Source: Candidatus Krumholzibacteriia bacterium (GTDB lineage Bacteria > Krumholzibacteriota > Krumholzibacteriia > LZORAL124-64-63). Taken from it: a stretch of DNA of 64,000 bases. Each line of letters begins with the position of its first letter. The first letter of the stretch is position 1. Of this stretch, positions 1 through 64,000 are shown in pieces. The translations under genes and the position numbers were made by a program. The notes beneath the pieces were generated by a model. It did no database searches. It saw only the letters and a program-made list of their open reading frames with translations, and had not been told where the DNA came from. The DNA lies in contig JANTGJ010000004.1 in NCBI GenBank assembly GCA_024762975.1, forward strand, positions 2,002-66,001, in the 5' to 3' direction.

Positions 1-7
1 TGCTGGC

Positions 8-976
8 TTGACCCTTTCGTTGATGATCTCGATCGTGTTCCTGCTGACCGCCTGTGGCGGTGGCGATGATGAGGTTACAACACCTCCGGCCGGCACCTCA
101 GCCGAGCTTACCGTCCAGGTTCAGGCCGACTTCGGCGCAGGCAAAGTGGGGGATGAATTGAAAACCCTGCTGACCGGCGGCTGCCCCGTCCCCGCTCCGG
201 CTACCGACCAGCCCGACTTCCCGGCCGGCGAGGATTGCGATGAGGACGGTGGTGTCATCACCTTCAATACCCCCTCGGGATTCAAGGTGGCCATTCGCGA
301 ACTGCAGGCGATCCGCGAAGACGGCTCCCGCCTGGACTTGATTCCCGACACCGGAACCCTTTCCGCCAGCGAGGTCGCGGACCTGGCTCAGACCGTAACC
401 CTGTTTACCGCGAACACACCCGCTGCTCGATATACGGCCATCGAGGCGGTGTTCTACTACTACGAATTGACGATGACCATGAACGACCCGGCGACGGTGG
501 AGAACGTTCGCATCTACCTGAGCGATGATGACTTTGCCGCTGAGGGGCAGGGTGGGCACCACCAAGGGGACATCACCCTGGTCGGCAATGACGGGGTGGA
601 AGCCGGCTGGGCGGCCGGTTGCGCCACCTGGGATGCCGCGGGAGCTCTGGCCAGTCGCGACGGACTCGTCGGCGCCGGCGGCATGGACCCCGAGACCGGC
701 CATGCGCGTGGCCTCTATGGGGATACCAACCTGTGGAACCAGTCGGCCTACATGCAGGGTGCGGACCAGGACCTCTTTGTCCTGCGGCAGAACCTGGACC
801 TGAACATCACCGATCAGGCGAGGACCGTAACCATCACTTTCGACCTGTTGAATACCTGGTTCTTCGAGGATTTCGACGCCAATGGTCTCTTCAATCCCGG
901 TGAGGGTGCCGAGGCCTGCAGCGCCAATTCGGAGTGGTCGCCGCTGCTGCCCGAAATCGAGATCACGGTGGACTGA
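8..976 (+). CDS. secreted lipoprotein, function unknown (5' end may lie upstream of window)
   Basis: Reading frame is open to the window edge. Hydrophobic N-terminus ends in lipobox LLTAC followed by GGGDDE. No catalytic motif recognised. Confidence 0.55.
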   Translation: MTLSLMISIVFLLTACGGGDDEVTTPPAGTSAELTVQVQADFGAGKVGDELKTLLTGGCPVPAPATDQPDFPAGEDCDEDGGVITFNTPSGFKVAIRELQAIREDGSRLDLIPDTGTLSASEVADLAQTVTLFTANTPAARYTAIEAVFYYYELTMTMNDPATVENVRIYLSDDDFAAEGQGGHHQGDITLVGNDGVEAGWAAGCATWDAAGALASRDGLVGAGGMDPETGHARGLYGDTNLWNQSAYMQGADQDLFVLRQNLDLNITDQARTVTITFDLLNTWFFEDFDANGLFNPGEGAEACSANSEWSPLLPEIEITVD

Positions 977-1095
977 TTCGCGTCTGCTGATCGGGGCGAT
1001 CCCTCTCCGGGTGTCGCCGGATTTTCGACGGTCGTCAGCATTGCTGGCGGCCGTTTGCTTCGCGTGAAATCGTTGTTCATGTGTGTTAAGTTAAC

Positions 1096-1124
1096 TTGAC
1101 AACAAGAACAGTTAATTTTACATT
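1096..1124 (+). promoter_or_regulatory. sigma70-like promoter (TTGACA-N17-TACATT) upstream of the XRE gene
   Basis: TTGACA at 1096-1101, a 17-nt spacer, TACATT at 1119-1124, inside a short AT-rich patch. The ATG at 1132 lies about 7 nt after the -10 box, so the transcript may be leaderless. Confidence 0.35.
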
Positions 1125-1131
1125 CGCCGGT

Positions 1132-1362
1132 ATGAAGCCCAAACATGACATTCGCAACCACGTGAAACGCCATCGCCTACTCTGCGACGGGATGACGCAG
1201 CAGGAGTTGGCCGATCGCGTGGGCGTTACCCGCCAGACGATTCTTTCCATCGAGAAGGGGCGCTACAGTCCCACCATCGGGCTCGCATTGCGGTTGGCAC
1301 GTGAACTGGGTCCAAGGGTCGAAGAACTCTTCGAGCTGGAGGAAGGGGACCGAGATGAGTAA
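1132..1362 (+). CDS. XRE-family helix-turn-helix transcriptional regulator (small, about 76 aa)
   Basis: MTQQELADRVGVTRQTILSIEKGRYSPTIGLALRLAREL is a classic Cro/C1 HTH. The ATG at 1132 is preferred over the TTG at 1096, which coincides with the -35 box. The stop overlaps the next ATG (1355) by 8 nt. Confidence 0.85.
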   Translation: MKPKHDIRNHVKRHRLLCDGMTQQELADRVGVTRQTILSIEKGRYSPTIGLALRLARELGPRVEELFELEEGDRDE

Positions 1363-2105
1363 CGGGGGGATCTGGAACCGGTGCCGGCCGTCGGCTGCCA
1401 CACTCATTGCTTCGATACTGTTTATCGCCGGCCTCCTGCTGACGGCGATTGACTGGGCCTATCTGGCGATCAGCGCATTGGCGGCCTTCGTGCCGGGCAT
1501 CCTGCGCGAACTGGGGGTGCTGCGTGACAAGGATGAGTTCCAACTCGAAGCCGCTCGCCGAGCCGGCTATCACGCCTTCCTGGCAGGGGGGGCTCTTCAC
1601 CTTCCTGATGATCGCCTGGCACCGCTCGGTCCAGCCCGAAGTGAAATACGCCGACGCCTACCTGGATGGGACCCTGGTCGTGATGTGGTTCACCTGGCTG
1701 CTCAGTTCGCTCTTTGCGTTCTGGGGCCGGGTGCGCACCGCCGTGACGATCCTGATCATCTTTGGTGGGGTGTGGCTACTGTTCAATCTGCTCGGCAACG
1801 CGGCTCGGGGCGGCTTTCTGGCCACGTTGATGCAGAGCCTGCTGGCGATGCCGTTCTTCCTCGCCGCGCTGCTGGCGCGCTACTGGCCCCGGGTTGCCGG
1901 GGTATTGCTGCTGGTCGCCGCGGTCTACTTCTTCGGCCTCTTCTGGCGAGCGGAGTCGCATTGCTGGGGGGAAAGAATCCCCCGCAGGAGCGGGAGGACG
2001 AGCCTCTGCATTCACTCTTGCGGTAGGAACTTCTCCGGCAACCGGGCCGCCAACTGCTCGGCCTCCTCCTCGCGCCCCTGCATCCGATACGCCTCGAGCA
2101 GGTAG
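1355..2105 (+). pseudogene. polytopic membrane protein, frame disrupted at a G7 homopolymer (1586-1592)
   Basis: From ATG 1355 the product is membrane-like up to ...RRAGYHAFLAGG, then turns into Arg/Pro junk. The membrane-like sequence LFTFLMIAWHRS...VVMWFTWLLSSLFAFW...LLLVAAVYFFGLFW continues in the +1 frame (track ORF 1449..2105). Removing one G from the G7 run joins the two parts. The 3' end is uncertain. Confidence 0.5.
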
Positions 2106-4528
2106 GCCTCGACCTGGTACCGCCGGTCCTGCGTCGCCTGGTCGCCGAGCCCATCGAGAATGCCCTGCAGCAACGACTCGGCCTCGGCGCCTCGTTTCAG
2201 GTCGAGCAGGGTGCCGGCCAGTCCCAGCTGTCCATCGACCAGCTTGGGATGCCCGGAATCGAGCTTCATCTGATAGACCGCAATGGCCTGCTCCCAGTAG
2301 TCCCTGGCTGCTTCCTGGTTTCCCCGCAGGGATTCGATGGTCGCCAGCCCTCCGAGATCGTCCCCGATCATCGGGTGGCCGGGACGGTAGCGCTGGTGCA
2401 TGTCGATGGCACCGCGGTACAGCGCTTCGGCCTCGGCCAGCACCGCCTCGGCATTCACATCCCGGGGATCCAACCAGGCGATCAGGAAACCCGCCAGGTT
2501 GCCCATGGTCTGGGCGACTTCCGGGTGGTCGCCATCGTAGATGCGGCGCAACATGGCCAGGGCTTCCCGGTACAGGGGCTCCGCCTTTTCGCGGTTGCCC
2601 GAGAAATCGTAGTGGATGGCCAGATTGTCCAGGGCATAGGCGACCATCAGGTGATCGCCTTCGTGGATCTGGCGTGTCAAGGCCAGGGATTCCTGATAGA
2701 GGGCTTCGGCCTCCTCGTGCCGGTCGAAGGAGTTGAGCACATTGGCCAGCCCGCGTACCTGCGCTTCCAGAGTCGCGGGGTCCACTCCGGGAAGGCGTCG
2801 CAGCATCTCCAGAGCCTCGCGGTACATCGGTTCGGCTGCTGCCGGATCGCCGCCGGCTGAGCGCGCCACCGCGACGGCTCGCAGCGCCCGCGATACGTTC
2901 ACGTGGTCACCGGAGTGGTGCTTGCGGTAGATATCCAGGGCCGCCTGGGCAGCTTGTTCCGAGGCGGCGTAGTTGGCCCGGAAGTACTCCACCGTGGCCA
3001 GTCCGAGGTAGGCTTCGGCGACCGCGGGACTGTCGGCTCCCTTTTCTTTTCGCAGGATCTCCAGGCTCTCGCTCTTGTGCTCAAGAGAGGCCCCGTACAG
3101 ACCGAGGCTCTCGTAGACCTCGCCCAGGGTGTTGTAGAGCCGGGCCCGGACCAGCGGTTGTCCGCGCAGGTCGGTGCGCAGGCGGTTCGCGCCCTGGTCC
3201 AGGATCTCCCGGGCGGTCATGTCCTGGCCTTCCCCGTTCTCGGGATTGGCCACCTCGAACAGGTCCACCATGAATTGCACGACCTCACCCAGCTCCCGGC
3301 TGGATTGCTGAGCCCGGTCGCGCTCGACGAGGGCCTCCTGTTCGGCCTGCCGTGCGCGCATCAGGCCCCCCGTCAGTCCGGCCACGCCGACCAGCAGGGC
3401 GAGCATCAGCACTGCGGCGGCCACCACCCCGGCGCGGTGACGTTTCACGAATTTTCGGGCGCGGTAGCCGACCGAGGGCGAAGCGGCCACGATCGGTTCG
3501 TCGTGCAGGTGGCGGCGCAGGTCATCGGCCAGTTCCCGGGGAGAATCGTAGCGGCGCAGCCGGTCCTTCTCCAGGGCACGCATCACGATCCAGTCGAGAT
3601 CGCCCTTCAGGCAACGCGCCAGTGCCCCGCCCAGGGTCTGGCGCTGCTTGGCGATCTCGCCGCGATCATTCCCCAGACTCGAAACGCGGGTACTGGGTCG
3701 GGGCGGATCCTCTTCCCGGATGCGGCGCTGGATCTCGTAGAGCCCCGCCTTGCGCAGTTCCTTCGAGTCGAAGGGCAGAGTGCCGGTCAGCAGCTGGTAA
3801 AGCACGACACCGAGGGAATAGACATCCGTCCGCGTATCCACGTCCTCGCCCGACATCTCGGCCTGCTCGGGCGACATGTATTCGGGAGTGCCGACGAGTT
3901 GTCCCAACTGGGTAAAGAGCGTCATCTCGGTCAGGTGCTGGTGGGTGGCCTTGGCCACCCCGAAGTCGATGATCTTGGGGCGGGGGCCGCCGCCCTCTTC
4001 GACGGTGACCAGGATGTTGGAGGGCTTGAGGTCCCGGTGGATGACACCCTTCTGGTGCGCGTGCTGGACTCCTTCGCAGACCTGGATCATCAACTCGAGC
4101 CGCTCGCGGGTCGCCAGGCGGTGGCGATCGCAGTAGGCGCTGATGGGGATGCCCTTGACCAGTTCCATGGCGAAATACGGCCGGCCGCGCGGAGTCTCGC
4201 CGGCGTCGAAGACCTGCGCCACGTTGGGATGATTCATGAGCGCGAGAGCCTGCCGCTCGGCCTCGAACCGAACCACCACCTCACGGGTGTCCATACCGCG
4301 CTTGATGATCTTGACCGCCACCCGCCTGCGCACCGGACGCAACTGTTCGGCGGACCAGACCTCGCCCATGCCGCCGACACCGATGCGCTGCAGCAGGCGG
4401 TACGGCCCGATCTCGGTAGCAGGATGGTATTCGGCCTGCGAGGGAGTCGTATCCGCCTCGGCGGCGTGGGAATCGATGGTTGGTTGCAGGTCCCCGGAAT
4501 CCGGGGGCAGCGTAGGGTCGTTGCTCAT
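2012..4528 (-). CDS. Hanks-type Ser/Thr protein kinase with transmembrane segment and C-terminal TPR repeats
   Basis: GVGGMGEVW...VAVKII, HRDLKPSNILV, DFGVAK and GTPEYMSPEQ motifs. One TM segment (VVAAAVLMLALLVGVAGL), followed by many TPR-like repeats. Confidence 0.9.
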   Translation of the reverse strand: MSNDPTLPPDSGDLQPTIDSHAAEADTTPSQAEYHPATEIGPYRLLQRIGVGGMGEVWSAEQLRPVRRRVAVKIIKRGMDTREVVVRFEAERQALALMNHPNVAQVFDAGETPRGRPYFAMELVKGIPISAYCDRHRLATRERLELMIQVCEGVQHAHQKGVIHRDLKPSNILVTVEEGGGPRPKIIDFGVAKATHQHLTEMTLFTQLGQLVGTPEYMSPEQAEMSGEDVDTRTDVYSLGVVLYQLLTGTLPFDSKELRKAGLYEIQRRIREEDPPRPSTRVSSLGNDRGEIAKQRQTLGGALARCLKGDLDWIVMRALEKDRLRRYDSPRELADDLRRHLHDEPIVAASPSVGYRARKFVKRHRAGVVAAAVLMLALLVGVAGLTGGLMRARQAEQEALVERDRAQQSSRELGEVVQFMVDLFEVANPENGEGQDMTAREILDQGANRLRTDLRGQPLVRARLYNTLGEVYESLGLYGASLEHKSESLEILRKEKGADSPAVAEAYLGLATVEYFRANYAASEQAAQAALDIYRKHHSGDHVNVSRALRAVAVARSAGGDPAAAEPMYREALEMLRRLPGVDPATLEAQVRGLANVLNSFDRHEEAEALYQESLALTRQIHEGDHLMVAYALDNLAIHYDFSGNREKAEPLYREALAMLRRIYDGDHPEVAQTMGNLAGFLIAWLDPRDVNAEAVLAEAEALYRGAIDMHQRYRPGHPMIGDDLGGLATIESLRGNQEAARDYWEQAIAVYQMKLDSGHPKLVDGQLGLAGTLLDLKRGAEAESLLQGILDGLGDQATQDRRYQVEAYLLEAYRMQGREEEAEQLAARLPEKFLPQE

Positions 4529-4743
4529 GGCAAGCGCCTCCGGAAGGGGGGGAATGGCCGGGTCACAGGGCCGGGCAGCGGGCTGAGTAGAATCTACCAG
4601 AATTCAGGCACGGCCACCACTGGGTCTCCCAGGGTCAATCCACGACGAGGCCACCAGTCGTCATTGGCATCACCGGCGATCTGGACTAGTCTTCACTTCG
4701 CAAACCCGAATCTTTGACCCCGACCCGCTAGGGAGGTCTCCGA

Positions 4744-6129
4744 GTGGCCACCACCGGCAATTTCGCCCCGTTCGCCGAGCGCATGCGCGCCGAGAACCTG
4801 CCCGACATCGTCATCCGCACCTTCGAACACTATTTTGATCTGCTGGCGGAAGGCAGCATGGGCCTGATCCCCGAGAAATTCATCCAGCCGGTATTCGACG
4901 TGCCTGCCAGTGCGGATTTCGGGCCCGAGTTGCAAGCCGCCGGGCGCAAGGCGCTGCCGCAGGCCGTGGTCATCAAGCTCAATGGCGGCCTCGGCACGGG
5001 CATGGGGCTGGCCCGGGCCAAGTCGCTGCTGCCGGTCAAGGAGGGCAGGACCTTCCTGGATATCATCGCGCAGCAGGCGGCGGGCAGTGGTGTACCGCTC
5101 GTGCTGATGAACAGCTTCTCCACGCGGGCCGATTCGCTGGCAGCGCTGGAGGGGAAGCTGGAGCAGGGTGAGATTCCGCGGGACTTCGTGCAGCACAAGG
5201 TGCCGAAGATCCTGCAGGACAGCCTGCAGCCGGCGACCTGGCCGGCCGATCCCGCGCTGGAATGGTGCCCGCCCGGTCACGGCGATATCTACACCGCGCT
5301 GGTTACCAGCGGTATGTTGGACCATCTGCTCGGCGCCGGATACCGGTATGCGTTTGTCTCGAACTCGGACAATCTGGGCGCGGTGATGGACGAGGGCCTG
5401 CTGGGCTACTTCGTGCAGAACCAACTGCCCTTCATGATGGAGGTTGCTCCGCGCACGGAGGCCGACAAGAAGGGCGGCCATCTGGCCCAACTCCTGAATG
5501 GCCAATTGCTGCTGCGCGAACTGGCGCAGTGCGCGCCCGAGGACGAGGCCAGTTTCCAGAATATCCGTCGCCATGGCTTCTTCAACACGAACAATCTGTG
5601 GGTGAATCTGCAGGCGCTGCAGGCGCTGTTGGCAGAGAAAGACGGGGTCCTGGGCCTGGCCATGATCTGCAACGAGAAGACGGTCGATCCTCGTGATCGT
5701 ACTTCGCCGCCGGTCTACCAGCTGGAAACGGCGATGGGCTCGGCGATCGAGATTTTCCCCGGTTCGGGCGCGGTGCTCATTCCGCCATCGCGCTTTGCGC
5801 CCATCAAGAAGACCAACGATCTGCTGGATGTGCGTTCGGACAACTACGTGTTGACCGAGGATCATCGTGTCATCGCCAATCCGGCCCGTACATTGAAGCG
5901 GGCTTTCATTGATCTGGACCCGGAATTCTTCCAGTTCGTGGACGACTTCGATGCCCGATTCCCCCACGGCGCACCGTCGCTGCTGGAGTGCAGCCGCCTG
6001 GTGGTGCGCGGAGATGTTCGCTTCGGTCCGGATGTGGTTTGCCGGGGCGATGTCGAGATCGTCAACGTCTCCGGCGCGCAGGTCGTGATCGAGGGCGGAC
6101 GGTTGTTGGAGGGCAGGATCGAGTTCTGA
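4744..6129 (+). CDS. UTP--glucose-1-phosphate uridylyltransferase, UDPGP (eukaryotic-type) family
   Basis: VIKLNGGLGTGMGLARAKSLLPV...TFLDII and downstream blocks typical of the UDPGP family. GTG start preceded by GGGAGG. Confidence 0.8.
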   Translation: MATTGNFAPFAERMRAENLPDIVIRTFEHYFDLLAEGSMGLIPEKFIQPVFDVPASADFGPELQAAGRKALPQAVVIKLNGGLGTGMGLARAKSLLPVKEGRTFLDIIAQQAAGSGVPLVLMNSFSTRADSLAALEGKLEQGEIPRDFVQHKVPKILQDSLQPATWPADPALEWCPPGHGDIYTALVTSGMLDHLLGAGYRYAFVSNSDNLGAVMDEGLLGYFVQNQLPFMMEVAPRTEADKKGGHLAQLLNGQLLLRELAQCAPEDEASFQNIRRHGFFNTNNLWVNLQALQALLAEKDGVLGLAMICNEKTVDPRDRTSPPVYQLETAMGSAIEIFPGSGAVLIPPSRFAPIKKTNDLLDVRSDNYVLTEDHRVIANPARTLKRAFIDLDPEFFQFVDDFDARFPHGAPSLLECSRLVVRGDVRFGPDVVCRGDVEIVNVSGAQVVIEGGRLLEGRIEF

Positions 6130-6156
6130 TCCGAATACCGCACAGGGGGTTGGCCG

Positions 6157-8571
6157 TTGCTTCGCCGCATCGTACGCATTGCAGGAATCGTTCTGGCCTG
6201 GCTGGCGGGCCTGGTCGGTATGGTCGCTTTGGCCGGATTCATCACGCTCCGTTCCAGCCTGCCGCGGCTGGAGGGAGAGATCACGGTGCCCGGTTTGGCC
6301 GCGCCGGTGTCCGTGACGCGCGACTCGCTCGGGGTGCCGGATTTGACCGCCTCCAGCCGGCTCGACGCCGCCCGGGCGCTGGGCTACCTGCACGGGCAGG
6401 ATCGGTTTTTCCAGATGGACTTGCAGCGTCGGAGCGCCGCCGGCGAATTGGCGGGGCTGCTGGGATCGGCTCTGATCGACGCGGACCGGGACTCGCGTCG
6501 CCACCGTTTCCGCGTCCAGGCGCGGAAAGTGATCGACAGTCTCGATCGTCCCACCCGTCGCCTGCTGGAGGCCTACGCCGACGGCGTCAACTTCGGGCTC
6601 AGCGACTTGAAGGCACCTCCGTTCGAATACCTTCTGTTGCGTGAGAAGCCGCAGCCCTGGCTGGCTGAGGACTCGGTGTTGACGCTCGATTCCATGTTCC
6701 TGACGCTCAGCCTCTCCGCGGCGAGCACCGAGTCTGCATGGGGTGTGGTGCGGGACGTCCTGCCGGCTCCGCTGGTCGAGTTGCTACTGCCGCGCTCGAA
6801 TCGCTGGGAAGCTCCGCTGCAGACCGACCCCTCACCGCCGCCGATCGCGATTCCCGACTCGAGCGATTTCAACGTGCGTAACTGGACCTACGGCGGCAAG
6901 AGCTACGACGATTTCCGTGCCGAACATCTGCGTGAAAGCGATATCGGGCCACGCCGCGTTGCCGGCAGCAACGGCTGGGTGATCGCCGGGCGCCTGACCG
7001 GTCACGGCGGGGCTCTCCTGGCCAGCGACATGCATCTGGGGCATCAATTGCCGAATATCTGGTACCGCGCTCGGATGACTTGGCCCGAGGCCGGAGGTTC
7101 ACGCTCGGTCGTGGGCGTCACTCTGCCGGGCACTCCGGCGCTGATTGCCGGCAGCAATGGCGAGGTGGCCTGGGGCTTTACCACCAGTGGCGGCGACTGG
7201 GGGGATCTGGTCGTCGTCGAGGTCGATTCGCTCGATTCCCATCGCTACCGTACACCCGACGGATGGCGCACTTTCGAGGACATAGCGGAGATCATCGAGG
7301 TGGCACACTCGAAGCCGGATACACTGCACATCCGGCAAACGATCTGGGGGCCCCTGTGGGACGAAGACGTCGAAGGACGCCCGCTGGCTTTCCGCTTCGT
7401 GGCCCACGATGTCGAGGCGGTGAATTTCGAATTGATGAACCTCGAGTCGGCCGCGAATGTCGACGAGGTCGCTGCCTTGGCCGGATCCTTCGGCGTGCCG
7501 GGGCTGGATCTGTTCTACGCAGACCGGGAAGGCCGGGTCGCCTGGTCCCTGGTGGGCCGGCTTCCCCGACGGGTCGGATTCGACGGCCGGATGCCCGTCT
7601 CCTGGGCCGACGGGTCCTGCTACTGGGATGGCTACCTGTCGCCTGCCGAACAGCCGCGCTGGGTGGATCCGCCCGAGGGAAGAGTGTGGATGGCGAACAA
7701 CCGGGTTGCGGCCGGCAAGGATCTGGCGCTGATCGGCGATAGCGGCTATGCGCTCGGCGCTCGGGCTCGTCAGGTTCGGGACGCACTGCGGGCGATGGAG
7801 CATCCGACGGAGGCCGAAATGCTCGCCCTGCAACTGGACGACCGGGCATTGTTCTATGGTGAGTGGCGAACGCTGGCTCTCGAAGCCCTGGAGCGTCCCG
7901 GGGCGGCGACCGACTCATTGCGAGCGGAGTACCTTCGCATCGTGCGCGACGAGTGGCCCGGGCGAGCGGTTCCTGACGCTGCAGCCTACCGGCTGGTCAG
8001 GGAATTCGCATTCCAATGCGTACAGGGCGTCTACGATTTTCTGACCAAGCCCTGCGAGGCTCGTGCTCCGCAGTTCGACAGCAAGTGGCTTTCGTATCGT
8101 TTCGCGGTAGCCTGGGAATTGATTCACGCCCGGCCGCCCCATCTGTTGGCGCCGTGGTACGAGAATTGGGATGACTTCCCACTCCAGGCGATGGACCGCG
8201 TGCTGAAAAATGCGGCCTGGAATGGGCGGCGCCTGGAAGACTTCACTCGTGCCGAAAGGGTCACCGTGCGGGTCGAGCATCCGCTGGTTCAGGCGGTACC
8301 CCAACTGGAGCACTGGCTGGCGGCGCCTCGTCAGCACTTGCCGGGCGACAGTCTGCTGCCGCGCGTTCAGCACGCGAGGTGGGGCGCAAGCGAGCGGATG
8401 GTCGTTTCTCCAGGTCGCGAGGAACAGGGAGTGTTCCACATGCCCGGCGGGCAGAGTGGACATCCTCTTTCTCGGTTCTTTCTCGCCGGCCACGATGCCT
8501 GGGCGGAAGGAAAGCCCCTGCCGTTGCTTCCGGGCGCGGTTCGGTACAATTTGTTACTTCTTCCAAAATAA
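6157..8571 (+). CDS. penicillin acylase family Ntn-hydrolase (possible acyl-homoserine-lactone or beta-lactam acylase)
   Basis: About 800 aa with an N-terminal TM/signal segment. GSNGWVIAG matches the autoproteolytic Ser-Asn nucleophile site of penicillin amidase family proteins. Confidence 0.85.
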   Translation: MLRRIVRIAGIVLAWLAGLVGMVALAGFITLRSSLPRLEGEITVPGLAAPVSVTRDSLGVPDLTASSRLDAARALGYLHGQDRFFQMDLQRRSAAGELAGLLGSALIDADRDSRRHRFRVQARKVIDSLDRPTRRLLEAYADGVNFGLSDLKAPPFEYLLLREKPQPWLAEDSVLTLDSMFLTLSLSAASTESAWGVVRDVLPAPLVELLLPRSNRWEAPLQTDPSPPPIAIPDSSDFNVRNWTYGGKSYDDFRAEHLRESDIGPRRVAGSNGWVIAGRLTGHGGALLASDMHLGHQLPNIWYRARMTWPEAGGSRSVVGVTLPGTPALIAGSNGEVAWGFTTSGGDWGDLVVVEVDSLDSHRYRTPDGWRTFEDIAEIIEVAHSKPDTLHIRQTIWGPLWDEDVEGRPLAFRFVAHDVEAVNFELMNLESAANVDEVAALAGSFGVPGLDLFYADREGRVAWSLVGRLPRRVGFDGRMPVSWADGSCYWDGYLSPAEQPRWVDPPEGRVWMANNRVAAGKDLALIGDSGYALGARARQVRDALRAMEHPTEAEMLALQLDDRALFYGEWRTLALEALERPGAATDSLRAEYLRIVRDEWPGRAVPDAAAYRLVREFAFQCVQGVYDFLTKPCEARAPQFDSKWLSYRFAVAWELIHARPPHLLAPWYENWDDFPLQAMDRVLKNAAWNGRRLEDFTRAERVTVRVEHPLVQAVPQLEHWLAAPRQHLPGDSLLPRVQHARWGASERMVVSPGREEQGVFHMPGGQSGHPLSRFFLAGHDAWAEGKPLPLLPGAVRYNLLLLPK

Positions 8572-8596
8572 CGAGTTAGCTCGATCTGTAAGAAAA

Positions 8597-8619
8597 GGGG
8601 CCCTCTCGGCCCCTTTTTT
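8597..8619 (+). terminator. rho-independent terminator after the acylase gene
   Basis: GGGGCC (8597-8602) pairs with GGCCCC (8608-8613) around loop CTCTC, followed by TTTTTT (8614-8619). Confidence 0.7.
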
Positions 8620-8745
8620 CTGTGTTTCCCATGTGACTTTCCGGTTTTGGCACTGTCTGTAGCGGCGAGCAGGGGGAAAAGAGTCCAGTCCCATCCTGCA
8701 TCCAACAAGTCAATCATTGAGAACCATGGGAGTGGAGGAATCCAA

Positions 8746-9162
8746 ATGAAGTCACAGATCCTGCGCTACGGCCTGCTGATCGCTCTCGCCCTGGCCGCGT
8801 TCGGTACGCTGGCCGGTTGCGACCAGGCCGAGAAGGCGATGGAGAAAGCCGACCTCGGCACGACGTCCGAGTTGACGTCGTTCGTGTCCAAGGCAGCCGA
8901 GACCCTCGGCGGCATCAAGGATGTCGAGTCGGCGAAGGCAGTATTGCCCCAGTTGAAGCAGATGGACATCGATCTGGAGAAGATCGTGGCCAAGGTCAGC
9001 GAGATGTCGCCCGAGCAGAAGTCCCAGCTGACCTCGGCGGTCGGTAAGGTGTTTCCGCAATTCGAAGGCGCCATCGCGAAGGTCACCTCGATGACCGGCG
9101 TCGGCTCCGTGGTCGGCCCGACCCTCGAGTCGATCCAGAACAAATTCAAAGGCATGATGTAG
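8746..9162 (+). CDS. small lipoprotein, function unknown
   Basis: MKSQILRYGLLIALALAAFGTLAGC has a signal peptide and lipobox. GGAGG lies upstream of the ATG at 8746. Confidence 0.6.
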   Translation: MKSQILRYGLLIALALAAFGTLAGCDQAEKAMEKADLGTTSELTSFVSKAAETLGGIKDVESAKAVLPQLKQMDIDLEKIVAKVSEMSPEQKSQLTSAVGKVFPQFEGAIAKVTSMTGVGSVVGPTLESIQNKFKGMM

Positions 9163-9205
9163 TCCGGAGATCATCTCCGACCCGATCCGTAGAAAGGAAA
9201 CTGCA

Positions 9206-9613
9206 ATGAGCTACCGTATTGACGAAATCGAGGGCATCGGCCCGAAGTACGCCGCCAAGTTGAACGAGACTGGCATCGAGACCACCGAGAAGCTGTTGGA
9301 GAAATGTTCCACCCCCGCCGGCCGCAAGGATGTTGCCGAGGCTACCGGCATGGGTGAGTCGACGATCCTGAAGTGGACAAACATGGCGGACCTGATGCGC
9401 ATCTCGGGCATCGGCCCCCAGTACTCCGAATTGCTCAAGGGCGCTGGCGTGGACACGGTCAAGGAGTTGCGCAATCGCAACGCCGCCAACCTGGCCGACA
9501 CCATGAAGACGGTCAACGATGAGAAGAACTTTGCGCGGGTTTCCCCGCCGGCCGGCACCGTGACCAAGTGGGTCGACGCTGCCAAAGAGATGGATCCGAA
9601 GATCACCTACTAG
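9206..9613 (+). CDS. DUF4332 domain protein (helix-hairpin-helix-like repeats)
   Basis: Two copies of the IEGIGPKYAAKL / ISGIGPQYSELL HhH-like motif, typical of DUF4332 proteins. Confidence 0.75.
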   Translation: MSYRIDEIEGIGPKYAAKLNETGIETTEKLLEKCSTPAGRKDVAEATGMGESTILKWTNMADLMRISGIGPQYSELLKGAGVDTVKELRNRNAANLADTMKTVNDEKNFARVSPPAGTVTKWVDAAKEMDPKITY

Positions 9614-9668
9614 ATCTTCGGACTCGAGAGTCCCGGACGCTGTAGTCCCCCTGTCGTGTCCGGGATGC

Positions 9669-9702
9669 GAGGCGCTTCGTTGCTGCGACGGAGCGCCTCT
9701 TT
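9669..9702 (+). terminator. terminator-like hairpin downstream of the DUF4332 gene
   Basis: GAGGCGCT (9669-9676) pairs with AGCGCCTC (9692-9699), followed by TTTGTGTG. Confidence 0.5.
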
Positions 9703-9968
9703 GTGTGCGCCTCACCTGGTGAAGCGCTCCCTGGAATCACCTGCCGGTGGAGTTCCGGCGATCGACCAGGAGAACCCGCTGAATGATATGATCGAGCCAG
9801 TCTCGTCGTCAGTAACATGGCACGCGCCGCGGGCACTGACGGCCCTGGCCGTCCTGAGCGTTGGTGGGCGGATCGCCCTTCTGGCGCAGATAACACAAAG
9901 CGGATACCTTGAGAGCGAGCCGGCATTCCGCCGGCTCGTTTTCGCAGGCAGAAGGACGGAACGGTAGA

Positions 9969-10601
9969 ATGGGCAACTGGATCGAAATCCTGGGCTATGT
10001 GGCGTCGGTGCTGGTCGCGGTGTCGCTGATGATGAAATCACTGGCGCGGCTGCGGTTCCTGAATCTCATCGGCGCGAGCGCTTTCGCGTTGTACGGTCTC
10101 CTGGCCGGCGCGTATCCGGTGTTGGCCGTGAATGGATTCATCGCCATCGTGAACATCGTGTTTCTGGCCAAGATGCAGCCTGGCCGCAGCGAAGCCTTTG
10201 AACTACTGGCCATCGATCGTGCCGACAGTCCCTACCTGCGCCGTTTTCTCGATTTCCACGCTGACGACATCCACCACTTCTTTCCTGATTTCGACCTCGA
10301 TATGATCGATCGACCGCAGATCGCCTTCATTCTGCGGGATATGCTGCCGGTCGGCCTCGTGATTTGCGAAGCGACCGAAGGGGACACACTGAAGGTTCGC
10401 CTGGACTATGTCATCCCGTCTCATCGGGATTTCCGCTGTGCCCAGTATTTCTACCGTGCCTGGTCCGAGGTGATGAGTTGCACGGGCGTGTGCCGATTCG
10501 TCGCTCGCGGAGGCGTTGACAAGCATCGTAAGTACCTGAAACGCATTGGGTTCGAGCCCGACTCCGCGCTGGGCACCGATTGGTTTGCACGGCCTGCCTG
10601 A
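9969..10601 (+). CDS. membrane protein (YgjV-like N-terminal TM region) with C-terminal soluble GNAT-like domain
   Basis: MGNWIEILGYVASVLVAVSLMM... gives three predicted TM helices, then about 140 aa ending in ...HRKYLKRIGFEP. The family assignment is weak. Confidence 0.55.
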   Translation: MGNWIEILGYVASVLVAVSLMMKSLARLRFLNLIGASAFALYGLLAGAYPVLAVNGFIAIVNIVFLAKMQPGRSEAFELLAIDRADSPYLRRFLDFHADDIHHFFPDFDLDMIDRPQIAFILRDMLPVGLVICEATEGDTLKVRLDYVIPSHRDFRCAQYFYRAWSEVMSCTGVCRFVARGGVDKHRKYLKRIGFEPDSALGTDWFARPA

Positions 10602-10743
10602 GCATCGAAAAAACTTCCATTTTATATGTGACTAAGTTCCACCGGTTTTGTCTGTAGGGGTGACGTGGTTCGGGCGATGCTCGCTATTTGCCCGCCAACG
10701 AGACAGAACCAATGTGTAGTGCCATTCCGATGGAGGTAGAAGA

Positions 10744-11883
10744 ATGACCCCTCAGATTCAACCGAAGACTGCGCTTTTCGCGCTGCTGATCGTTGCGACC
10801 GGTGTCCTGGCCGGTTGCAGCGGACAGAACGTAGGCCTGAATGTCGAGGAAGAGATCGAGATGCGTGACCAGCGGATCAGTGAGCTGGAGCAGGCTGCCC
10901 ACGCGCAGCAGGCCGAGCTGGAGCAGAGCCGCCGCGCTGCCGAGTCCGCCGCCGAGCGTGCCCGTCTGGCCGAAATCCAGGCCAACCGCGAAATCGGAAA
11001 TATCGATCCCGAGACCGAACTGCTGCCGATGAACGCCTCGGCCGGGGAGTGCTATGCCCGCGTGCTGATTCCGCCCGTCTACGAGTCGACCAGTGAGCGG
11101 GTCATGGTGAAGGAGGCGTCGTCCAGCATCGAGGTCGTTCCCGCCGAGTACGAGTGGACCGAGGAGAGCGTCCTGGTGAAGGAGGCCGGTGAAAAGCTGG
11201 TCGTGGTCCCGGCGACCCACAAAACGGTCCAGGAGCAGGTCCTGGTCAAGGGCGAGTCGACCCGCATGGTCGAAGTCCCGGCCGTCTACGAGACCGAAAC
11301 CGAGGAGATCCTGGTCACCCCGGCGCGCGAATATTGGAAGAGAGGGCGCGGCCCGGTCGAGAAGGTCGATGGAGCAACCGGCGAAATCATGTGCCTGGTC
11401 AAGGAGCCGGCCGTCTACAAGACCGTTACCAAGCGGGTTCTGAAGTCCGAAGCGACCACCCGCGAGGAGACCATCCCGGCCGAGTACAAGACCATCACCC
11501 GCACGGTCATCGATCAGCCGGCCCATACCCGAACCGAGATCATCCCGGCCGCGTACGAGACCGTGAAGGTTCGCAAGCTGGTCAATGGCCCGCGTGAGAT
11601 TCGCACGCCGATCGAGGCCGAGTACCGGACAGTGACCAAGACCGTCATGTCCGAACCCAGCTACATGGAGTGGCGTCAGATCCTCTGCGAGACCAACATG
11701 ACACACGGTGCGGTGCTGGAGATCCAGAAGGCCCTGAAGTCCCGGAACTACAACCCCGGCGTGCTGGATGGAATCTACGGCAAGGACACGATGGCTGCCG
11801 TGAACAAGTTCCAGGAGGACAACGGTTTGGCTCGCGGTCAGTTGACCTACGAGACGATCGATGCCCTGGGGCTGCAGTTCTAG
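10744..11883 (+). CDS. lipoprotein with coiled-coil, tandem PAxYxT repeats and C-terminal peptidoglycan-binding domain
   Basis: Lipobox VLAGC. Repeated (V/I)PA(E/V)Y(E/K)T units. The C-terminus IQKALKSRNYNPGVLDGIYGKDTMAAVNKFQEDNGL matches PG_binding_1. Confidence 0.8.
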   Translation: MTPQIQPKTALFALLIVATGVLAGCSGQNVGLNVEEEIEMRDQRISELEQAAHAQQAELEQSRRAAESAAERARLAEIQANREIGNIDPETELLPMNASAGECYARVLIPPVYESTSERVMVKEASSSIEVVPAEYEWTEESVLVKEAGEKLVVVPATHKTVQEQVLVKGESTRMVEVPAVYETETEEILVTPAREYWKRGRGPVEKVDGATGEIMCLVKEPAVYKTVTKRVLKSEATTREETIPAEYKTITRTVIDQPAHTRTEIIPAAYETVKVRKLVNGPREIRTPIEAEYRTVTKTVMSEPSYMEWRQILCETNMTHGAVLEIQKALKSRNYNPGVLDGIYGKDTMAAVNKFQEDNGLARGQLTYETIDALGLQF

Positions 11884-11959
11884 ATTCGCCGAAGGGGAGT
11901 CCGGACGGGAAAGGCCGGGCAGGGAGAGAAAGTGGCGGTCCCCAGGGGCCGCCCTTTCG

Positions 11960-13006
11960 CTATCCGGCGACCCGGGAGTGCGCTACGTGCGCTTGTGCCT
12001 GAGCCGGAATCGTCAACCGGGAGCGCAATACGAGGGCCCGTCGCAGCAGGTCTTCGCGGCTCCGGCCGGTCGTTTCCCGAAGCAGGTCGATCAGGGCAGC
12101 GCCATCGAGGTTGCCGCCCGCGGCTGTCATCCGGGCCAGCAGGGTCCGCGGCGAGATCGATTCCGACCAGGCCTGGACCAGCAACATGGCCAGGCCGTAT
12201 CGATCCGATTCCAACGGCCAGTCAGGTGTGGCGGTCCGACCCCAGGACCAGATCGTATCCTCGGATCCGGGATGAGCCGGTGGCCGGTCCAGGTGTCGGC
12301 GCGCCAGTCCGCGTCGCCATTCACGCGGCGCTTCGCTCCGGCAAAAATCTTTGGCCCACTTTTCACACAGTCCCTCGATGAACCAACGCGTCCCGACCGG
12401 CGGTTCTCCGTCTCGATCGTGTCGGACGGTGGGTTCGATCTCGAGCAGACCGTGGGTCAGTTCGTGGGGCAGGGTGTCAAACAGGAACTCCGATACATGG
12501 CTCGCTTCCAACAGTCCGGAGTCGACTTCGCGAGACGAGACCAGAGCGACGCGGATCTGATTCCAGCCGCTGTCGTCCGCGACTTCGGTGTGGAAACGAT
12601 AGCACCGAGGACGCTCGGAATACTCCAGGAGATAGAGCAGTACATTGCCGGTCACCGGCCGTCCCGCCCGGGTCTCGAGAAAGCGATAGCAGTACCGTAC
12701 CGTCTCGGCGATCTGTTCCAGTTCACCATGGTGTCCGGGATCCAGATCGGTCCGGATCGAAAGGTGCCGTTCGCGACCCAGGTCGTACTCGTAGCGGGTG
12801 AGCCCGGTCATCTTTGCCGGGTTGATTTCGACCGCTGGCAACACGGTGCCATCGGACCGGTACTGGAAAGCTTCCTGCGTGAACTCGCGCGCGGACGCGG
12901 GCAGGATTCCCAACAGAAGGACGCAAAAGCAGACGAAGGCACTGTTCAACAAGGGGTTGCGCCACTTCGAGCGGCGGAGTTGCGTGGGTTGGTAGGTCCG
13001 GATCAT
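11960..13006 (-). CDS. secreted HExxH-motif protein (putative zinc metallopeptidase-like)
   Basis: N-terminal hydrophobic segment AFVCFCVLLLGILPASA and the motif LPHELTHGLLE. The ATG at 13006 is preferred over the Arg-rich extension to 13069. Confidence 0.55.
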   Translation of the reverse strand: MIRTYQPTQLRRSKWRNPLLNSAFVCFCVLLLGILPASAREFTQEAFQYRSDGTVLPAVEINPAKMTGLTRYEYDLGRERHLSIRTDLDPGHHGELEQIAETVRYCYRFLETRAGRPVTGNVLLYLLEYSERPRCYRFHTEVADDSGWNQIRVALVSSREVDSGLLEASHVSEFLFDTLPHELTHGLLEIEPTVRHDRDGEPPVGTRWFIEGLCEKWAKDFCRSEAPREWRRGLARRHLDRPPAHPGSEDTIWSWGRTATPDWPLESDRYGLAMLLVQAWSESISPRTLLARMTAAGGNLDGAALIDLLRETTGRSREDLLRRALVLRSRLTIPAQAQAHVAHSRVAG

Positions 13007-13170
13007 CGCTACTTGACCTTCGAATGCGGTGGGTCGCTGCCTGCGGGGCCTTCGGGACCTGCGGGGCATCGACGAATCCGAACATCCACCAGCAAGAAGG
13101 TTGCCATGGCGTGGAGGAGATATTTTGTCTTTCGACTCTCAATTTCAGGGAAACATCCGAGCGCGTGCGA

Positions 13171-14556
13171 TCACTCCGACTCGACGACAGCAGGCGGATA
13201 CAAGAGATAGCGATCCGAGACCTGCACCGGCCGAGCTCGACCGGCGGCGACGGCGCTTTTCCAGGCCGGCCAACCGGGCTCACTTGCCCAGCCCGGAGGT
13301 GCGGCCGGGATCAGTACCCGGCGGTCCGCAGGAGGCAGCCATCCGGCCCGGACCTCGGCGCTCCATTCCCGGGCATCCGGCCGGTCGAAGAAGTAGATCA
13401 GGTACTGTTGCACCTCGAAAACGGTGATGATCACGGCGTTGGAGTCAGCAGCGGTGGCAATCGCCTGGGCCTGGACATGGACTGGATCAATGCCCTGTCG
13501 ATTCGGTACAACCGTCACGATCAGATTTACCGTAGCCAGCAGTGCCGCAGCGGCCAGGACCCGGCGTGCGGAGATCCAGTTCGGTCGTGCACGCCAGCCC
13601 AGCATCGCCAATATCCACAACGGGGCCAGAGCGACTACGTACAGGTCCACCTCGGTCGGCAGCCACCAAAGCACGAAGAGCAGATGCAGCGCCAGCCACA
13701 GCGCAGCGAAGCGGGTCTCGCCGGTCAGGCGAGGAGCCCAGCGAATCGCAAGAACGGCGGCAATGGCCAGGGCCAATAACACGGTCGCCGCGGCCGGTCC
13801 GGCGAACCAGGACGGCAGAGGAGCGATCACCGCCCACAAGCCGAAGCCCAGGGCCTTCCACCCCCAGAGGCCCAGGTTTTCCGGCGCACCCCAGGCAGGG
13901 ACCCCGGCCTGGGCATACCGAAATATGAACCCGAGCGGATCGCCGCCGGCCGCGACCAGATAGGCGCCCAGCACCAGGCTTCCGGCACCACCGACGGCGC
14001 GCCACGTTCGCGCCGATCGAGGCCGGACCAACAGCAACGCCGGCGCCATCAGCACGCACATCTGATGAAAGAGTACCGCGCCTGCCAGATACAGCACAGC
14101 CGGCATCAGACGTTCGTCCTCGCTCTGAATCGCGTCCGCCGCCAGCAGGGACAATGCCAGGGCCGGCAGGTAGACCTCCAGCCAGGTCGTGTACAGCAGC
14201 ACGCCCCGCAGCGCGATCAGCATCGCAGTACCCGCCGTCGCGCGCTCGGCAGAGCCCAGGATGCGCCGGGCCAGGTGCCAGGCCGCCACGGATGTAACGA
14301 CGAAGGCGATCAGTTGCAGCAACTGCCCGGCGGTGATCGGATCCAATCCCAGGCCGCGATGCAACAGCCAGGCAACGGGGGAGTACAACAAATGGTGGGG
14401 GTGAAACAGGCCCACACCGGTTTTTACGGACTGGGCATAGTCCAGCCCATCGGGGTGAAAACGGGTCGCCCTCAGCCACCACAGCAATGCGGTGATTGAG
14501 ATCAACCCGAAGACCGGCGCGGCGCCGGGACGGTTTGATGGTTGGCTACGATTCAT
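13171..14556 (-). CDS. polytopic integral membrane protein (GT-C-like, possible glycosyltransferase)
   Basis: More than 10 hydrophobic helices, a conserved-looking loop GVGLFHPHHLLYSP, and a C-terminal soluble tail. No firm family assignment. Confidence 0.5.
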   Translation of the reverse strand: MNRSQPSNRPGAAPVFGLISITALLWWLRATRFHPDGLDYAQSVKTGVGLFHPHHLLYSPVAWLLHRGLGLDPITAGQLLQLIAFVVTSVAAWHLARRILGSAERATAGTAMLIALRGVLLYTTWLEVYLPALALSLLAADAIQSEDERLMPAVLYLAGAVLFHQMCVLMAPALLLVRPRSARTWRAVGGAGSLVLGAYLVAAGGDPLGFIFRYAQAGVPAWGAPENLGLWGWKALGFGLWAVIAPLPSWFAGPAAATVLLALAIAAVLAIRWAPRLTGETRFAALWLALHLLFVLWWLPTEVDLYVVALAPLWILAMLGWRARPNWISARRVLAAAALLATVNLIVTVVPNRQGIDPVHVQAQAIATAADSNAVIITVFEVQQYLIYFFDRPDAREWSAEVRAGWLPPADRRVLIPAAPPGWASEPGWPAWKSAVAAGRARPVQVSDRYLLYPPAVVESE

Positions 14557-14655
14557 GGGTGTGAGTCTAGCGGTGAATCGAGTCGGGAGAAACCTTCGAC
14601 TCGCGCAAAGTGAACTTGCCTTCGCGCGTGGCAACGGTGAAAGTCACGTTGCGCA

Positions 14656-16365
14656 ATGGAAACGAAACGAGGATTCCCGTTGACTGAACCGATCCAGGCC
14701 CAGGCGCTGCAGGCCTACGAACGGGCCGCAGCCCACTATCAATCCGGCCGCCTGGCCGAGGCCCGGGCCGAGGCTCTGGATGCGATACAGCGGGAGCCGA
14801 AGTACGGCTCGGCCCTCCACATGCTGGCCATGGTCGCGCACCGTTCGAATGACCATACTGGTGCCTTCGAGTACAGTTGTCGGGCGCTGTCGTCCGATCC
14901 CGACTCGATCCGCTACCGGAAATCACGGGTCCAGATCCTGATCGCCTCGGGCCGTTACGACGAGGCGCTGTCGATTGTGGATGAAGGGTTCGCGCGTGCT
15001 CCCGATTCCCTGGAACTGCTCGATCTGCGTTCCGAAGTGCAGTTGGCCGCGGGCCGTCCCGCCGAGGCCCTGCGCACGCTGAGCGAGGCCCGCCGACTCG
15101 CGCCCGATCGCTTCGAGGTCCTGCAGCGGATCGGCGAGTCCTTCAGTTCCCTGGGCCGTCGTGATCCGGCACTCGAGGCGTTCGCGGCCGCAGCGGCGGC
15201 TTCGCCCGAGGATGCCCGGCCGCATTTCGGCAGGGGAATCGTACTGCGCAACGAGGGGGCGTACGACCTCGCCGGCGAGTCATTCCGGCGTGCGTACGAG
15301 TTGGACCCGCGGCAGGTGGAGGCCGTGATTCAATGTGCCCGGATCGACAAGGCCCGGCCGGACGATTTCACTTTCGCCGAGTTGGAGAAGCACCTGCAGA
15401 GAGATGATCTGTCGGCGCTCTCCCGCGCGACGGTTCATCTGGCCCTGGGCAAGATCTACGAGGATATCGGTCAGTACGATCGGGCCTTCGATCATTTCGC
15501 CCGTGGCAACGAACAGCGAGCGTTGGCCGATGATCATCCGCCGGCCATCGACCAGATGGCTGTCGCTGTACAGGCCTTTGAACAGACCTGCGATGAGGAG
15601 TTCTTCGCCACCCGGCAGTCAGGCGGACCGGACGCCGAGTTGCCGGTTTTCATCGTGGGTATGCCGCGATCGGGCACGACCCTGATCGAGACCATTCTGG
15701 CCTGCCATCCGCAGGTGTATGGCGCAGGGGAGTTGATCCATGTGCCGGAGATTGCCGGCGGTCTGCTGGGAAAACAACCGCCGCAGAGGTGGGCCGAACT
15801 GCTGGATGGACTGACCCCGCCGGTGGTGCGGCAGGCGGGTGAGTCCTACGGAGCCCACCTGCAATCGCTGGCTCCGGAGGCCCTGCGTATCGTCGACAAA
15901 TTGCCCGAGAACTTTCGCCATCTGTGGCTGATCTCACTGATCTTTCCGGGCGCGCGGATCATCCACGCGAGGCGCGATCCGCTGGATACCTGCCTGTCCT
16001 GTTACGTGACGGATTTCATCTACAGTCACAACTACCGGAATGATCTGGACTCGTTGGGGCGATTCTACCGGTGGTATCAGCGGCTGATGGCGCACTGGAT
16101 GCGGGTCTGTCCGCTGGGATTCCTGGAGGTGGACTACGAGGCGCTGATCGCCGACCAGGAAACGACGAGTCGCCGCCTGATCGAGTTTCTGGATCTTCCG
16201 TGGGATCCGGCCTGCCTCGAGTTCCATAAGAGTCGGCGGTCGGTCCAGACGGCCAGCAATGTCCAGGTCGGACACCAGCTGTACCGGTCATCGATCGGGC
16301 GTTGGCGGCGCTACGAGAAACACCTCGGGCCGTTGATCGATGCCCTGGCGGCAGATCCGGCGTAG
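14656..16365 (+). CDS. TPR-repeat sulfotransferase family protein
   Basis: N-terminal TPRs, then the PAPS-binding 5'-PSB motif IVGMPRSGTTLIE and the downstream RDPLDTCLS block. Confidence 0.85.
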   Translation: METKRGFPLTEPIQAQALQAYERAAAHYQSGRLAEARAEALDAIQREPKYGSALHMLAMVAHRSNDHTGAFEYSCRALSSDPDSIRYRKSRVQILIASGRYDEALSIVDEGFARAPDSLELLDLRSEVQLAAGRPAEALRTLSEARRLAPDRFEVLQRIGESFSSLGRRDPALEAFAAAAAASPEDARPHFGRGIVLRNEGAYDLAGESFRRAYELDPRQVEAVIQCARIDKARPDDFTFAELEKHLQRDDLSALSRATVHLALGKIYEDIGQYDRAFDHFARGNEQRALADDHPPAIDQMAVAVQAFEQTCDEEFFATRQSGGPDAELPVFIVGMPRSGTTLIETILACHPQVYGAGELIHVPEIAGGLLGKQPPQRWAELLDGLTPPVVRQAGESYGAHLQSLAPEALRIVDKLPENFRHLWLISLIFPGARIIHARRDPLDTCLSCYVTDFIYSHNYRNDLDSLGRFYRWYQRLMAHWMRVCPLGFLEVDYEALIADQETTSRRLIEFLDLPWDPACLEFHKSRRSVQTASNVQVGHQLYRSSIGRWRRYEKHLGPLIDALAADPA

Positions 16366-16387
16366 GGACTTCAGTGGCCGGAAAACC

Positions 16388-16415
16388 AAAGCCCCCTGTC
16401 GCGGCAGGGGGCTTT
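16388..16415. terminator. bidirectional terminator hairpin between convergent genes
   Basis: AAAGCCCCCTG (16388-16398) pairs with CAGGGGGCTTT (16405-16415). A- and T-rich flanks are present on both sides. Confidence 0.6.
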
Positions 16416-16437
16416 GTTCTTGGTCGAGGTGAGGAAC

Positions 16438-18498
16438 TCAGTCCTTCTCGAGGGCCCCGATTTCTTCGCTGTAGTCCAACGCCGGCATCGGTCCGTCCGG
16501 TGCGTTGCCGTCCAGCAGGTAGTAGTCGAACCAGCCGATCGTGCGGTGGAGCACATCCTCGCGACCGAATCGTTTGCGGTTCCCGTGGCCTTCGCCCGGG
16601 TAGTAGACCAGTCGCACTGCCGGATGGCCGGCCATCTTCAGGGCCCGGTACAGTTCCTGGCTCTGGCTCGGGTGTACGCGCGGATCGCTGTCGCCGTGCA
16701 ACAGCAACAACGGGGTCTTGCAGTTTCCAGCATGGTAGATCGGACTGCGCTCGCGCATCAGGTCCCACATCTCGCTGACCCGGGCGCCCATGTGGACGTA
16801 CTCATCCTCGAACGGGATGTCCGTCAGATAGCGCTTCGAAACCAGATCGCTGACACCCACGAACCCGACTCCGGCGGCGAAGCGGTCGCTGTAACGCGTC
16901 ACCAGCCAGTTCGTGGCATAACCGCCGTACGAACCCCCCATCACACCCACTCGCTCCGGGTCGGCGATCCCCTCTTTGATCAGGTAGTCGACGCCGTCGA
17001 GAATGTCCTCGAATTCGGCGCCAGCCGGTTGGCCGAACGCGGCGGCGGCGAACTCCAGGCCACGACCGGTGCTGCCGCGGTAGTTCGGGAAGAACACCGC
17101 GTAGCCCCGGGCGCACATCGCCTGGCCGGGACTGGCGTAGCGGCTGATCCAACCATTGCGGTGGTTGGATTCGGGTCCGCCGTGGACATCGACAACCAGC
17201 GGAGCCGGTAGCTGGCCATCCACCGGCAGCATCAGGATCCCCTCGATCTCCAGACCGTCGCGAGCGGCATATCGGATGACCTTCTGCTCTCCCAGCGGCA
17301 CGTCCTTCAGGAAATCGTTGTGGAAGGTCAGACGCTTCGGATCCCCCGCACCCTCGATCACATACAACTCGCGCGGCGTTGTACTGTTGTGGCCGATGAC
17401 GAGCATTTTCTTCTGGCCCGGGCGTGTGGCGGCCATGCCGACCACCAGGTCGTGCTTCTGGCCGTCGAAGAGTAGCTTCCGATCGCCGGCCCGGTTGTTC
17501 AGTGACTGCAGACTGAGCGTCGGATACACATGCTCATCGGCTTGGAACAGCAGGGTCTTGTTGTCACGCCAATCCGCGACGCGGATGTGACCCTCGAAGC
17601 CCTCGGCCGTCAGGTTATGCGGCTGGCCGCCATCGGTCGCGACGACGTACAGGCTGCTGACGGAATGGTCGCTGCGCGAGGCAGCGGCCGTGTAGTACAA
17701 ATTCTTCTCGTCGGGACTGAGACGGAAGTGACCGATCTTACCCGGCAGGTCGACCAGCAGCCTCGACTCGCCCCTGTCCAGGTCGTACAGATAGATGTCC
17801 TGGAACATATAGCGCTGGTCCACCAACGAGTTCGCGCTGGCGCCGTAGGCCAGGTACTTGCCGGTTGGGCCGGGGTGGATATTCCAGACAGCTCCGTCAT
17901 CGACCAGCGTTTCGGCATCGGCAATCGGGACGCCAAAGTCAAAGGCCACACGTTTCAGCAGTCGTTTCTTGAGATTCTCTTCGTAGTAGCGCGGCAGGAA
18001 GCCCTTCTCCTTCAGCGTCTTCTCGTCGGCACAAGGGGCCTGGCTCTCCACGTAGAAGAGGGAGGCGCCGTCATGGCTCCAACTCCAGCTGCTGACTCCG
18101 GTTGTACTCGCGGTGACGGCCAGGGCCTCGCCGCCGTGGGTCGGGATGGCCCAGACCTGGGTCTTGGCGCCTTCACCGCGGGACATCGTAAAGGCGATGT
18201 ACTTTCCATCGGGCGAAAACTTCGGCGAGCCGACCGAGACGCTGCCGGTCACGAACGGACGCGGATCGCCGCCGTCGGTGGAGATGACATAGAGGCGACT
18301 CCAACCGCTGCCGGCTTTTTCATCCAGGGCGCGATTCTCTCGTACGGTATAGGCGGCCCATTTCCCGTCCGGCGATAGATCGGGCGCGCCGACCTGCTGC
18401 AGGTCCAGGACCTGCTTCGGGGTGATGCCGTCGGTACCGGCAATCGAGGGTGGCGCTACGAGGCACAGCAGTACCAGGAACACGGATACGATTCGCAT
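16438..18498 (-). CDS. S9 family serine peptidase (prolyl oligopeptidase/dipeptidyl-peptidase type) with N-terminal beta-propeller
   Basis: Signal peptide MRIVSVFLVLLCLVAPPSIAG. TolB-like propeller repeats (SPDGKW/SPDGKY). Catalytic GGSYGGY, then ...LLLHGDSDPRV and a late His. Confidence 0.9.
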   Translation of the reverse strand: MRIVSVFLVLLCLVAPPSIAGTDGITPKQVLDLQQVGAPDLSPDGKWAAYTVRENRALDEKAGSGWSRLYVISTDGGDPRPFVTGSVSVGSPKFSPDGKYIAFTMSRGEGAKTQVWAIPTHGGEALAVTASTTGVSSWSWSHDGASLFYVESQAPCADEKTLKEKGFLPRYYEENLKKRLLKRVAFDFGVPIADAETLVDDGAVWNIHPGPTGKYLAYGASANSLVDQRYMFQDIYLYDLDRGESRLLVDLPGKIGHFRLSPDEKNLYYTAAASRSDHSVSSLYVVATDGGQPHNLTAEGFEGHIRVADWRDNKTLLFQADEHVYPTLSLQSLNNRAGDRKLLFDGQKHDLVVGMAATRPGQKKMLVIGHNSTTPRELYVIEGAGDPKRLTFHNDFLKDVPLGEQKVIRYAARDGLEIEGILMLPVDGQLPAPLVVDVHGGPESNHRNGWISRYASPGQAMCARGYAVFFPNYRGSTGRGLEFAAAAFGQPAGAEFEDILDGVDYLIKEGIADPERVGVMGGSYGGYATNWLVTRYSDRFAAGVGFVGVSDLVSKRYLTDIPFEDEYVHMGARVSEMWDLMRERSPIYHAGNCKTPLLLLHGDSDPRVHPSQSQELYRALKMAGHPAVRLVYYPGEGHGNRKRFGREDVLHRTIGWFDYYLLDGNAPDGPMPALDYSEEIGALEKD

Positions 18499-18742
18499 GA
18501 GTCGTCCTTGGTTGAAGTCCAACGGTGGCTGAAACAGCGCAAAAGATAGCATGGAATCGGTCGAATAGCCTCCTCCGTGCCACCGGTCGAAGCCCTCGGC
18601 GAGGTGGAATCGACACCGGGCAAACTGGATGGCTTGACAGTTTCTTCCGGAAACTGGGGAATGGGTTCGGATCTGCGGCACGGTCCGATCCGCATCTCAC
18701 TCCTCATCTCAACTATTGCTCCCAACGCGCGATATGGTATAT

Positions 18743-18771
18743 TGACCACGTGGTCAGTGACCGGCTGGTCA
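18743..18771. promoter_or_regulatory. tandem palindromic operator (TGACC-N4-GGTCA x2), probable TetR binding site
   Basis: TGACCACGTGGTCA (18743-18756, a perfect 14-bp palindrome), one G, then TGACCGGCTGGTCA (18758-18771). It lies just upstream of the AAGGAG SD and the TTG start of the TetR gene. Confidence 0.5.
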
Positions 18772-18790
18772 ATCTCGCAAAGGAGCCGAA

Positions 18791-19486
18791 TTGAGCGCAG
18801 ACAAGCACGAAACGCCGGATTCCCATTCCGATACGGAAGCCTGGCAGGCTCTCCAGCCGGAGAAGCGTGACAAGATCTTTTCCGTCGCGGTGGACGAATT
18901 TGCCAAGGGCTACAGTTCCGCCTCGATGAACAGTCTGGCCAAATCCGCAGGCATCAGCAAAGGCAGTATTTTCAACTACTTCCGTTCGAAGGGCGATCTC
19001 TTCGATCGCATCCTCGAGGTGACCCTGAAGCAGGTAAAAAAATACCTGCGCGGAGTGCAGGAAGAAACCCGCGACCTGGGCTTCGTCGAGCGCCTGGGCG
19101 AGTTGCTGCGCAGCGGTTTTCGCTTCATCGACCGGCATCCCCGGCTAGCCAGCATCTATTTCAATATCCTGGCCGGGGGCGAGGCACCGTATCGTTCGCG
19201 GCAGATGGCCGTAATCACCCGCAGCAGCACCAATTACCTGGAGGATCTGGTAGAAGATGCGCAACGCTCGGGTGAGATTGCACCCAATGTGCGTTCACGC
19301 CGCCTGGCCTTCCTGATCAACGCCATGTTCGAGCGCATCCTGAGCGCCTACTACACCGAACAGTTGGCAGGCGACATGGACCTGTACCGGGCCGATCGCG
19401 AAACCCAGGAAGAGTGGATCGCACTATTCTGCGATCTGGTCCGTGGACAGCTGGGATCGGTGAACCAGGGAGTGAATGATGAGTGA
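18791..19486 (+). CDS. TetR/AcrR family transcriptional regulator
   Basis: The N-terminal HTH region KIFSVAVDEFAKGYSSASMNSLAKSAGISKGSIFNYFRSK is typical of TetR. TTG start follows AAGGAG. Confidence 0.85.
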   Translation: MSADKHETPDSHSDTEAWQALQPEKRDKIFSVAVDEFAKGYSSASMNSLAKSAGISKGSIFNYFRSKGDLFDRILEVTLKQVKKYLRGVQEETRDLGFVERLGELLRSGFRFIDRHPRLASIYFNILAGGEAPYRSRQMAVITRSSTNYLEDLVEDAQRSGEIAPNVRSRRLAFLINAMFERILSAYYTEQLAGDMDLYRADRETQEEWIALFCDLVRGQLGSVNQGVNDE

Positions 19487-20549
19487 TTCGCGTGCGGATC
19501 TGCCCCGTGTGGATGACCGGAGCGACGGCCGCTATTTCGTTCTCGAGGTCGAGCGCGACGCCTTCGTCGACCTGCAGCAATCGGCCCGCGAGCACGACCT
19601 GGAAATCCTCTGGCAGGACACCGGCTACGCCACCTACGGACTGACCACCAGCGATCATATCAATGCCATGGTCTGGGCCGACCGGGAGGGCGTGATTCGT
19701 GCCTGGCGCCAGGATACCGATGCGGTGCTGACCGGCCGCCGTTGGCGTCCGGATGCGACCGTGATCAAACAGGGGCCTTCTACGGTCGGCGGGGCGACCG
19801 TCGCCGTGATTGCCGGACCCTGCTCGGTGGAGAGCCGCGAGCAGATGCGCGAGGTGGCTGCCTGTGTGCGCGAAAGCGGCGGCGGCTGGTTGCGCGGGGG
19901 CGCTTTCAAGCCTCGCACCAGCCCCTACCGATTCCAGGGCCTGGGCGCCGCGGGATTGAAGTTTCTGAAGGAGGCTGGTGACGAGTACGGACTCCCCGTG
20001 GTCACCGAGGTCATGGACGCGGCCGATATCGAAATCGTGGCCGAGCACAGCGACATGCTGCAGGTGGGCTCACGCAATGGGCAGAATTTCTCGCTGCTCA
20101 AGGCGCTGGGTTCGTGCGGAAAGCCGGTCCTGCTGAAGCGGGGCTTCGGCTGTTTTACGGCCGAACTGCTGCATGCGGCGGAGTACCTGATGAACTACGG
20201 CAATGCCGAGGTGCTCGTCTGTGAGCGCGGCATCCGCAGCTACGAGCATTCGTCGCGTTTCACTTTCGACATCAACGCGATCCCGGTGCTGAAACAGGCC
20301 ACGCACCTGCCGGTAGTGGCCGATACGGCGCACGGCACGGGCGATGCCGCCCTGGTGGGCCCGATCGCCAAGGCGTCGATCGCCGCCGGCTGCGATGCCG
20401 TGATGTTGGAAATCCACCCCGATCCGGCCTTTTCCTACAGCGATGCCGACCAGGCGCTTTCGCTGGAGGGGTTCTCGACGTTGATGCGCGAAATGGCGAC
20501 AGTCGCCGAAGCGGTGGGCCGTCGTTTTGCCGGGGTCGAGCATGCTTGA
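19476..20549 (+). CDS. aroF: 3-deoxy-7-phosphoheptulonate (DAHP) synthase, type I-beta, with about 95-aa N-terminal regulatory-type extension
   Basis: GPCSVESREQ...GAFKPRTSPYRFQGLG...KRG...HG matches KDO8PS-like DAHPS. The start overlaps the tetR stop. Confidence 0.85.
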   Translation: MMSDSRADLPRVDDRSDGRYFVLEVERDAFVDLQQSAREHDLEILWQDTGYATYGLTTSDHINAMVWADREGVIRAWRQDTDAVLTGRRWRPDATVIKQGPSTVGGATVAVIAGPCSVESREQMREVAACVRESGGGWLRGGAFKPRTSPYRFQGLGAAGLKFLKEAGDEYGLPVVTEVMDAADIEIVAEHSDMLQVGSRNGQNFSLLKALGSCGKPVLLKRGFGCFTAELLHAAEYLMNYGNAEVLVCERGIRSYEHSSRFTFDINAIPVLKQATHLPVVADTAHGTGDAALVGPIAKASIAAGCDAVMLEIHPDPAFSYSDADQALSLEGFSTLMREMATVAEAVGRRFAGVEHA

Positions 20550-21888
20550 GCGCTGTACGGCAAACAATCGCTCCGAAGCGCTGACGATTCTGCGCCAGTG
20601 GCTGCCCCACGACGCGACCGAGGGCTTCCGGCGCCTGGAAATCGCACTACCCGCCTGCGAACCGCTGGGTCTGGATCTGTACCCTCGCGTGCAGTGGATT
20701 TCGCGGGACAACGCTCTTGCGATCGAGGCTGCCGGTTGCGCCCTGCAGGCCGAGTTGCCGACCTGGGGTCGCATGGGCGGTCTGGAGCAGGAACTGCGCG
20801 GAAGGGTAGACCCGGAATCGGCCGCCTCGTTGCGCTGGTTCCTGTGGGGTCGCTTCGATGCCACGACCGATCCGGAAGCCGAATGGCAGAGCTATGGCAC
20901 CCGTCGCCTGTTGCTGCCGAGCCTGGAAATGCGACGCGAGAGAGACCGCTGTCTGTTGGCCTGCAACTGCAATACGCAGGGCCTGCCCGCGCTGCGGGCT
21001 GCCCTGTCCGCCCCGACCTTGCCGGGTCCTGCCGAGGCGTTCGGTTGCCGGGATGCCGGATCGACGCCGAACCGTGGGGATTGGGATGCACAGGTGGCGC
21101 GGGTTCAGCACCTGCTCGAGGAGGGGACGCCGTTGCAGAAGGTGGTCCTGGCCCGTCGTGCCTCGTGGACGGTGGAGTGGTTCGACCCCGCCCGATTGCT
21201 GGCCCGTGCGGCCGAGTTGCAGCCGGCTTCGTATCGATTGTTGATCCAGCCCGATCCGAAAACAGCGTTTCTGGCGCTCAGTCCGGAGCGTTTGTACCGG
21301 CGCGATGGCGAGCAGATCGAGAGCGAAGCGTTGGCCGGCACTCGACCGCGCGGAGGCGACGAATCGGCCGATGCCGCACTGGGGAAGGAGCTGCTGGAAT
21401 CGGAAAAAGATCGACGCGAACAGCAACTGGTACTGGATCAGATCCTCGATGCGCTGCAGCCGCTGACGACGACATTGGATGCGGACAGCAAGCCGCATCT
21501 GCGCCGCTTGCGCGAAGTGCAGCATCTGTGCAACCGGGTGGAAGGCATATTGCGCACGGGTGTCGGCGACGGTGATCTGCTGGCGGCCCTGCATCCGACG
21601 CCCGCGGTGGCCGGGCAACCGCCGCGCGAGGCGCGAGAGACGATCGCCGCCCTCGAGCCCTTCGACCGGGGCCTGTACGCCGGCCCGGTCGGCTGCTGTT
21701 CGGCGGAGCAGAGCGAGGTCGCCGTGGCGATCCGGTCGGCGTTGTGGCACGATGGCCGGCTCCATCTGTATGCGGGCGCCGGCCTGCTGCCCGCCTCCGA
21801 CGCCGAGGCGGAATGGAACGAGACACGTGACAAGATGGCCCTGCTGGGCGATTTGTTGCGGCACCGTTCCGGAAAGGCCGTCTCATGA
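20542..21888 (+). CDS. menF: isochorismate synthase
   Basis: Chorismate-binding C-terminal blocks (LHPTPAVAG, GLYAGPVG, AGAGLLPASDAEAEWNETRDK). The ATG at 20542 overlaps the aroF stop. A TTG at 20527 is also possible. Confidence 0.85.
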   Translation: MLERCTANNRSEALTILRQWLPHDATEGFRRLEIALPACEPLGLDLYPRVQWISRDNALAIEAAGCALQAELPTWGRMGGLEQELRGRVDPESAASLRWFLWGRFDATTDPEAEWQSYGTRRLLLPSLEMRRERDRCLLACNCNTQGLPALRAALSAPTLPGPAEAFGCRDAGSTPNRGDWDAQVARVQHLLEEGTPLQKVVLARRASWTVEWFDPARLLARAAELQPASYRLLIQPDPKTAFLALSPERLYRRDGEQIESEALAGTRPRGGDESADAALGKELLESEKDRREQQLVLDQILDALQPLTTTLDADSKPHLRRLREVQHLCNRVEGILRTGVGDGDLLAALHPTPAVAGQPPREARETIAALEPFDRGLYAGPVGCCSAEQSEVAVAIRSALWHDGRLHLYAGAGLLPASDAEAEWNETRDKMALLGDLLRHRSGKAVS

Positions 21889-23603
21889 GTGGATTCTCGA
21901 GATTCAATCCGCACACCGCCGCAAATATCAATGCCCTGTGGTGCGGAATGCTGGTCGAGGAACTCGGTCGACTGGGTGTTCGCGATGTGGTGGTGTCGCC
22001 GGGGTCGCGCAACACGCCCCTGGTCGCCGCCCTGGTTTCGGCAGGCACGATGCGGGTGACGGCGGCCATCGACGAACGCGGCGCCGGTTTCCATGCCCTG
22101 GGATGCGCCCAGGCCGGACGCGCGGCCGCCGTGGTCACCACCTCGGGTACGGCCGTGATGAACCTGCTTCCGGCAGTGACGGAGGCCAGGCAGTCGGGCG
22201 TCCCGCTGCTGGTGCTCTCGGCCGACCGCCCCGTCGAGGCGCGCGACTGCGGCTCGAACCAGACCATTGACGCTCTCGGCCCCCTGGCGGCACTGGTGAA
22301 ATGGCAGCACGATCTGCCGGCGCCCGATGATCGACTGCCCGCGCGACTGGCGTTGACGGCACTGGATGAGTCCGTTCGAGTCGCAACCGGCGGTTTCCCC
22401 GGACCGGTGCAGTTGAATTGCGCCTTTCGCAAGCCGCTCGAACCCACCGCCGTCGAGTGGGATGCTGCCTGTCTGGCCGGCCTCGAGGCGTGGTTTGCCG
22501 GTAGCGAGCCCTTCGTTCGCAATGTTCCGGTGGCGTCGCGACCCGACCTGCGAGAAGTACTCGCCGAGATTTCGCGCACCGAACGCGGTCTGCTCGTGGT
22601 GGGCAACACGCGCGAAGGAGATCGGATCCGGCCCCTGGCCGAAAGCCTCGGCTGGCCGGTGATCGCCGACCCGGGGTCGGGACTGCGTACCCGCGCCGGC
22701 GAGCTACCCCTGATCCGGTACGCCCAGTGGATGAATGACTTGCCGCAGCCGGATCTCCTATTGCAACTGGGTTCGCGGCTGGTCTCCGGCAAGCTGGAGC
22801 AGTGGCTGGAGTCCTTGCCCGCTCGCCGCATCCTGATCGATCCGGCCGAAGAGCGCCGTAACCCGGGCCACGTGGAACTGACGCGGGTCACAGCTGGTAC
22901 GGGGGAATCGGCTGAAGCCCTGGCGGAGGCATGCCTGGCCCGAATGCCCGGCCCCTGGACGCAAGCCTGGTTGGACGCCGATTCCCGGATCGGCGCAGTG
23001 ATCGACAACACGATCGCCTCTGCGAACGAGCTGACCGAGGCCGAGATCGCACGCGATGTCGCAGCCGCCGATCAGCGCCTCTTCCTGGGCAACAGCTTGC
23101 CGGTTCGCCACGTCGGCGGGTTTGCCGCAGGCTCTTCGTCCCATGGCGGAATCGGCAAGAACCGCGGCGCCAGCGGCATTGACGGGGTACTGGCAACGGC
23201 CTGTGGCCTGGCCTGCGGTACCGGCGAGCCCATCGTCCTGTTGATCGGTGACCTTTCGTTGTTGCACGATCTGAACAGCCTGTTGTTGGCACGCCGTTCG
23301 CGGCAAAAGGTGCTCATCGTGGCGATCCACAACGGTGGTGGCGGTATTTTCGACCACTTGCCCGTGGCTCAGTACCCGGAGGTGAAGGCGCCCCTGTGCG
23401 ATGGCACGCACGACGTGGCGCTCGCGCCCCTGGCCGCAGGTTTCGGACTGCCGACCTGGGTCTGCCGCACGCGCGACGAGTGGCAATCGGCATGGATCGA
23501 GGCACAGGCCTGCGGTGAGTCCTGCCTGATCGAGGCCGTCGTGCCGAGAGATGGACACGGCCGGTGGGTGGCCCGACTCAGGGGGCGCCTGGCCGATGGC
23601 TGA
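21885..23603 (+). CDS. menD: 2-succinyl-5-enolpyruvyl-6-hydroxy-3-cyclohexene-1-carboxylate (SEPHCHC) synthase
   Basis: ThDP-enzyme blocks (VVSPGSRNTPL, IGDLSLLHDLNSL). ATGA overlap with menF. Confidence 0.9.
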   Translation: MSGFSRFNPHTAANINALWCGMLVEELGRLGVRDVVVSPGSRNTPLVAALVSAGTMRVTAAIDERGAGFHALGCAQAGRAAAVVTTSGTAVMNLLPAVTEARQSGVPLLVLSADRPVEARDCGSNQTIDALGPLAALVKWQHDLPAPDDRLPARLALTALDESVRVATGGFPGPVQLNCAFRKPLEPTAVEWDAACLAGLEAWFAGSEPFVRNVPVASRPDLREVLAEISRTERGLLVVGNTREGDRIRPLAESLGWPVIADPGSGLRTRAGELPLIRYAQWMNDLPQPDLLLQLGSRLVSGKLEQWLESLPARRILIDPAEERRNPGHVELTRVTAGTGESAEALAEACLARMPGPWTQAWLDADSRIGAVIDNTIASANELTEAEIARDVAAADQRLFLGNSLPVRHVGGFAAGSSSHGGIGKNRGASGIDGVLATACGLACGTGEPIVLLIGDLSLLHDLNSLLLARRSRQKVLIVAIHNGGGGIFDHLPVAQYPEVKAPLCDGTHDVALAPLAAGFGLPTWVCRTRDEWQSAWIEAQACGESCLIEAVVPRDGHGRWVARLRGRLADG

Positions 23604-24314
23604 TCGACTGATCCTGCTGCACGGCTGGCTCGGCGATCCGGGCGATTTCGAGGGGCTGCAGCGGCATCTGCCTGAAATGACCGGGCTGTCCCTGCCCGGC
23701 CACGGGAAGCGGGTTCTGGACGCTCGGGCCACGACGGAATCGGTGCTGGAAGGGCTGGCCGAAGATATCGAACGGGTAGCTGACACGGGGTCCTATGTGC
23801 TGGGCGGCTACAGCATGGGGGGCCGTGCGGCGGCCTGGCTGACGGCCACGGGACGGCTCTCGCCGCAGGCCCTGGTCCTGATCGCGGCGTCGCCCGGCCT
23901 GCCGACGCGGTCCCGGCGCGACGAGCGGCGAGCGGTGGATGAGGTGCGCGCTCAGCAATTGCGCGACCAGGAGTTCACGAAATTCCTGGACCGCTGGTAC
24001 CGCCTGCCGCTTTTCGCGGATCTGCGCCACGGCGAGGATTTCGAGGCGACTCTCCAACGGCGCCTCCAGCGCGATCCCCAGCAATGCGCCCGCGCCCTGG
24101 AATTGCTCAGTGTTGGGAATCAGCCGGATCTGACAGAGCACGATTTTGAACGGGAAGTGTTGTACATCGCCGGTTTGCAGGATCGGAAATATGCCGATCT
24201 GGCGACCGGATGGAAAAATGTCCGCGCCGAATTGATCCCGGGTGCGGGTCATGCGGTCCACCTGCAACGGCCCGACGAGGTCGCTGCACGGATCCGAGAA
24301 ATGGAGAGCCTGAA

Positions 24315-24318
<4 letters not shown>
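23596..24318 (+). CDS. menH: SHCHC synthase (alpha/beta hydrolase)
   Basis: [10 protein letters not shown] and the nucleophile elbow GYSMGG, plus position within the men operon. Overlaps the menD stop. Confidence 0.75.
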
Positions 24319-25150
<832 letters not shown>

Positions 25151-25154
<4 letters not shown>

Positions 25155-26071
25155 TGCGCGGCGGCGTATCAATCTGGCTGGAAGCGGCGCGGCCCAAGAC
25201 GTTGTGGGCCGCCGTTGCTCCGGTCACCATGGCGGCGGCGATGGCCTGGAAGGCCGGCGTCTTTCACGGCCCGACCCTCGCCGTCATCATCATCGCGGCG
25301 TTGCTGATCCAGATCGGCACCAATCTGGCCAACGACTACTTCGATTTCCGCAAGGGCACCGATACCGAGGAGCGCATCGGGCCGACGCGGATCACGCAGG
25401 CCGGTCTGGCCAGCCCGGGTGCGGTGAAGATCGCCTTCCTCATCGCCTTCGGACTGGCCATTCTGCTGGGAGTCGTTCTGCTGCTGCGCGGCGGTTGGCC
25501 GATCGCGGTCATCGGACTGACCTCGGTTCTGCTGGGCGTACTCTACACGGGCGGGCCCTGGCCGCTGGCCTACATTGGCGCCGGCGACATCTTTGCTTTC
25601 CTGTATTTCGGCCCGGTGGCTGCGGCCGGTACCTGGTACCTGATGGCGCACACCTGGACCTGGGAATCGGTGCTGGCCGGTTGCGCTGCGGGCTTTTTCT
25701 CCACGGCATTGCTGACGGTGAACAACTATCGTGACATCGTGTCGGATGATCGCGGGGGCAAACGCACGCTGGCTGTTCGCTTCGGTCCGTGTTTCGCACG
25801 CACCGAATTCTTCGCCATGCTGACCGGCGCAGTCGTCATTCCCTTCCTCCTGGCGACATTCTTCGGTGCGAGCTGGGCCCTGTTGATTGCGGTGGTTCCG
25901 GTGGTCGTGCGCTGGCCGGGATTCGTCCGCCGTCTGGATGTCGAGCCCAGCGAGGAGCGCACTTTCGGAGAGGCGATGAACCGGATGCTGGCCGATGTCG
26001 GCCGCCTCGAGATCCTGTACGCGTTGCTGTTCTCGATCGCCTGGATCGCCGGACCGGGGGGCGGTTCGTGA
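25151..26071 (+). CDS. menA: 1,4-dihydroxy-2-naphthoate polyprenyltransferase (UbiA family)
   Basis: [14 protein letters not shown] motif, about 8 TM helices, [24 protein letters not shown] overlaps the menB stop. Confidence 0.9.
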
Positions 26072-27066
26072 GCTGGTCGTGGGCGCAGTACCGGTTGCCG
26101 CTGGCAATGCCGACCACCGCCGGAGGCGGTCTGGAGCGTCGCGGTTTGATCCTCTCCTGGGACGGTGCGTGGGGCGAGGCGGCGCCACTGCCCGGATTGC
26201 ATGACGAGGCGCTGGAGAATCTGCCGGCTCGGTTGGAGAAGCTGGATCTGCCGGAGTGTCTGCCGGCGGGCACTCCCGGCGAGATCCTGGCACGGTTGAT
26301 TCGCACGCCGGGCTTCGGAGTGCTGCCGCCCAGTCTGCGCTTCGGCCTCGAGAGTGCCGCGTTGCAGTACGCCGCCGACTGTGGGGACCTGCCGCTCTCG
26401 CGATTCCTGTGGCCGGGGAAACCGTTGGAAGCACCCCGGTCGGTCGGACTCTTCTCGGGCGATGCCGACGAAGCGGCGAGCCTGCTGGACGCCGGTGCAT
26501 TCTCCTCCTACTCGGGCGTGAAATTGAAGGTCGGTCGTTCGACTCTCGACGAAGACGTGCGGGTGGCCGGGATCTTCCGTGACCGCTGGCCCGCTGCCGA
26601 GATCCGACTCGACGCGAACCGTTCATTCGATCTGTCGACGATGCGGGAGCTGTGCACTCGCACCGCCGATCTGGATATCGCCTTCGTCGAAGAGCCCTTT
26701 GCCGACCGGCGCGATCTGGCTGCCTGGTTGCAATCGGACGCAGGATTGCCGGTCGCGCTGGACGAAACCGTCGTTGCCGCCCTGCGCGGTGGCGATCTAC
26801 CCCCGTCCGGCCCGCGCGTGGCCGCGTGGGTCGTCAAACCCTCCTGCGTCGGAGTCTTTGCTACACTTCAGCTCATGGCCGATGTGCAACCTACGCGGGT
26901 CATCGTCAGTTCCTCTTTCGAATCCAGCGTCGGAATGGGCATGCTGCGAGCGCTGTCGTCAGGCAGTTCGGCGGCACCCGGACTGGGGACGGATCGCTGG
27001 TTCCCGCATGAGTTGACCGAGGACCACCTGGGTGCGTGGCGAGCCCTTCCGGGAGGACGGGCATGA
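26068..27066 (+). CDS. menC: o-succinylbenzoate synthase (enolase superfamily)
   Basis: VKLKVG, RLDANRSF, FVEEP and ALDE metal/catalytic blocks. The GTG start forms a GTGA overlap with the menA stop. Confidence 0.8.
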   Translation: MSWSWAQYRLPLAMPTTAGGGLERRGLILSWDGAWGEAAPLPGLHDEALENLPARLEKLDLPECLPAGTPGEILARLIRTPGFGVLPPSLRFGLESAALQYAADCGDLPLSRFLWPGKPLEAPRSVGLFSGDADEAASLLDAGAFSSYSGVKLKVGRSTLDEDVRVAGIFRDRWPAAEIRLDANRSFDLSTMRELCTRTADLDIAFVEEPFADRRDLAAWLQSDAGLPVALDETVVAALRGGDLPPSGPRVAAWVVKPSCVGVFATLQLMADVQPTRVIVSSSFESSVGMGMLRALSSGSSAAPGLGTDRWFPHELTEDHLGAWRALPGGRA

Positions 27067-28259
27067 TCCGGCAACTTCTGCTCCAGAACGCCGACGCGCC
27101 CTTCTTGGTCGGTCCGGCCGGAACGATCTCCCGCGCCGAAGCAGCCGAACGTATTGCCGTTCGCTCCGCCGGCATCCACAAAGTGGGCATCGTTCCCCTC
27201 GAGATCGAGCCGTCGGCCGACGCGGTCCTCGAATTGCTCGCGGTACTGGCCGGCGGCCGCGTCGCGGCTCCATTGAACCTGCGCGAACCGGCGCCGATTC
27301 GCGAAGGTCTGCACAGCCGACTCGAAGCGACCCCCGTGCCGTCCGGCTCCGCGCTGTTGGTTCGTACTTCGGGTACGACCACAGAAGGCAAGTGGGTCTG
27401 GCTTGATCTGGAATCGCTCTTGCACGGCGCAACCTGCGCCGCGCGCGCACTCGATTTCGGGGAGGGGGACCGCTGGCTCCTGAACCTGCCCTTGTACCAT
27501 GTCGGCGGCCTCGGTCCGATCTGGCGGGCGTTGGTTGGTGGCGGTGCCCTGGCGTTGCCCTCTACGTCTTTCTCGCATGCATCGGTCGTTGCAGCGCAAC
27601 TGCAACGATTGCTCGAGAACGGGATCCCCAGGCCCTGGAAGGCCTGTCGCCGGGCCCTGCTCGGCGGTGGCCCGGTGCCCGAGGGACTGTTGGAGAGTGC
27701 CGCCGCGCGTGGCCTCCAGGTTACGTCCAGCTATGGCATGACCGAAAGCGGCTCCTTGTGCGTGGCCGACGGCCGTGCGATCGGCAGTTGCGAATTGCGC
27801 AGCCACGAGGGCGAGATTCAACTGCGTGGTCCGGCGCTCTTTCGTGGCTACCTCGACCTGGTGACCGGAAATCTTGCTCGGCCCGATGCCGGCGATGGGT
27901 GGTTTCCGACCGGCGACCTGGGTCGTATCGACGAGGCCGTCCTGACGGTCCGCGGTCGGCGCGACAACCAGTTCGTTTCCGGCGGCGAGAATATCCAACC
28001 CGAAGAAATCGAGAGCGCGCTGTTGGCGATCGAAGGCATCGACGAAGCGGTCGTCGTGCCGGTTCCCGATCAGCGGTTCGGACTTCGCCCAGTGGCCTTC
28101 ATCCGCCCCTACAGGGAGGGCCTGGGTGATCAGCTGCGGGTTGCATTACCGGGCTTCCGGGTTCCGACCCGGTTTCTGCCGCTGCCCGTCCCCAACGACG
28201 GTGCCCTCAAGCCGCGTCGCGCCGAACTGGCCCGACTTGCTCTACGGACAGATCTCTGA
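27063..28259 (+). CDS. menE: o-succinylbenzoate--CoA ligase (AMP-binding family)
   Basis: TSGTT..GK, WFPTGDLG and SGGENIQPEEIE blocks. ATGA overlap with menC. Confidence 0.8.
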   Translation: MIRQLLLQNADAPFLVGPAGTISRAEAAERIAVRSAGIHKVGIVPLEIEPSADAVLELLAVLAGGRVAAPLNLREPAPIREGLHSRLEATPVPSGSALLVRTSGTTTEGKWVWLDLESLLHGATCAARALDFGEGDRWLLNLPLYHVGGLGPIWRALVGGGALALPSTSFSHASVVAAQLQRLLENGIPRPWKACRRALLGGGPVPEGLLESAAARGLQVTSSYGMTESGSLCVADGRAIGSCELRSHEGEIQLRGPALFRGYLDLVTGNLARPDAGDGWFPTGDLGRIDEAVLTVRGRRDNQFVSGGENIQPEEIESALLAIEGIDEAVVVPVPDQRFGLRPVAFIRPYREGLGDQLRVALPGFRVPTRFLPLPVPNDGALKPRRAELARLALRTDL

Positions 28260-28436
28260 TTTTCCGCGTGGATTGCCCCCTACGCCTTCCAATCTGTAGT
28301 ATCATCGACGGATTCGGAACGGAATTGCCACGATCAGACCGGGCGTTCGATTTTCTGAGAATGGATCCGGTAATCGGTTTCCCTTCGCCGTCCTATCCAG
28401 CGGCGAGTGATTCATCGGTTGCGAAGGGGGAAAACC

Positions 28437-31400
28437 ATGTGTCGCCAGATGATCCTGATTTGCGTTCTCGCGGTTCCGCTCATTGCCGGGTCCTCCCAGG
28501 CAGCGAAGAAACCCATGATCTCGGCGGATCCCGGCGGCATCCTCCGCGGCGGATCGGCGGTCAGTGCAATCGCCGCACGCGATTCGCTCCTGTTGATCGG
28601 GCCCTGGGGCAGCGGCGCCCCGTACAATGGACAATTCGAGACTCCGGACGGAGCGCCGGCCTGGAATGGCTGGACCTCGGTCGACGTGACCCAGGCAACG
28701 ACCTCGCACTGGCATGTCGATACCTACAACGTCGTTTCGGGTGCCTACAGTGCGTGGTGCGGCGAGATGGCGATCCCGGCGTGCAATGAATTCGATCCTG
28801 CGGGCGGCTACGCCGGCGGTTACGACGAGCTGCTGTCGTGGGTGCGTCAGGTGCCGGACAATTCACTGCCGGCGACCATCAATATTTCGGCCACTGCGAA
28901 CCACGATGTCGAGCCGGGTTACGATTTTGTCCACCTGGGTTACTTCAAGAACGACCAGGAAATCGCTTACCTCTGGACGGCCGACGGCATCGGCGAACAG
29001 GTGTCGGTCAACGGAAATGTCACCTACCTGCCCGGCGAGTACACCGGTGAGTACGGCGACCAGGTGCGCATCACGTGGCACGTAACCAGTGACGGCGGCT
29101 GGGACGACGGTGATTGCTCCTACTACGGCGACGGTGCACTGCAGGTGGATGACATCACGGTCACGATGCTGTACGACGGCGCCGTGGTCGAGACTTTCGA
29201 CGACTTCGAGAACGGAACACTGGGCAACTGGGCGCCCGAGTTCCCGGCCGGCGTGGGGAACTACGCGCATCTGCGCGGCGGACTCGGTGACCTGGACCCG
29301 TGTGCGTCCAACCCATCGCCGCAGGTCTGTTTCATTGCCGACGAGACCATGCTGAACGAGCGGGGCCTGCCGCTGGCAAGCTGTACGGACTGGTGCTACG
29401 ACCCCGGGGGCTATGTCGTGAACTACGACGGCGGTTTGGCGGGTCCCGATTTCCACCTGAACAACGTCGTGTGGTCACCCGTCATCAACTGGCCGATTCC
29501 CGGTTACACCGGATTGGATCTCGATTTCGATTGTTACCTGCACGAGGAACTGGCGATGGATTCGCCGGGGATCTTCGTGTTGTGGGATCTCCGCTCGATC
29601 GTGGACGGCAAAGTCGTCGAGACGGCCGCGAAGGACCGCCGCTTTCTGTACTACGGGGGGCCGGAGTACCGGAGATTCGATCTGTGGGATCTCGCGGATT
29701 TCGTCGAGCCGGGCGCCACGGGCTTCCAGATCGGTCTGGAGGTCTTTGAGGCGGGCTATATCTATGGTTGGTGTGGAGTCAATGGAACGCCCGCGCCTTA
29801 CTTCGACAATGTGCGGCTGTCCGCGTTCGCGCTCGAAGGGCTGTCGTTCTGGGCGAGCGAAGGGATGTTGGCCCAGGACGCGTTCCCGGCCGATGGTCAG
29901 ATCCACACGGGCACCGACCTGGGGTTGAACGACGTCCGTTTTGACATGGCGCGGGATATCTCCGCCGACAGCGATCTGCGAAATGACCCGGGTGACTCGA
30001 TCGTGGTGGTCATCAACGCGAACGAGATCGGGGCGACCCTGGTCGAAACGGATGTCGACGCGACGGTGACGGCGCCGCGCCTCCATTTCGTCATCGATGC
30101 CAACGAGGTTTTTGGAGCCGATCTGCGGCTGCCGGTCGGAGCCTTCACCTGCGACAGTGAAGGGCCGACCGTCCTGTCGGGCGAGATCACCTCGATCGGC
30201 GAGGGGCGGATCACCGGCTGGGTCGCCGGGGCGCCGGCCGAACGCGACGGATACGTTTCGGTCGATAGTTGGATGTTCGATCTACCGGATGCGGACCTGC
30301 TCTATCCAGGCGACGAACTGCACTACTACATCGAGGCCTGGGACGAGAAGGACGGTCAGTACCGGCGGGCGACCCTACCGGCCGATATCACCGACTGGGA
30401 CAACTTCCAGGACCCGCGTTACTACCGTCCCGAGTTCACCTTCCGGGCGCTGCCGACGCTGCAGGATGCGGACGGTGCGCACCCCGGGATCCTCCTGTGG
30501 AACGATACCGCGGACGAGGGTGGGCGCTACGCGTGGCATTTCGCGCTGCTGCGGAACTCGTATGAACCCGGGTTGGATTACGACGTATTCTACACGAATT
30601 ACCCCACAGCGGGGATCGGGAACGGACTCGGAGGGCGCGCTACGCTGGCGCAAATCGAAGGCTACGATACGATCCTCTACACCTCCGGCGGGATGGACGG
30701 GTTTACGATCACACCGCAGGACTACACCCGGGATGCCGGCGACGATATCGGATTGCTCACCGCCTGGCTCGAGACCGGCGGCAAGAACCTCTTCGCGACC
30801 GGCGATGATCTGGCCAGCGATCTGTGGGACAACGGCGAGGCTGAAGGGCAGGCCCTGCTGGCCGACTGGTTCGGTATCTCCGTTGTGGAGGACGACATGC
30901 GCCCGATGTCGGGAGGTGCACTGGAGTACGCCGTGGTGCCCGCCGCCGGCTCCTCGCTCTTTCCGGCTCCGGACTCGTGGGTGGTTTCCGGCGGTTGTCC
31001 CGGGTTGAATCGTTTCGACGCCGTGCAGGCCACCACCGGTACGACCGAAGCACTGTTCGTCGGGAACGGAAATGATCTTTCCGCAGCCACACGACGAATC
31101 GCAGCCAACGGGTCGCAGGTCGTCAGCATGCCCTACGACCTGTCCAACATCGTGGATGTGCGCGATCCGGACGACCCCGGCGGACTCCTTCCGATGCCGG
31201 TCCGGGCCGAGGTACTGGGCAGCGTGCTGACCTCGTTCGGCTGGCCCCCCGGGACGAATCAGTGGACCGGTACGGAGGCGCCGGCAGCGATCTTTGCCAC
31301 ATCGGCCCATCCGAATCCCTTCAATCCGGCGACGCGGATCGACTACCAGATGCCGCGTGACGGCCACCTGCGCCTGCGCATCTACGATGTGCGCGGCCAG

Positions 31401-31562
31401 TTGGTACGGAAGCTGATCGACGGGAATCGCGCGTCCGGGCGGGGTCATGTGATGTGGGATGGCCGCGACGACGTTGGCGGTTCCGTGGCCACGGGCGTCT
31501 ACTTCTACGAGGCGCGCACCGACGGCGAGGTGAAGGTGGAGAAGCTGCTTCTACTGAAGTAG
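28437..31562 (+). CDS. large secreted protein with T9SS/FlgD-Ig-like C-terminal sorting domain, function unknown
   Basis: Signal peptide MCRQMILICVLAVPLIAGSSQA. C-terminus NPFNPATRIDYQMPRDGHLRLRIYDVRGQLVRKL...WDGRDDVGGSVATGVYFYEART...KLLLLK matches the T9SS type-A CTD consensus. No HExxH or other catalytic motif seen. Confidence 0.8.
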   Translation: MCRQMILICVLAVPLIAGSSQAAKKPMISADPGGILRGGSAVSAIAARDSLLLIGPWGSGAPYNGQFETPDGAPAWNGWTSVDVTQATTSHWHVDTYNVVSGAYSAWCGEMAIPACNEFDPAGGYAGGYDELLSWVRQVPDNSLPATINISATANHDVEPGYDFVHLGYFKNDQEIAYLWTADGIGEQVSVNGNVTYLPGEYTGEYGDQVRITWHVTSDGGWDDGDCSYYGDGALQVDDITVTMLYDGAVVETFDDFENGTLGNWAPEFPAGVGNYAHLRGGLGDLDPCASNPSPQVCFIADETMLNERGLPLASCTDWCYDPGGYVVNYDGGLAGPDFHLNNVVWSPVINWPIPGYTGLDLDFDCYLHEELAMDSPGIFVLWDLRSIVDGKVVETAAKDRRFLYYGGPEYRRFDLWDLADFVEPGATGFQIGLEVFEAGYIYGWCGVNGTPAPYFDNVRLSAFALEGLSFWASEGMLAQDAFPADGQIHTGTDLGLNDVRFDMARDISADSDLRNDPGDSIVVVINANEIGATLVETDVDATVTAPRLHFVIDANEVFGADLRLPVGAFTCDSEGPTVLSGEITSIGEGRITGWVAGAPAERDGYVSVDSWMFDLPDADLLYPGDELHYYIEAWDEKDGQYRRATLPADITDWDNFQDPRYYRPEFTFRALPTLQDADGAHPGILLWNDTADEGGRYAWHFALLRNSYEPGLDYDVFYTNYPTAGIGNGLGGRATLAQIEGYDTILYTSGGMDGFTITPQDYTRDAGDDIGLLTAWLETGGKNLFATGDDLASDLWDNGEAEGQALLADWFGISVVEDDMRPMSGGALEYAVVPAAGSSLFPAPDSWVVSGGCPGLNRFDAVQATTGTTEALFVGNGNDLSAATRRIAANGSQVVSMPYDLSNIVDVRDPDDPGGLLPMPVRAEVLGSVLTSFGWPPGTNQWTGTEAPAAIFATSAHPNPFNPATRIDYQMPRDGHLRLRIYDVRGQLVRKLIDGNRASGRGHVMWDGRDDVGGSVATGVYFYEARTDGEVKVEKLLLLK

Positions 31563-31633
31563 TTGTCGCTGCGCGAGATGAGGCCCCGGACGCCGGACGT
31601 CCGGGGCCTTCCATGGCGGGGGAAGTTGCCGAC

Positions 31634-32857
31634 TCAGCCGATCAGCCCCGTATCCCGGCACACACTCTCGATCTGCGCGATCCGGTCCTCGAGGTCGCCG
31701 GTGTATCCGATCGCGATGCGCAGCAGTCCCGGCGACAGCCCCATGTCGCGCTGTTCCTCTTCCGGAATTTCGGACGAGGTCGAACTGCCCGAACACGAGA
31801 TCAGGGTATCGAAGTAGCCCAGCGAAACGGCGATGTAGCCGAAGTCCTCGCGGTTCTGGAGCATCTCCATGACCTCTTCAGCTTTCTCGCGCGTACCGCA
31901 GTCCAGGGTCAGCATACCGCCGTAACCGTAGCCCTCGTTCACCATCGAGGCGTACAACTCGTGTTGTGGGTGCGAGGGCAGTCCGGGGTATGTGACCGGG
32001 GCCTTCAGCTCGTGCAGGCGCTCGGCCATCGCCAGGGCACGGCGACTGTGCTCGCGCATGCGCAAGGGCAGGTGCGGCAGGCGCTGATGGATATCGAAAG
32101 CCGTGCGCGGGTCCATCGTCGGTCCCAACAGCATGACGCGGCCGGTGTGCAGGTCCATCAGCTCGAAGATGAATTCGCGGGTGCCGAGGATCGCGCCCGC
32201 GACGACATCGCTGGCCCCGTTGATGTACTTGGTCATCGAATAGACGACGACATCGGCACCCATTTGGCTGGGAGTGATCATCGCCGGGGTGAAGGTGTTG
32301 TCGACGACGAGCTTCGCACCATGGCGGTGGGCGATGTCGGCCAGGGAGGGGATGTCGGCGACTTTCAGGGTCGGATTGCCGAGAGCCTCAACGTAGATGG
32401 CCTTGGTGTTGTCCCGGATGGCGGCCTCGAAACCGGCCGTGTCCGTGGGGTCGACGAAGGTCGTCGTTACGCCCATCGAGGGCAGCATGTCCTGGAACAG
32501 AGCGTGTGTTCCGCCATACACGGTATTGCTGGCTACGATGTGGTCGCCGGCTTTGCAGATCTGCAGAATCGCACAGGCAATCGCCGAGATGCCGCTGGCC
32601 GTGCAAATGCCGAACTCCATGCCGTCCATGGCCGCCAAGTCGCACGCCAGCAGATGTACGGTGGGATTGAAGTGGCGGCTGTACAGATAGCAACCGTCCT
32701 GTTCGTGCCCGAGGGTGCCGGCGAAGATCTCCGGCATCGTGCCGGGGTGCATGACGGTGAAGGTCGACGAGCGCTCGATGGACGGCGCCACACCGCCGTG
32801 TTCGCCGAACTCGCGCCGGATCGCGACAAGGGCTTTTTCGGGATTGAAGTGTTGCAT
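31634..32857 (-). CDS. Cys/Met-metabolism PLP-dependent enzyme (methionine gamma-lyase / O-acetylhomoserine sulfhydrylase-like)
   Basis: YSRHFNPT, the PLP-lysine block VVYSMTKYINGASDVVAG, and C-terminal LLRIAIGYTGDLEDRI. ATG at 32857. Confidence 0.85.
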   Translation of the reverse strand: MQHFNPEKALVAIRREFGEHGGVAPSIERSSTFTVMHPGTMPEIFAGTLGHEQDGCYLYSRHFNPTVHLLACDLAAMDGMEFGICTASGISAIACAILQICKAGDHIVASNTVYGGTHALFQDMLPSMGVTTTFVDPTDTAGFEAAIRDNTKAIYVEALGNPTLKVADIPSLADIAHRHGAKLVVDNTFTPAMITPSQMGADVVVYSMTKYINGASDVVAGAILGTREFIFELMDLHTGRVMLLGPTMDPRTAFDIHQRLPHLPLRMREHSRRALAMAERLHELKAPVTYPGLPSHPQHELYASMVNEGYGYGGMLTLDCGTREKAEEVMEMLQNREDFGYIAVSLGYFDTLISCSGSSTSSEIPEEEQRDMGLSPGLLRIAIGYTGDLEDRIAQIESVCRDTGLIG

Positions 32858-33062
32858 CACACTCACCTCTTGGTCTAGGGTTGCGTTGATATATAATACT
32901 CGGCACGTCAACAGTAAAACCGAATTTTATTCGCACACTGTCTGTCTTGTTTGGGGAAAATGCGGCAAGTTTCCCCGCTGGCCGCAGAGTGGGGCGAGGT
33001 GTGGTCTCTTGGCCGCACTTCCCGCGCTCCGTTCCCGGAAGTCGGCATCAGAAAGGATCTTC

Positions 33063-34130
33063 ATGACCTGCCCGCTGTTTTCACCCTTCCGGCAGCGCGA
33101 CATCGAGATGCGCAATCGAATCGCGGTTTCTCCGATGTGCACGTACTCCTGCAACGCGGGGCAGGCTACCGACTGGCATTTGGCGCACCTGGGTGCTCGA
33201 GCGATCGGTGGCGCTGGTCTGGTGATGGCCGAGGCGGCCGCCGTGTTGCCCGAAGGCAGGATCAGCCCGTCGGATCTGGGCGTCTGGCAGGATGGCCAGG
33301 TCGAACCACTGGCCCGCGTGTTCCGATTTCTGAAAGAGTACGGAGCGGTGCCTGCGATCCAGTTGGCACACGCAGGGCGCAAGGCCGGCACGATGCCGCC
33401 GTGGGAAGGCGGCCGGCCGGCGGATCAGCAGCAGGGGGGCTGGCCCGAGATCTTCGCACCGTCGGCGCTTCCTTTTGATCGAGGCTACGTGACGCCGACC
33501 GAGCTGGATACGGCCGGTATCGAACGAGTGATCGCGGCTTTCGTCAGTGCGACGCAGCGGATGCTCGATGCCGGCGCCGAGGTCGTGGAGATCCACTCGG
33601 CACACGGCTATTTGCTGCATCAGTTCCTCTCCCCGCTCAGCAATCGTCGCACGGACCGCTATGGAGGCAATTTCGAGAATCGCACCCGTCTGGTGCGCGA
33701 AGTCGTTTCTGCGGTTCGAGCGGTCTGGCCCGAGCGACTGCCGCTTTGGCTGCGCATCTCGTGCACCGACTGGGTCGATGGAGGTTGGAACCCGGAGGAG
33801 TCCGTCGAATTGGCGCGTGCCGTCGGCGAGTTGGGTGTCGATCTGATCGATTGTTCGTCCGGTGGGGCGGTGCCGGATGCGGTGATCCCGGCTGCTGCGG
33901 ACTTTCAGGTTCCGTTCGCCGAAAAGATCCGGCAGGAGAGCGGCCTGGCCACCGGCGCGGTCGGGCTGATCACCGAAGCGAAGCAGGCCGAGGCCATCAT
34001 CGCCGGCGAACGGGCCGATGTGGTCTTGATCGGTCGCGAGTTCCTGCGTCGCCCGCAGTGGCCGCTGGCCGCAGCGATCGAGCTGGGAGAAACGCCTCCG
34101 TTGCCGCGTCAGTACGAGCGCGGATTCTAG
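33063..34130 (+). CDS. namA: NADH:flavin oxidoreductase, Old Yellow Enzyme (YqjM/NamA type)
   Basis: RNRIAVSPMCTYS...DWHLAHLGARAIGGAGLVMAEA...IQLAHAGRK...EIHSAHGYLLHQFLSPLSNRRTD. Confidence 0.9.
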   Translation: MTCPLFSPFRQRDIEMRNRIAVSPMCTYSCNAGQATDWHLAHLGARAIGGAGLVMAEAAAVLPEGRISPSDLGVWQDGQVEPLARVFRFLKEYGAVPAIQLAHAGRKAGTMPPWEGGRPADQQQGGWPEIFAPSALPFDRGYVTPTELDTAGIERVIAAFVSATQRMLDAGAEVVEIHSAHGYLLHQFLSPLSNRRTDRYGGNFENRTRLVREVVSAVRAVWPERLPLWLRISCTDWVDGGWNPEESVELARAVGELGVDLIDCSSGGAVPDAVIPAAADFQVPFAEKIRQESGLATGAVGLITEAKQAEAIIAGERADVVLIGREFLRRPQWPLAAAIELGETPPLPRQYERGF

Positions 34131-34561
34131 TCCTGCTGGACCTGGGCGATCAGATCCTGCAGGGCCCGTTTGAATCCGGGCTCCAGATCGCAGACCGCGC
34201 GCTCTTTCGGGTCGATCGCCGCGTGATCGACTCGTGTCCGTGCTGCGAGGACTCCGCCTTCAGCGAAAAAGGAACAAGTAAATCCCACGGACCGGCTTCC
34301 CAGTTTGTGCAGGGCGACTGCGACCTCGTACCGATCGCCCAGACGCATGGGGAGGTGGTATTCGGCAACGGCCTGAACGATCGGCAGGTGATGCAATCGT
34401 CCGGCGACCATATCAGCGATGGGATAGCCGATCTGAACCAGCAGTTCCTCGGTGACCTCGTGTGCGATTTCCATCAGGCGCGGATAGAACAGCACACCGG
34501 CGGCGTCGGTGTGCCGCAGGACGATCGAAAACTGGGTCCGGTAGATGATCGGGTCGCTCAT
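34127..34561 (-). CDS. hotdog-fold acyl-CoA thioesterase (4HBT/YbgC-like)
   Basis: This 144-aa product, MSDPIIYRTQFSIVLRHTDAAGVLFYPRLMEIAHE..., is the typical 4HBT N-terminus. Only this 3' part of track ORF 34127..35998 looks real. Confidence 0.8.
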   Translation of the reverse strand: MSDPIIYRTQFSIVLRHTDAAGVLFYPRLMEIAHEVTEELLVQIGYPIADMVAGRLHHLPIVQAVAEYHLPMRLGDRYEVAVALHKLGSRSVGFTCSFFAEGGVLAARTRVDHAAIDPKERAVCDLEPGFKRALQDLIAQVQQD

Positions 34562-34629
34562 GGTCTCCGCCCGGCTGGGGTACAAGGGATTCTGCCCCGA
34601 TGATCCGGTCCTGCCCGGTGGAACGCAAG

Positions 34630-35925
34630 CTACAATCGGGCCACGCCGATCCACGCCGCATGCATCGCCGAGACCATGACGAGATAGATGGTCCGAGCGC
34701 GCGTCGGGCTGACACCCGGCAAGCGGTACTCCAGACTGCTGGTCGGGCAGTGGCTGAGGCAATCTCCGCAGAGGGTGCAGGCTTCGGCCGGCACCCGTTT
34801 CAGCACATCCTCGGGGTAGAGCGCATCGAAGCGGCAGGCCGCCGTGCAGGCGCCGCAATCGGTGCAGGTATCGGAGATCTTCAGGCGCCACGGCGAGACC
34901 TTGCCCAGACGCGTGGCCACCCATCCCATCGGACACCAGGTCGTGCAATGCGTCATGTGTCCTGTTCGGCGGGACCACCAGGCCATGATGCCCACCCCAA
35001 CCAGCCCAAAGCCCGCGGCCAGCCAGCCGGCAGTCCAGGTTCCGACCCCGAACCGGCCCAGGGCGAAAGCGGTGCCGAAGACCAGAATCAGGATTCCCAG
35101 CCGTGCCCTGGGTCGCCACTTCGGCAGTGCGCCCGGACGTTTGCGTCCTCGCGCGGCGTAGTTGTCCCAGGCGCCGATATAACAGAGCCACGAGCACCAG
35201 CCGGGACCGACCAACAGCACCGAGGCCGAGAACAGAATGGCCATGAAGAGGCCGCTGCCGCGGTACAGGGGACCGGCTGCGATCAGGGCAGGAACGGGCA
35301 GGTGCAGCTTGCCGGTCATCAGCAATTTCTCGACACCGGAGACACCGAGCACCAATTGTACGAAAAAGACCACCGAGAACAGCAGCCACACCCGCGGTCG
35401 CAGGCGTTTGATCTGGCGGGGTTCGCGCAGTTTGTCGGCGAGCCATCCGGCGTACATCGCCAGCAGGAAGGCCTCCCACCAGCCGGCGGTCGGCAGGAAG
35501 CGCTCGGCAAGAATCGCTTGTAGATCCACGAAGATCTGTACCGGTACGAGCAGGAACGCGACCAGCAGGAATGCGCTCAGGCCGGGGCCGACCGGATCGT
35601 TTTGCGGGAGTCGGCTCTTGCGGCCACGGGTTTCCAACGGCAGGCCCGACAAGGCGGTCAGCAGCGCGACTCCCCCCAGAATCACGACCATGCGCAGGTA
35701 GGGCAGGCCGATCTCCTGCCGAATCTCGACCAGGGTGCGAAGCGTCAGGAACCACTCGAGTGCTCCGGCCAGCATCATCAGCTGAACGGCCCGGTCCACC
35801 CAGCGGCGCTTCATCAGCAATGCGAAGGGGACGGTCAGCCACAGCCCCATCAGACCGGGTTCGCCGCCACGGCTGTGATGGGCGACCAGGATCATACTGC
35901 AGAGGATCAGGAGGATGTAACGCAT
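34630..35925 (-). CDS. polytopic membrane 4Fe-4S ferredoxin-type protein (NapH/NosR-like)
   Basis: Multiple TM helices, CxxCxxCxxxC-type motifs (CTDCGACTAAC, CTLCGDCLSHCP), and CSWLC / HCTTWCP motifs typical of the NapH family. Confidence 0.8.
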   Translation of the reverse strand: MRYILLILCSMILVAHHSRGGEPGLMGLWLTVPFALLMKRRWVDRAVQLMMLAGALEWFLTLRTLVEIRQEIGLPYLRMVVILGGVALLTALSGLPLETRGRKSRLPQNDPVGPGLSAFLLVAFLLVPVQIFVDLQAILAERFLPTAGWWEAFLLAMYAGWLADKLREPRQIKRLRPRVWLLFSVVFFVQLVLGVSGVEKLLMTGKLHLPVPALIAAGPLYRGSGLFMAILFSASVLLVGPGWCSWLCYIGAWDNYAARGRKRPGALPKWRPRARLGILILVFGTAFALGRFGVGTWTAGWLAAGFGLVGVGIMAWWSRRTGHMTHCTTWCPMGWVATRLGKVSPWRLKISDTCTDCGACTAACRFDALYPEDVLKRVPAEACTLCGDCLSHCPTSSLEYRLPGVSPTRARTIYLVMVSAMHAAWIGVARL

Positions 35926-36062
35926 CGGGACCTCGCGAAATCGAACGCCGGTTGAGACCATTTGTGGACAACGTAGTCCACAAATCGCGGAAAGCCAAAC
36001 GGCGACCGTGTGGGGCTCGCGCGACGAAAGTCTTCCCTGCGGACCGCCCTGGTCGGAGCTCG

Positions 36063-36767
36063 TCAACTCTCCTTGACCAGCAGCTTGAATCCCTGACCGT
36101 GAATCGTACGGATTTCTACCCGCGCATCCTGTTGCAGGTACTTGCGCAGGCGCGAAATGAAGACGTCCATGCTGCGGCCGGCGTGGTAGTTGTCGTCGCC
36201 CCAGAGACGGCGCAGGGCGAACGATCGCTCCAATACGCGGTCGTGGTGCAGACAGAGCAATTCGAGCAGGTCGCTTTCGCGGCCGGTCAGTTTGCGATGT
36301 TCCCCGTCGTACTCGAGTGTCTGGTCGGCGTGGTGGAAAATGTAGCGGCCCAGTTCGATGCGGTGGGGCGGGGGCGCCGCCGTTTCGGGTGGGTTGCCGG
36401 TGCGTCTGAGGACGGCCTGGATCCGCAGGAGCAGCTCCTCCATACTGAAGGGCTTGGTGACATAATCGTCGCAGCCGATGCGGAAGCCCTCGACGCGGTC
36501 TTCGGTGAGTGATCGCGCCGTCAGGAAGATGAGCGGCGTTTCATCCCCTTGGGCCCGGAGTCGCCGGGCGAATTCGAATCCGTCGAGAACGGGCATCATC
36601 ACATCGACCAGACAGAGATCGAAGTCTCCGACGCCGAAGGCATCGAGACCCGCCTGGCCATCCCGGCACAATCGTACCGGGAAGCCCTCTTCCACCAGCG
36701 ACTCCTCGATGATCAGGCCCAGATTGGGATCGTCCTCCAGGAGCAGGATGCGTGCGGGTGCGCTCAT
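36063..36767 (-). CDS. OmpR/PhoB-family response regulator
   Basis: Receiver domain (ILLLEDD, DLCLVDVMMP, KPF) and a winged-helix C-terminus. Confidence 0.9.
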   Translation of the reverse strand: MSAPARILLLEDDPNLGLIIEESLVEEGFPVRLCRDGQAGLDAFGVGDFDLCLVDVMMPVLDGFEFARRLRAQGDETPLIFLTARSLTEDRVEGFRIGCDDYVTKPFSMEELLLRIQAVLRRTGNPPETAAPPPHRIELGRYIFHHADQTLEYDGEHRKLTGRESDLLELLCLHHDRVLERSFALRRLWGDDNYHAGRSMDVFISRLRKYLQQDARVEIRTIHGQGFKLLVKES

Positions 36768-38356
36768 GATTCGACCTCGTCTTCCGGGGCTCCTGCGCCG
36801 GCGCCATCGGCCAGTGGGAAGTCCAGTTCGACTTTCGTCCCGTGACTCGGCGAGCTGTTCAGGATCACATTGCCGCCGTGCGCTTCCACCAGCAGGCGTA
36901 CGAAGCTGAGCCCCAGGCCGAAACCCTTGACGTCGTGGCGGTCACCGGTCGAACAACGGAAGTACCGCTCGAACACGCGCTCCTGGTCGGCCGGGTCGAT
37001 GCCGATGCCCTGATCCTGCACGCTCAGGTGCAATCGTTGATCCCGCGAAATCGTGGCCACGCAAACCATCGGGGCCGAGGGTGAATACTTGATCGCGTTG
37101 TCGATCAGATTGGTCAGCACATTACCCAGGTGCACGGGATCGCCCAGCAGCTGTGCCTGATCCGCACCGAGGTCGAGGACCAACGCTCCGCCGCGCTGTT
37201 CGATCTGCAGGGCGAAGGTGTCGGCGATATCACGTGCGAGCTCGTGCAGGTCGACCGGTACCAGGTTCAACTGGAAATCGCCCGATTCGAGCTGGGCCAG
37301 CTGCAGGATCTTTTCGACCAGGCGGCGCATGCGCATGTTCTCGTCGCGGATCATGTGATTGTAACGCTGTAGGGCCTCGGGACGGTCGACGATATCCGGC
37401 CGGCCGATCGCTTCGCTGGCCAGGGAGACCGTTGAGATCGGCGTCTTGAACTCGTGCGTCATGTTGTTGATGAAATCAGCCATTCGGCCCGCAAAGCGAT
37501 GCTGTTTGCGGATCGTGCCGAGCGTCAGCACGAAGGCCAGAACGATCACGCCCATGAACAGGATCGAGGCAGCCAGCAGCGGTCCGATGCTTTCGAGCAG
37601 AAAGATCCGCTCGCCGGGGAAGTGCAACGCGATCTCGTAGATGCCGGGCGCCAGATCCATCGGAAACAAAGCGACCCGGAATCGTGATTGCTGCAGTTTT
37701 CGTTCCTCGTCCGGGCTCGGGTAGGTCTCGCTGGTCAGGACCAACGAATCCGATTCCTGGGAGATCACTCCGAAGTGGGGAGGCAGATCGATACCCACGT
37801 TGACCAGGTTGCGTCGCAGAAGCGTATCGAGACGCGCGGGAACCAGCCGCTCGCGAATCGGACGGGGCCGCTGAATGACCAGATCGTCCACGACCCGGTG
37901 GATGAACTGGGCGCGTTCGGCGCTCACCACGACGGCCAGGTTGTCCGATTCGAACAGGCTGTCGGTGTGAACCATGGACCAGGCGTGCGAGGGGCTCGTA
38001 CCGAATCGGGCGGAGATATCGAGATCGATGTCGGGTGCCTCGACGCGGGTGGTGTCGGCAACGAACAGGTTCCCGTCCGGTCGCCGAACTTCGATTTTTC
38101 GCCAGAGCGGCGCTACGCGCTCGTGTTCTCCGAAGCGGTACATCACATCCAGGGCGCCTTCGGCGATCTCGTCCTTTTCCAGATCGAGAGCCGTCGTCGA
38201 CAGCGCGGTCAGCACGTTGCGCTGGAAGGCCTGGTTCTTCAGGTTCCAGGCGATATTCAACAGGGCCAGCTGTACCGCGAGAATGCCCGCCAAAGAGACG
38301 GTGATCATCGCGACGACGAGCCGGGTTCTGCGTTCCTTCGATTTCATGGTCCCCAT
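36764..38356 (-). CDS. sensor histidine kinase (two TM, HisKA + HATPase_c)
   Basis: H-box MTHEFKTPIS, N-box NLIDNAIKYS, G-boxes DQGIGI and GFGLGLS. 4-nt overlap with the response regulator. Start is the ATG at 38356 or 38347. Confidence 0.9.
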   Translation of the reverse strand: MGTMKSKERRTRLVVAMITVSLAGILAVQLALLNIAWNLKNQAFQRNVLTALSTTALDLEKDEIAEGALDVMYRFGEHERVAPLWRKIEVRRPDGNLFVADTTRVEAPDIDLDISARFGTSPSHAWSMVHTDSLFESDNLAVVVSAERAQFIHRVVDDLVIQRPRPIRERLVPARLDTLLRRNLVNVGIDLPPHFGVISQESDSLVLTSETYPSPDEERKLQQSRFRVALFPMDLAPGIYEIALHFPGERIFLLESIGPLLAASILFMGVIVLAFVLTLGTIRKQHRFAGRMADFINNMTHEFKTPISTVSLASEAIGRPDIVDRPEALQRYNHMIRDENMRMRRLVEKILQLAQLESGDFQLNLVPVDLHELARDIADTFALQIEQRGGALVLDLGADQAQLLGDPVHLGNVLTNLIDNAIKYSPSAPMVCVATISRDQRLHLSVQDQGIGIDPADQERVFERYFRCSTGDRHDVKGFGLGLSFVRLLVEAHGGNVILNSSPSHGTKVELDFPLADGAGAGAPEDEVES

Positions 38357-38525
38357 GATAACCCTTTTGCAGGCGCCAGAACCACTGTCCTGGTCAGGAT
38401 TAACAACATTTAACGTTGGTTGACATTCGTTCACTGGGCGATGCGGGAGGCCTGGCTTATGCTGGAAATTGTTCCCGTCGCTCCATTCCCGAGCGGCGCA
38501 CGCCCACCTCGAGTTGGAGAACGAT

Positions 38526-39815
38526 ATGAACCGAGCGAAAGCAATTTGGATCCCGATCATCCTACTGGGCTGGGCGATGACCGTGGTCGCGGCCCCGGCC
38601 TGGAATGGTTCGATTGAAGAGAACGATGGCTGGAGTACGGTCAACAATCCGCGCTCCCCGATCGGAGAGCGGGAAGTGATCGAAACCGATCTCCTGTGGC
38701 GGATCGGCGGCGAGGAAGAGGATGTCCTTTTCGGCCTGATCGAGGATGCGGTGGTGGACGAGGAGGGCAACGCCTACCTGCTCGATACCGTCCTCAGTAC
38801 GATCCATGTGGTCAGTCCCACCGGCGAGGTCGAGCGCACCCTCAGCCGCGAGGGCGATGGGCCCGGCGAGTTCCGTTTCGCTCGCGAGCTGAGGTTTCTG
38901 CCCGATGGTGCGCTGGGCATCATGGAAATGATGCCAGGCAGGATCGTCTCGGTCGATCGGCAGGGTACGCCGCGGCCTTCCTTCGCGCTCGGTGATCAGG
39001 GGCAGGGTGTGATGAATCACCTGTCGCACATCGCGGCCAACGGGACGAATGTGCTGATCGGCCAGATCGTCACCAATTTCGGCAACGGTGTCTCGACGAC
39101 AGTCCACAGCTTGGCCAGCTACGATGCCGGGGGCAATCAACTGGCGGTGATCCGCGAGCATCGGGACGAGCAACGGGGTGACAACATCAGCCTCGATTTC
39201 GGCGGCGGCGAAAACGACTTCACGCGCCGGTTCTCTTTGTGTCCCGATGGCCGCGTCGTCCTGTTCCCGGAGGCGGGTGGATATCGGATGGAGATCCTCG
39301 ACATCCAGGGAGTTCGCCGGAAGGTCATCCGTCGCGACTACGAATCGGTTCGCCGCTCGAAGCAGGATCTGGATGATCAACGCAAGCAGGCCGAGGCCAT
39401 GCGCGAACGGTTCCAGGGTGACGTCGAGATGCGGATCGAGGAATGGGCCCGGGATATCTCCGATGTGATCGTTCGTCCCGATGGTGCGTTGTGGGTCGTC
39501 AACAGTCAGGGCGACCGCGACCGGACGGACGGTACCATCGGCTGGTTCGATGTTTTCGACCACGATGGTCGCTACACCCACCGCCTGGCTTTGCGTGCCG
39601 ACTACGATCCGGATCGTGACAACTACGTCGTGACCGGCAATTCCCTTTTCGTCTTCAAGGAGGCCCAGAAGGCTCCGCCGCGCACCTCGACGATGGGCGG
39701 CGCCGGTGGTGGCATGATGGTCATGATGGTGTCCGGGGGCACACCGGACGAGGAAGAGGACGAGGAGGAGGAGGCGCTTCCCTACGAGGTGATCTGCTAC
39801 CGCTTGCCCGATTGA
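38526..39815 (+). CDS. secreted beta-propeller protein (6-bladed, NHL-like) with acidic C-terminal tail
   Basis: Signal peptide MNRAKAIWIPIILLGWAMTVVAAPA. Repeated blade-like segments and a DEEEDEEEE tail. Weak family assignment. Confidence 0.6.
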   Translation: MNRAKAIWIPIILLGWAMTVVAAPAWNGSIEENDGWSTVNNPRSPIGEREVIETDLLWRIGGEEEDVLFGLIEDAVVDEEGNAYLLDTVLSTIHVVSPTGEVERTLSREGDGPGEFRFARELRFLPDGALGIMEMMPGRIVSVDRQGTPRPSFALGDQGQGVMNHLSHIAANGTNVLIGQIVTNFGNGVSTTVHSLASYDAGGNQLAVIREHRDEQRGDNISLDFGGGENDFTRRFSLCPDGRVVLFPEAGGYRMEILDIQGVRRKVIRRDYESVRRSKQDLDDQRKQAEAMRERFQGDVEMRIEEWARDISDVIVRPDGALWVVNSQGDRDRTDGTIGWFDVFDHDGRYTHRLALRADYDPDRDNYVVTGNSLFVFKEAQKAPPRTSTMGGAGGGMMVMMVSGGTPDEEEDEEEEALPYEVICYRLPD

Positions 39816-39915
39816 AGGGGTTTTCCCACACCGGGCTCAAGCTGCGTGAATCAGATCCGATAGGGTACGTGGAATCATTACCTGTCGGCATCGGTCGAAT
39901 CGGAGTGGATACACC

Positions 39916-40353
39916 ATGGCAGCATTGGAATGGAGTGACGCCCTGAGCGTCGGGATTCCGCAATCGGACGACGAGCACAAGAAGCTGGTCGAGATCTTCA
40001 ACGAACTGGACGAGGCGGCACGTACGGGCAAGGGCACACGGATCATGAGCGACGTCCTGGCCCGGTTGATTGACTACACCGTCGAGCATTTCGAGTCCGA
40101 AGAAAAACTGATGCAGGAGGCGGATTTTCCGGCCCTGGAGCTTCATATCAAGCAGCACCGCCAACTCGTGAAGAAAGTTGGCCGCTTCCGTCAGCAATTC
40201 CACGCCAATGGCAGGCGCATCACCAAGGAGATGCTCGAATTCCTGAACTACTGGCTGACGAATCACATCCTGGTCGATGATATGGCCTTCGGAAAATTCG
40301 TTACCGAAGGATCGTCGGCAACGGCCCCGGCAGAGGCGGAGCCGGTGGGCTGA
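39916..40353 (+). CDS. bacteriohemerythrin
   Basis: WSDALSVGIPQSDDEHKKLV...VEHFESEE...HIKQHRQL...NWLTNHILVDD contains the hemerythrin His/Glu/Asp iron ligand pattern. Confidence 0.85.
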   Translation: MAALEWSDALSVGIPQSDDEHKKLVEIFNELDEAARTGKGTRIMSDVLARLIDYTVEHFESEEKLMQEADFPALELHIKQHRQLVKKVGRFRQQFHANGRRITKEMLEFLNYWLTNHILVDDMAFGKFVTEGSSATAPAEAEPVG

Positions 40354-40375
40354 TCCACTCCTGATGGTCGGCGAG

Positions 40376-41407
40376 CTAGAAATCCCAGTGCGCGGCGTCG
40401 ATCAACTCGGCGCCGCTTTTGCTTTGGACCGCAAACTGGAAACCGGGCTGGATCGCGTAGGCCCCGGTGCGACCGTGGCGGTCGATGGCGAGATACCCGA
40501 CCTGCAGTTCCCCCGCTTTCGGATTTCGCGCAACGATGCGGCGAACACCTTCCCGGCAGGCTGCCTGCGGCGTCATCCCCTGGCGCATCAACTCGACAAT
40601 CAGGAAGCTGCCGACGGTCTTCATGACTTCCTCGCCCACGCCGGTTGCGCAGGCGCCCCCGACTTCATTGTCCACGAAGAGTGAGGCGCCGATGATCGGG
40701 CTGTCACCCACCCGGCCGTGCATCTTGAAGGCCAGGCCGCTGGTCGTGCAACTGCCCGAGAGATTGCCATTGCGGTCGATCGCCAACATCGAGATCGTGT
40801 CGTGCGCGGGCTGAAGTGACGGATCCGACTGCGGAGCCCATGGTTGATAGTCCGCCTTCTGCAACCACTGTTGCCAGGCTTCGCGCGAGGATTCGGTCAG
40901 CAGATCCTCTTCGGGAAAACCGCTCTCGACGGCAAACCGGCGTGCGCCTTCGCCGACCAGCATCACATGGGGAGTTTCTTCCATCACCTTTCGGGCGACC
41001 GAGATCGGGTGCATGATGTTCTGCAGGAAGGCCACGCTGCCGGCATGGCCCTTTTCGTCCATGATGCACGCATCGAGCGTGACATGACCCTCGCGATCCG
41101 GCAGGCCACCGTAGCCTACGGATCGGATCGAAGGGTCCGCCTCGCAGACTCGCACGCCGGTTTCGACGGCATCCAGCGCCCGTCCACCCCGGGAAAGGAT
41201 CTCGAAAGCCGCAGCGTTGGCGGGGACCCCGTGATTCCAGGTACTGACGACCAGGGGTTTCTCCAGTCCGTCCATTCCGCTGCCGGCGATCCGGAGCGGA
41301 TCCACCGGATTTCCCGATGGCACGAGCCGGCCGGAGGCTCGGCCGGCAGCGGCCATGCCGGTCAGGGCGGCGCCGGCGCCGACCAGGAACTGTCTGCGGG
41401 TACTCAT
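40376..41407 (-). CDS. N4-(beta-N-acetylglucosaminyl)-L-asparaginase / isoaspartyl peptidase family Ntn-hydrolase, Tat-exported
   Basis: Twin-arginine signal MSTRRQFLVGAGAALTGMAAAG. Autoprocessing site HDTISMLAID. GACATGVGEEVM block of the asparaginase_2 family. Confidence 0.85.
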   Translation of the reverse strand: MSTRRQFLVGAGAALTGMAAAGRASGRLVPSGNPVDPLRIAGSGMDGLEKPLVVSTWNHGVPANAAAFEILSRGGRALDAVETGVRVCEADPSIRSVGYGGLPDREGHVTLDACIMDEKGHAGSVAFLQNIMHPISVARKVMEETPHVMLVGEGARRFAVESGFPEEDLLTESSREAWQQWLQKADYQPWAPQSDPSLQPAHDTISMLAIDRNGNLSGSCTTSGLAFKMHGRVGDSPIIGASLFVDNEVGGACATGVGEEVMKTVGSFLIVELMRQGMTPQAACREGVRRIVARNPKAGELQVGYLAIDRHGRTGAYAIQPGFQFAVQSKSGAELIDAAHWDF

Positions 41408-44253
41408 GCGTCATTTCCCTCCAGGGTGAGTTCCACGGTTGCGATCTCGTAGGCCGCCAGGGGGACACGCACTTCATCGCCGCCGCGCGTTACTGCGGCA
41501 TCGGAGCGACCGGTCAGATCCGGCGGCAAGGCCTGTTCGAACAGGTCCACCTTCATCGCCTGTATGGCAGGGAGGCCGACCCTCAGCTTTTCGCAGACCG
41601 ACTCCCCGGAGAGATTCACCATCCGGACGATCAGGCGGGGGCCCGCCTCGTCCGCGGCGCCTACCGGTGCTTCGGCCCGCTGGATCGCGGTGATCGCCAC
41701 GCGCGGATCGCTCTTGGTCAGCAACGATTCTCCTCCCGGCCGCAGCTGGTCGGAAGTACCCTGGTGGGTCAGCGGCGGGACGCGGTAGCGTTCGCTCAGG
41801 CCCTTGATGTCGGCGCTGATGTGGTCTCCGGCGAATGGAGTCACGGCGTACTGGAAGGTGTGCGGGCCGGGGCACTGGGCGTCGGGCGTGTACAGGGTCG
41901 GGCCGGCATTGGTGTTGCGGCGCGTCGGAAAGTCATCGCGCGACAACCAGCCCACGGCTCGCATCAGCGTCAGGCAGTAGGTCACGGCGCCGTCGGCGCC
42001 GCGCCGGGTCTCGAACTCGGGCAGGCCGCGATTCAGGAACGCCAGACCGCCGGCGTCATCCTGCAGCAGCGCGAAATCCTGCTGCGGCCAGGTTGGTGGC
42101 GCGGGCTGATCCCAGTTCTCTCCCGATGGCCGGATCACCGGCCTTCGATCAATCAGGAAGTGTCCGTCCGAATAGACCTCGTCGCTGACGATGCCGGTGG
42201 GGAACTCGACCCGCAGACGATGGTCCGCGACATCGTTGTCGAACTCGGTCTCGACTTCCACGTGCCGGGCTCCGGACTGCAGCTTCACATGAACGCGTAC
42301 GGTGCAAAGGTGTTTGTGTTCGATGCGCCGCTTGCGATCGGAGGAGATGCGGCGCGGAACGTCCATGGCGCAGACGGCCACCGCGTGCGCTCCGAGGCCC
42401 GTGTCCTCTTCGATGCCCACGGTGCCTTCATCCTCGGCGGGCCGGACGGTCATCGTTTCGTCCGCGGGGCTGTAGTCGTACTCGTCCCCGATATCCTCGG
42501 TGCTTTCGAGCTGATTCAGGCGGTTGAACTCACGGCCGGTGGTCTTGTCCCACAGGTCGAAACAGCCGTCGGGATGCAGCGCCACGCGCAGGAACTCGTT
42601 TTCCAGAACCGCGGTGCAGGAGGCCTCATCGACCCGGGCGGTAACGGTTTCGGGCTGGGGCGCCACGGATTGTGCCGCGCTGTCGGTCAGGCGGTAGTGC
42701 TTGTGGCCGAGCGCCGGCAGGTCGCGGGCCAGGAACTGAATCGTCAGGAAGCAGTCCTTGGTTTCCTGATCCTCCTCGGTGCCGAGGATGCGCTCGCCGA
42801 AATTCTCGAGATAGATATCGAGCAGACCCTGCTGTTCGGGATAGAAATTCTCCATCCGGTAGTCGACGCCCCAGAAACGCTCGAGGAAGCGCCGCTCGAC
42901 GATGCGCATCGGCACCTCGATACCGTCCTCGTCGATCAGGCGCAGGTTCTCCAGGTCATAGCCCAGCGGTTGCAGGATGACGATTCGCTCGACGATTTCA
43001 TCGCGGACAATGGGCAGGGGGTTGACCACCGTGACGATTGTTTCGCGATCGCCCGCTTCCCGGCGCGCGAAGGTGGGAGACAGGCGGTCGGTGAGCCGTG
43101 CCAGCAACTGGTGCGAGGTCTGGCGCACGGCAGCGAACCGGGTTTCCATATCGCGATGGACCTCGTCGGTACTGCAGCCGCAGATCGAGTCGTGCGGGTG
43201 GTTGCGCAGCAATTCTTTCCAGGTTTCGTCCAGCAGCGCGCCGGGCCAGGCATCGCCCCAGCGCAGCCAACTCATCGCATGCAATGGCTCGACATAGCGC
43301 TGCAGCAGGTTCTGGCAGATCTCGTTCTCCTGCTTCAGGTACATTCGCGCCGACCAGACTCCTGACAGGATCAGGTGGTCGCGCCCACCGAGCATCTCTC
43401 CGGTCAGGACTTCGCGTTCCTCATCCGGCGTATGGGTGCGTGCGGCGGCCAGGAAGTCCTCGAAACTGCCGTGATGAAATTCGGTCTCGGGGTAGGCTTC
43501 GCGCAGGGCGGCGAGGATACGACCGAATTCCTGTTGGGGAGGAAAGTGGTCGCAGCCGTTGTTCAGCAACGCGGGCTCGGCACCGGGGCGCTGGGCCATT
43601 TTCTCGAAAAGTGCGCCCAGCTTGCCGACGGCCAGGTCGCTATCCACATCGCGGCGCGTGTGAGCATGCCAGATCTCGGCGAAACCCAGACCTCCGGCAT
43701 TGCAATAGCCGTCGCATTGGTTGACGGCCAGAACCTCGGTTCCGTCCGGAGCTGCCCACCGGAACAGCCAGCCCGTTTCGTCGGCCCGGTCATCCATTCC
43801 GCGCGTGAAAACAAAGGAGTCGACCCCGGCCAGGCGCAGGATCTGCGGCATCTGAGCCAGGTGGCCAAAGGAGTCGGGCATGTAGCCGACCGATTGCGTT
43901 TCACCGAAACGGCGCGCAACCTTGCGGCCATGAACCAGGTTGCGGACGGTGGCCTCGCCGCTGACCAGGAATTCATCGGGAAGGATGTACCACGGTCCCA
44001 GGGACAGTTTGCCCGCGCGCACGGCCCGGGCGATGCGAGCCGCATCACGGGGCACCGCCTGCAGGTGGTCCTCCAACAGGGAACACTGGCCGTCCAGGAC
44101 GAAGTGCCGGAAATCCTCGTCGTGTTCCAGCGCATCGAGCACGCGGCCGACGACCTCGATCAGGATGACCCGGAAACGGTGGTAGGGCAGGTACCATTCG
44201 CGGTCCCAGTGTGTGTGCGAAACCAGGAAGGCTTGGCGAGGGGCGTTGGACAA
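41404..44253 (-). CDS. GH38 alpha-mannosidase
   Basis: N-terminal SHTHWDREWYLPY, the size (949 aa), and downstream GH38 central and C-terminal blocks. No signal peptide. Confidence 0.9.
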   Translation of the reverse strand: MSNAPRQAFLVSHTHWDREWYLPYHRFRVILIEVVGRVLDALEHDEDFRHFVLDGQCSLLEDHLQAVPRDAARIARAVRAGKLSLGPWYILPDEFLVSGEATVRNLVHGRKVARRFGETQSVGYMPDSFGHLAQMPQILRLAGVDSFVFTRGMDDRADETGWLFRWAAPDGTEVLAVNQCDGYCNAGGLGFAEIWHAHTRRDVDSDLAVGKLGALFEKMAQRPGAEPALLNNGCDHFPPQQEFGRILAALREAYPETEFHHGSFEDFLAAARTHTPDEEREVLTGEMLGGRDHLILSGVWSARMYLKQENEICQNLLQRYVEPLHAMSWLRWGDAWPGALLDETWKELLRNHPHDSICGCSTDEVHRDMETRFAAVRQTSHQLLARLTDRLSPTFARREAGDRETIVTVVNPLPIVRDEIVERIVILQPLGYDLENLRLIDEDGIEVPMRIVERRFLERFWGVDYRMENFYPEQQGLLDIYLENFGERILGTEEDQETKDCFLTIQFLARDLPALGHKHYRLTDSAAQSVAPQPETVTARVDEASCTAVLENEFLRVALHPDGCFDLWDKTTGREFNRLNQLESTEDIGDEYDYSPADETMTVRPAEDEGTVGIEEDTGLGAHAVAVCAMDVPRRISSDRKRRIEHKHLCTVRVHVKLQSGARHVEVETEFDNDVADHRLRVEFPTGIVSDEVYSDGHFLIDRRPVIRPSGENWDQPAPPTWPQQDFALLQDDAGGLAFLNRGLPEFETRRGADGAVTYCLTLMRAVGWLSRDDFPTRRNTNAGPTLYTPDAQCPGPHTFQYAVTPFAGDHISADIKGLSERYRVPPLTHQGTSDQLRPGGESLLTKSDPRVAITAIQRAEAPVGAADEAGPRLIVRMVNLSGESVCEKLRVGLPAIQAMKVDLFEQALPPDLTGRSDAAVTRGGDEVRVPLAAYEIATVELTLEGNDA

Positions 44254-44290
44254 GGGACTCTCCTTCGAGTCGGATTCGAAACGATACGAT

Positions 44291-45304
44291 TCAGCGCCGT
44301 GCGGCGGCGATCAATTCCTCCACGGTCGTGTCGGCCCTTCCGACACAGGTATCGGCAGCTCCGTAGTAGATGTGGACGTCGGCATCCATCGGAACCGTGC
44401 CGTCCGATTCGGTCTTCGATACGGTCCATCCCGAGGGGAAAACCACATTCGGCACCTGACCGACCATCTCCCAGATTTCGCGCGGTTCGAGGATGTTGTC
44501 CGTGCTGCGCGCAACGATTCGGGCCGGATCTTCCAGGTCCAGCAGTACTACGCCCGCCTGATAGATGTTCACGCTCTGGAAGTGGGTAGCGATGCCGTGG
44601 TAGAGATGTAGCCACCCGGCGGTCGTCCGGATCGGCGGCGGGCCCGAGCCGATCCGTTCGTCCCAGCGGGCCGGACGGCCGGACAGGATGGGACGGCCCT
44701 CATCCCAATGCCTGAGATCATCCGAGAACGAAAGCACGATGCTGTTTCCCGACGCCGGGTTGTCTGCATCACCGGCCACATTCGGTCGATGCAGCATCGA
44801 GTAGCGGCCCGCGATTTTCCCGGGAAAGAGAACCCCGTTGCGGGTGTCCCTGCCGCGCAGGACCGATACCAGCGTCAGTTTCTCCAGGCCGCCGAATCGG
44901 TCGCTCCCGGGTGCGCCTGCTTGCCAGATCGCCAGTCGGCAACCTCGTTCGGTGTCGATGGCCGTGACGACAAATACGTCCGGGCCGATCACGGAAATCC
45001 GCGGATCGTAGATGTGCAGCAACTGGTAGCCTGTCGAGGGGTGAGCGAGTTCCCGTGTGCCGGCAAAGACGGTATTCACCGGGCAGATCCGGATCTCCTG
45101 GTCGCGAATCTCGGCCGGCACGAGCATCGTGTACCGACCGCGGGATTGGACACGCAGCAGCAGGTACCGGGAGTCCTGGTAGGAAAACGCACCGGGATTG
45201 AAGACACTCGTCGCATCAAGCAGCCCGCCGCCGGAGGAGTCGGCAATATCCGGCACGTCGTCGCGGGTGATCAGCGGTCCGCTGCCGTGGCGCCGGCAAA
45301 TCAT
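44291..45304 (-). CDS. GH130 family beta-mannoside phosphorylase/hydrolase
   Basis: GWLHLYHGI...YQAGVVLLDLEDPARIVARS...ILEP...VPNVVFPSG...YYGAADTCVG aligns with conserved GH130 (DUF377) blocks. No signal peptide. Confidence 0.85.
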   Translation of the reverse strand: MICRRHGSGPLITRDDVPDIADSSGGGLLDATSVFNPGAFSYQDSRYLLLRVQSRGRYTMLVPAEIRDQEIRICPVNTVFAGTRELAHPSTGYQLLHIYDPRISVIGPDVFVVTAIDTERGCRLAIWQAGAPGSDRFGGLEKLTLVSVLRGRDTRNGVLFPGKIAGRYSMLHRPNVAGDADNPASGNSIVLSFSDDLRHWDEGRPILSGRPARWDERIGSGPPPIRTTAGWLHLYHGIATHFQSVNIYQAGVVLLDLEDPARIVARSTDNILEPREIWEMVGQVPNVVFPSGWTVSKTESDGTVPMDADVHIYYGAADTCVGRADTTVEELIAAARR

Positions 45305-46428
45305 CGGTTTCCGTCCAGCGGTCGGCGCAGCAGTCGACGTAGCAGCCGACCCTCCTCGTTCACGGTGACCTCGCCGTCCTCGGTCGCCAGGCGCAGCAAG
45401 AATCGGTCGTCACCCGCATGCAGCTCGAGGTGGGCACCCTCGGGCAGTTGACAGCCGCCGGATCGACCGCGCAGCGACGCCAGATCCGGCGCATACCTTC
45501 CATGCTGTTCACGATACTCGCGCTGCAGGTAGTAGAATGACATCAAATCGTTGCCGGCCAGAATCAAGCGGTGCTCGGTACTGGCGTCGAAGCGCGCGGC
45601 GCCGTTGCGACCGGCTTCGGCGACAAACATCACCTCGCCCCAGCGCTCGGGGTAGTGCATGGCGATCAGGCCCTGCGGCGACCATACCCAGTTCTCTTCG
45701 GGCAGCGATTGGCCAGTATGTGGATCCAGCACCTTCTCGGTGCGTTGATCGCGCGTCTCGGTATGCCATTGCACACGGGAAAAATTCAACCGCCAGATAT
45801 CGCCCTCGCCGGGTGGCACGGATCGGCCGGCACATTGCGACAACACTTCCATCGGGAGGGCCATTTCCACGGTCCATCCCTGGTCGATGTCGACGGGATC
45901 ATTCAAGGTGCCGCGCACCTGGACCGCCGTCCGCAATCCCTGGATGTCCCAGGCGTTGATCGCCGGCCCGCCGTCCCGGTAGGGCCTGGCCAGCAGCAGG
46001 TCCCACTCGGTGCCCAGCGCGTTGATCTCCAGTTCGTAGTACAGGTGATGGTCGCCATCGGGATCGATGAAGACCTCGAAATCGTTGTCATGGTAGATCA
46101 CCGAGTCGCGCTCCTCCAAGCGACCCCACACATTGGGATCCTGCAGGTTTGCGGCGACATACAGATTCCGCTCGTCCCAGAGCATCTTGAAGGCCGTTTG
46201 CCATGTCGGAGCGGGTCGCAGATCCCCCTCGATGTCCACGAAGTCCGAACTCCAGGCCACGGACTGCCAGGCGTCGTCGTCGAGCTTCCCGTCGATCACC
46301 GGCGCGGCCTTGGCCCTGCCACATAGGTATTGCTGCGGAGGGGGCGGGCAGATCGGCACCGGGACCGGGAACTCGGCGGCAGCCGGCAGCGCCAAAACGA
46401 GCAGCAGGGGCAGGATGAGCGTGCGCAT
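45301..46428 (-). CDS. secreted carbohydrate-binding family 9 (CBM9/DOMON-like) protein
   Basis: Signal peptide MRTLILPLLLVLALPAAA. AAPVIDGKLDDDAWQSV...WDERNLYVAA...DNDFEVFIDPDGD...YYELEINALGT is typical of CBM9-like domains. Confidence 0.75.
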   Translation of the reverse strand: MRTLILPLLLVLALPAAAEFPVPVPICPPPPQQYLCGRAKAAPVIDGKLDDDAWQSVAWSSDFVDIEGDLRPAPTWQTAFKMLWDERNLYVAANLQDPNVWGRLEERDSVIYHDNDFEVFIDPDGDHHLYYELEINALGTEWDLLLARPYRDGGPAINAWDIQGLRTAVQVRGTLNDPVDIDQGWTVEMALPMEVLSQCAGRSVPPGEGDIWRLNFSRVQWHTETRDQRTEKVLDPHTGQSLPEENWVWSPQGLIAMHYPERWGEVMFVAEAGRNGAARFDASTEHRLILAGNDLMSFYYLQREYREQHGRYAPDLASLRGRSGGCQLPEGAHLELHAGDDRFLLRLATEDGEVTVNEEGRLLRRLLRRPLDGNR

Positions 46429-46573
46429 CGGGATTCCACTTTCCGGGGACCGGGACCAGGACCGCGAGGATGATACCACGATCCGGCCGGTGCGAAAGGC
46501 CGAACCGGTGGTTGCACTGCTGTTGGTTGCGTCCGTCCGGGCGCTGGCCAGGACACCGGGCGGGTCCCGTTGC

Positions 46574-46999
46574 TCAGATCGCCTCGGCAGCCCCTGCCTG
46601 GGAGGCCCGCAATTCGGCAACGCAGGCGACGAGGCGGTCCACGAACTCGGCGGTGGTTTGCGAGCGGACCACCCCCAGGAAGATTTCCATCAGTGCCATG
46701 GCGGTACTGGTGTCCAGATCGGCCGATTTGATGACTTCGAGCAGTCCGAGGCGACCGACGATCGCTGGGCTTGTGTCGGGACCGAAGTTGCCCAGGTAGG
46801 ACAAGTCACGCGGATTGTCGAGATGATCGACCAGCGTTTCACGCGAGCCGGGAAGCGCATCCAGCAGGATCTCGGTATCCACCCGGTCGAGCTGTTGGGC
46901 CACGAAACGAAGAAGTCCTCCCACGGCGCTCTCGGCCTGGATCGGACCGATACCCAATTCGACGGTGGCGCGCTGTAAGAATGCCTGGAAATCAGTCAT
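46574..46999 (-). CDS. DUF2780-like small protein
   Basis: 141 aa, with MTDFQAFLQRATVELGIGPIQAESAVGGLLRFVAQQL resembling DUF2780. Good coding look. Function unknown. Confidence 0.5.
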   Translation of the reverse strand: MTDFQAFLQRATVELGIGPIQAESAVGGLLRFVAQQLDRVDTEILLDALPGSRETLVDHLDNPRDLSYLGNFGPDTSPAIVGRLGLLEVIKSADLDTSTAMALMEIFLGVVRSQTTAEFVDRLVACVAELRASQAGAAEAI

Positions 47000-47094
47000 G
47001 CCGGATCCTTCCGCTGTTAAAATGTTCCGAGCCGCTCCCTCCGGGACGGCCGGTTCCAATGTGTTTCCCTTTGGACCCGCACCGGGGTCAAAAG

Positions 47095-47661
47095 TCACAG
47101 GGGTCGGTCTCGATACCGGAAACAGTTGGTTGTATGGTCGTCGACGAAGCCTGCTGCCTGCAGAAATGCGTAGACGATGGTCGAGCCCACGAAGTTGAAA
47201 TTGCGCTTTTTGAGGTCCTTGCTGATCCTGTCCGAGAGTTCGGTACGGGCCGGCAGTTCGGACATCGAACTCCACTGGTTGCGAATCGGCTCACCGTCGA
47301 CCCAGTTCCAGAAGTAATGGTCCAACGAGCCGAACTCTTCACACAGGGCGATCGATCCGCGGGCATTCCGGATGGCCGATGCGATCTTCAGGCGATTGCG
47401 AACGATGCCGGCATCGCCCAGCAGGCGCTCGACATCGCGGTCGCCATAGCGGGCGATCTTCTCGAAATCGAATTGGTCGAATGCCCGCCGGTAGTTCTCG
47501 CGTTTCTTCAGGATCGTCAGCCAGCTGAGGCCGGCCTGTGCGCCTTCGAGGATGAGCATTTCGAATAGCAGGCGGTCATCGTGAACGGGTACGCCCCAGT
47601 CGTTGTCGTGGTAGGCTCGATAAAGTGGGTCGGATCCACACCATTCGCAGCGTTTGGGCAT
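47095..47661 (-). CDS. tag: DNA-3-methyladenine glycosylase I
   Basis: CEWCGSDPLYRAYHDNDWGVPVHDDRLLFEMLILEGAQAGLSWLTILKKRENYRRAF matches the Tag family with its zinc site. Confidence 0.9.
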   Translation of the reverse strand: MPKRCEWCGSDPLYRAYHDNDWGVPVHDDRLLFEMLILEGAQAGLSWLTILKKRENYRRAFDQFDFEKIARYGDRDVERLLGDAGIVRNRLKIASAIRNARGSIALCEEFGSLDHYFWNWVDGEPIRNQWSSMSELPARTELSDRISKDLKKRNFNFVGSTIVYAFLQAAGFVDDHTTNCFRYRDRPL

Positions 47662-47807
47662 ATCTTGTTCCCTCCAGGGAGTCGATGGGTTCGGATCAGG
47701 ATACACAAGTTTGCCCGGAACGGCAGGGGGGCGGCTTGACAGTCCCACGGTGCTCCCGCACACTTTCGTTTCGATCGCGCATCCCGTCACCCGCAAAGAG
47801 GCAGCCC

Positions 47808-50800
47808 ATGAAACGCAGCACCGCCCTGATTCTGCTCCTGTTCACGCTCTCGGGTGTAAGTGGCCTGATCTATGAGCTCGCCTGGATTCGTCTGTTGAGT
47901 CATCTGCTGGGGGGGACCTCGTTTGCGATCAGTACCGTGCTGGCGGCGTTCATGGGTGGACTGGCGCTCGGCAGCCGCTACTTCGGAGATCGCGCGGATC
48001 GCTGGACGGGATTGCTGCGCACCTATGCCGGTCTGGAGTTCGGTATCGCGGCGCTGGGTGCGCTCGTTTACGGTTTGATCCTGCTGGCGCCTCCGCTCTA
48101 CGCTTCGGTGGCTTCGTCTTTGCCCGCGCCCGCCGTGGCGGTTCTGCGGGTTCTGATCGCTTTGCTGTTGCTGCTGCCCCCGACCTTCCTGATGGGCGGT
48201 ACCTTGCCGATCCTGGCGCGGTTCGTCGTACGGCAGGCCGATCGACTCGGGCGCGGATTGGGCCTGCTGTATGCGGTGAACACCTTTGGAGCGGTCGGCG
48301 GCTGTTTCCTGACGGGCTTCGTTCTGATTCCCGGGATCGGGCTGCAGGGTAGCGTGGCTATCGCTGTGGCTCTCAATATCCTGATCGGTGTTGCGGTGCT
48401 GATCGTGGCGCGTACCGCGCCCGCACCGTCCCCTGCGCCGGAGACCATCGAGGCATCGACCGAGGAATCAGCGCCCGCGAACCAACCAACCTCGACGGAA
48501 GCAACCCTCCGTTTTGGACTGCTGGGCACCATTTTCGCGCTCAGCGGATTCGCCTCGCTCGGCTACGAATTGTACTGGACACGGGGCCTGCAACCGTTCC
48601 TGGGCAACTCGACCTATGCTTTTTCGGCGATGCTCACGACGTTCCTGCTGGGCCTGGCGGCCGGCGGTTGGGTGGGGGGGCGTCTGGCCGACCGCAGCGC
48701 GCGACCGGCGGCACTGCTGGGCTGGGTGCAGATCGGCGCCGGAGCCTCGGCACTGGCCACCGTATTGCTGATCTGGGGCTGGTTGCCGGTCCTGGGCGAG
48801 TCGAACACGCTCAGCCATATCGGTCTGAGCTGGACGAGTTACCTGATGCGGCGCTTTGTCCTGGCGTTCGGCGTGATGGCTGTGCCCACGCTGTTGATCG
48901 GCATGACCTTTCCCCTCGTCAGCCGGATCGGCATTGTCGGATTGGATCGGCTGGGCGGGGGAGTGGGGCGCCTGTATTTCATGAACACGCTGGGCTCGAT
49001 CGCCGGTTCCCTGGTTGCGGGATTCGTGCTGCTGCCGCTGCTCTCGGCACAGGGAGCCCTGGTGGGAACGGCCTTGGTGAACGTGGCTCTGGGCTTGACC
49101 CTGCATGCCCTGATCCGGCGTCCCGGATCGAAGCAGTTACCGGCCGCGGTCGCTGTCGCCGTGGTGTTGGCGGTCTCGGCTCCGCTGGCCGCCGGCTTCG
49201 GTCGCGCGCCGCTTTCCGATACCCAGACCGAGTCCGATCGGGTGCTGTTCGATCGCGAGGACCATGCCGGCCACACGCGGGTCTACCGCAAACCGTCCGG
49301 TGACCTCCACATGAGCGTCGACGGATTCCATATCGGCGGAACCGAGCAGAGCATCATCGGCAAGGAGAAAATCCTGGCGCACCTGCCGCTGGCGCTGCGG
49401 CCCGAGGCGAAGCATACGCTCTCGGTGGGGCTGGGCAGCGGGATCACGCTTGGATCGCTTGCGACCTATTCGCAGCTCGAGATGATCGAATGTGTCGAGA
49501 TCGTGCCCGGAGTGGTCCAGGGGGCCGAGTTCTTCACGGCTGCGAATCGCAACGTGCTGCGGGATCCGCGTGTGAAGATCCACATCGGCGACGGCGTGCA
49601 GTTCCTGCTGACCAGCGGCGATCGCTACGACATCATCAGTTCGGATTCGAAATTGAATCCCGAGTACGCCGGCAATGGGCCATTGCTGGCCCTGGAGTAT
49701 TACGAGCTGTGCCGCGATCGCCTGACGGAGGACGGCGTGATGGTGCAATGGCTGGCCAGTCACCTGCCGATTTCCGAGATGGAAGTCATCGTACGCGGCT
49801 TCGCTACGGCCTTCGACCACGTGGCCGTCTACTGGCTGGCGCCGTCCAACCTGGTGCTCGCCGGCAGTCGGCAGCCGCTGGTGATGGATCTCGATGCGAT
49901 CCGCCGCTATGGCGAGGCGCCGGGCTCGGGTGCGGATCTGCGATCACTGCATCTCGAGGACCCGTATGTGATGGCGTCGCTGTACCTGGCCGACCGCGAC
50001 CGTCTGCTCGAAGTACTGGGTGAGGGCGCATTGAACACCTGGGCGCGTCCGCGAATCGAATTCACGATGCTCAAGGAATTCCGCCGTAAGAGCCCGGTCT
50101 ATCACGGCGCCGACAATCTGCGCTGGATGAAGCGGTTGCGCGATCCTTCGTCGTTAGCGGTACGTGGAGACTACGATCCGGCCGTACTGGCCAAATACCG
50201 TGCTTCTTCCGCAGCCGTGCTGGATGGATACGCGGCCGCGGGCGGGGTCGAACGGGTCGGCCCGGGGCTGGCCATCTGGCAGGCGGCGGCCCAGGCCAAT
50301 CCGGAGGACGGGTTGCTGGCGTCGCTGATCGAGATCGAGATGGGTGCTGCCCGGTCGCGCGAAGAAGCGGTCGTCGGGGTCCCGATGGACGACCCGGCCG
50401 CATTGACCTCGGCAGCAGTTACCAGGATGGACCAGAAGCGTTTCACCGAGGCACTGCGGTTGCTGGACCAGGCCCTGAAGCTGGATGATGGCAGCCGTGC
50501 AATCCGCTTCAATCGCCTGCTGGCCCTGCGCGGCTTGCAGCGCGGCGAGGATCTCGCACGCGAACTGGCCGAGTTTCTCAAACGCTACCCCAAAGATCCG
50601 CGCGGCTACGATATGAGTGGCCGCATCGCGGCGGACGCACGGAAGCTGGACGAAGCCGAGGCTGATTTCCGGGCCGCCGTCGCACGGGAACCGGAGAGTC
50701 CGCAGTATCAGAGCAATCTGGCGGCAACGCTGGTTCAGCTCCAAAAATTCGATGAAGCGGCGGCGTCGTTCGCGGCGGTCGCCGGCATTCAACCCGACTT

Positions 50801-50972
50801 CCCGCGGGCGGCCTACCACGCCGCGGCCTGCTACAGCCTGGCGGGTATGACGCGAGAGTCAGCCCAGTGGATGCAGTTCTGCCTCGATCGGGGATTGATG
50901 AAGCGATCGGACTTCGAGAGCCACGAATGGTTCGAGAATCTACGGGCCTCGGCCGATTGGCCGGATCGCTAG
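47808..50972 (+). CDS. fused polytopic membrane / spermidine synthase-like methyltransferase-fold / TPR protein
   Basis: N-terminus LFTLSGVSGLIYELAWIRLLSHLLGGTSFAISTVLAAFMGGLALGS with about 12 TM helices. Central spermidine-synthase-like block (SVGLGSGITLGS...IGDGVQFL...YDIISSD). C-terminal TPRs. Confidence 0.8.
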   Translation: MKRSTALILLLFTLSGVSGLIYELAWIRLLSHLLGGTSFAISTVLAAFMGGLALGSRYFGDRADRWTGLLRTYAGLEFGIAALGALVYGLILLAPPLYASVASSLPAPAVAVLRVLIALLLLLPPTFLMGGTLPILARFVVRQADRLGRGLGLLYAVNTFGAVGGCFLTGFVLIPGIGLQGSVAIAVALNILIGVAVLIVARTAPAPSPAPETIEASTEESAPANQPTSTEATLRFGLLGTIFALSGFASLGYELYWTRGLQPFLGNSTYAFSAMLTTFLLGLAAGGWVGGRLADRSARPAALLGWVQIGAGASALATVLLIWGWLPVLGESNTLSHIGLSWTSYLMRRFVLAFGVMAVPTLLIGMTFPLVSRIGIVGLDRLGGGVGRLYFMNTLGSIAGSLVAGFVLLPLLSAQGALVGTALVNVALGLTLHALIRRPGSKQLPAAVAVAVVLAVSAPLAAGFGRAPLSDTQTESDRVLFDREDHAGHTRVYRKPSGDLHMSVDGFHIGGTEQSIIGKEKILAHLPLALRPEAKHTLSVGLGSGITLGSLATYSQLEMIECVEIVPGVVQGAEFFTAANRNVLRDPRVKIHIGDGVQFLLTSGDRYDIISSDSKLNPEYAGNGPLLALEYYELCRDRLTEDGVMVQWLASHLPISEMEVIVRGFATAFDHVAVYWLAPSNLVLAGSRQPLVMDLDAIRRYGEAPGSGADLRSLHLEDPYVMASLYLADRDRLLEVLGEGALNTWARPRIEFTMLKEFRRKSPVYHGADNLRWMKRLRDPSSLAVRGDYDPAVLAKYRASSAAVLDGYAAAGGVERVGPGLAIWQAAAQANPEDGLLASLIEIEMGAARSREEAVVGVPMDDPAALTSAAVTRMDQKRFTEALRLLDQALKLDDGSRAIRFNRLLALRGLQRGEDLARELAEFLKRYPKDPRGYDMSGRIAADARKLDEAEADFRAAVAREPESPQYQSNLAATLVQLQKFDEAAASFAAVAGIQPDFPRAAYHAAACYSLAGMTRESAQWMQFCLDRGLMKRSDFESHEWFENLRASADWPDR

Positions 50973-51062
50973 GCACTCGGCCGCACGTGGGCAGACCGGG
51001 TGCAGAGTGTCGAAATGACCCGACGATCAGCTCGGCCCCGGCGCCGTTCAGGAGATCCTTCC

Positions 51063-51404
51063 ATGCACGAGATGTCGATCGTAACCAGCATCCTGGATAT
51101 TGCCAGTGAGCGAGCCCGGCAAGCGAACGCGAAGGTCATCCAGGAGATTGAAGTCGAGGTGGGCGCTCTGGCCGGGATCGAGATCCCGGCGCTGGAGTTC
51201 TGTTTTCAGGCGGCTCGCGCCCACTCCATCGGTGAACAGGCGGAGCTGGTGATCCGTGAGGTACCCGGCCTGGGGCACTGTCCCGCCTGTGGCCAGGAAT
51301 CGACCATGGATTTCTATGCGGCGGTTTGTCCGGTATGCCACGATTCGGTGCTGGAGGTCCGGCAGGGGCGCGAAATGCGGGTTCTGTCCATTCGTGTCGA
51401 TTGA
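51063..51404 (+). CDS. hypA: HypA-like zinc-ribbon nickel metallochaperone (no other hyp/hydrogenase genes in window)
   Basis: Canonical N-terminus MHEMSI and CPACG...CPVCH zinc site, 113 aa. AGGAGA SD upstream of the ATG at 51063. Confidence 0.75.
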   Translation: MHEMSIVTSILDIASERARQANAKVIQEIEVEVGALAGIEIPALEFCFQAARAHSIGEQAELVIREVPGLGHCPACGQESTMDFYAAVCPVCHDSVLEVRQGREMRVLSIRVD

Positions 51405-51488
51405 GGCCGCTCCTGTGTGCGGGCAATTTCAATCTCGTTTATCATGTCGCCATTCTCGATATTCCCGAACCCCCACGAGGAGGACGTC

Positions 51489-52103
51489 ATGTCTGAAATG
51501 ATCAATGGGGTCCGCATCGGCCACCCGGTGCCGGATTTCCAGCTGAATTGCTACGATCCCCAGGCGCACGATTTCAAACCGGTCACATTGGCCGAGCAGA
51601 AGGACGCAGGCAAGTGGACGATCCTGTTCTTCTACCCCGCCGATTTCACCTTCGTATGAGCGACGGAGTTCGCTGCTCTGGCAGAGCAGCAGGATCGCTT
51701 CGAGAAGATGGGCGCAGCGCTCATCACCGTCTCCACCGACACCGAATTTACCCACCTGGCGTGGAAACGCGACGAGAAGGAATTGGCAGATGTCCAGTAC
51801 CTGATGGGCGCTGATCCGACCGGTACCGTCTCCAAACTCTTCGGCGTATACGATCCGGGTTCGGGCCTGGCGCTGCGGGGAACGTTCATCATCGCGCCGG
51901 ACGGCACGCTGTTCAATTCCGAGGTGAACTTCTACAACATGGGCCGCAACATCGACGAGTTGATGCGCAAGTTCAAGGCGAATCTCTACCTGGCCAGGAA
52001 GGCTGACGAGGGCTGCCCGTCGAAGTGGAAGGACGAGGGCGACAAGACGCTGCGTCCGGGGCCCGAAATGGTGGGCAAGGTGCACGAGGCGCTGAACGAC
52101 TAG
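51489..52103 (+). CDS. typical 2-Cys peroxiredoxin (AhpC/Prx1 type) with in-frame TGA (51657-51659) at the peroxidatic position: predicted selenocysteine-containing Prx
   Basis: Track ORFs 51417..51659 and 51708..52103 share a frame. Read-through gives FFYPADFTFV-U-ATEFAAL...TVSTDTEFTHLAW...LRGTFIIAPDG...EGCPSKW. The family motif is DFTFVCPTE and the resolving-Cys motif is present. GGAGGA SD lies 4 nt before the ATG at 51489. Confidence 0.85.
51672..51690 (+). promoter_or_regulatory. candidate bacterial SECIS hairpin
   Basis: GCUGCUC (51672-51678) pairs perfectly with GAGCAGC (51684-51690) around loop UGGCA. The stem begins 12 nt after the UGA. A possible 4-bp lower stem pairs GCGA (51660-51663) with UCGC (51695-51698). 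Confidence 0.55.
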
Positions 52104-52152
52104 CGCCCGTATCCACCTCACGCGACAAGCTCCACGAACCCGAATAAAAAAC

Positions 52153-52179
52153 AGCGACCCCGGAAAATCCGGGGTCGCT
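52153..52179 (-). terminator. rho-independent terminator of the small peptide gene (shared with the convergent Prx gene)
   Basis: AGCGACCCCGG (52153-52163) pairs with CCGGGGTCGCT (52169-52179). On the minus strand the hairpin is followed by GTTTTTTATT. Confidence 0.7.
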
Positions 52180-52206
52180 CTTCAAGCGCTGCAGTAGGTA
52201 ACTCGA

Positions 52207-52395
52207 CTAGTCGCCGAGCGGAAAATCCAACAGGCTCCAGAAACCGCCACGTCGGCCTCCGTGACCGCCATGACCACCTCGGCCACCGCGCCCGCCGCGT
52301 CGACCGCCCCGTCCCCCATAGCAGCCGAACACACCCAACTCGACCTTCTCGGTCGAGATTTCGGGTTTCTGATATTCCTTCTTGGTGCTGTCCAT
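52207..52395 (-). CDS. 62-aa Gly/Arg/His-rich small protein or peptide precursor, unknown family
   Basis: MDSTKKEYQKPEISTEKVELGVFGCYGGRGGRRGGRGGRGGHGGHGGRRGGFWSLLDFPLGD. GGAGGA SD lies 8 nt upstream of the ATG, with an intrinsic terminator downstream. Third-position GC bias is consistent with coding. Confidence 0.6.
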   Translation of the reverse strand: MDSTKKEYQKPEISTEKVELGVFGCYGGRGGRRGGRGGRGGHGGHGGRRGGFWSLLDFPLGD

Positions 52396-52469
52396 ATCGA
52401 ATGTCCTCCACGATGATCAGTGTTTTTGAGTCCAGATTTCAATAATAGCACCTTACATCATTATTTGCA

Positions 52470-52507
52470 CGAAATAATTCGGTTAAAATCAGTCCTGAAT
52501 TATTTCG
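52470..52507. promoter_or_regulatory. 11-bp perfect inverted repeat in AT-rich divergent promoter region (candidate operator)
   Basis: CGAAATAATTC (52470-52480) and GAATTATTTCG (52497-52507) are separated by 16 nt. They lie between the small peptide gene and the bacilliredoxin gene. Confidence 0.4.
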
Positions 52508-52690
52508 AATCTGTGACAACTTGTTAAATTGCAGAATGGTGGGGTGGAATCGCGTGTTCGACGCGGGGTTTGTCGTGAAATTGCGGAATAAAACTTGGCA
52601 AAAACGGTATTCTTTTCTAGTCATACCTGCAAATAGAAGTCCGTTCCGCGAAACGGATCCGAAAGAAATTCAGTCCAAGGAGAAGTCGAG

Positions 52691-53110
52691 ATGCCCTATC
52701 CCGAGCAGATGGTCGCCCCGATGCGCGCCGAGCTCACCGAGGTCGGCGTTCAGGAATTGCGTACGCCCGACGAGGTGGACCGCTATTTCGCCCGCAAGGA
52801 AGGTACCTCGTTGCTGTTGGTCAACAGCGTGTGCGGTTGCGCCGCTGGAAGCGCTCGTCCGGCACTCAAGGCGGCGTTGGAGCACGACAGTCGTCCCGAT
52901 CACGCAGCGACGGTATTTGCCGGCCAGGACCTGGAAGCGACCGAGCGCGCCCGTGAGATGATCGGCCCGGTGCCTCCGAGCAGCCCTTCGGTGGCTCTTT
53001 TCCGCGACGGTGAACTCGTCCACTTCCTGCCGCGTCACCTGATCGAGGGGCAGTCGGCCGAGGTGATCGCCCGTGAGTTGACTGCCGCATTCGACGAGTT
53101 CTGCAACTGA
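52691..53110 (+). CDS. BrxA/BrxB-family bacilliredoxin (YphP/YqiW, DUF1094)
   Basis: Near full-length similarity to B. subtilis YphP: VNSVCGCAAG active site, TVFAGQD, PSSPS.AL, VHF.PRH.IEG. Confidence 0.9.
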   Translation: MPYPEQMVAPMRAELTEVGVQELRTPDEVDRYFARKEGTSLLLVNSVCGCAAGSARPALKAALEHDSRPDHAATVFAGQDLEATERAREMIGPVPPSSPSVALFRDGELVHFLPRHLIEGQSAEVIARELTAAFDEFCN

Positions 53111-53147
53111 TCCGGCACGGTCCGGAATCCGAAACGAGGAAATCGAG

Positions 53148-53876
53148 ATGGGAACCTTTCATGATACCAGCGACCCGTTGCACGGAATCACCGTGGCGGT
53201 GACGATGAATGACAGCGTCGTCGTGGGGCGTTGCCATGAGCGGGACAGCGAAAAGGTCCTGCTGCTGGACGTTGACGAACACGCGGACGACGCGGGCGAG
53301 ATGCCACGCAGCGAGTACCTGGCGCGCGCTGCCCGTTTCGGCGTGTGGGCGAAGCACGAGCGCCTGTCCATCCCAGCCGGCGAGGTTCTGGAAATTCAAC
53401 CTCTCAGCAGCTACTACACGCGCCCGGGCGAGGCCGCCCAGCCCGAGATCGCTGGGGTCTCCCAATCGAAACCGGGAACCGAGGACTCTGCCCAGGCGAA
53501 GTCCGACGCGGTGACGGTCGAGATCGCCACGGAGGTGCCGGGCACCGTCCAGTCGGCCGTGAACCTGACGGCGGCCGCCGCGCAGGAAGTCCGTCGACTG
53601 ATCGCGGCGGGCGAGAACGAAGGCCCGGGACTGCGACTGGGTGTGGCCGGTGGTGGCTGCTCGGGACTGACCTACAAACTCGAATTTTCCGAGCCGCGCG
53701 ACAACGACGTCGTGGTGGCCCAGGACGGATTCGACGTATACCTCGATCCGAAGAGCTCGATCTATCTGCGGGATGTCACTCTGGACTATCAGGGCGGCCT
53801 GGGCGGCAAGGGGTTCCAGTTCAACAATCCCAATGCGACCAATACCTGCGGCTGCGGCGAGAGCTTCGCGGTCTGA
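53148..53876 (+). CDS. IscA/HesB/ErpA-type iron-sulfur cluster carrier with about 125-aa N-terminal extension
   Basis: C-terminal 105 aa: LRLGVAGGGCSGLTYKLEF...DPKSSIYL...NPNATNTCGCGESFAV. The N-terminal part has no recognised family. Confidence 0.85.
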   Translation: MGTFHDTSDPLHGITVAVTMNDSVVVGRCHERDSEKVLLLDVDEHADDAGEMPRSEYLARAARFGVWAKHERLSIPAGEVLEIQPLSSYYTRPGEAAQPEIAGVSQSKPGTEDSAQAKSDAVTVEIATEVPGTVQSAVNLTAAAAQEVRRLIAAGENEGPGLRLGVAGGGCSGLTYKLEFSEPRDNDVVVAQDGFDVYLDPKSSIYLRDVTLDYQGGLGGKGFQFNNPNATNTCGCGESFAV

Positions 53877-55612
53877 TGCAGCCGGTGCCCGAACCCGGCG
53901 GGCGGGTCGACTCGCGGACGGTCGCCCGGTCCGCACGCGAAATCGGTTTCTTTGCCGATTGGACCGCCACGCCCGGATGGGGAGCCCTGCTGATCGCCGG
54001 CCCCGATGCCACGAGTTTTCTGCACACTCAGTTGACCAGCGACATCGCACATCTGGAAGCGGGGAACTGCCAGGCCTCGGCGCGACTGACCCGTTCGGGT
54101 GGGCTGCTCGCGCACGGGACGGTGTATCGTCTGCCCGAGCGAGGCCAACCGTTCGCTTCCTTCCTGATGCTGCTGCCCCAGGCCGAGATTCCTTCACTGC
54201 TCGAAGACCTGGAAGCTTCGCGGATCAGCGAGAATCTGCTGCTCGAAGTCGCCACCGACCAGTTCGCCGGGTTGCTTCTACAGGGGCCCCAGGTATCGGC
54301 GATGCGTGCGGCGCTGGAACCGATTCCCGGTGCGTTGTGGATCGAAAATTCGTGGACCGGAGATCCGGGGGGGCTGCTGTTGGCGCCGTCTTTGGACGAT
54401 TCTGTTGCGTCGGCGGCGCGCCGGGCCGGACTCGTGGATCTGGATCGATGCGATGCGGGGGAAGAGGTGTGGCGCTGGCTTCTGCTGGAAGCGGGCACGC
54501 CGCGCGCCGGCTTCGACTTCCAGCCGGGGCGTACCCTGCTCCCAGCCACCGGCCTGGAGCAGAGCACGGTCAGCTGGACCAAGGGCTGCTATCGTGGACA
54601 GGAAGTCGTGGCCCGAATTCGCACCTATGGTTCGGTACCGCGCGCCTTGCGTGGTCTGTTGCTGCATGAGCCGATTCACCTGACCCCGGATCAGGTGCCC
54701 GTGGCCGGCGAAGCGCTGCTCACGGTTGAAGACGAGAAGATCGGATCCTGGGCTTCGGCCGGGTATTCCGCCCAGCACGACAAGGTCGTGGCGCTGGCCT
54801 ACCTGGACCGCGATCACCGCCGCTCCGGAGATCGGCTGCAACTTCAGGCCGGCGACCTGGACCTGGAGGCCGAGGTCGTCCCGTTGCCGCTGCACGCGGC
54901 GGCGCATGATGGGGAGCGGGCGGCGTCACTGCACCGTCGTGCTCTGCGGATTTTTCACGAGGGTGAGGATCGCCGGGCCGCATCGATGCTCGAGGAGGCC
55001 ATCCGGCTGGATCCACAGCTGGCCGACGCGTACGAGGCCCTGGGCGTGATCCTGGGCCGCGCGGAACGCTATCACGAGGCGATCGACGTTTTTCAGCGAT
55101 TGGCCGAGGTCGCCCCGCACGAACCGATGGTGTCCACGAATCTTTCGCTATTCTATATGAAGATCGGCGACAAGGAAGAGGCGGAGCGCCAGAAGGCGCA
55201 GGCCACCCTGATGCGTTTTGGCGGTGAAGAAAGTGTCGAAGAGCGCGCGATCCGTGAGGCTGAGGCGGCCTCCCATCGCCGTGCGGACGCCGAACGGCGA
55301 CAGACGATGTTCAGCGAAGTACTCGCGGCCGACCCCAAGGATGGGCTGGCGTTGATGGGCCTGGGCAACGCCCTGCTGGATCTGGATAATTTCGCTGCGG
55401 CCGAAGAGCATCTGCAACGCGCGCTGGAGGTGCAGCCGCAGAACAGCGCCCTGTATGTTTCGCGGGGGAAGGTACTCGAACGCCTCGACCGGGAGGCCGA
55501 GGCGCTGGATGTCTATCGTCGCGGTATCGAGGTCGCGTCCCGTAAGGGAGATCTCCTGCCGCTGAAGGAACTGGAACACCGTCTCTTCGTGCTCGAATCC
55601 ACCACGGACTGA
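53876..55612 (+). CDS. ygfZ: YgfZ/CAF17-type folate-binding protein fused to C-terminal TPR repeats
   Basis: GcvT-like fold with the signature TKGCYRGQEVVARI, followed by TPR repeats. The ATG at 53876 overlaps the preceding stop (TGATG). Confidence 0.8.
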   Translation: MQPVPEPGGRVDSRTVARSAREIGFFADWTATPGWGALLIAGPDATSFLHTQLTSDIAHLEAGNCQASARLTRSGGLLAHGTVYRLPERGQPFASFLMLLPQAEIPSLLEDLEASRISENLLLEVATDQFAGLLLQGPQVSAMRAALEPIPGALWIENSWTGDPGGLLLAPSLDDSVASAARRAGLVDLDRCDAGEEVWRWLLLEAGTPRAGFDFQPGRTLLPATGLEQSTVSWTKGCYRGQEVVARIRTYGSVPRALRGLLLHEPIHLTPDQVPVAGEALLTVEDEKIGSWASAGYSAQHDKVVALAYLDRDHRRSGDRLQLQAGDLDLEAEVVPLPLHAAAHDGERAASLHRRALRIFHEGEDRRAASMLEEAIRLDPQLADAYEALGVILGRAERYHEAIDVFQRLAEVAPHEPMVSTNLSLFYMKIGDKEEAERQKAQATLMRFGGEESVEERAIREAEAASHRRADAERRQTMFSEVLAADPKDGLALMGLGNALLDLDNFAAAEEHLQRALEVQPQNSALYVSRGKVLERLDREAEALDVYRRGIEVASRKGDLLPLKELEHRLFVLESTTD

Positions 55613-55635
55613 TTTCTCGACCCGTCGCGGGGTTG

Positions 55636-55878
55636 CTAGTAGCCGATTCCCGCCGCCTGCACCGCGCCGGGGTTATTCGCGCTACAGGGCGTCACGCCGT
55701 AGACCATGCCGCACTCGGGGCAGGAGGTCTCGAAGTGGGTCATCGTGAACGGCTTCTCGCAGTTCGAGCAGGTCAGCTCCAGGGCCATCGGGATCGGCAT
55801 CCGGGAGAACCCCATCATCCGAACCTTGTTTACGACCGCCTGGCCGCCCGCATCCGGTCCCGTACATCCATCGTGCAT
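55636..55878 (-). CDS. 80-aa zinc-ribbon protein, unknown function
   Basis: CSNC...17 residues...CPEC is a zinc-ribbon pattern. GGAGAG SD lies 5 nt upstream of the ATG at 55878. The upstream part of track ORF 55636..56121 looks non-coding. Confidence 0.45.
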   Translation of the reverse strand: MHDGCTGPDAGGQAVVNKVRMMGFSRMPIPMALELTCSNCEKPFTMTHFETSCPECGMVYGVTPCSANNPGAVQAAGIGY

Positions 55879-55954
55879 GATCGCTCTCCGTCTCTGAATC
55901 GTCCGAGTTGCCTGCCGGCCCTGCCGACTCTCGAGCCTAAAATAGACAATCAGG

Positions 55955-57400
55955 TCAAGAATTGCCAGCCGGACCTGCCTGAACCTGGAATCCCGCATCG
56001 GCGCAGAGCAGATCGAGGTGGCGGCCGAGGCGCCTGGCGAAGTGGGAGAATCCGGGACGGTCGGCCCCGGTCCACAAACACTCGGCCATCGCGCAAAGGC
56101 GCGGGAAAAGCATGAAATCAACGCGCTCCTGCGGGCAGCGTTCGGTCCAGAGATTCAACTGGCCCCCCAGAACGTGGTCCCGCTCGTCGTCGGACGCTTC
56201 GTTGGGGATGGGGTCAAAAGTGTAGACTTGCTGCAATGGCAACTGGTCGGCGGGGTAGTCGAAGTAGGCATGCGAGGTGGGAGAGACGACGGTGTCGTGT
56301 CCGGCCCGGATTGCTGCGAGCGCTCCTTCGTATCCGCGCCAGGAGTGCACCGTGGCCCCGGGTGCCAGGCCGCCCTCGAGAATCTCGTCCCAACCGATCA
56401 GTCGACGGCCGCGTTCGGACAGCCAGCGGTCGAAATGCCGCACGAACCAGCTCTGCAATTCGTTTTCGTCGGCCAGGCCCTCGGTGAGAATTCGTTTCTG
56501 GCAACGCGGGCATTCGCGCCAGCGATCCTTCGGCGCCTCATCGCCTCCGATGTGGATGAACCGTGAAGGGAAGAGATCCAGCACATGTTCGAGTACCTGC
56601 TCCAGAAATCGGAAGACCTGGTCGTTGCCGGCACAGTAGATCTCGGGAAAAACACCCCACCCGGTTTCGACCTCGAAGGGTCCTCCGGTGCACGACAACT
56701 GGGGATAGGCGGCCAGGGCGGCGGTGCAATGCCCCGGCAATTCGATCTCCGGCACGACGGTGATGCCCAGTCCGTCGGCGTGTTCGACAACGCGGCGAAC
56801 CTCTTCGGCCGTGTAGAATCCGCCGTACCGTGTGCCCTCCTGGCCCTGTCGCCAGGCGGCTACCTCGGTCAGTCCCGGCAGGCCCGGGACTTCGAGTCGC
56901 CAGCCCTGGTCTTCGGTCAGGTGCCAGTGCAACACGTTGAATTTGTGCAGCGCCAGGAGATCCAGGATGCGCAGGATGAAATCCGGTTCCATGTAGTGGC
57001 GGCAGCAGTCCAGCAGCATACCGCGCCAAACGAAAGCCGGACCGTCCTGAATGCGGCCGCAGGGGATATCGCATCCGCTCGCCGCGGCGGCCAGCAACCG
57101 GTCCCACGTCGTGCGGCCGTGGCGCAGGCCCGACTCTCCCGCTGCGCGCAGGATCACGAACCGCGGCGTGATCTCCAGGGTGTACTCCTCCGGCCCGCCC
57201 TCTTCGGCGGGTTCGGTATGGATCGGCAGTCCGGCGACCCGTTCGGCGGCAATCGTTTCCCCATCGGGCGACCAGTGCCGCGGGAAGGGAATCAGGGGGA
57301 GTTCAAGGGTCGGCACGGCGAGACCTTTCCCGTTGGAGGTGGGCGAACGAGCGAGTAACTTGGGGAGTCCGGCGGGGGCGCCGCCGGTCCGAACTCGCAC
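55955..57400 (-). CDS. GH20 beta-N-acetylhexosaminidase
   Basis: RGMLLDCCRHY, NVLHWHLTEDQGWR and FIHIGGDEAP catalytic blocks. No obvious signal peptide. The start is uncertain. Confidence 0.85.
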   Translation of the reverse strand: MRVRTGGAPAGLPKLLARSPTSNGKGLAVPTLELPLIPFPRHWSPDGETIAAERVAGLPIHTEPAEEGGPEEYTLEITPRFVILRAAGESGLRHGRTTWDRLLAAAASGCDIPCGRIQDGPAFVWRGMLLDCCRHYMEPDFILRILDLLALHKFNVLHWHLTEDQGWRLEVPGLPGLTEVAAWRQGQEGTRYGGFYTAEEVRRVVEHADGLGITVVPEIELPGHCTAALAAYPQLSCTGGPFEVETGWGVFPEIYCAGNDQVFRFLEQVLEHVLDLFPSRFIHIGGDEAPKDRWRECPRCQKRILTEGLADENELQSWFVRHFDRWLSERGRRLIGWDEILEGGLAPGATVHSWRGYEGALAAIRAGHDTVVSPTSHAYFDYPADQLPLQQVYTFDPIPNEASDDERDHVLGGQLNLWTERCPQERVDFMLFPRLCAMAECLWTGADRPGFSHFARRLGRHLDLLCADAGFQVQAGPAGNS

Positions 57401-57420
57401 CCTGATCTCCGGATTGTGCC

Positions 57421-58317
57421 ATGGATTCCGCTCGACGCAACGCCAACCTCGTCCTGTTGCTGGCTGCCGCCATCTGGGGCTTCGCTTTTGTGGCCCAGCG
57501 AGTGGGAATGCGTCACATCGAACCGCTGACTTTCAACGGGATCCGCTTCGGTTTGGGCGCCCTGGCGCTGGTGCCGGTGGCGTGGTTCCTGTCCCGTCGC
57601 GGGACCAGCCTGGCGCCGGCGCGTCCGGCCGGCAACGGCTACTGTCTGCGCGCCAGCCTGTTGACGGGGTTGTTCATCTTCGGCGGCTCGACTCTGCAGC
57701 AATTCGGGGTGGTCTACACCACGGCCGGCAAGGCGGGATTCATCACCAGCCTCTATGTCGTCTTCGTGCCGATCCTGGGCTTGGCGACAGGGCAGAAAAC
57801 CGGGCGCTGGACGTGGTGGGGCGCGCTGCTCGCGGCGGTGGGGCTGTATCTGTTGAGCGTCCAGGGATGGACGTCCATTGAACCCGGCGACGGCCTGGTG
57901 CTGATCGGAGCCTTGTTCTGGGCCTCGCATGTGCTGGCTGTCGGCAAGGTCTCCGATCGGATCGATCCGCTACGCCTGGCCATCGGTCAATTCACGGTGT
58001 GCTCGGTTCTCAGTCTGCTGGGCGCGCTGCTGTTCGAGAATTTTGTCTGGGCGTCGATTCGGGCTGCCGCTCTGCCGATCGCCTACGCCGGATTGTTGTC
58101 TGTCGGTGTGGCCTACACGCTGCAATTGGTCGGCCAACGCAATGCCCAGCCGGCACACGCGGCGATCATCCTCAGTTTCGAGTCGGTCTTCGCGGTGATC
58201 GGTGGCTGGCTGATTCTGAGCGAGGGATTGACGCCGCGGGCGATGGCCGGCTGTGCGCTGATGTTGGTCGGGGTCATCCTGGCGCAGCGGGAGCCGGTAC
58301 CGAAGTCCGAATCCTAG
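57421..58317 (+). CDS. DMT superfamily (EamA) transporter
   Basis: Ten TM helices in two EamA repeats. N-terminus LLAAAIWGFAFVAQRVG. Confidence 0.85.
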   Translation: MDSARRNANLVLLLAAAIWGFAFVAQRVGMRHIEPLTFNGIRFGLGALALVPVAWFLSRRGTSLAPARPAGNGYCLRASLLTGLFIFGGSTLQQFGVVYTTAGKAGFITSLYVVFVPILGLATGQKTGRWTWWGALLAAVGLYLLSVQGWTSIEPGDGLVLIGALFWASHVLAVGKVSDRIDPLRLAIGQFTVCSVLSLLGALLFENFVWASIRAAALPIAYAGLLSVGVAYTLQLVGQRNAQPAHAAIILSFESVFAVIGGWLILSEGLTPRAMAGCALMLVGVILAQREPVPKSES

Positions 58318-58318
58318 T

Positions 58319-59152
58319 TCAAATTTCCCCGGGTCGGTCGGTGTCCGGGTCCGACGCCGACTCCGACAGGGCTTGGGCCTCAGGATAGAGTTCAGCCATA
58401 CATTCGGGGCAGATGCCGTGGCTGAATCGGGCCTCCGAGTGCTGGTGGATGTAGGTCTCGATCTGGTTCCAGTAGCCCTGGTCGTCGCGAATTTTCTTGC
58501 AGGCCGAACAGATGGGCAACAGTCCCGACAGCGCTTTTACTTCTTCCAGCGCTTTTTCCAGCTGCTGTCGTTCATTTTCGGCGCGGCGCCGGTTTTCTTC
58601 GCGGAAATACTCGAACCAGAAGGCGACGATCGACACGATCGCGAAGGAAATCAGAAACCGGGTCCTGAACTCCGCCGAATAGGTGTGTAGCGGGATCGGC
58701 GATTCCTTCAGGATCAGGATTCCGGCCAACAGCGAATAGAGGACCACGACCCAGAACCATCCCTCACTGCGACCCAGGAGAAAAAATGCAATCAACGGGA
58801 AGGTATAGGTCCACAGGATCTTCGATCCGTCCTGCCCGCCCAGAGCCGCCAGATAGATCAGCAATCCGGCAAAGAGTACACCGTTGATCCGGTAGATGGT
58901 AACGGCTCTCAGGCCCCTGCGAATCAATCCCCAACCGACGATCAGTCCGATTCCGCAGGCTGCCACCGCGCCGCCCTGCGGATAGTCTCCGCACAACAGG
59001 TGGAAGGTGGAAAAGACCATCATGATTGGAATGCCGGCGGCCAGAAACACAGTGTAGTGCTCCAGACGGAGCCGTTCATCGTCCGACAGGGGGGTGTTGT
59101 CGGTGACGATCGAGATCTTTGCGTAGATGCGGGTCAGCAGGTGGTTCAGCAT
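58319..59152 (-). CDS. membrane protein (5-6 TM) with coiled-coil and C-terminal Cys/His-rich module
   Basis: TM region, then a coiled coil ([21 protein letters not shown]), then [41 protein letters not shown]. Confidence 0.7.
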
Positions 59153-59451
59153 GGGACTACGATCCGGACGAGAGCCGAGGTGACCGGAGCCGTCGTGAAA
59201 CCAGAGGCACCGGGCTCGCGAATGAGCCTCGGCATTTTGCCGTGCCGGCCGCCCGGATGCAAGCGGTTTCCCGGGATCACTCTCTGGATCGCCGGCAGTT
59301 GTCCAGACCCGGGCCAGGTGTTATCCTACCTCTGCCGGTCTGCGGCCCGCCAACGGGGGGCGCCATGACCGAATCCCGACGAAAATTCGACCGCCCGCAA
59401 GGGTGGATCCGGCAGGCTCGATTCGAACGGTTCGCCTTGAAAGGTACGACC

Positions 59452-60864
59452 ATGTCCGCGACGACAAACGATCAGAAGATCTCCGCACTGCTGAAGGGTG
59501 AGGTTGCCCTGGGCCAGACCGTGACGGTCAAGGGATGGGTGCGCACCCGCCGCGACTCGAAAGCGGGCCTGAGTTTCGTGCAGGTCCACGATGGGACCTG
59601 CTTTCATCCGATCCAGGTGGTGGCCCAGTCCGATCTGCCGAATTACGAGGAAGAGATCCGGAAACTGAGCGCCGGTTGCTCCGTAGCCTGCACCGGCGAG
59701 TTGGTCGAGTCGCAGGGCAAGGGTCAAAGCTGCGAGATCCAGGCCTCTGGCATCGAAGTGATCGGCTGGGTCGACGAACCCGAAACCTACCCGATGCAGC
59801 CCAAGCGCCACTCGATGGAATACCTGCGCGAAGTGGCGCATCTGCGCGCGCGCACGAACACGATCGGCGCGGCGACGCGGGTGCGGAATTGCCTGGCACA
59901 TGCCACGCACCGCTTCTTCCACGAGAACGACTTCTTCTGGATCCACACCCCGATTATCACGGCTTCGGATGCCGAAGGAGCCGGCGAACTGTTCCGCGTT
60001 TCGACGCTGGATCTGGCCAATCTGCCACGCACCGAAAACGGTGAGATCGACTACCGCGAGGATTTCTTCGGTCGCGAGAGTTTCCTGACCGTTTCGGGCC
60101 AGCTTTCGGTGGAAACCTATTGCTGCGCCATGTCGCGGGTCTACACTTTCGGTCCCACGTTTCGGGCCGAGAACAGCAATACCAGCCGGCATCTGTCCGA
60201 GTTCTGGATGATCGAGCCCGAAATCGCGTTTGCCGATCTGCACGCCGATGCGGATCTGGCCGAGGACTACCTGCGCTACATCTTCGAGGCCGTATTGAAC
60301 GAGCGCGAGGACGACATGGCCTTTTTCGCGCAGCACATCGAGCCGGCCGCCGTCACCCGCCTGGAAAAATTCGTCCAAAGCAGCTTCGAGCGCATGACCT
60401 ACACCGAGGCCGTGGCCGCGCTGGAAAAATCGGGCAAGAAATTCGAGTACCCGATCGAGTGGGGCATGGACCTGCAATCCGAACACGAGCGCTACCTGTG
60501 CGAGGAACTGTGCGATCGTCCCGTGGTCGTGATGGACTATCCGAAGGAAATCAAGGCGTTCTACATGCGCCTGAACGACGACGAGAAGACGGTCGCGGCG
60601 ATGGATGTGCTGGCGCCGGGCATCGGCGAGATCATCGGTGGCAGCCAGCGCGAGGAACGGTTGGATGTGCTGGACGCGCGCATCGATGAATTGGGCCTGC
60701 CCAAGGAACACTACTGGTGGTATCGCGATCTGCGGAGGTACGGTACCGTGCCGCATGCCGGCTTCGGGCTGGGGTTCGAACGATCGGTCAATTACACGAC
60801 GGGCATCAAGAATATCCGCGATGTGATCCCCTTCCCACGGGCGCCCAAGTCGGCCGAATTCTGA
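59452..60864 (+). CDS. asnS: asparagine--tRNA ligase
   Basis: Near full-length collinearity with E. coli AsnS ([54 protein letters not shown]). Confidence 0.95.
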
Positions 60865-60919
60865 TCAACGGGGGATTTTCTCAACGAGTGCGGATGGATC
60901 CGCCGACGGGAGAGCGACG

Positions 60920-61336
60920 ATGGAATGGAACAAGGAACCGTACCGGATCAGCGACGACAAGACGGAGCTGGATCTGTACTATATCGTGAGCGCGTTGCAG
61001 GAATCGTACTGGGCTTTCGGCCGGGACGAGGAAACGGTCAGGAAATCGATCGAAGGCTCGGTCTGTCTGGGCTTGTATACCGAGGGGCGGCAGATCGGAT
61101 TCGCTCGCGCCGTGACCGACAAGTGCACTTTCGCCTGGGTGTGCGACGTGATGGTCCACTCCGACTACCGGCGTGCGGGTCTGGGCAAGTGGCTGACCGC
61201 GTGCCTGAGTGAGCACCCGGATATCAAGGATTGTAATCAGCACCTGCTGCGCACGCGCGATGCGCACGGACTGTATGAGCAGTTCGGCTATACGGTTTGC
61301 GAGGCGATGGTGAGAAAACCGGGCGCGGATTGGTAG
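60920..61336 (+). CDS. GNAT family N-acetyltransferase
   Basis: VMVHSDYRRAGLGKWL is the acetyl-CoA binding motif A. C-terminal YEQFGY. Confidence 0.8.
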   Translation: MEWNKEPYRISDDKTELDLYYIVSALQESYWAFGRDEETVRKSIEGSVCLGLYTEGRQIGFARAVTDKCTFAWVCDVMVHSDYRRAGLGKWLTACLSEHPDIKDCNQHLLRTRDAHGLYEQFGYTVCEAMVRKPGADW

Positions 61337-61370
61337 AAACCGTTCCGCGCCCCGGGTCGTGGCGACGAGA

Positions 61371-61712
61371 CTACTGGTTGAAGCTGTCGAGCGCTTCCTG
61401 CAGGGTCTCATGGACCTCGAAGATGTTTTCCAGCTGCGAAATGTAGAAGATGCTCAGCACGCGTTCCTTGACGTTGCAGATCTTCATCTTGCCTTCCGCA
61501 TTCTTGATCGAGTGGTAGCCCGAGATCAGGATCCCCAGGCCCGTCGAGTTGACCCACGGCACTCCGGAAAAATCCAGAACGATGTCCTTGTAGCCGTTCT
61601 CGATGAGATCCGAGATCTCCGCCTTGAATTTTTCGTGATCCGGCCCCCCCATGATCTTGCCCGAGACTTCCAGGATCATCAGAGGATCCGTGGGTTTGCG
61701 TTTGATCTTCAT
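61371..61712 (-). CDS. STAS-domain anti-sigma-factor antagonist
   Basis: VLDFSGVPWVNSTGLGILISGYHSIKNAEGKMKICNVKERV is a typical SpoIIAA-like block with the phosphorylatable Ser/Thr region. Confidence 0.85.
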   Translation of the reverse strand: MKIKRKPTDPLMILEVSGKIMGGPDHEKFKAEISDLIENGYKDIVLDFSGVPWVNSTGLGILISGYHSIKNAEGKMKICNVKERVLSIFYISQLENIFEVHETLQEALDSFNQ

Positions 61713-61732
61713 CGCTAGTCCTCGTTTCCGTT

Positions 61733-63394
61733 TCAGCTCAGCGCATTGTAGAGACGACGTTTGATCTTCTTGGTCGGCGTTTTTTCGAATTCCTCGTAGA
61801 GAACCTTGAGTCGGGAAATCCTGGAGAATGCCGGTAGCTTCAAATTCAGCGTGCGGCGATTCTCCTCCATCAGGGTCTCCACCTGCGTGCCTTTCAGGCA
61901 AGCCCGGTCGACCGACTCCACATCAGGATAAACCAGCGCGTGCAACTTGCCATCCTGCTCCAGGATCAGGGACTCCTCGACGCAGGGCAGATTGTTCAAT
62001 TGGGATTCGATTTCTTCGGGGTACACATTCTGTCCCGATGCCGTCAGGATCATGTTTTTCGAGCGACCCGTCAAGAAGAGGAAGCCGTCGGAGTCGAGGC
62101 GCCCGAGGTCGCCGGTATGCAGCCAACCCTCGGGGTCGATTGTCTCGGCTGTGGCGTCTTCGTCCTTGTAGTAGCCCAACATGCGGTTCTCGCCGCGCAC
62201 CTGGACCTCGCCGATGCCGGTTTCCGCGTCGGCGTGGGCGATCCGGCACTCGAGGTAGGGAATGATGCGCCCGACACTGCCTACGGGCGGCTGATCGGCG
62301 AATTTCGAGTAGCTGATCAACGGCCCGCATTCGGTCATGCCGTAGCCGCAAGTCAGGTTCACGCCGATCTTTCGGAAGAATCCCTCGATCTCGCGATTCA
62401 AGGCGGCGCCACCGATCACCAATTCCTTGTAGTTGCCACCGAAGACCTCGTAGATCTGGTCACGGATCTTGCCGTACACGATGTTCCTCAGGCCCGGTAC
62501 TTTCAGCATGAACTGCATTTTGGGGGTTTCGAGTACGGGCCTGATCCGGCTGCGGTAGATCTTCTCGATGATCAGCGGTACGGACATCACGACGGCCGGC
62601 TTGATTTCATGGAAAGCCTTGACCAGCACCTTCGGGGTGGGAATTTTCGAGATGAAGGTCACATGGCAGCCTTGCAACAGGGGCGCCAGGAAATCGAAGG
62701 CGCAGCCGAAAGCATGGGCCAGGGGCAGGAAGGACACCATGCGGTCGCCGGGAGTCAGGTCCACGCAATCATTGAAGAAGCGCACATTGGCCATCAGCGA
62801 GTTGTGGGTCAGCATCACACCCTTTGAAAATCCTGTGGTGCCGGAAGTGTAGACGATGGCTGCGAGCTCGTCGTTCGAGACCTCGGGGAAGGCCAGAGCG
62901 TCACGGTTCAAGTGGGCGCCATGGTTTTCAAGGTAGCCATTCTGCGATGCGGCCAGCGCCGCGCCGAACTCCTGATCCCGTTCCCACAGCAATCCGAAGT
63001 CGCGCAGGTTGACGATGCCCTGGATCGAGGGCATCTGTTCCTCGTTGATCCGGTCGTAGATCGCTTCGGTCAGAAAGAGCAGCGTCGATTCGGAGTGCCG
63101 CACGATGTGTTCGATCTCCTGCGCGGTGAAGTCGGGCAGGATGGGGGCGATGACGGCACCATAGGTTACGGTCGCGAGGTAGGTGATTCCCCAATTCGTC
63201 GAGTTACGGCCGATCAGGGCGATCCGGTCGCCTGGCCGGACTCCGCTGCGCTCGAAAAGATCGTGCAGGCGGCAGATCCGGTGCGCCAGATCACCGTAGG
63301 TCAGTGCGGTCTGGTCGAGGTCATTGAAGCAGGGCACATCCCAATGGGCGCGGATCGAGGCGCAGATCGTCTGCGTGAAATTCTCGCTGAGCAT
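61733..63394 (-). CDS. long-chain-fatty-acid--CoA ligase (AMP-binding family)
   Basis: IVYTSGTTGFSKGVMLTH, GYGMTECGP, WLHTGDLG and the late-Lys motif TPTKKIKR. Confidence 0.85.
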   Translation of the reverse strand: MLSENFTQTICASIRAHWDVPCFNDLDQTALTYGDLAHRICRLHDLFERSGVRPGDRIALIGRNSTNWGITYLATVTYGAVIAPILPDFTAQEIEHIVRHSESTLLFLTEAIYDRINEEQMPSIQGIVNLRDFGLLWERDQEFGAALAASQNGYLENHGAHLNRDALAFPEVSNDELAAIVYTSGTTGFSKGVMLTHNSLMANVRFFNDCVDLTPGDRMVSFLPLAHAFGCAFDFLAPLLQGCHVTFISKIPTPKVLVKAFHEIKPAVVMSVPLIIEKIYRSRIRPVLETPKMQFMLKVPGLRNIVYGKIRDQIYEVFGGNYKELVIGGAALNREIEGFFRKIGVNLTCGYGMTECGPLISYSKFADQPPVGSVGRIIPYLECRIAHADAETGIGEVQVRGENRMLGYYKDEDATAETIDPEGWLHTGDLGRLDSDGFLFLTGRSKNMILTASGQNVYPEEIESQLNNLPCVEESLILEQDGKLHALVYPDVESVDRACLKGTQVETLMEENRRTLNLKLPAFSRISRLKVLYEEFEKTPTKKIKRRLYNALS

Positions 63395-63511
63395 CGGACT
63401 CCGATCGTCGGGGAACGGTGAGCGCAACCTTCATGGACCGAAAGGGCAGGATACAGGAGAAGGACGGTCGGGACAAGGGGAGGGCTGGTGGACGGACCAG
63501 GAAAGGAAAAA

Positions 63512-63540
63512 AGAACCGGCCTCGTCATGAGGCCGGTTCT
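63512..63540 (-). terminator. rho-independent terminator after the partial T9SS-CTD gene
   Basis: AGAACCGGCCTC (63512-63523) pairs with GAGGCCGGTTCT (63529-63540). On the minus strand it is followed by a T-run (A-run 63505-63512 on plus). Confidence 0.7.
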
Positions 63541-63560
63541 TCCCGTCGCATGAAACCTGA

Positions 63561-64000
63561 CTACTTGATCAGGCTGACTTTCTGCACCGCCGTGTGTGCA
63601 CCCGCACGCAGCAGTACGAAATACGCGCCGCTGGCGGCACGACGGCCGCTGTCGGTGGTGCCGTCCCAGATCCGCTGGTGCTCACCCGTGGCGAATTGCT
63701 CGTCGGCCAGCGTACGGACCAGACGGCCCTGCAGGTCGAAAACGCACACGGTGGCGGGTCCATCCAGCGGGACGCTGAAACTGATCGTGGTCATCGGGTT
63801 GAACGGATTCGGGGCTGATGAAACGCGAGCGGCGACGGCTGGTAGCTCGGGTACGGGCGTCGGTCCACTCTGCTCCTGGACGGCCATCAATTCGAAGTCG
63901 TCCACGAAGAAGCCCGAGTGGTGAATACTCGTGTCCGAGCTCAGGCGGAAGCGGAATCGCAGGTCGGTCTCGGCCAGGTAGGGTGCCAGGTCGATCGAAT
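63561..64000 (-). CDS. secreted protein with T9SS/FlgD-Ig-like C-terminal sorting domain (3' part only; gene continues beyond the window)
   Basis: NPFNPMTTISFSVPLDGPATVCVFDLQGRLVRTL...WDGTTDSGRRAASGAYFVLLRAG...KVSLIK. The minus-strand frame stays open from 63905 to the window edge. Confidence 0.75.
   Translation of the reverse strand, partial: SIDLAPYLAETDLRFRFRLSSDTSIHHSGFFVDDFELMAVQEQSGPTPVPELPAVAARVSSAPNPFNPMTTISFSVPLDGPATVCVFDLQGRLVRTLADEQFATGEHQRIWDGTTDSGRRAASGAYFVLLRAGAHTAVQKVSLIK

Follow-up and report, generated by a model that had tools for sequence, protein, structure and literature searches.

Bacterial selenocysteine (Sec)-containing peroxiredoxins (Sec-Prx) of the TxxU family have been verified experimentally with PrxU of Eubacterium (Peptoclostridium) acidaminophilum (Sohling et al. 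2001). In the surveys of Zhang and Gladyshev, the family combines an AhpC/TSA fold with Sec in place of the peroxidatic Cys in a PxxxTxxU motif and has a bacterial SECIS element (bSECIS) directly downstream within the coding sequence. It has widespread Cys homologues and has undergone repeated Cys/Sec interconversions. Sec-Prx was the fifth largest selenoprotein family in the genomes of 2006, with 12 genes and five Cys-to-Sec events, and ranked second in abundance in the Sargasso Sea, with 43 genes, which were assigned to COG1225. The first-pass annotation of the locus described here had called such enzymes known but rare. PrxU bears out the former, whereas the latter does not hold, as Sec-Prx is among the commonest bacterial selenoprotein families.

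The gene at 51489–52103 on the plus strand of the window (the whole 64,000-nucleotide stretch of DNA that was analysed) shows no difference in kind from the TxxU family, for which the surveys lump several peroxiredoxin subtypes. It opens with an ATG at 51489, 4 nt downstream of a Shine-Dalgarno sequence that can be read directly from the DNA (GAGGAGGA, 51477–51484), passes through an in-frame TGA at 51657–51659 and ends at a TAG at 52101–52103. Translation gives a complete coding sequence of 204 codons followed by the TAG stop, with the TGA as codon 57 (GKWTILFFYPADFTFV-TGA-ATEFAALAEQQ; immediate context YPADFTFV-TGA-ATEF). The ORF listing contains two same-frame pieces instead, 51417–51659 and 51708–52103, exactly the split from which the first-pass annotation had proposed that read-through of the TGA yields one 204-residue peroxiredoxin. 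The proposal stands up well: with Cys put at the stop, residues 10–141 match the Pfam AhpC-TSA family (PF00578) at 2.6e-34, which places the protein in the AhpC/TSA domain family.

The best matches among solved structures in the PDB are AhpC chains (1.6e-42). When aligned with them, the TGA falls on the peroxidatic Cys (Cp) of FTFVCPTE, giving the arrangement P50-A-D-F-T54-F-V-U57, and it also aligns with the TGC/TGT codon of 12 Cys forms of the gene. Downstream, Cys176 (TGC, 52014–52016) in the EGCPSKW motif occupies an invariant alignment column and falls on the resolving Cys (Cr) of EVCPAKW in AhpC, as in a typical 2-Cys enzyme whose Cp is Sec. Thus, both the placement of the stop at the peroxidatic position and the intact resolving-Cys motif had been recognized correctly at first pass. 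The likeness to Salmonella AhpC (1yep/4ma9; TIGR03137) includes the exact alignment of Cp and Cr and extends to the same C-terminal ...CP.KW...LVGK tail, whereas the two proteins differ by Sec for Cys at Cp and by the motif UATE in place of CPTE.

PrxU likewise carries Sec at the peroxidatic position, but the window protein aligns to positions 33–228 of the 233-position profile, without the N-terminal approximately 30, and it belongs to a different clade with different host phyla. It scores 178 bits with the PrxU equivalog model (NCBIfam NF040737), which has a cut-off of 270, and 180.5 bits with the AhpC equivalog model (NCBIfam TIGR03137), which has a cut-off of 272. The window protein is not a PrxU equivalog but belongs to a clade apart, of the AhpC/Prx1 type and with the motif UATE. 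It also differs from the Sargasso set in being of the AhpC/Prx1 type with a resolving Cys, whereas COG1225 is the BCP/PrxQ type. On the whole of the evidence given here and below, 51489–52103 very probably encodes a single AhpC/Prx1-subfamily typical 2-Cys peroxiredoxin with selenocysteine, U57, as its peroxidatic residue.

The TGA is conserved. When a single genome of each GTDB species was scanned, 80 loci of 67–86% identity emerged, from at least eight phyla, comprising Krumholzibacteriota, Acidobacteriota (Thermoanaerobaculia, Sulfomarinibacteraceae and Holophagae), Planctomycetota, Nitrospirota, Deltaproteobacteria, Rokubacteria, NC10 and Eisenbacteria, and the Cp codon is TGA in 80/80 of these species representatives. 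Although a second scan, of metagenomes, was seeded with a Cys form (P0002), 68 of its 80 contigs carry TGA and 12 carry TGC or TGT. Within this clade, the samples taken here contain far more Sec forms than Cys forms (about 150 against 12), and TGA is invariant among the unique relatives (82/82 genomic, 62/62 metagenomic). The residues flanking the TGA are invariant on both sides while their third positions vary, indicating purifying selection on one continuous frame. In a protein search, full-length Cys-type homologues reach only ~72% identity. The closest protein matches, at 90% identity, are 144-residue fragments, and the corresponding contig (L001) shares with the window both the TGA and the split into two gene calls.

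Twelve nucleotides past the TGA begins the perfect 7-bp hairpin that had been noted at first pass. The stem is formed by GCTGCTC (51672–51678) and GAGCAGC (51684–51690) and the apical loop is UGGCA (51679–51683), in which the U and A can pair to close a GGC triloop and lengthen the stem to 8 bp. The published bSECIS model allows a loop of 3–9 nt, a stem of 4–16 bp and a UGA-to-loop distance of 16–37 nt, with a minimum free energy (MFE) of at most -7.5 kcal/mol and a G in the first two loop positions within the pattern N1-G-[G|U]-N-N2. The window hairpin agrees on every count, with a stem of 7–8 bp, the loop U-G-G-C-A, 19 nt between UGA and loop, and an MFE of -11.7 kcal/mol. Its local fold energy is unexceptional relative to shuffled sequences (z = 0.19; single-sequence folding of a 63% GC sequence), and the significance of the hairpin thus comes from comparison with relatives and not from thermodynamics. 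No Rfam SECIS model matched, either in the whole window at gathering thresholds or in 51600–51760 under permissive ones, where only chance matches appeared. Bacterial SECIS elements are family-specific, so that such an absence is expected.

In the relatives, the hairpin is frozen at the nucleotide level. Over the codons GCT GCT CTG GCA GAG CAG (+15 to +32), third-position entropy is zero in 144 unique TGA forms (82 genomic and 62 metagenomic), compared with 0.7–1.9 bits elsewhere in the gene. The same codons in ten unique Cys forms, which encode an AALAEQ-type peptide, have 1.2–1.85 bits and do not keep the pairing. Accordingly different fold energies are found for +3 to +47, with a mean MFE of -17.1 kcal/mol in TGA forms versus -8.2 kcal/mol in Cys forms. 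Within a 134-sequence alignment, 99% of cells pair, as against 16–60% when the 3' partner is slid. Two of the stem pairs change on both sides, and none of 500 shuffles matches the observed values. Pair 17/31 goes from U-A to C-G or G-U, accepting a residue change of Q to R or L, and pair 19/29 goes from C-G to A-U, accepting changes of A to D plus E to G. The loop varies in two ways only, by G to U at the [G|U] slot (giving Ser for Ala) and by A to G at N2, where a U-G pair is kept. By contrast with the hairpin, synonymous sites vary in the 12-nt spacer (51660–51671), indicating that the spacer is constrained in length only.

These sequence comparisons show that the hairpin is under selection as an RNA element, and it fits the bacterial SECIS type, with the published model, the frozen synonymous sites and the covariation all pointing the same way. 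Like the SECIS of E. coli fdhF, it is a coding-region stem-loop a fixed short distance past the UGA with a G and then a G or U in a small apical loop, but its primary sequence is unrelated and it is embedded in a conserved AALAEQ peptide. Because of this embedding, every synonymous site is pinned by structure. The AALAEQ peptide and the bSECIS rules together would leave exactly one nucleotide solution, which would explain the invariance across phyla with no need for recent horizontal transfer.

The Cys forms are interspersed among the Sec forms, with nearest neighbours of 78–89% identity that are often TGA forms. As judged from these sequences, such a distribution indicates repeated Cys/Sec conversions within the clade. 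Two TGC forms (L095 and L096; Cp codon at about 1669) still carry the hairpin sequence GCTGCTCTGGCAGAGCGG and appear to have reverted recently from Sec to Cys, leaving the SECIS as a fossil.

The alternative that survives best, though it is itself improbable, is that the UGA is decoded as something other than Sec, either as Trp, Cys or Gly by near-cognate decoding or through code 4 or 25. Gene callers did place Trp at Cp in three full-length entries (P0004, P0014 and P0058), but the DNA behind P0014 and P0058 (L166, 358–975; L167, 335–955) reads TGA, and the Trp is a caller artefact on contigs of about 1–1.6 kb, presumably through use of code 4. The absence of visible Sec machinery from the 64-kb window would also fit such decoding. 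Pfam and NCBIfam searches of about 50 genes and tblastn with E. coli SelA, SelB and SelD found no selA, selB or selD in the window, and a tRNA scan of it found no tRNA, so no tRNA-Sec (selC). tRNA-Sec was also not found by tRNA scan in 60 related loci, and a scan of the window for other TGA-interrupted coding regions returned none that is credible. The Sec-decoding trait of this genome is thus one that we infer and do not observe directly.

Several observations nevertheless argue for Sec and against other decodings. Ordinary window genes end normally at TGA, at their family C-termini, and the TGA stop of the bacilliredoxin-like gene described below falls one residue past the end of the Pfam profile; TGA is therefore not reassigned in this organism. 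Neither Trp nor Gly could replace the catalytic chalcogen, and a conserved hairpin whose loop follows the bSECIS pattern is a specific feature of SelB-dependent recoding. A Desulfobacterales MAG (L078) gives direct evidence of Sec decoding in at least one carrier of the gene. Its SelD homologue (4624–5571, minus strand; 41% identity to E. coli SelD, 6.7e-61), found among about 700 kb of relatives' flanks, lies about 1.5 kb from its Sec-Prx and contains an in-frame TGA of its own where the catalytic Cys17 would stand (KTCG-TGA-AAKIDP). L078 has two selenoprotein genes close together. An apparent SelB match in another relative (L061) proved to be LepA.

Less probable still is a pseudogene, in which the TGC or TGT codon of a Cys-type peroxiredoxin would have become TGA by nonsense mutation. 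One base change suffices, and a few relatives look decayed, one with CGA and a scrambled N-terminus (L002) and another with an extra in-frame TAG (L085). However, the TGA is invariant in about 150 relatives from at least eight phyla, the protein is conserved on both sides of it, and 148 of the 151 TGA forms are otherwise intact, having 145–159 open codons to the next stop. Upstream, all 151 have at least 50 open codons. Moreover, the SECIS-type hairpin is under selection in TGA forms only. The pseudogene had been considered the less economical reading at first pass, and conservation of the same TGA across relatives free of further disabling mutations effectively refutes it.

The exceptional copies deserve mention in their own right. 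In L085, the additional TAG lies within the hairpin (GAG TAG; 1669–1716), and this copy is a pseudogene or a sequencing error. The Arg variant P0061 (L002, 6001–6597) has CGA at the Cp codon and a non-homologous N-terminus but largely retains the hairpin, and this copy is probably in decay. A further gene on that contig encodes a protein with T4_deiodinase and multihaem cytochrome domains (9745–11169); deiodinase-like proteins are a known selenoprotein family of bacteria. In a Holophagae MAG (L009, 3172–4890), 573 codons follow the Sec codon instead of about 147, which suggests that the normal stop was lost, or a fusion or read-through into downstream sequence.

A sequencing or assembly error at the Cp codon, with TGC or TGT as the true codon, is most improbable. 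Nothing specific speaks for it beyond the generic possibility that applies to any single base, while a Logan re-assembly from reads (L163; SRA run SRR19843167) is 99.925% identical to window positions 48372–52355, with 3 mismatches over 3984 nt, and carries the TGA, as do all close relatives. A check of the TGA in raw reads had been called for at first pass, and this near-identical independent assembly, built from reads, came out in favour, as did every other proposed sequence-level test that could be run. Thus, the conservation of the TGA together with L163 excludes both the pseudogene and the sequencing error for practical purposes. A genuine split gene, whose 56- and 131-residue products would be made separately and then assemble, is no more credible: an ATG is present at 51708, but it has no Shine-Dalgarno sequence and relatives do not conserve it as a start (65/82 have ATG, the others CTC, TTG or ATC), protein-level conservation is strong over the 16 codons that separate the TGA from 51708, and the catalytic residue would be missing. 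The first-pass statement that the second fragment has neither a Shine-Dalgarno sequence nor a start of its own is correct for the former and incorrect for the latter.

The preferred reading remains a Sec-containing peroxiredoxin. Insertion of Sec in this organism, which we infer from the established bacterial pathway, would involve recoding of the UGA at 51657–51659 during translation. The mRNA hairpin at 51672–51690, within the coding sequence, would bind SelB-GTP-Sec-tRNA(Sec) and so bring Sec to the A site of the ribosome, for which release factor 2 would compete. By analogy with peroxiredoxin enzymology, the selenolate of U57 would then attack peroxide to form a selenenic acid, which Cys176 of the partner subunit would resolve to a selenenylsulfide, and a thioredoxin-type reductant would restore the enzyme.

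The neighbouring genes vary among carriers. Upstream lies hypA (51063–51404, plus strand; Pfam HypA 1.2e-30, TIGR00100), which is also a gene call in L163. The gap between hypA and the peroxiredoxin gene is 85 nt, a promoter scan found no plus-strand promoter-like site in it, and the two genes are possibly co-transcribed. This nickel metallochaperone gene is solitary: the window genes scanned include no further hyp gene and no hydrogenase gene. Downstream is a gene for a BrxA/BrxB-family bacilliredoxin-like thiol-disulfide protein (52691–53110, plus strand; PF06491 3.4e-61, TIGR04191 7.8e-61). As a dedicated reductant of the peroxiredoxin it is unsupported and stays a candidate only, since the adjacency is not conserved: the gene has no matches in 160 related loci, and the hypA, bacilliredoxin and IscA genes of the window are not adjacent to Sec-Prx in relatives. 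The Pfam and NCBIfam scans of window genes showed no AhpF-like partner. All-against-all clustering of ORFs in the flanks revealed no universal partner, although it was swamped by spurious high-GC ORFs.

Just downstream of the peroxiredoxin gene, a minus-strand ORF (52207–52395) encodes a 62-residue peptide, MDSTKKEYQKPEISTEKVELGVFGCYGGRGGRRGGRGGRGGHGGHGGRRGGFWSLLDFPLGD, whose core is a Gly/Arg/His-rich repeat. The ORF has a GGAGGA Shine-Dalgarno sequence, promoter-like sites at 52527–52499 and 52442–52413, and a strong minus-strand terminator (52179–52153) made of a 12-bp hairpin and then a T-tract, and it adjoins an unusually AT-rich intergenic region at about 52400–52690. The peptide has no Pfam or NCBIfam match and could be a RiPP-like or antimicrobial-type precursor. 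Further downstream, an IscA/HesB-type ORF (53148–53876) matches its family over residues 138–242 only. The 137-residue N-terminal extension has no family match, so that the true start is probably near 53547. With the selenoprotein HesB-like models the ORF stays under the cut-offs, and its frame contains no TGA. Elsewhere in the window, a run of genes at 19476–28259 resembles a menaquinone biosynthesis cluster. Its members include a DAHP-synthase-family protein, a chorismate-binding enzyme (MenF-like), a TPP enzyme (MenD-like), an enoyl-CoA hydratase family member (MenB-like), a UbiA prenyltransferase (MenA-like) and an AMP-binding enzyme (MenE-like).

The gene belongs to a long-known selenoprotein family, and its value lies mainly in the correction of annotation and in a neat example of a SECIS. 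Current understanding of selenoproteins is unchanged, and the finding will not surprise specialists. Gene callers split the gene into 56 residues plus 131 or 144 residues (P0074, L001, L163), and fragments of the clade stand in the protein collection as P0074, P0110 and P0111. Besides the split and the Trp entries, the Arg variant P0061 is a third wrong form. Because callers either split the gene or translate TGA as Trp, public protein databases misrepresent a widespread antioxidant enzyme. The clade is also an unusually clean case of a SECIS overlapping a conserved peptide, with all synonymous sites fixed.

A more ambitious reading, which we hold only tentatively and think less likely than its opposite, is that these genes form a distinct and not specifically described AhpC/Prx1-type clade (FTFV-U-ATE), in which Sec is the default across at least eight phyla and the SECIS is nucleotide-invariant. 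Under the same doubtful reading, the phyla would be mostly those of uncultured sediment bacteria and anaerobes, including Krumholzibacteriota and Sulfomarinibacteraceae, and the SECIS would be fully set by the overlap of AALAEQ with the bSECIS rules. Our literature search returned no paper on the use of Sec by Sulfomarinibacter, Krumholzibacteriota or Thermoanaerobaculia. On the other hand, the genome-scan loci include relatives from Geobacteraceae, Geothermobacteraceae and Thermodesulfovibrio, which suggests, without proving it, that the already catalogued Geobacter-type Sec-Prx belong to the clade. If the clade is indeed distinct and Sec its default, the gene would mark the Sec trait in MAGs cleanly, and the clade would be a natural system for studying the recognition of one identical SECIS by SelB from many phyla. 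For the organism itself, the gene implies that it decodes Sec and that part of its peroxide defence would be selenium-dependent.
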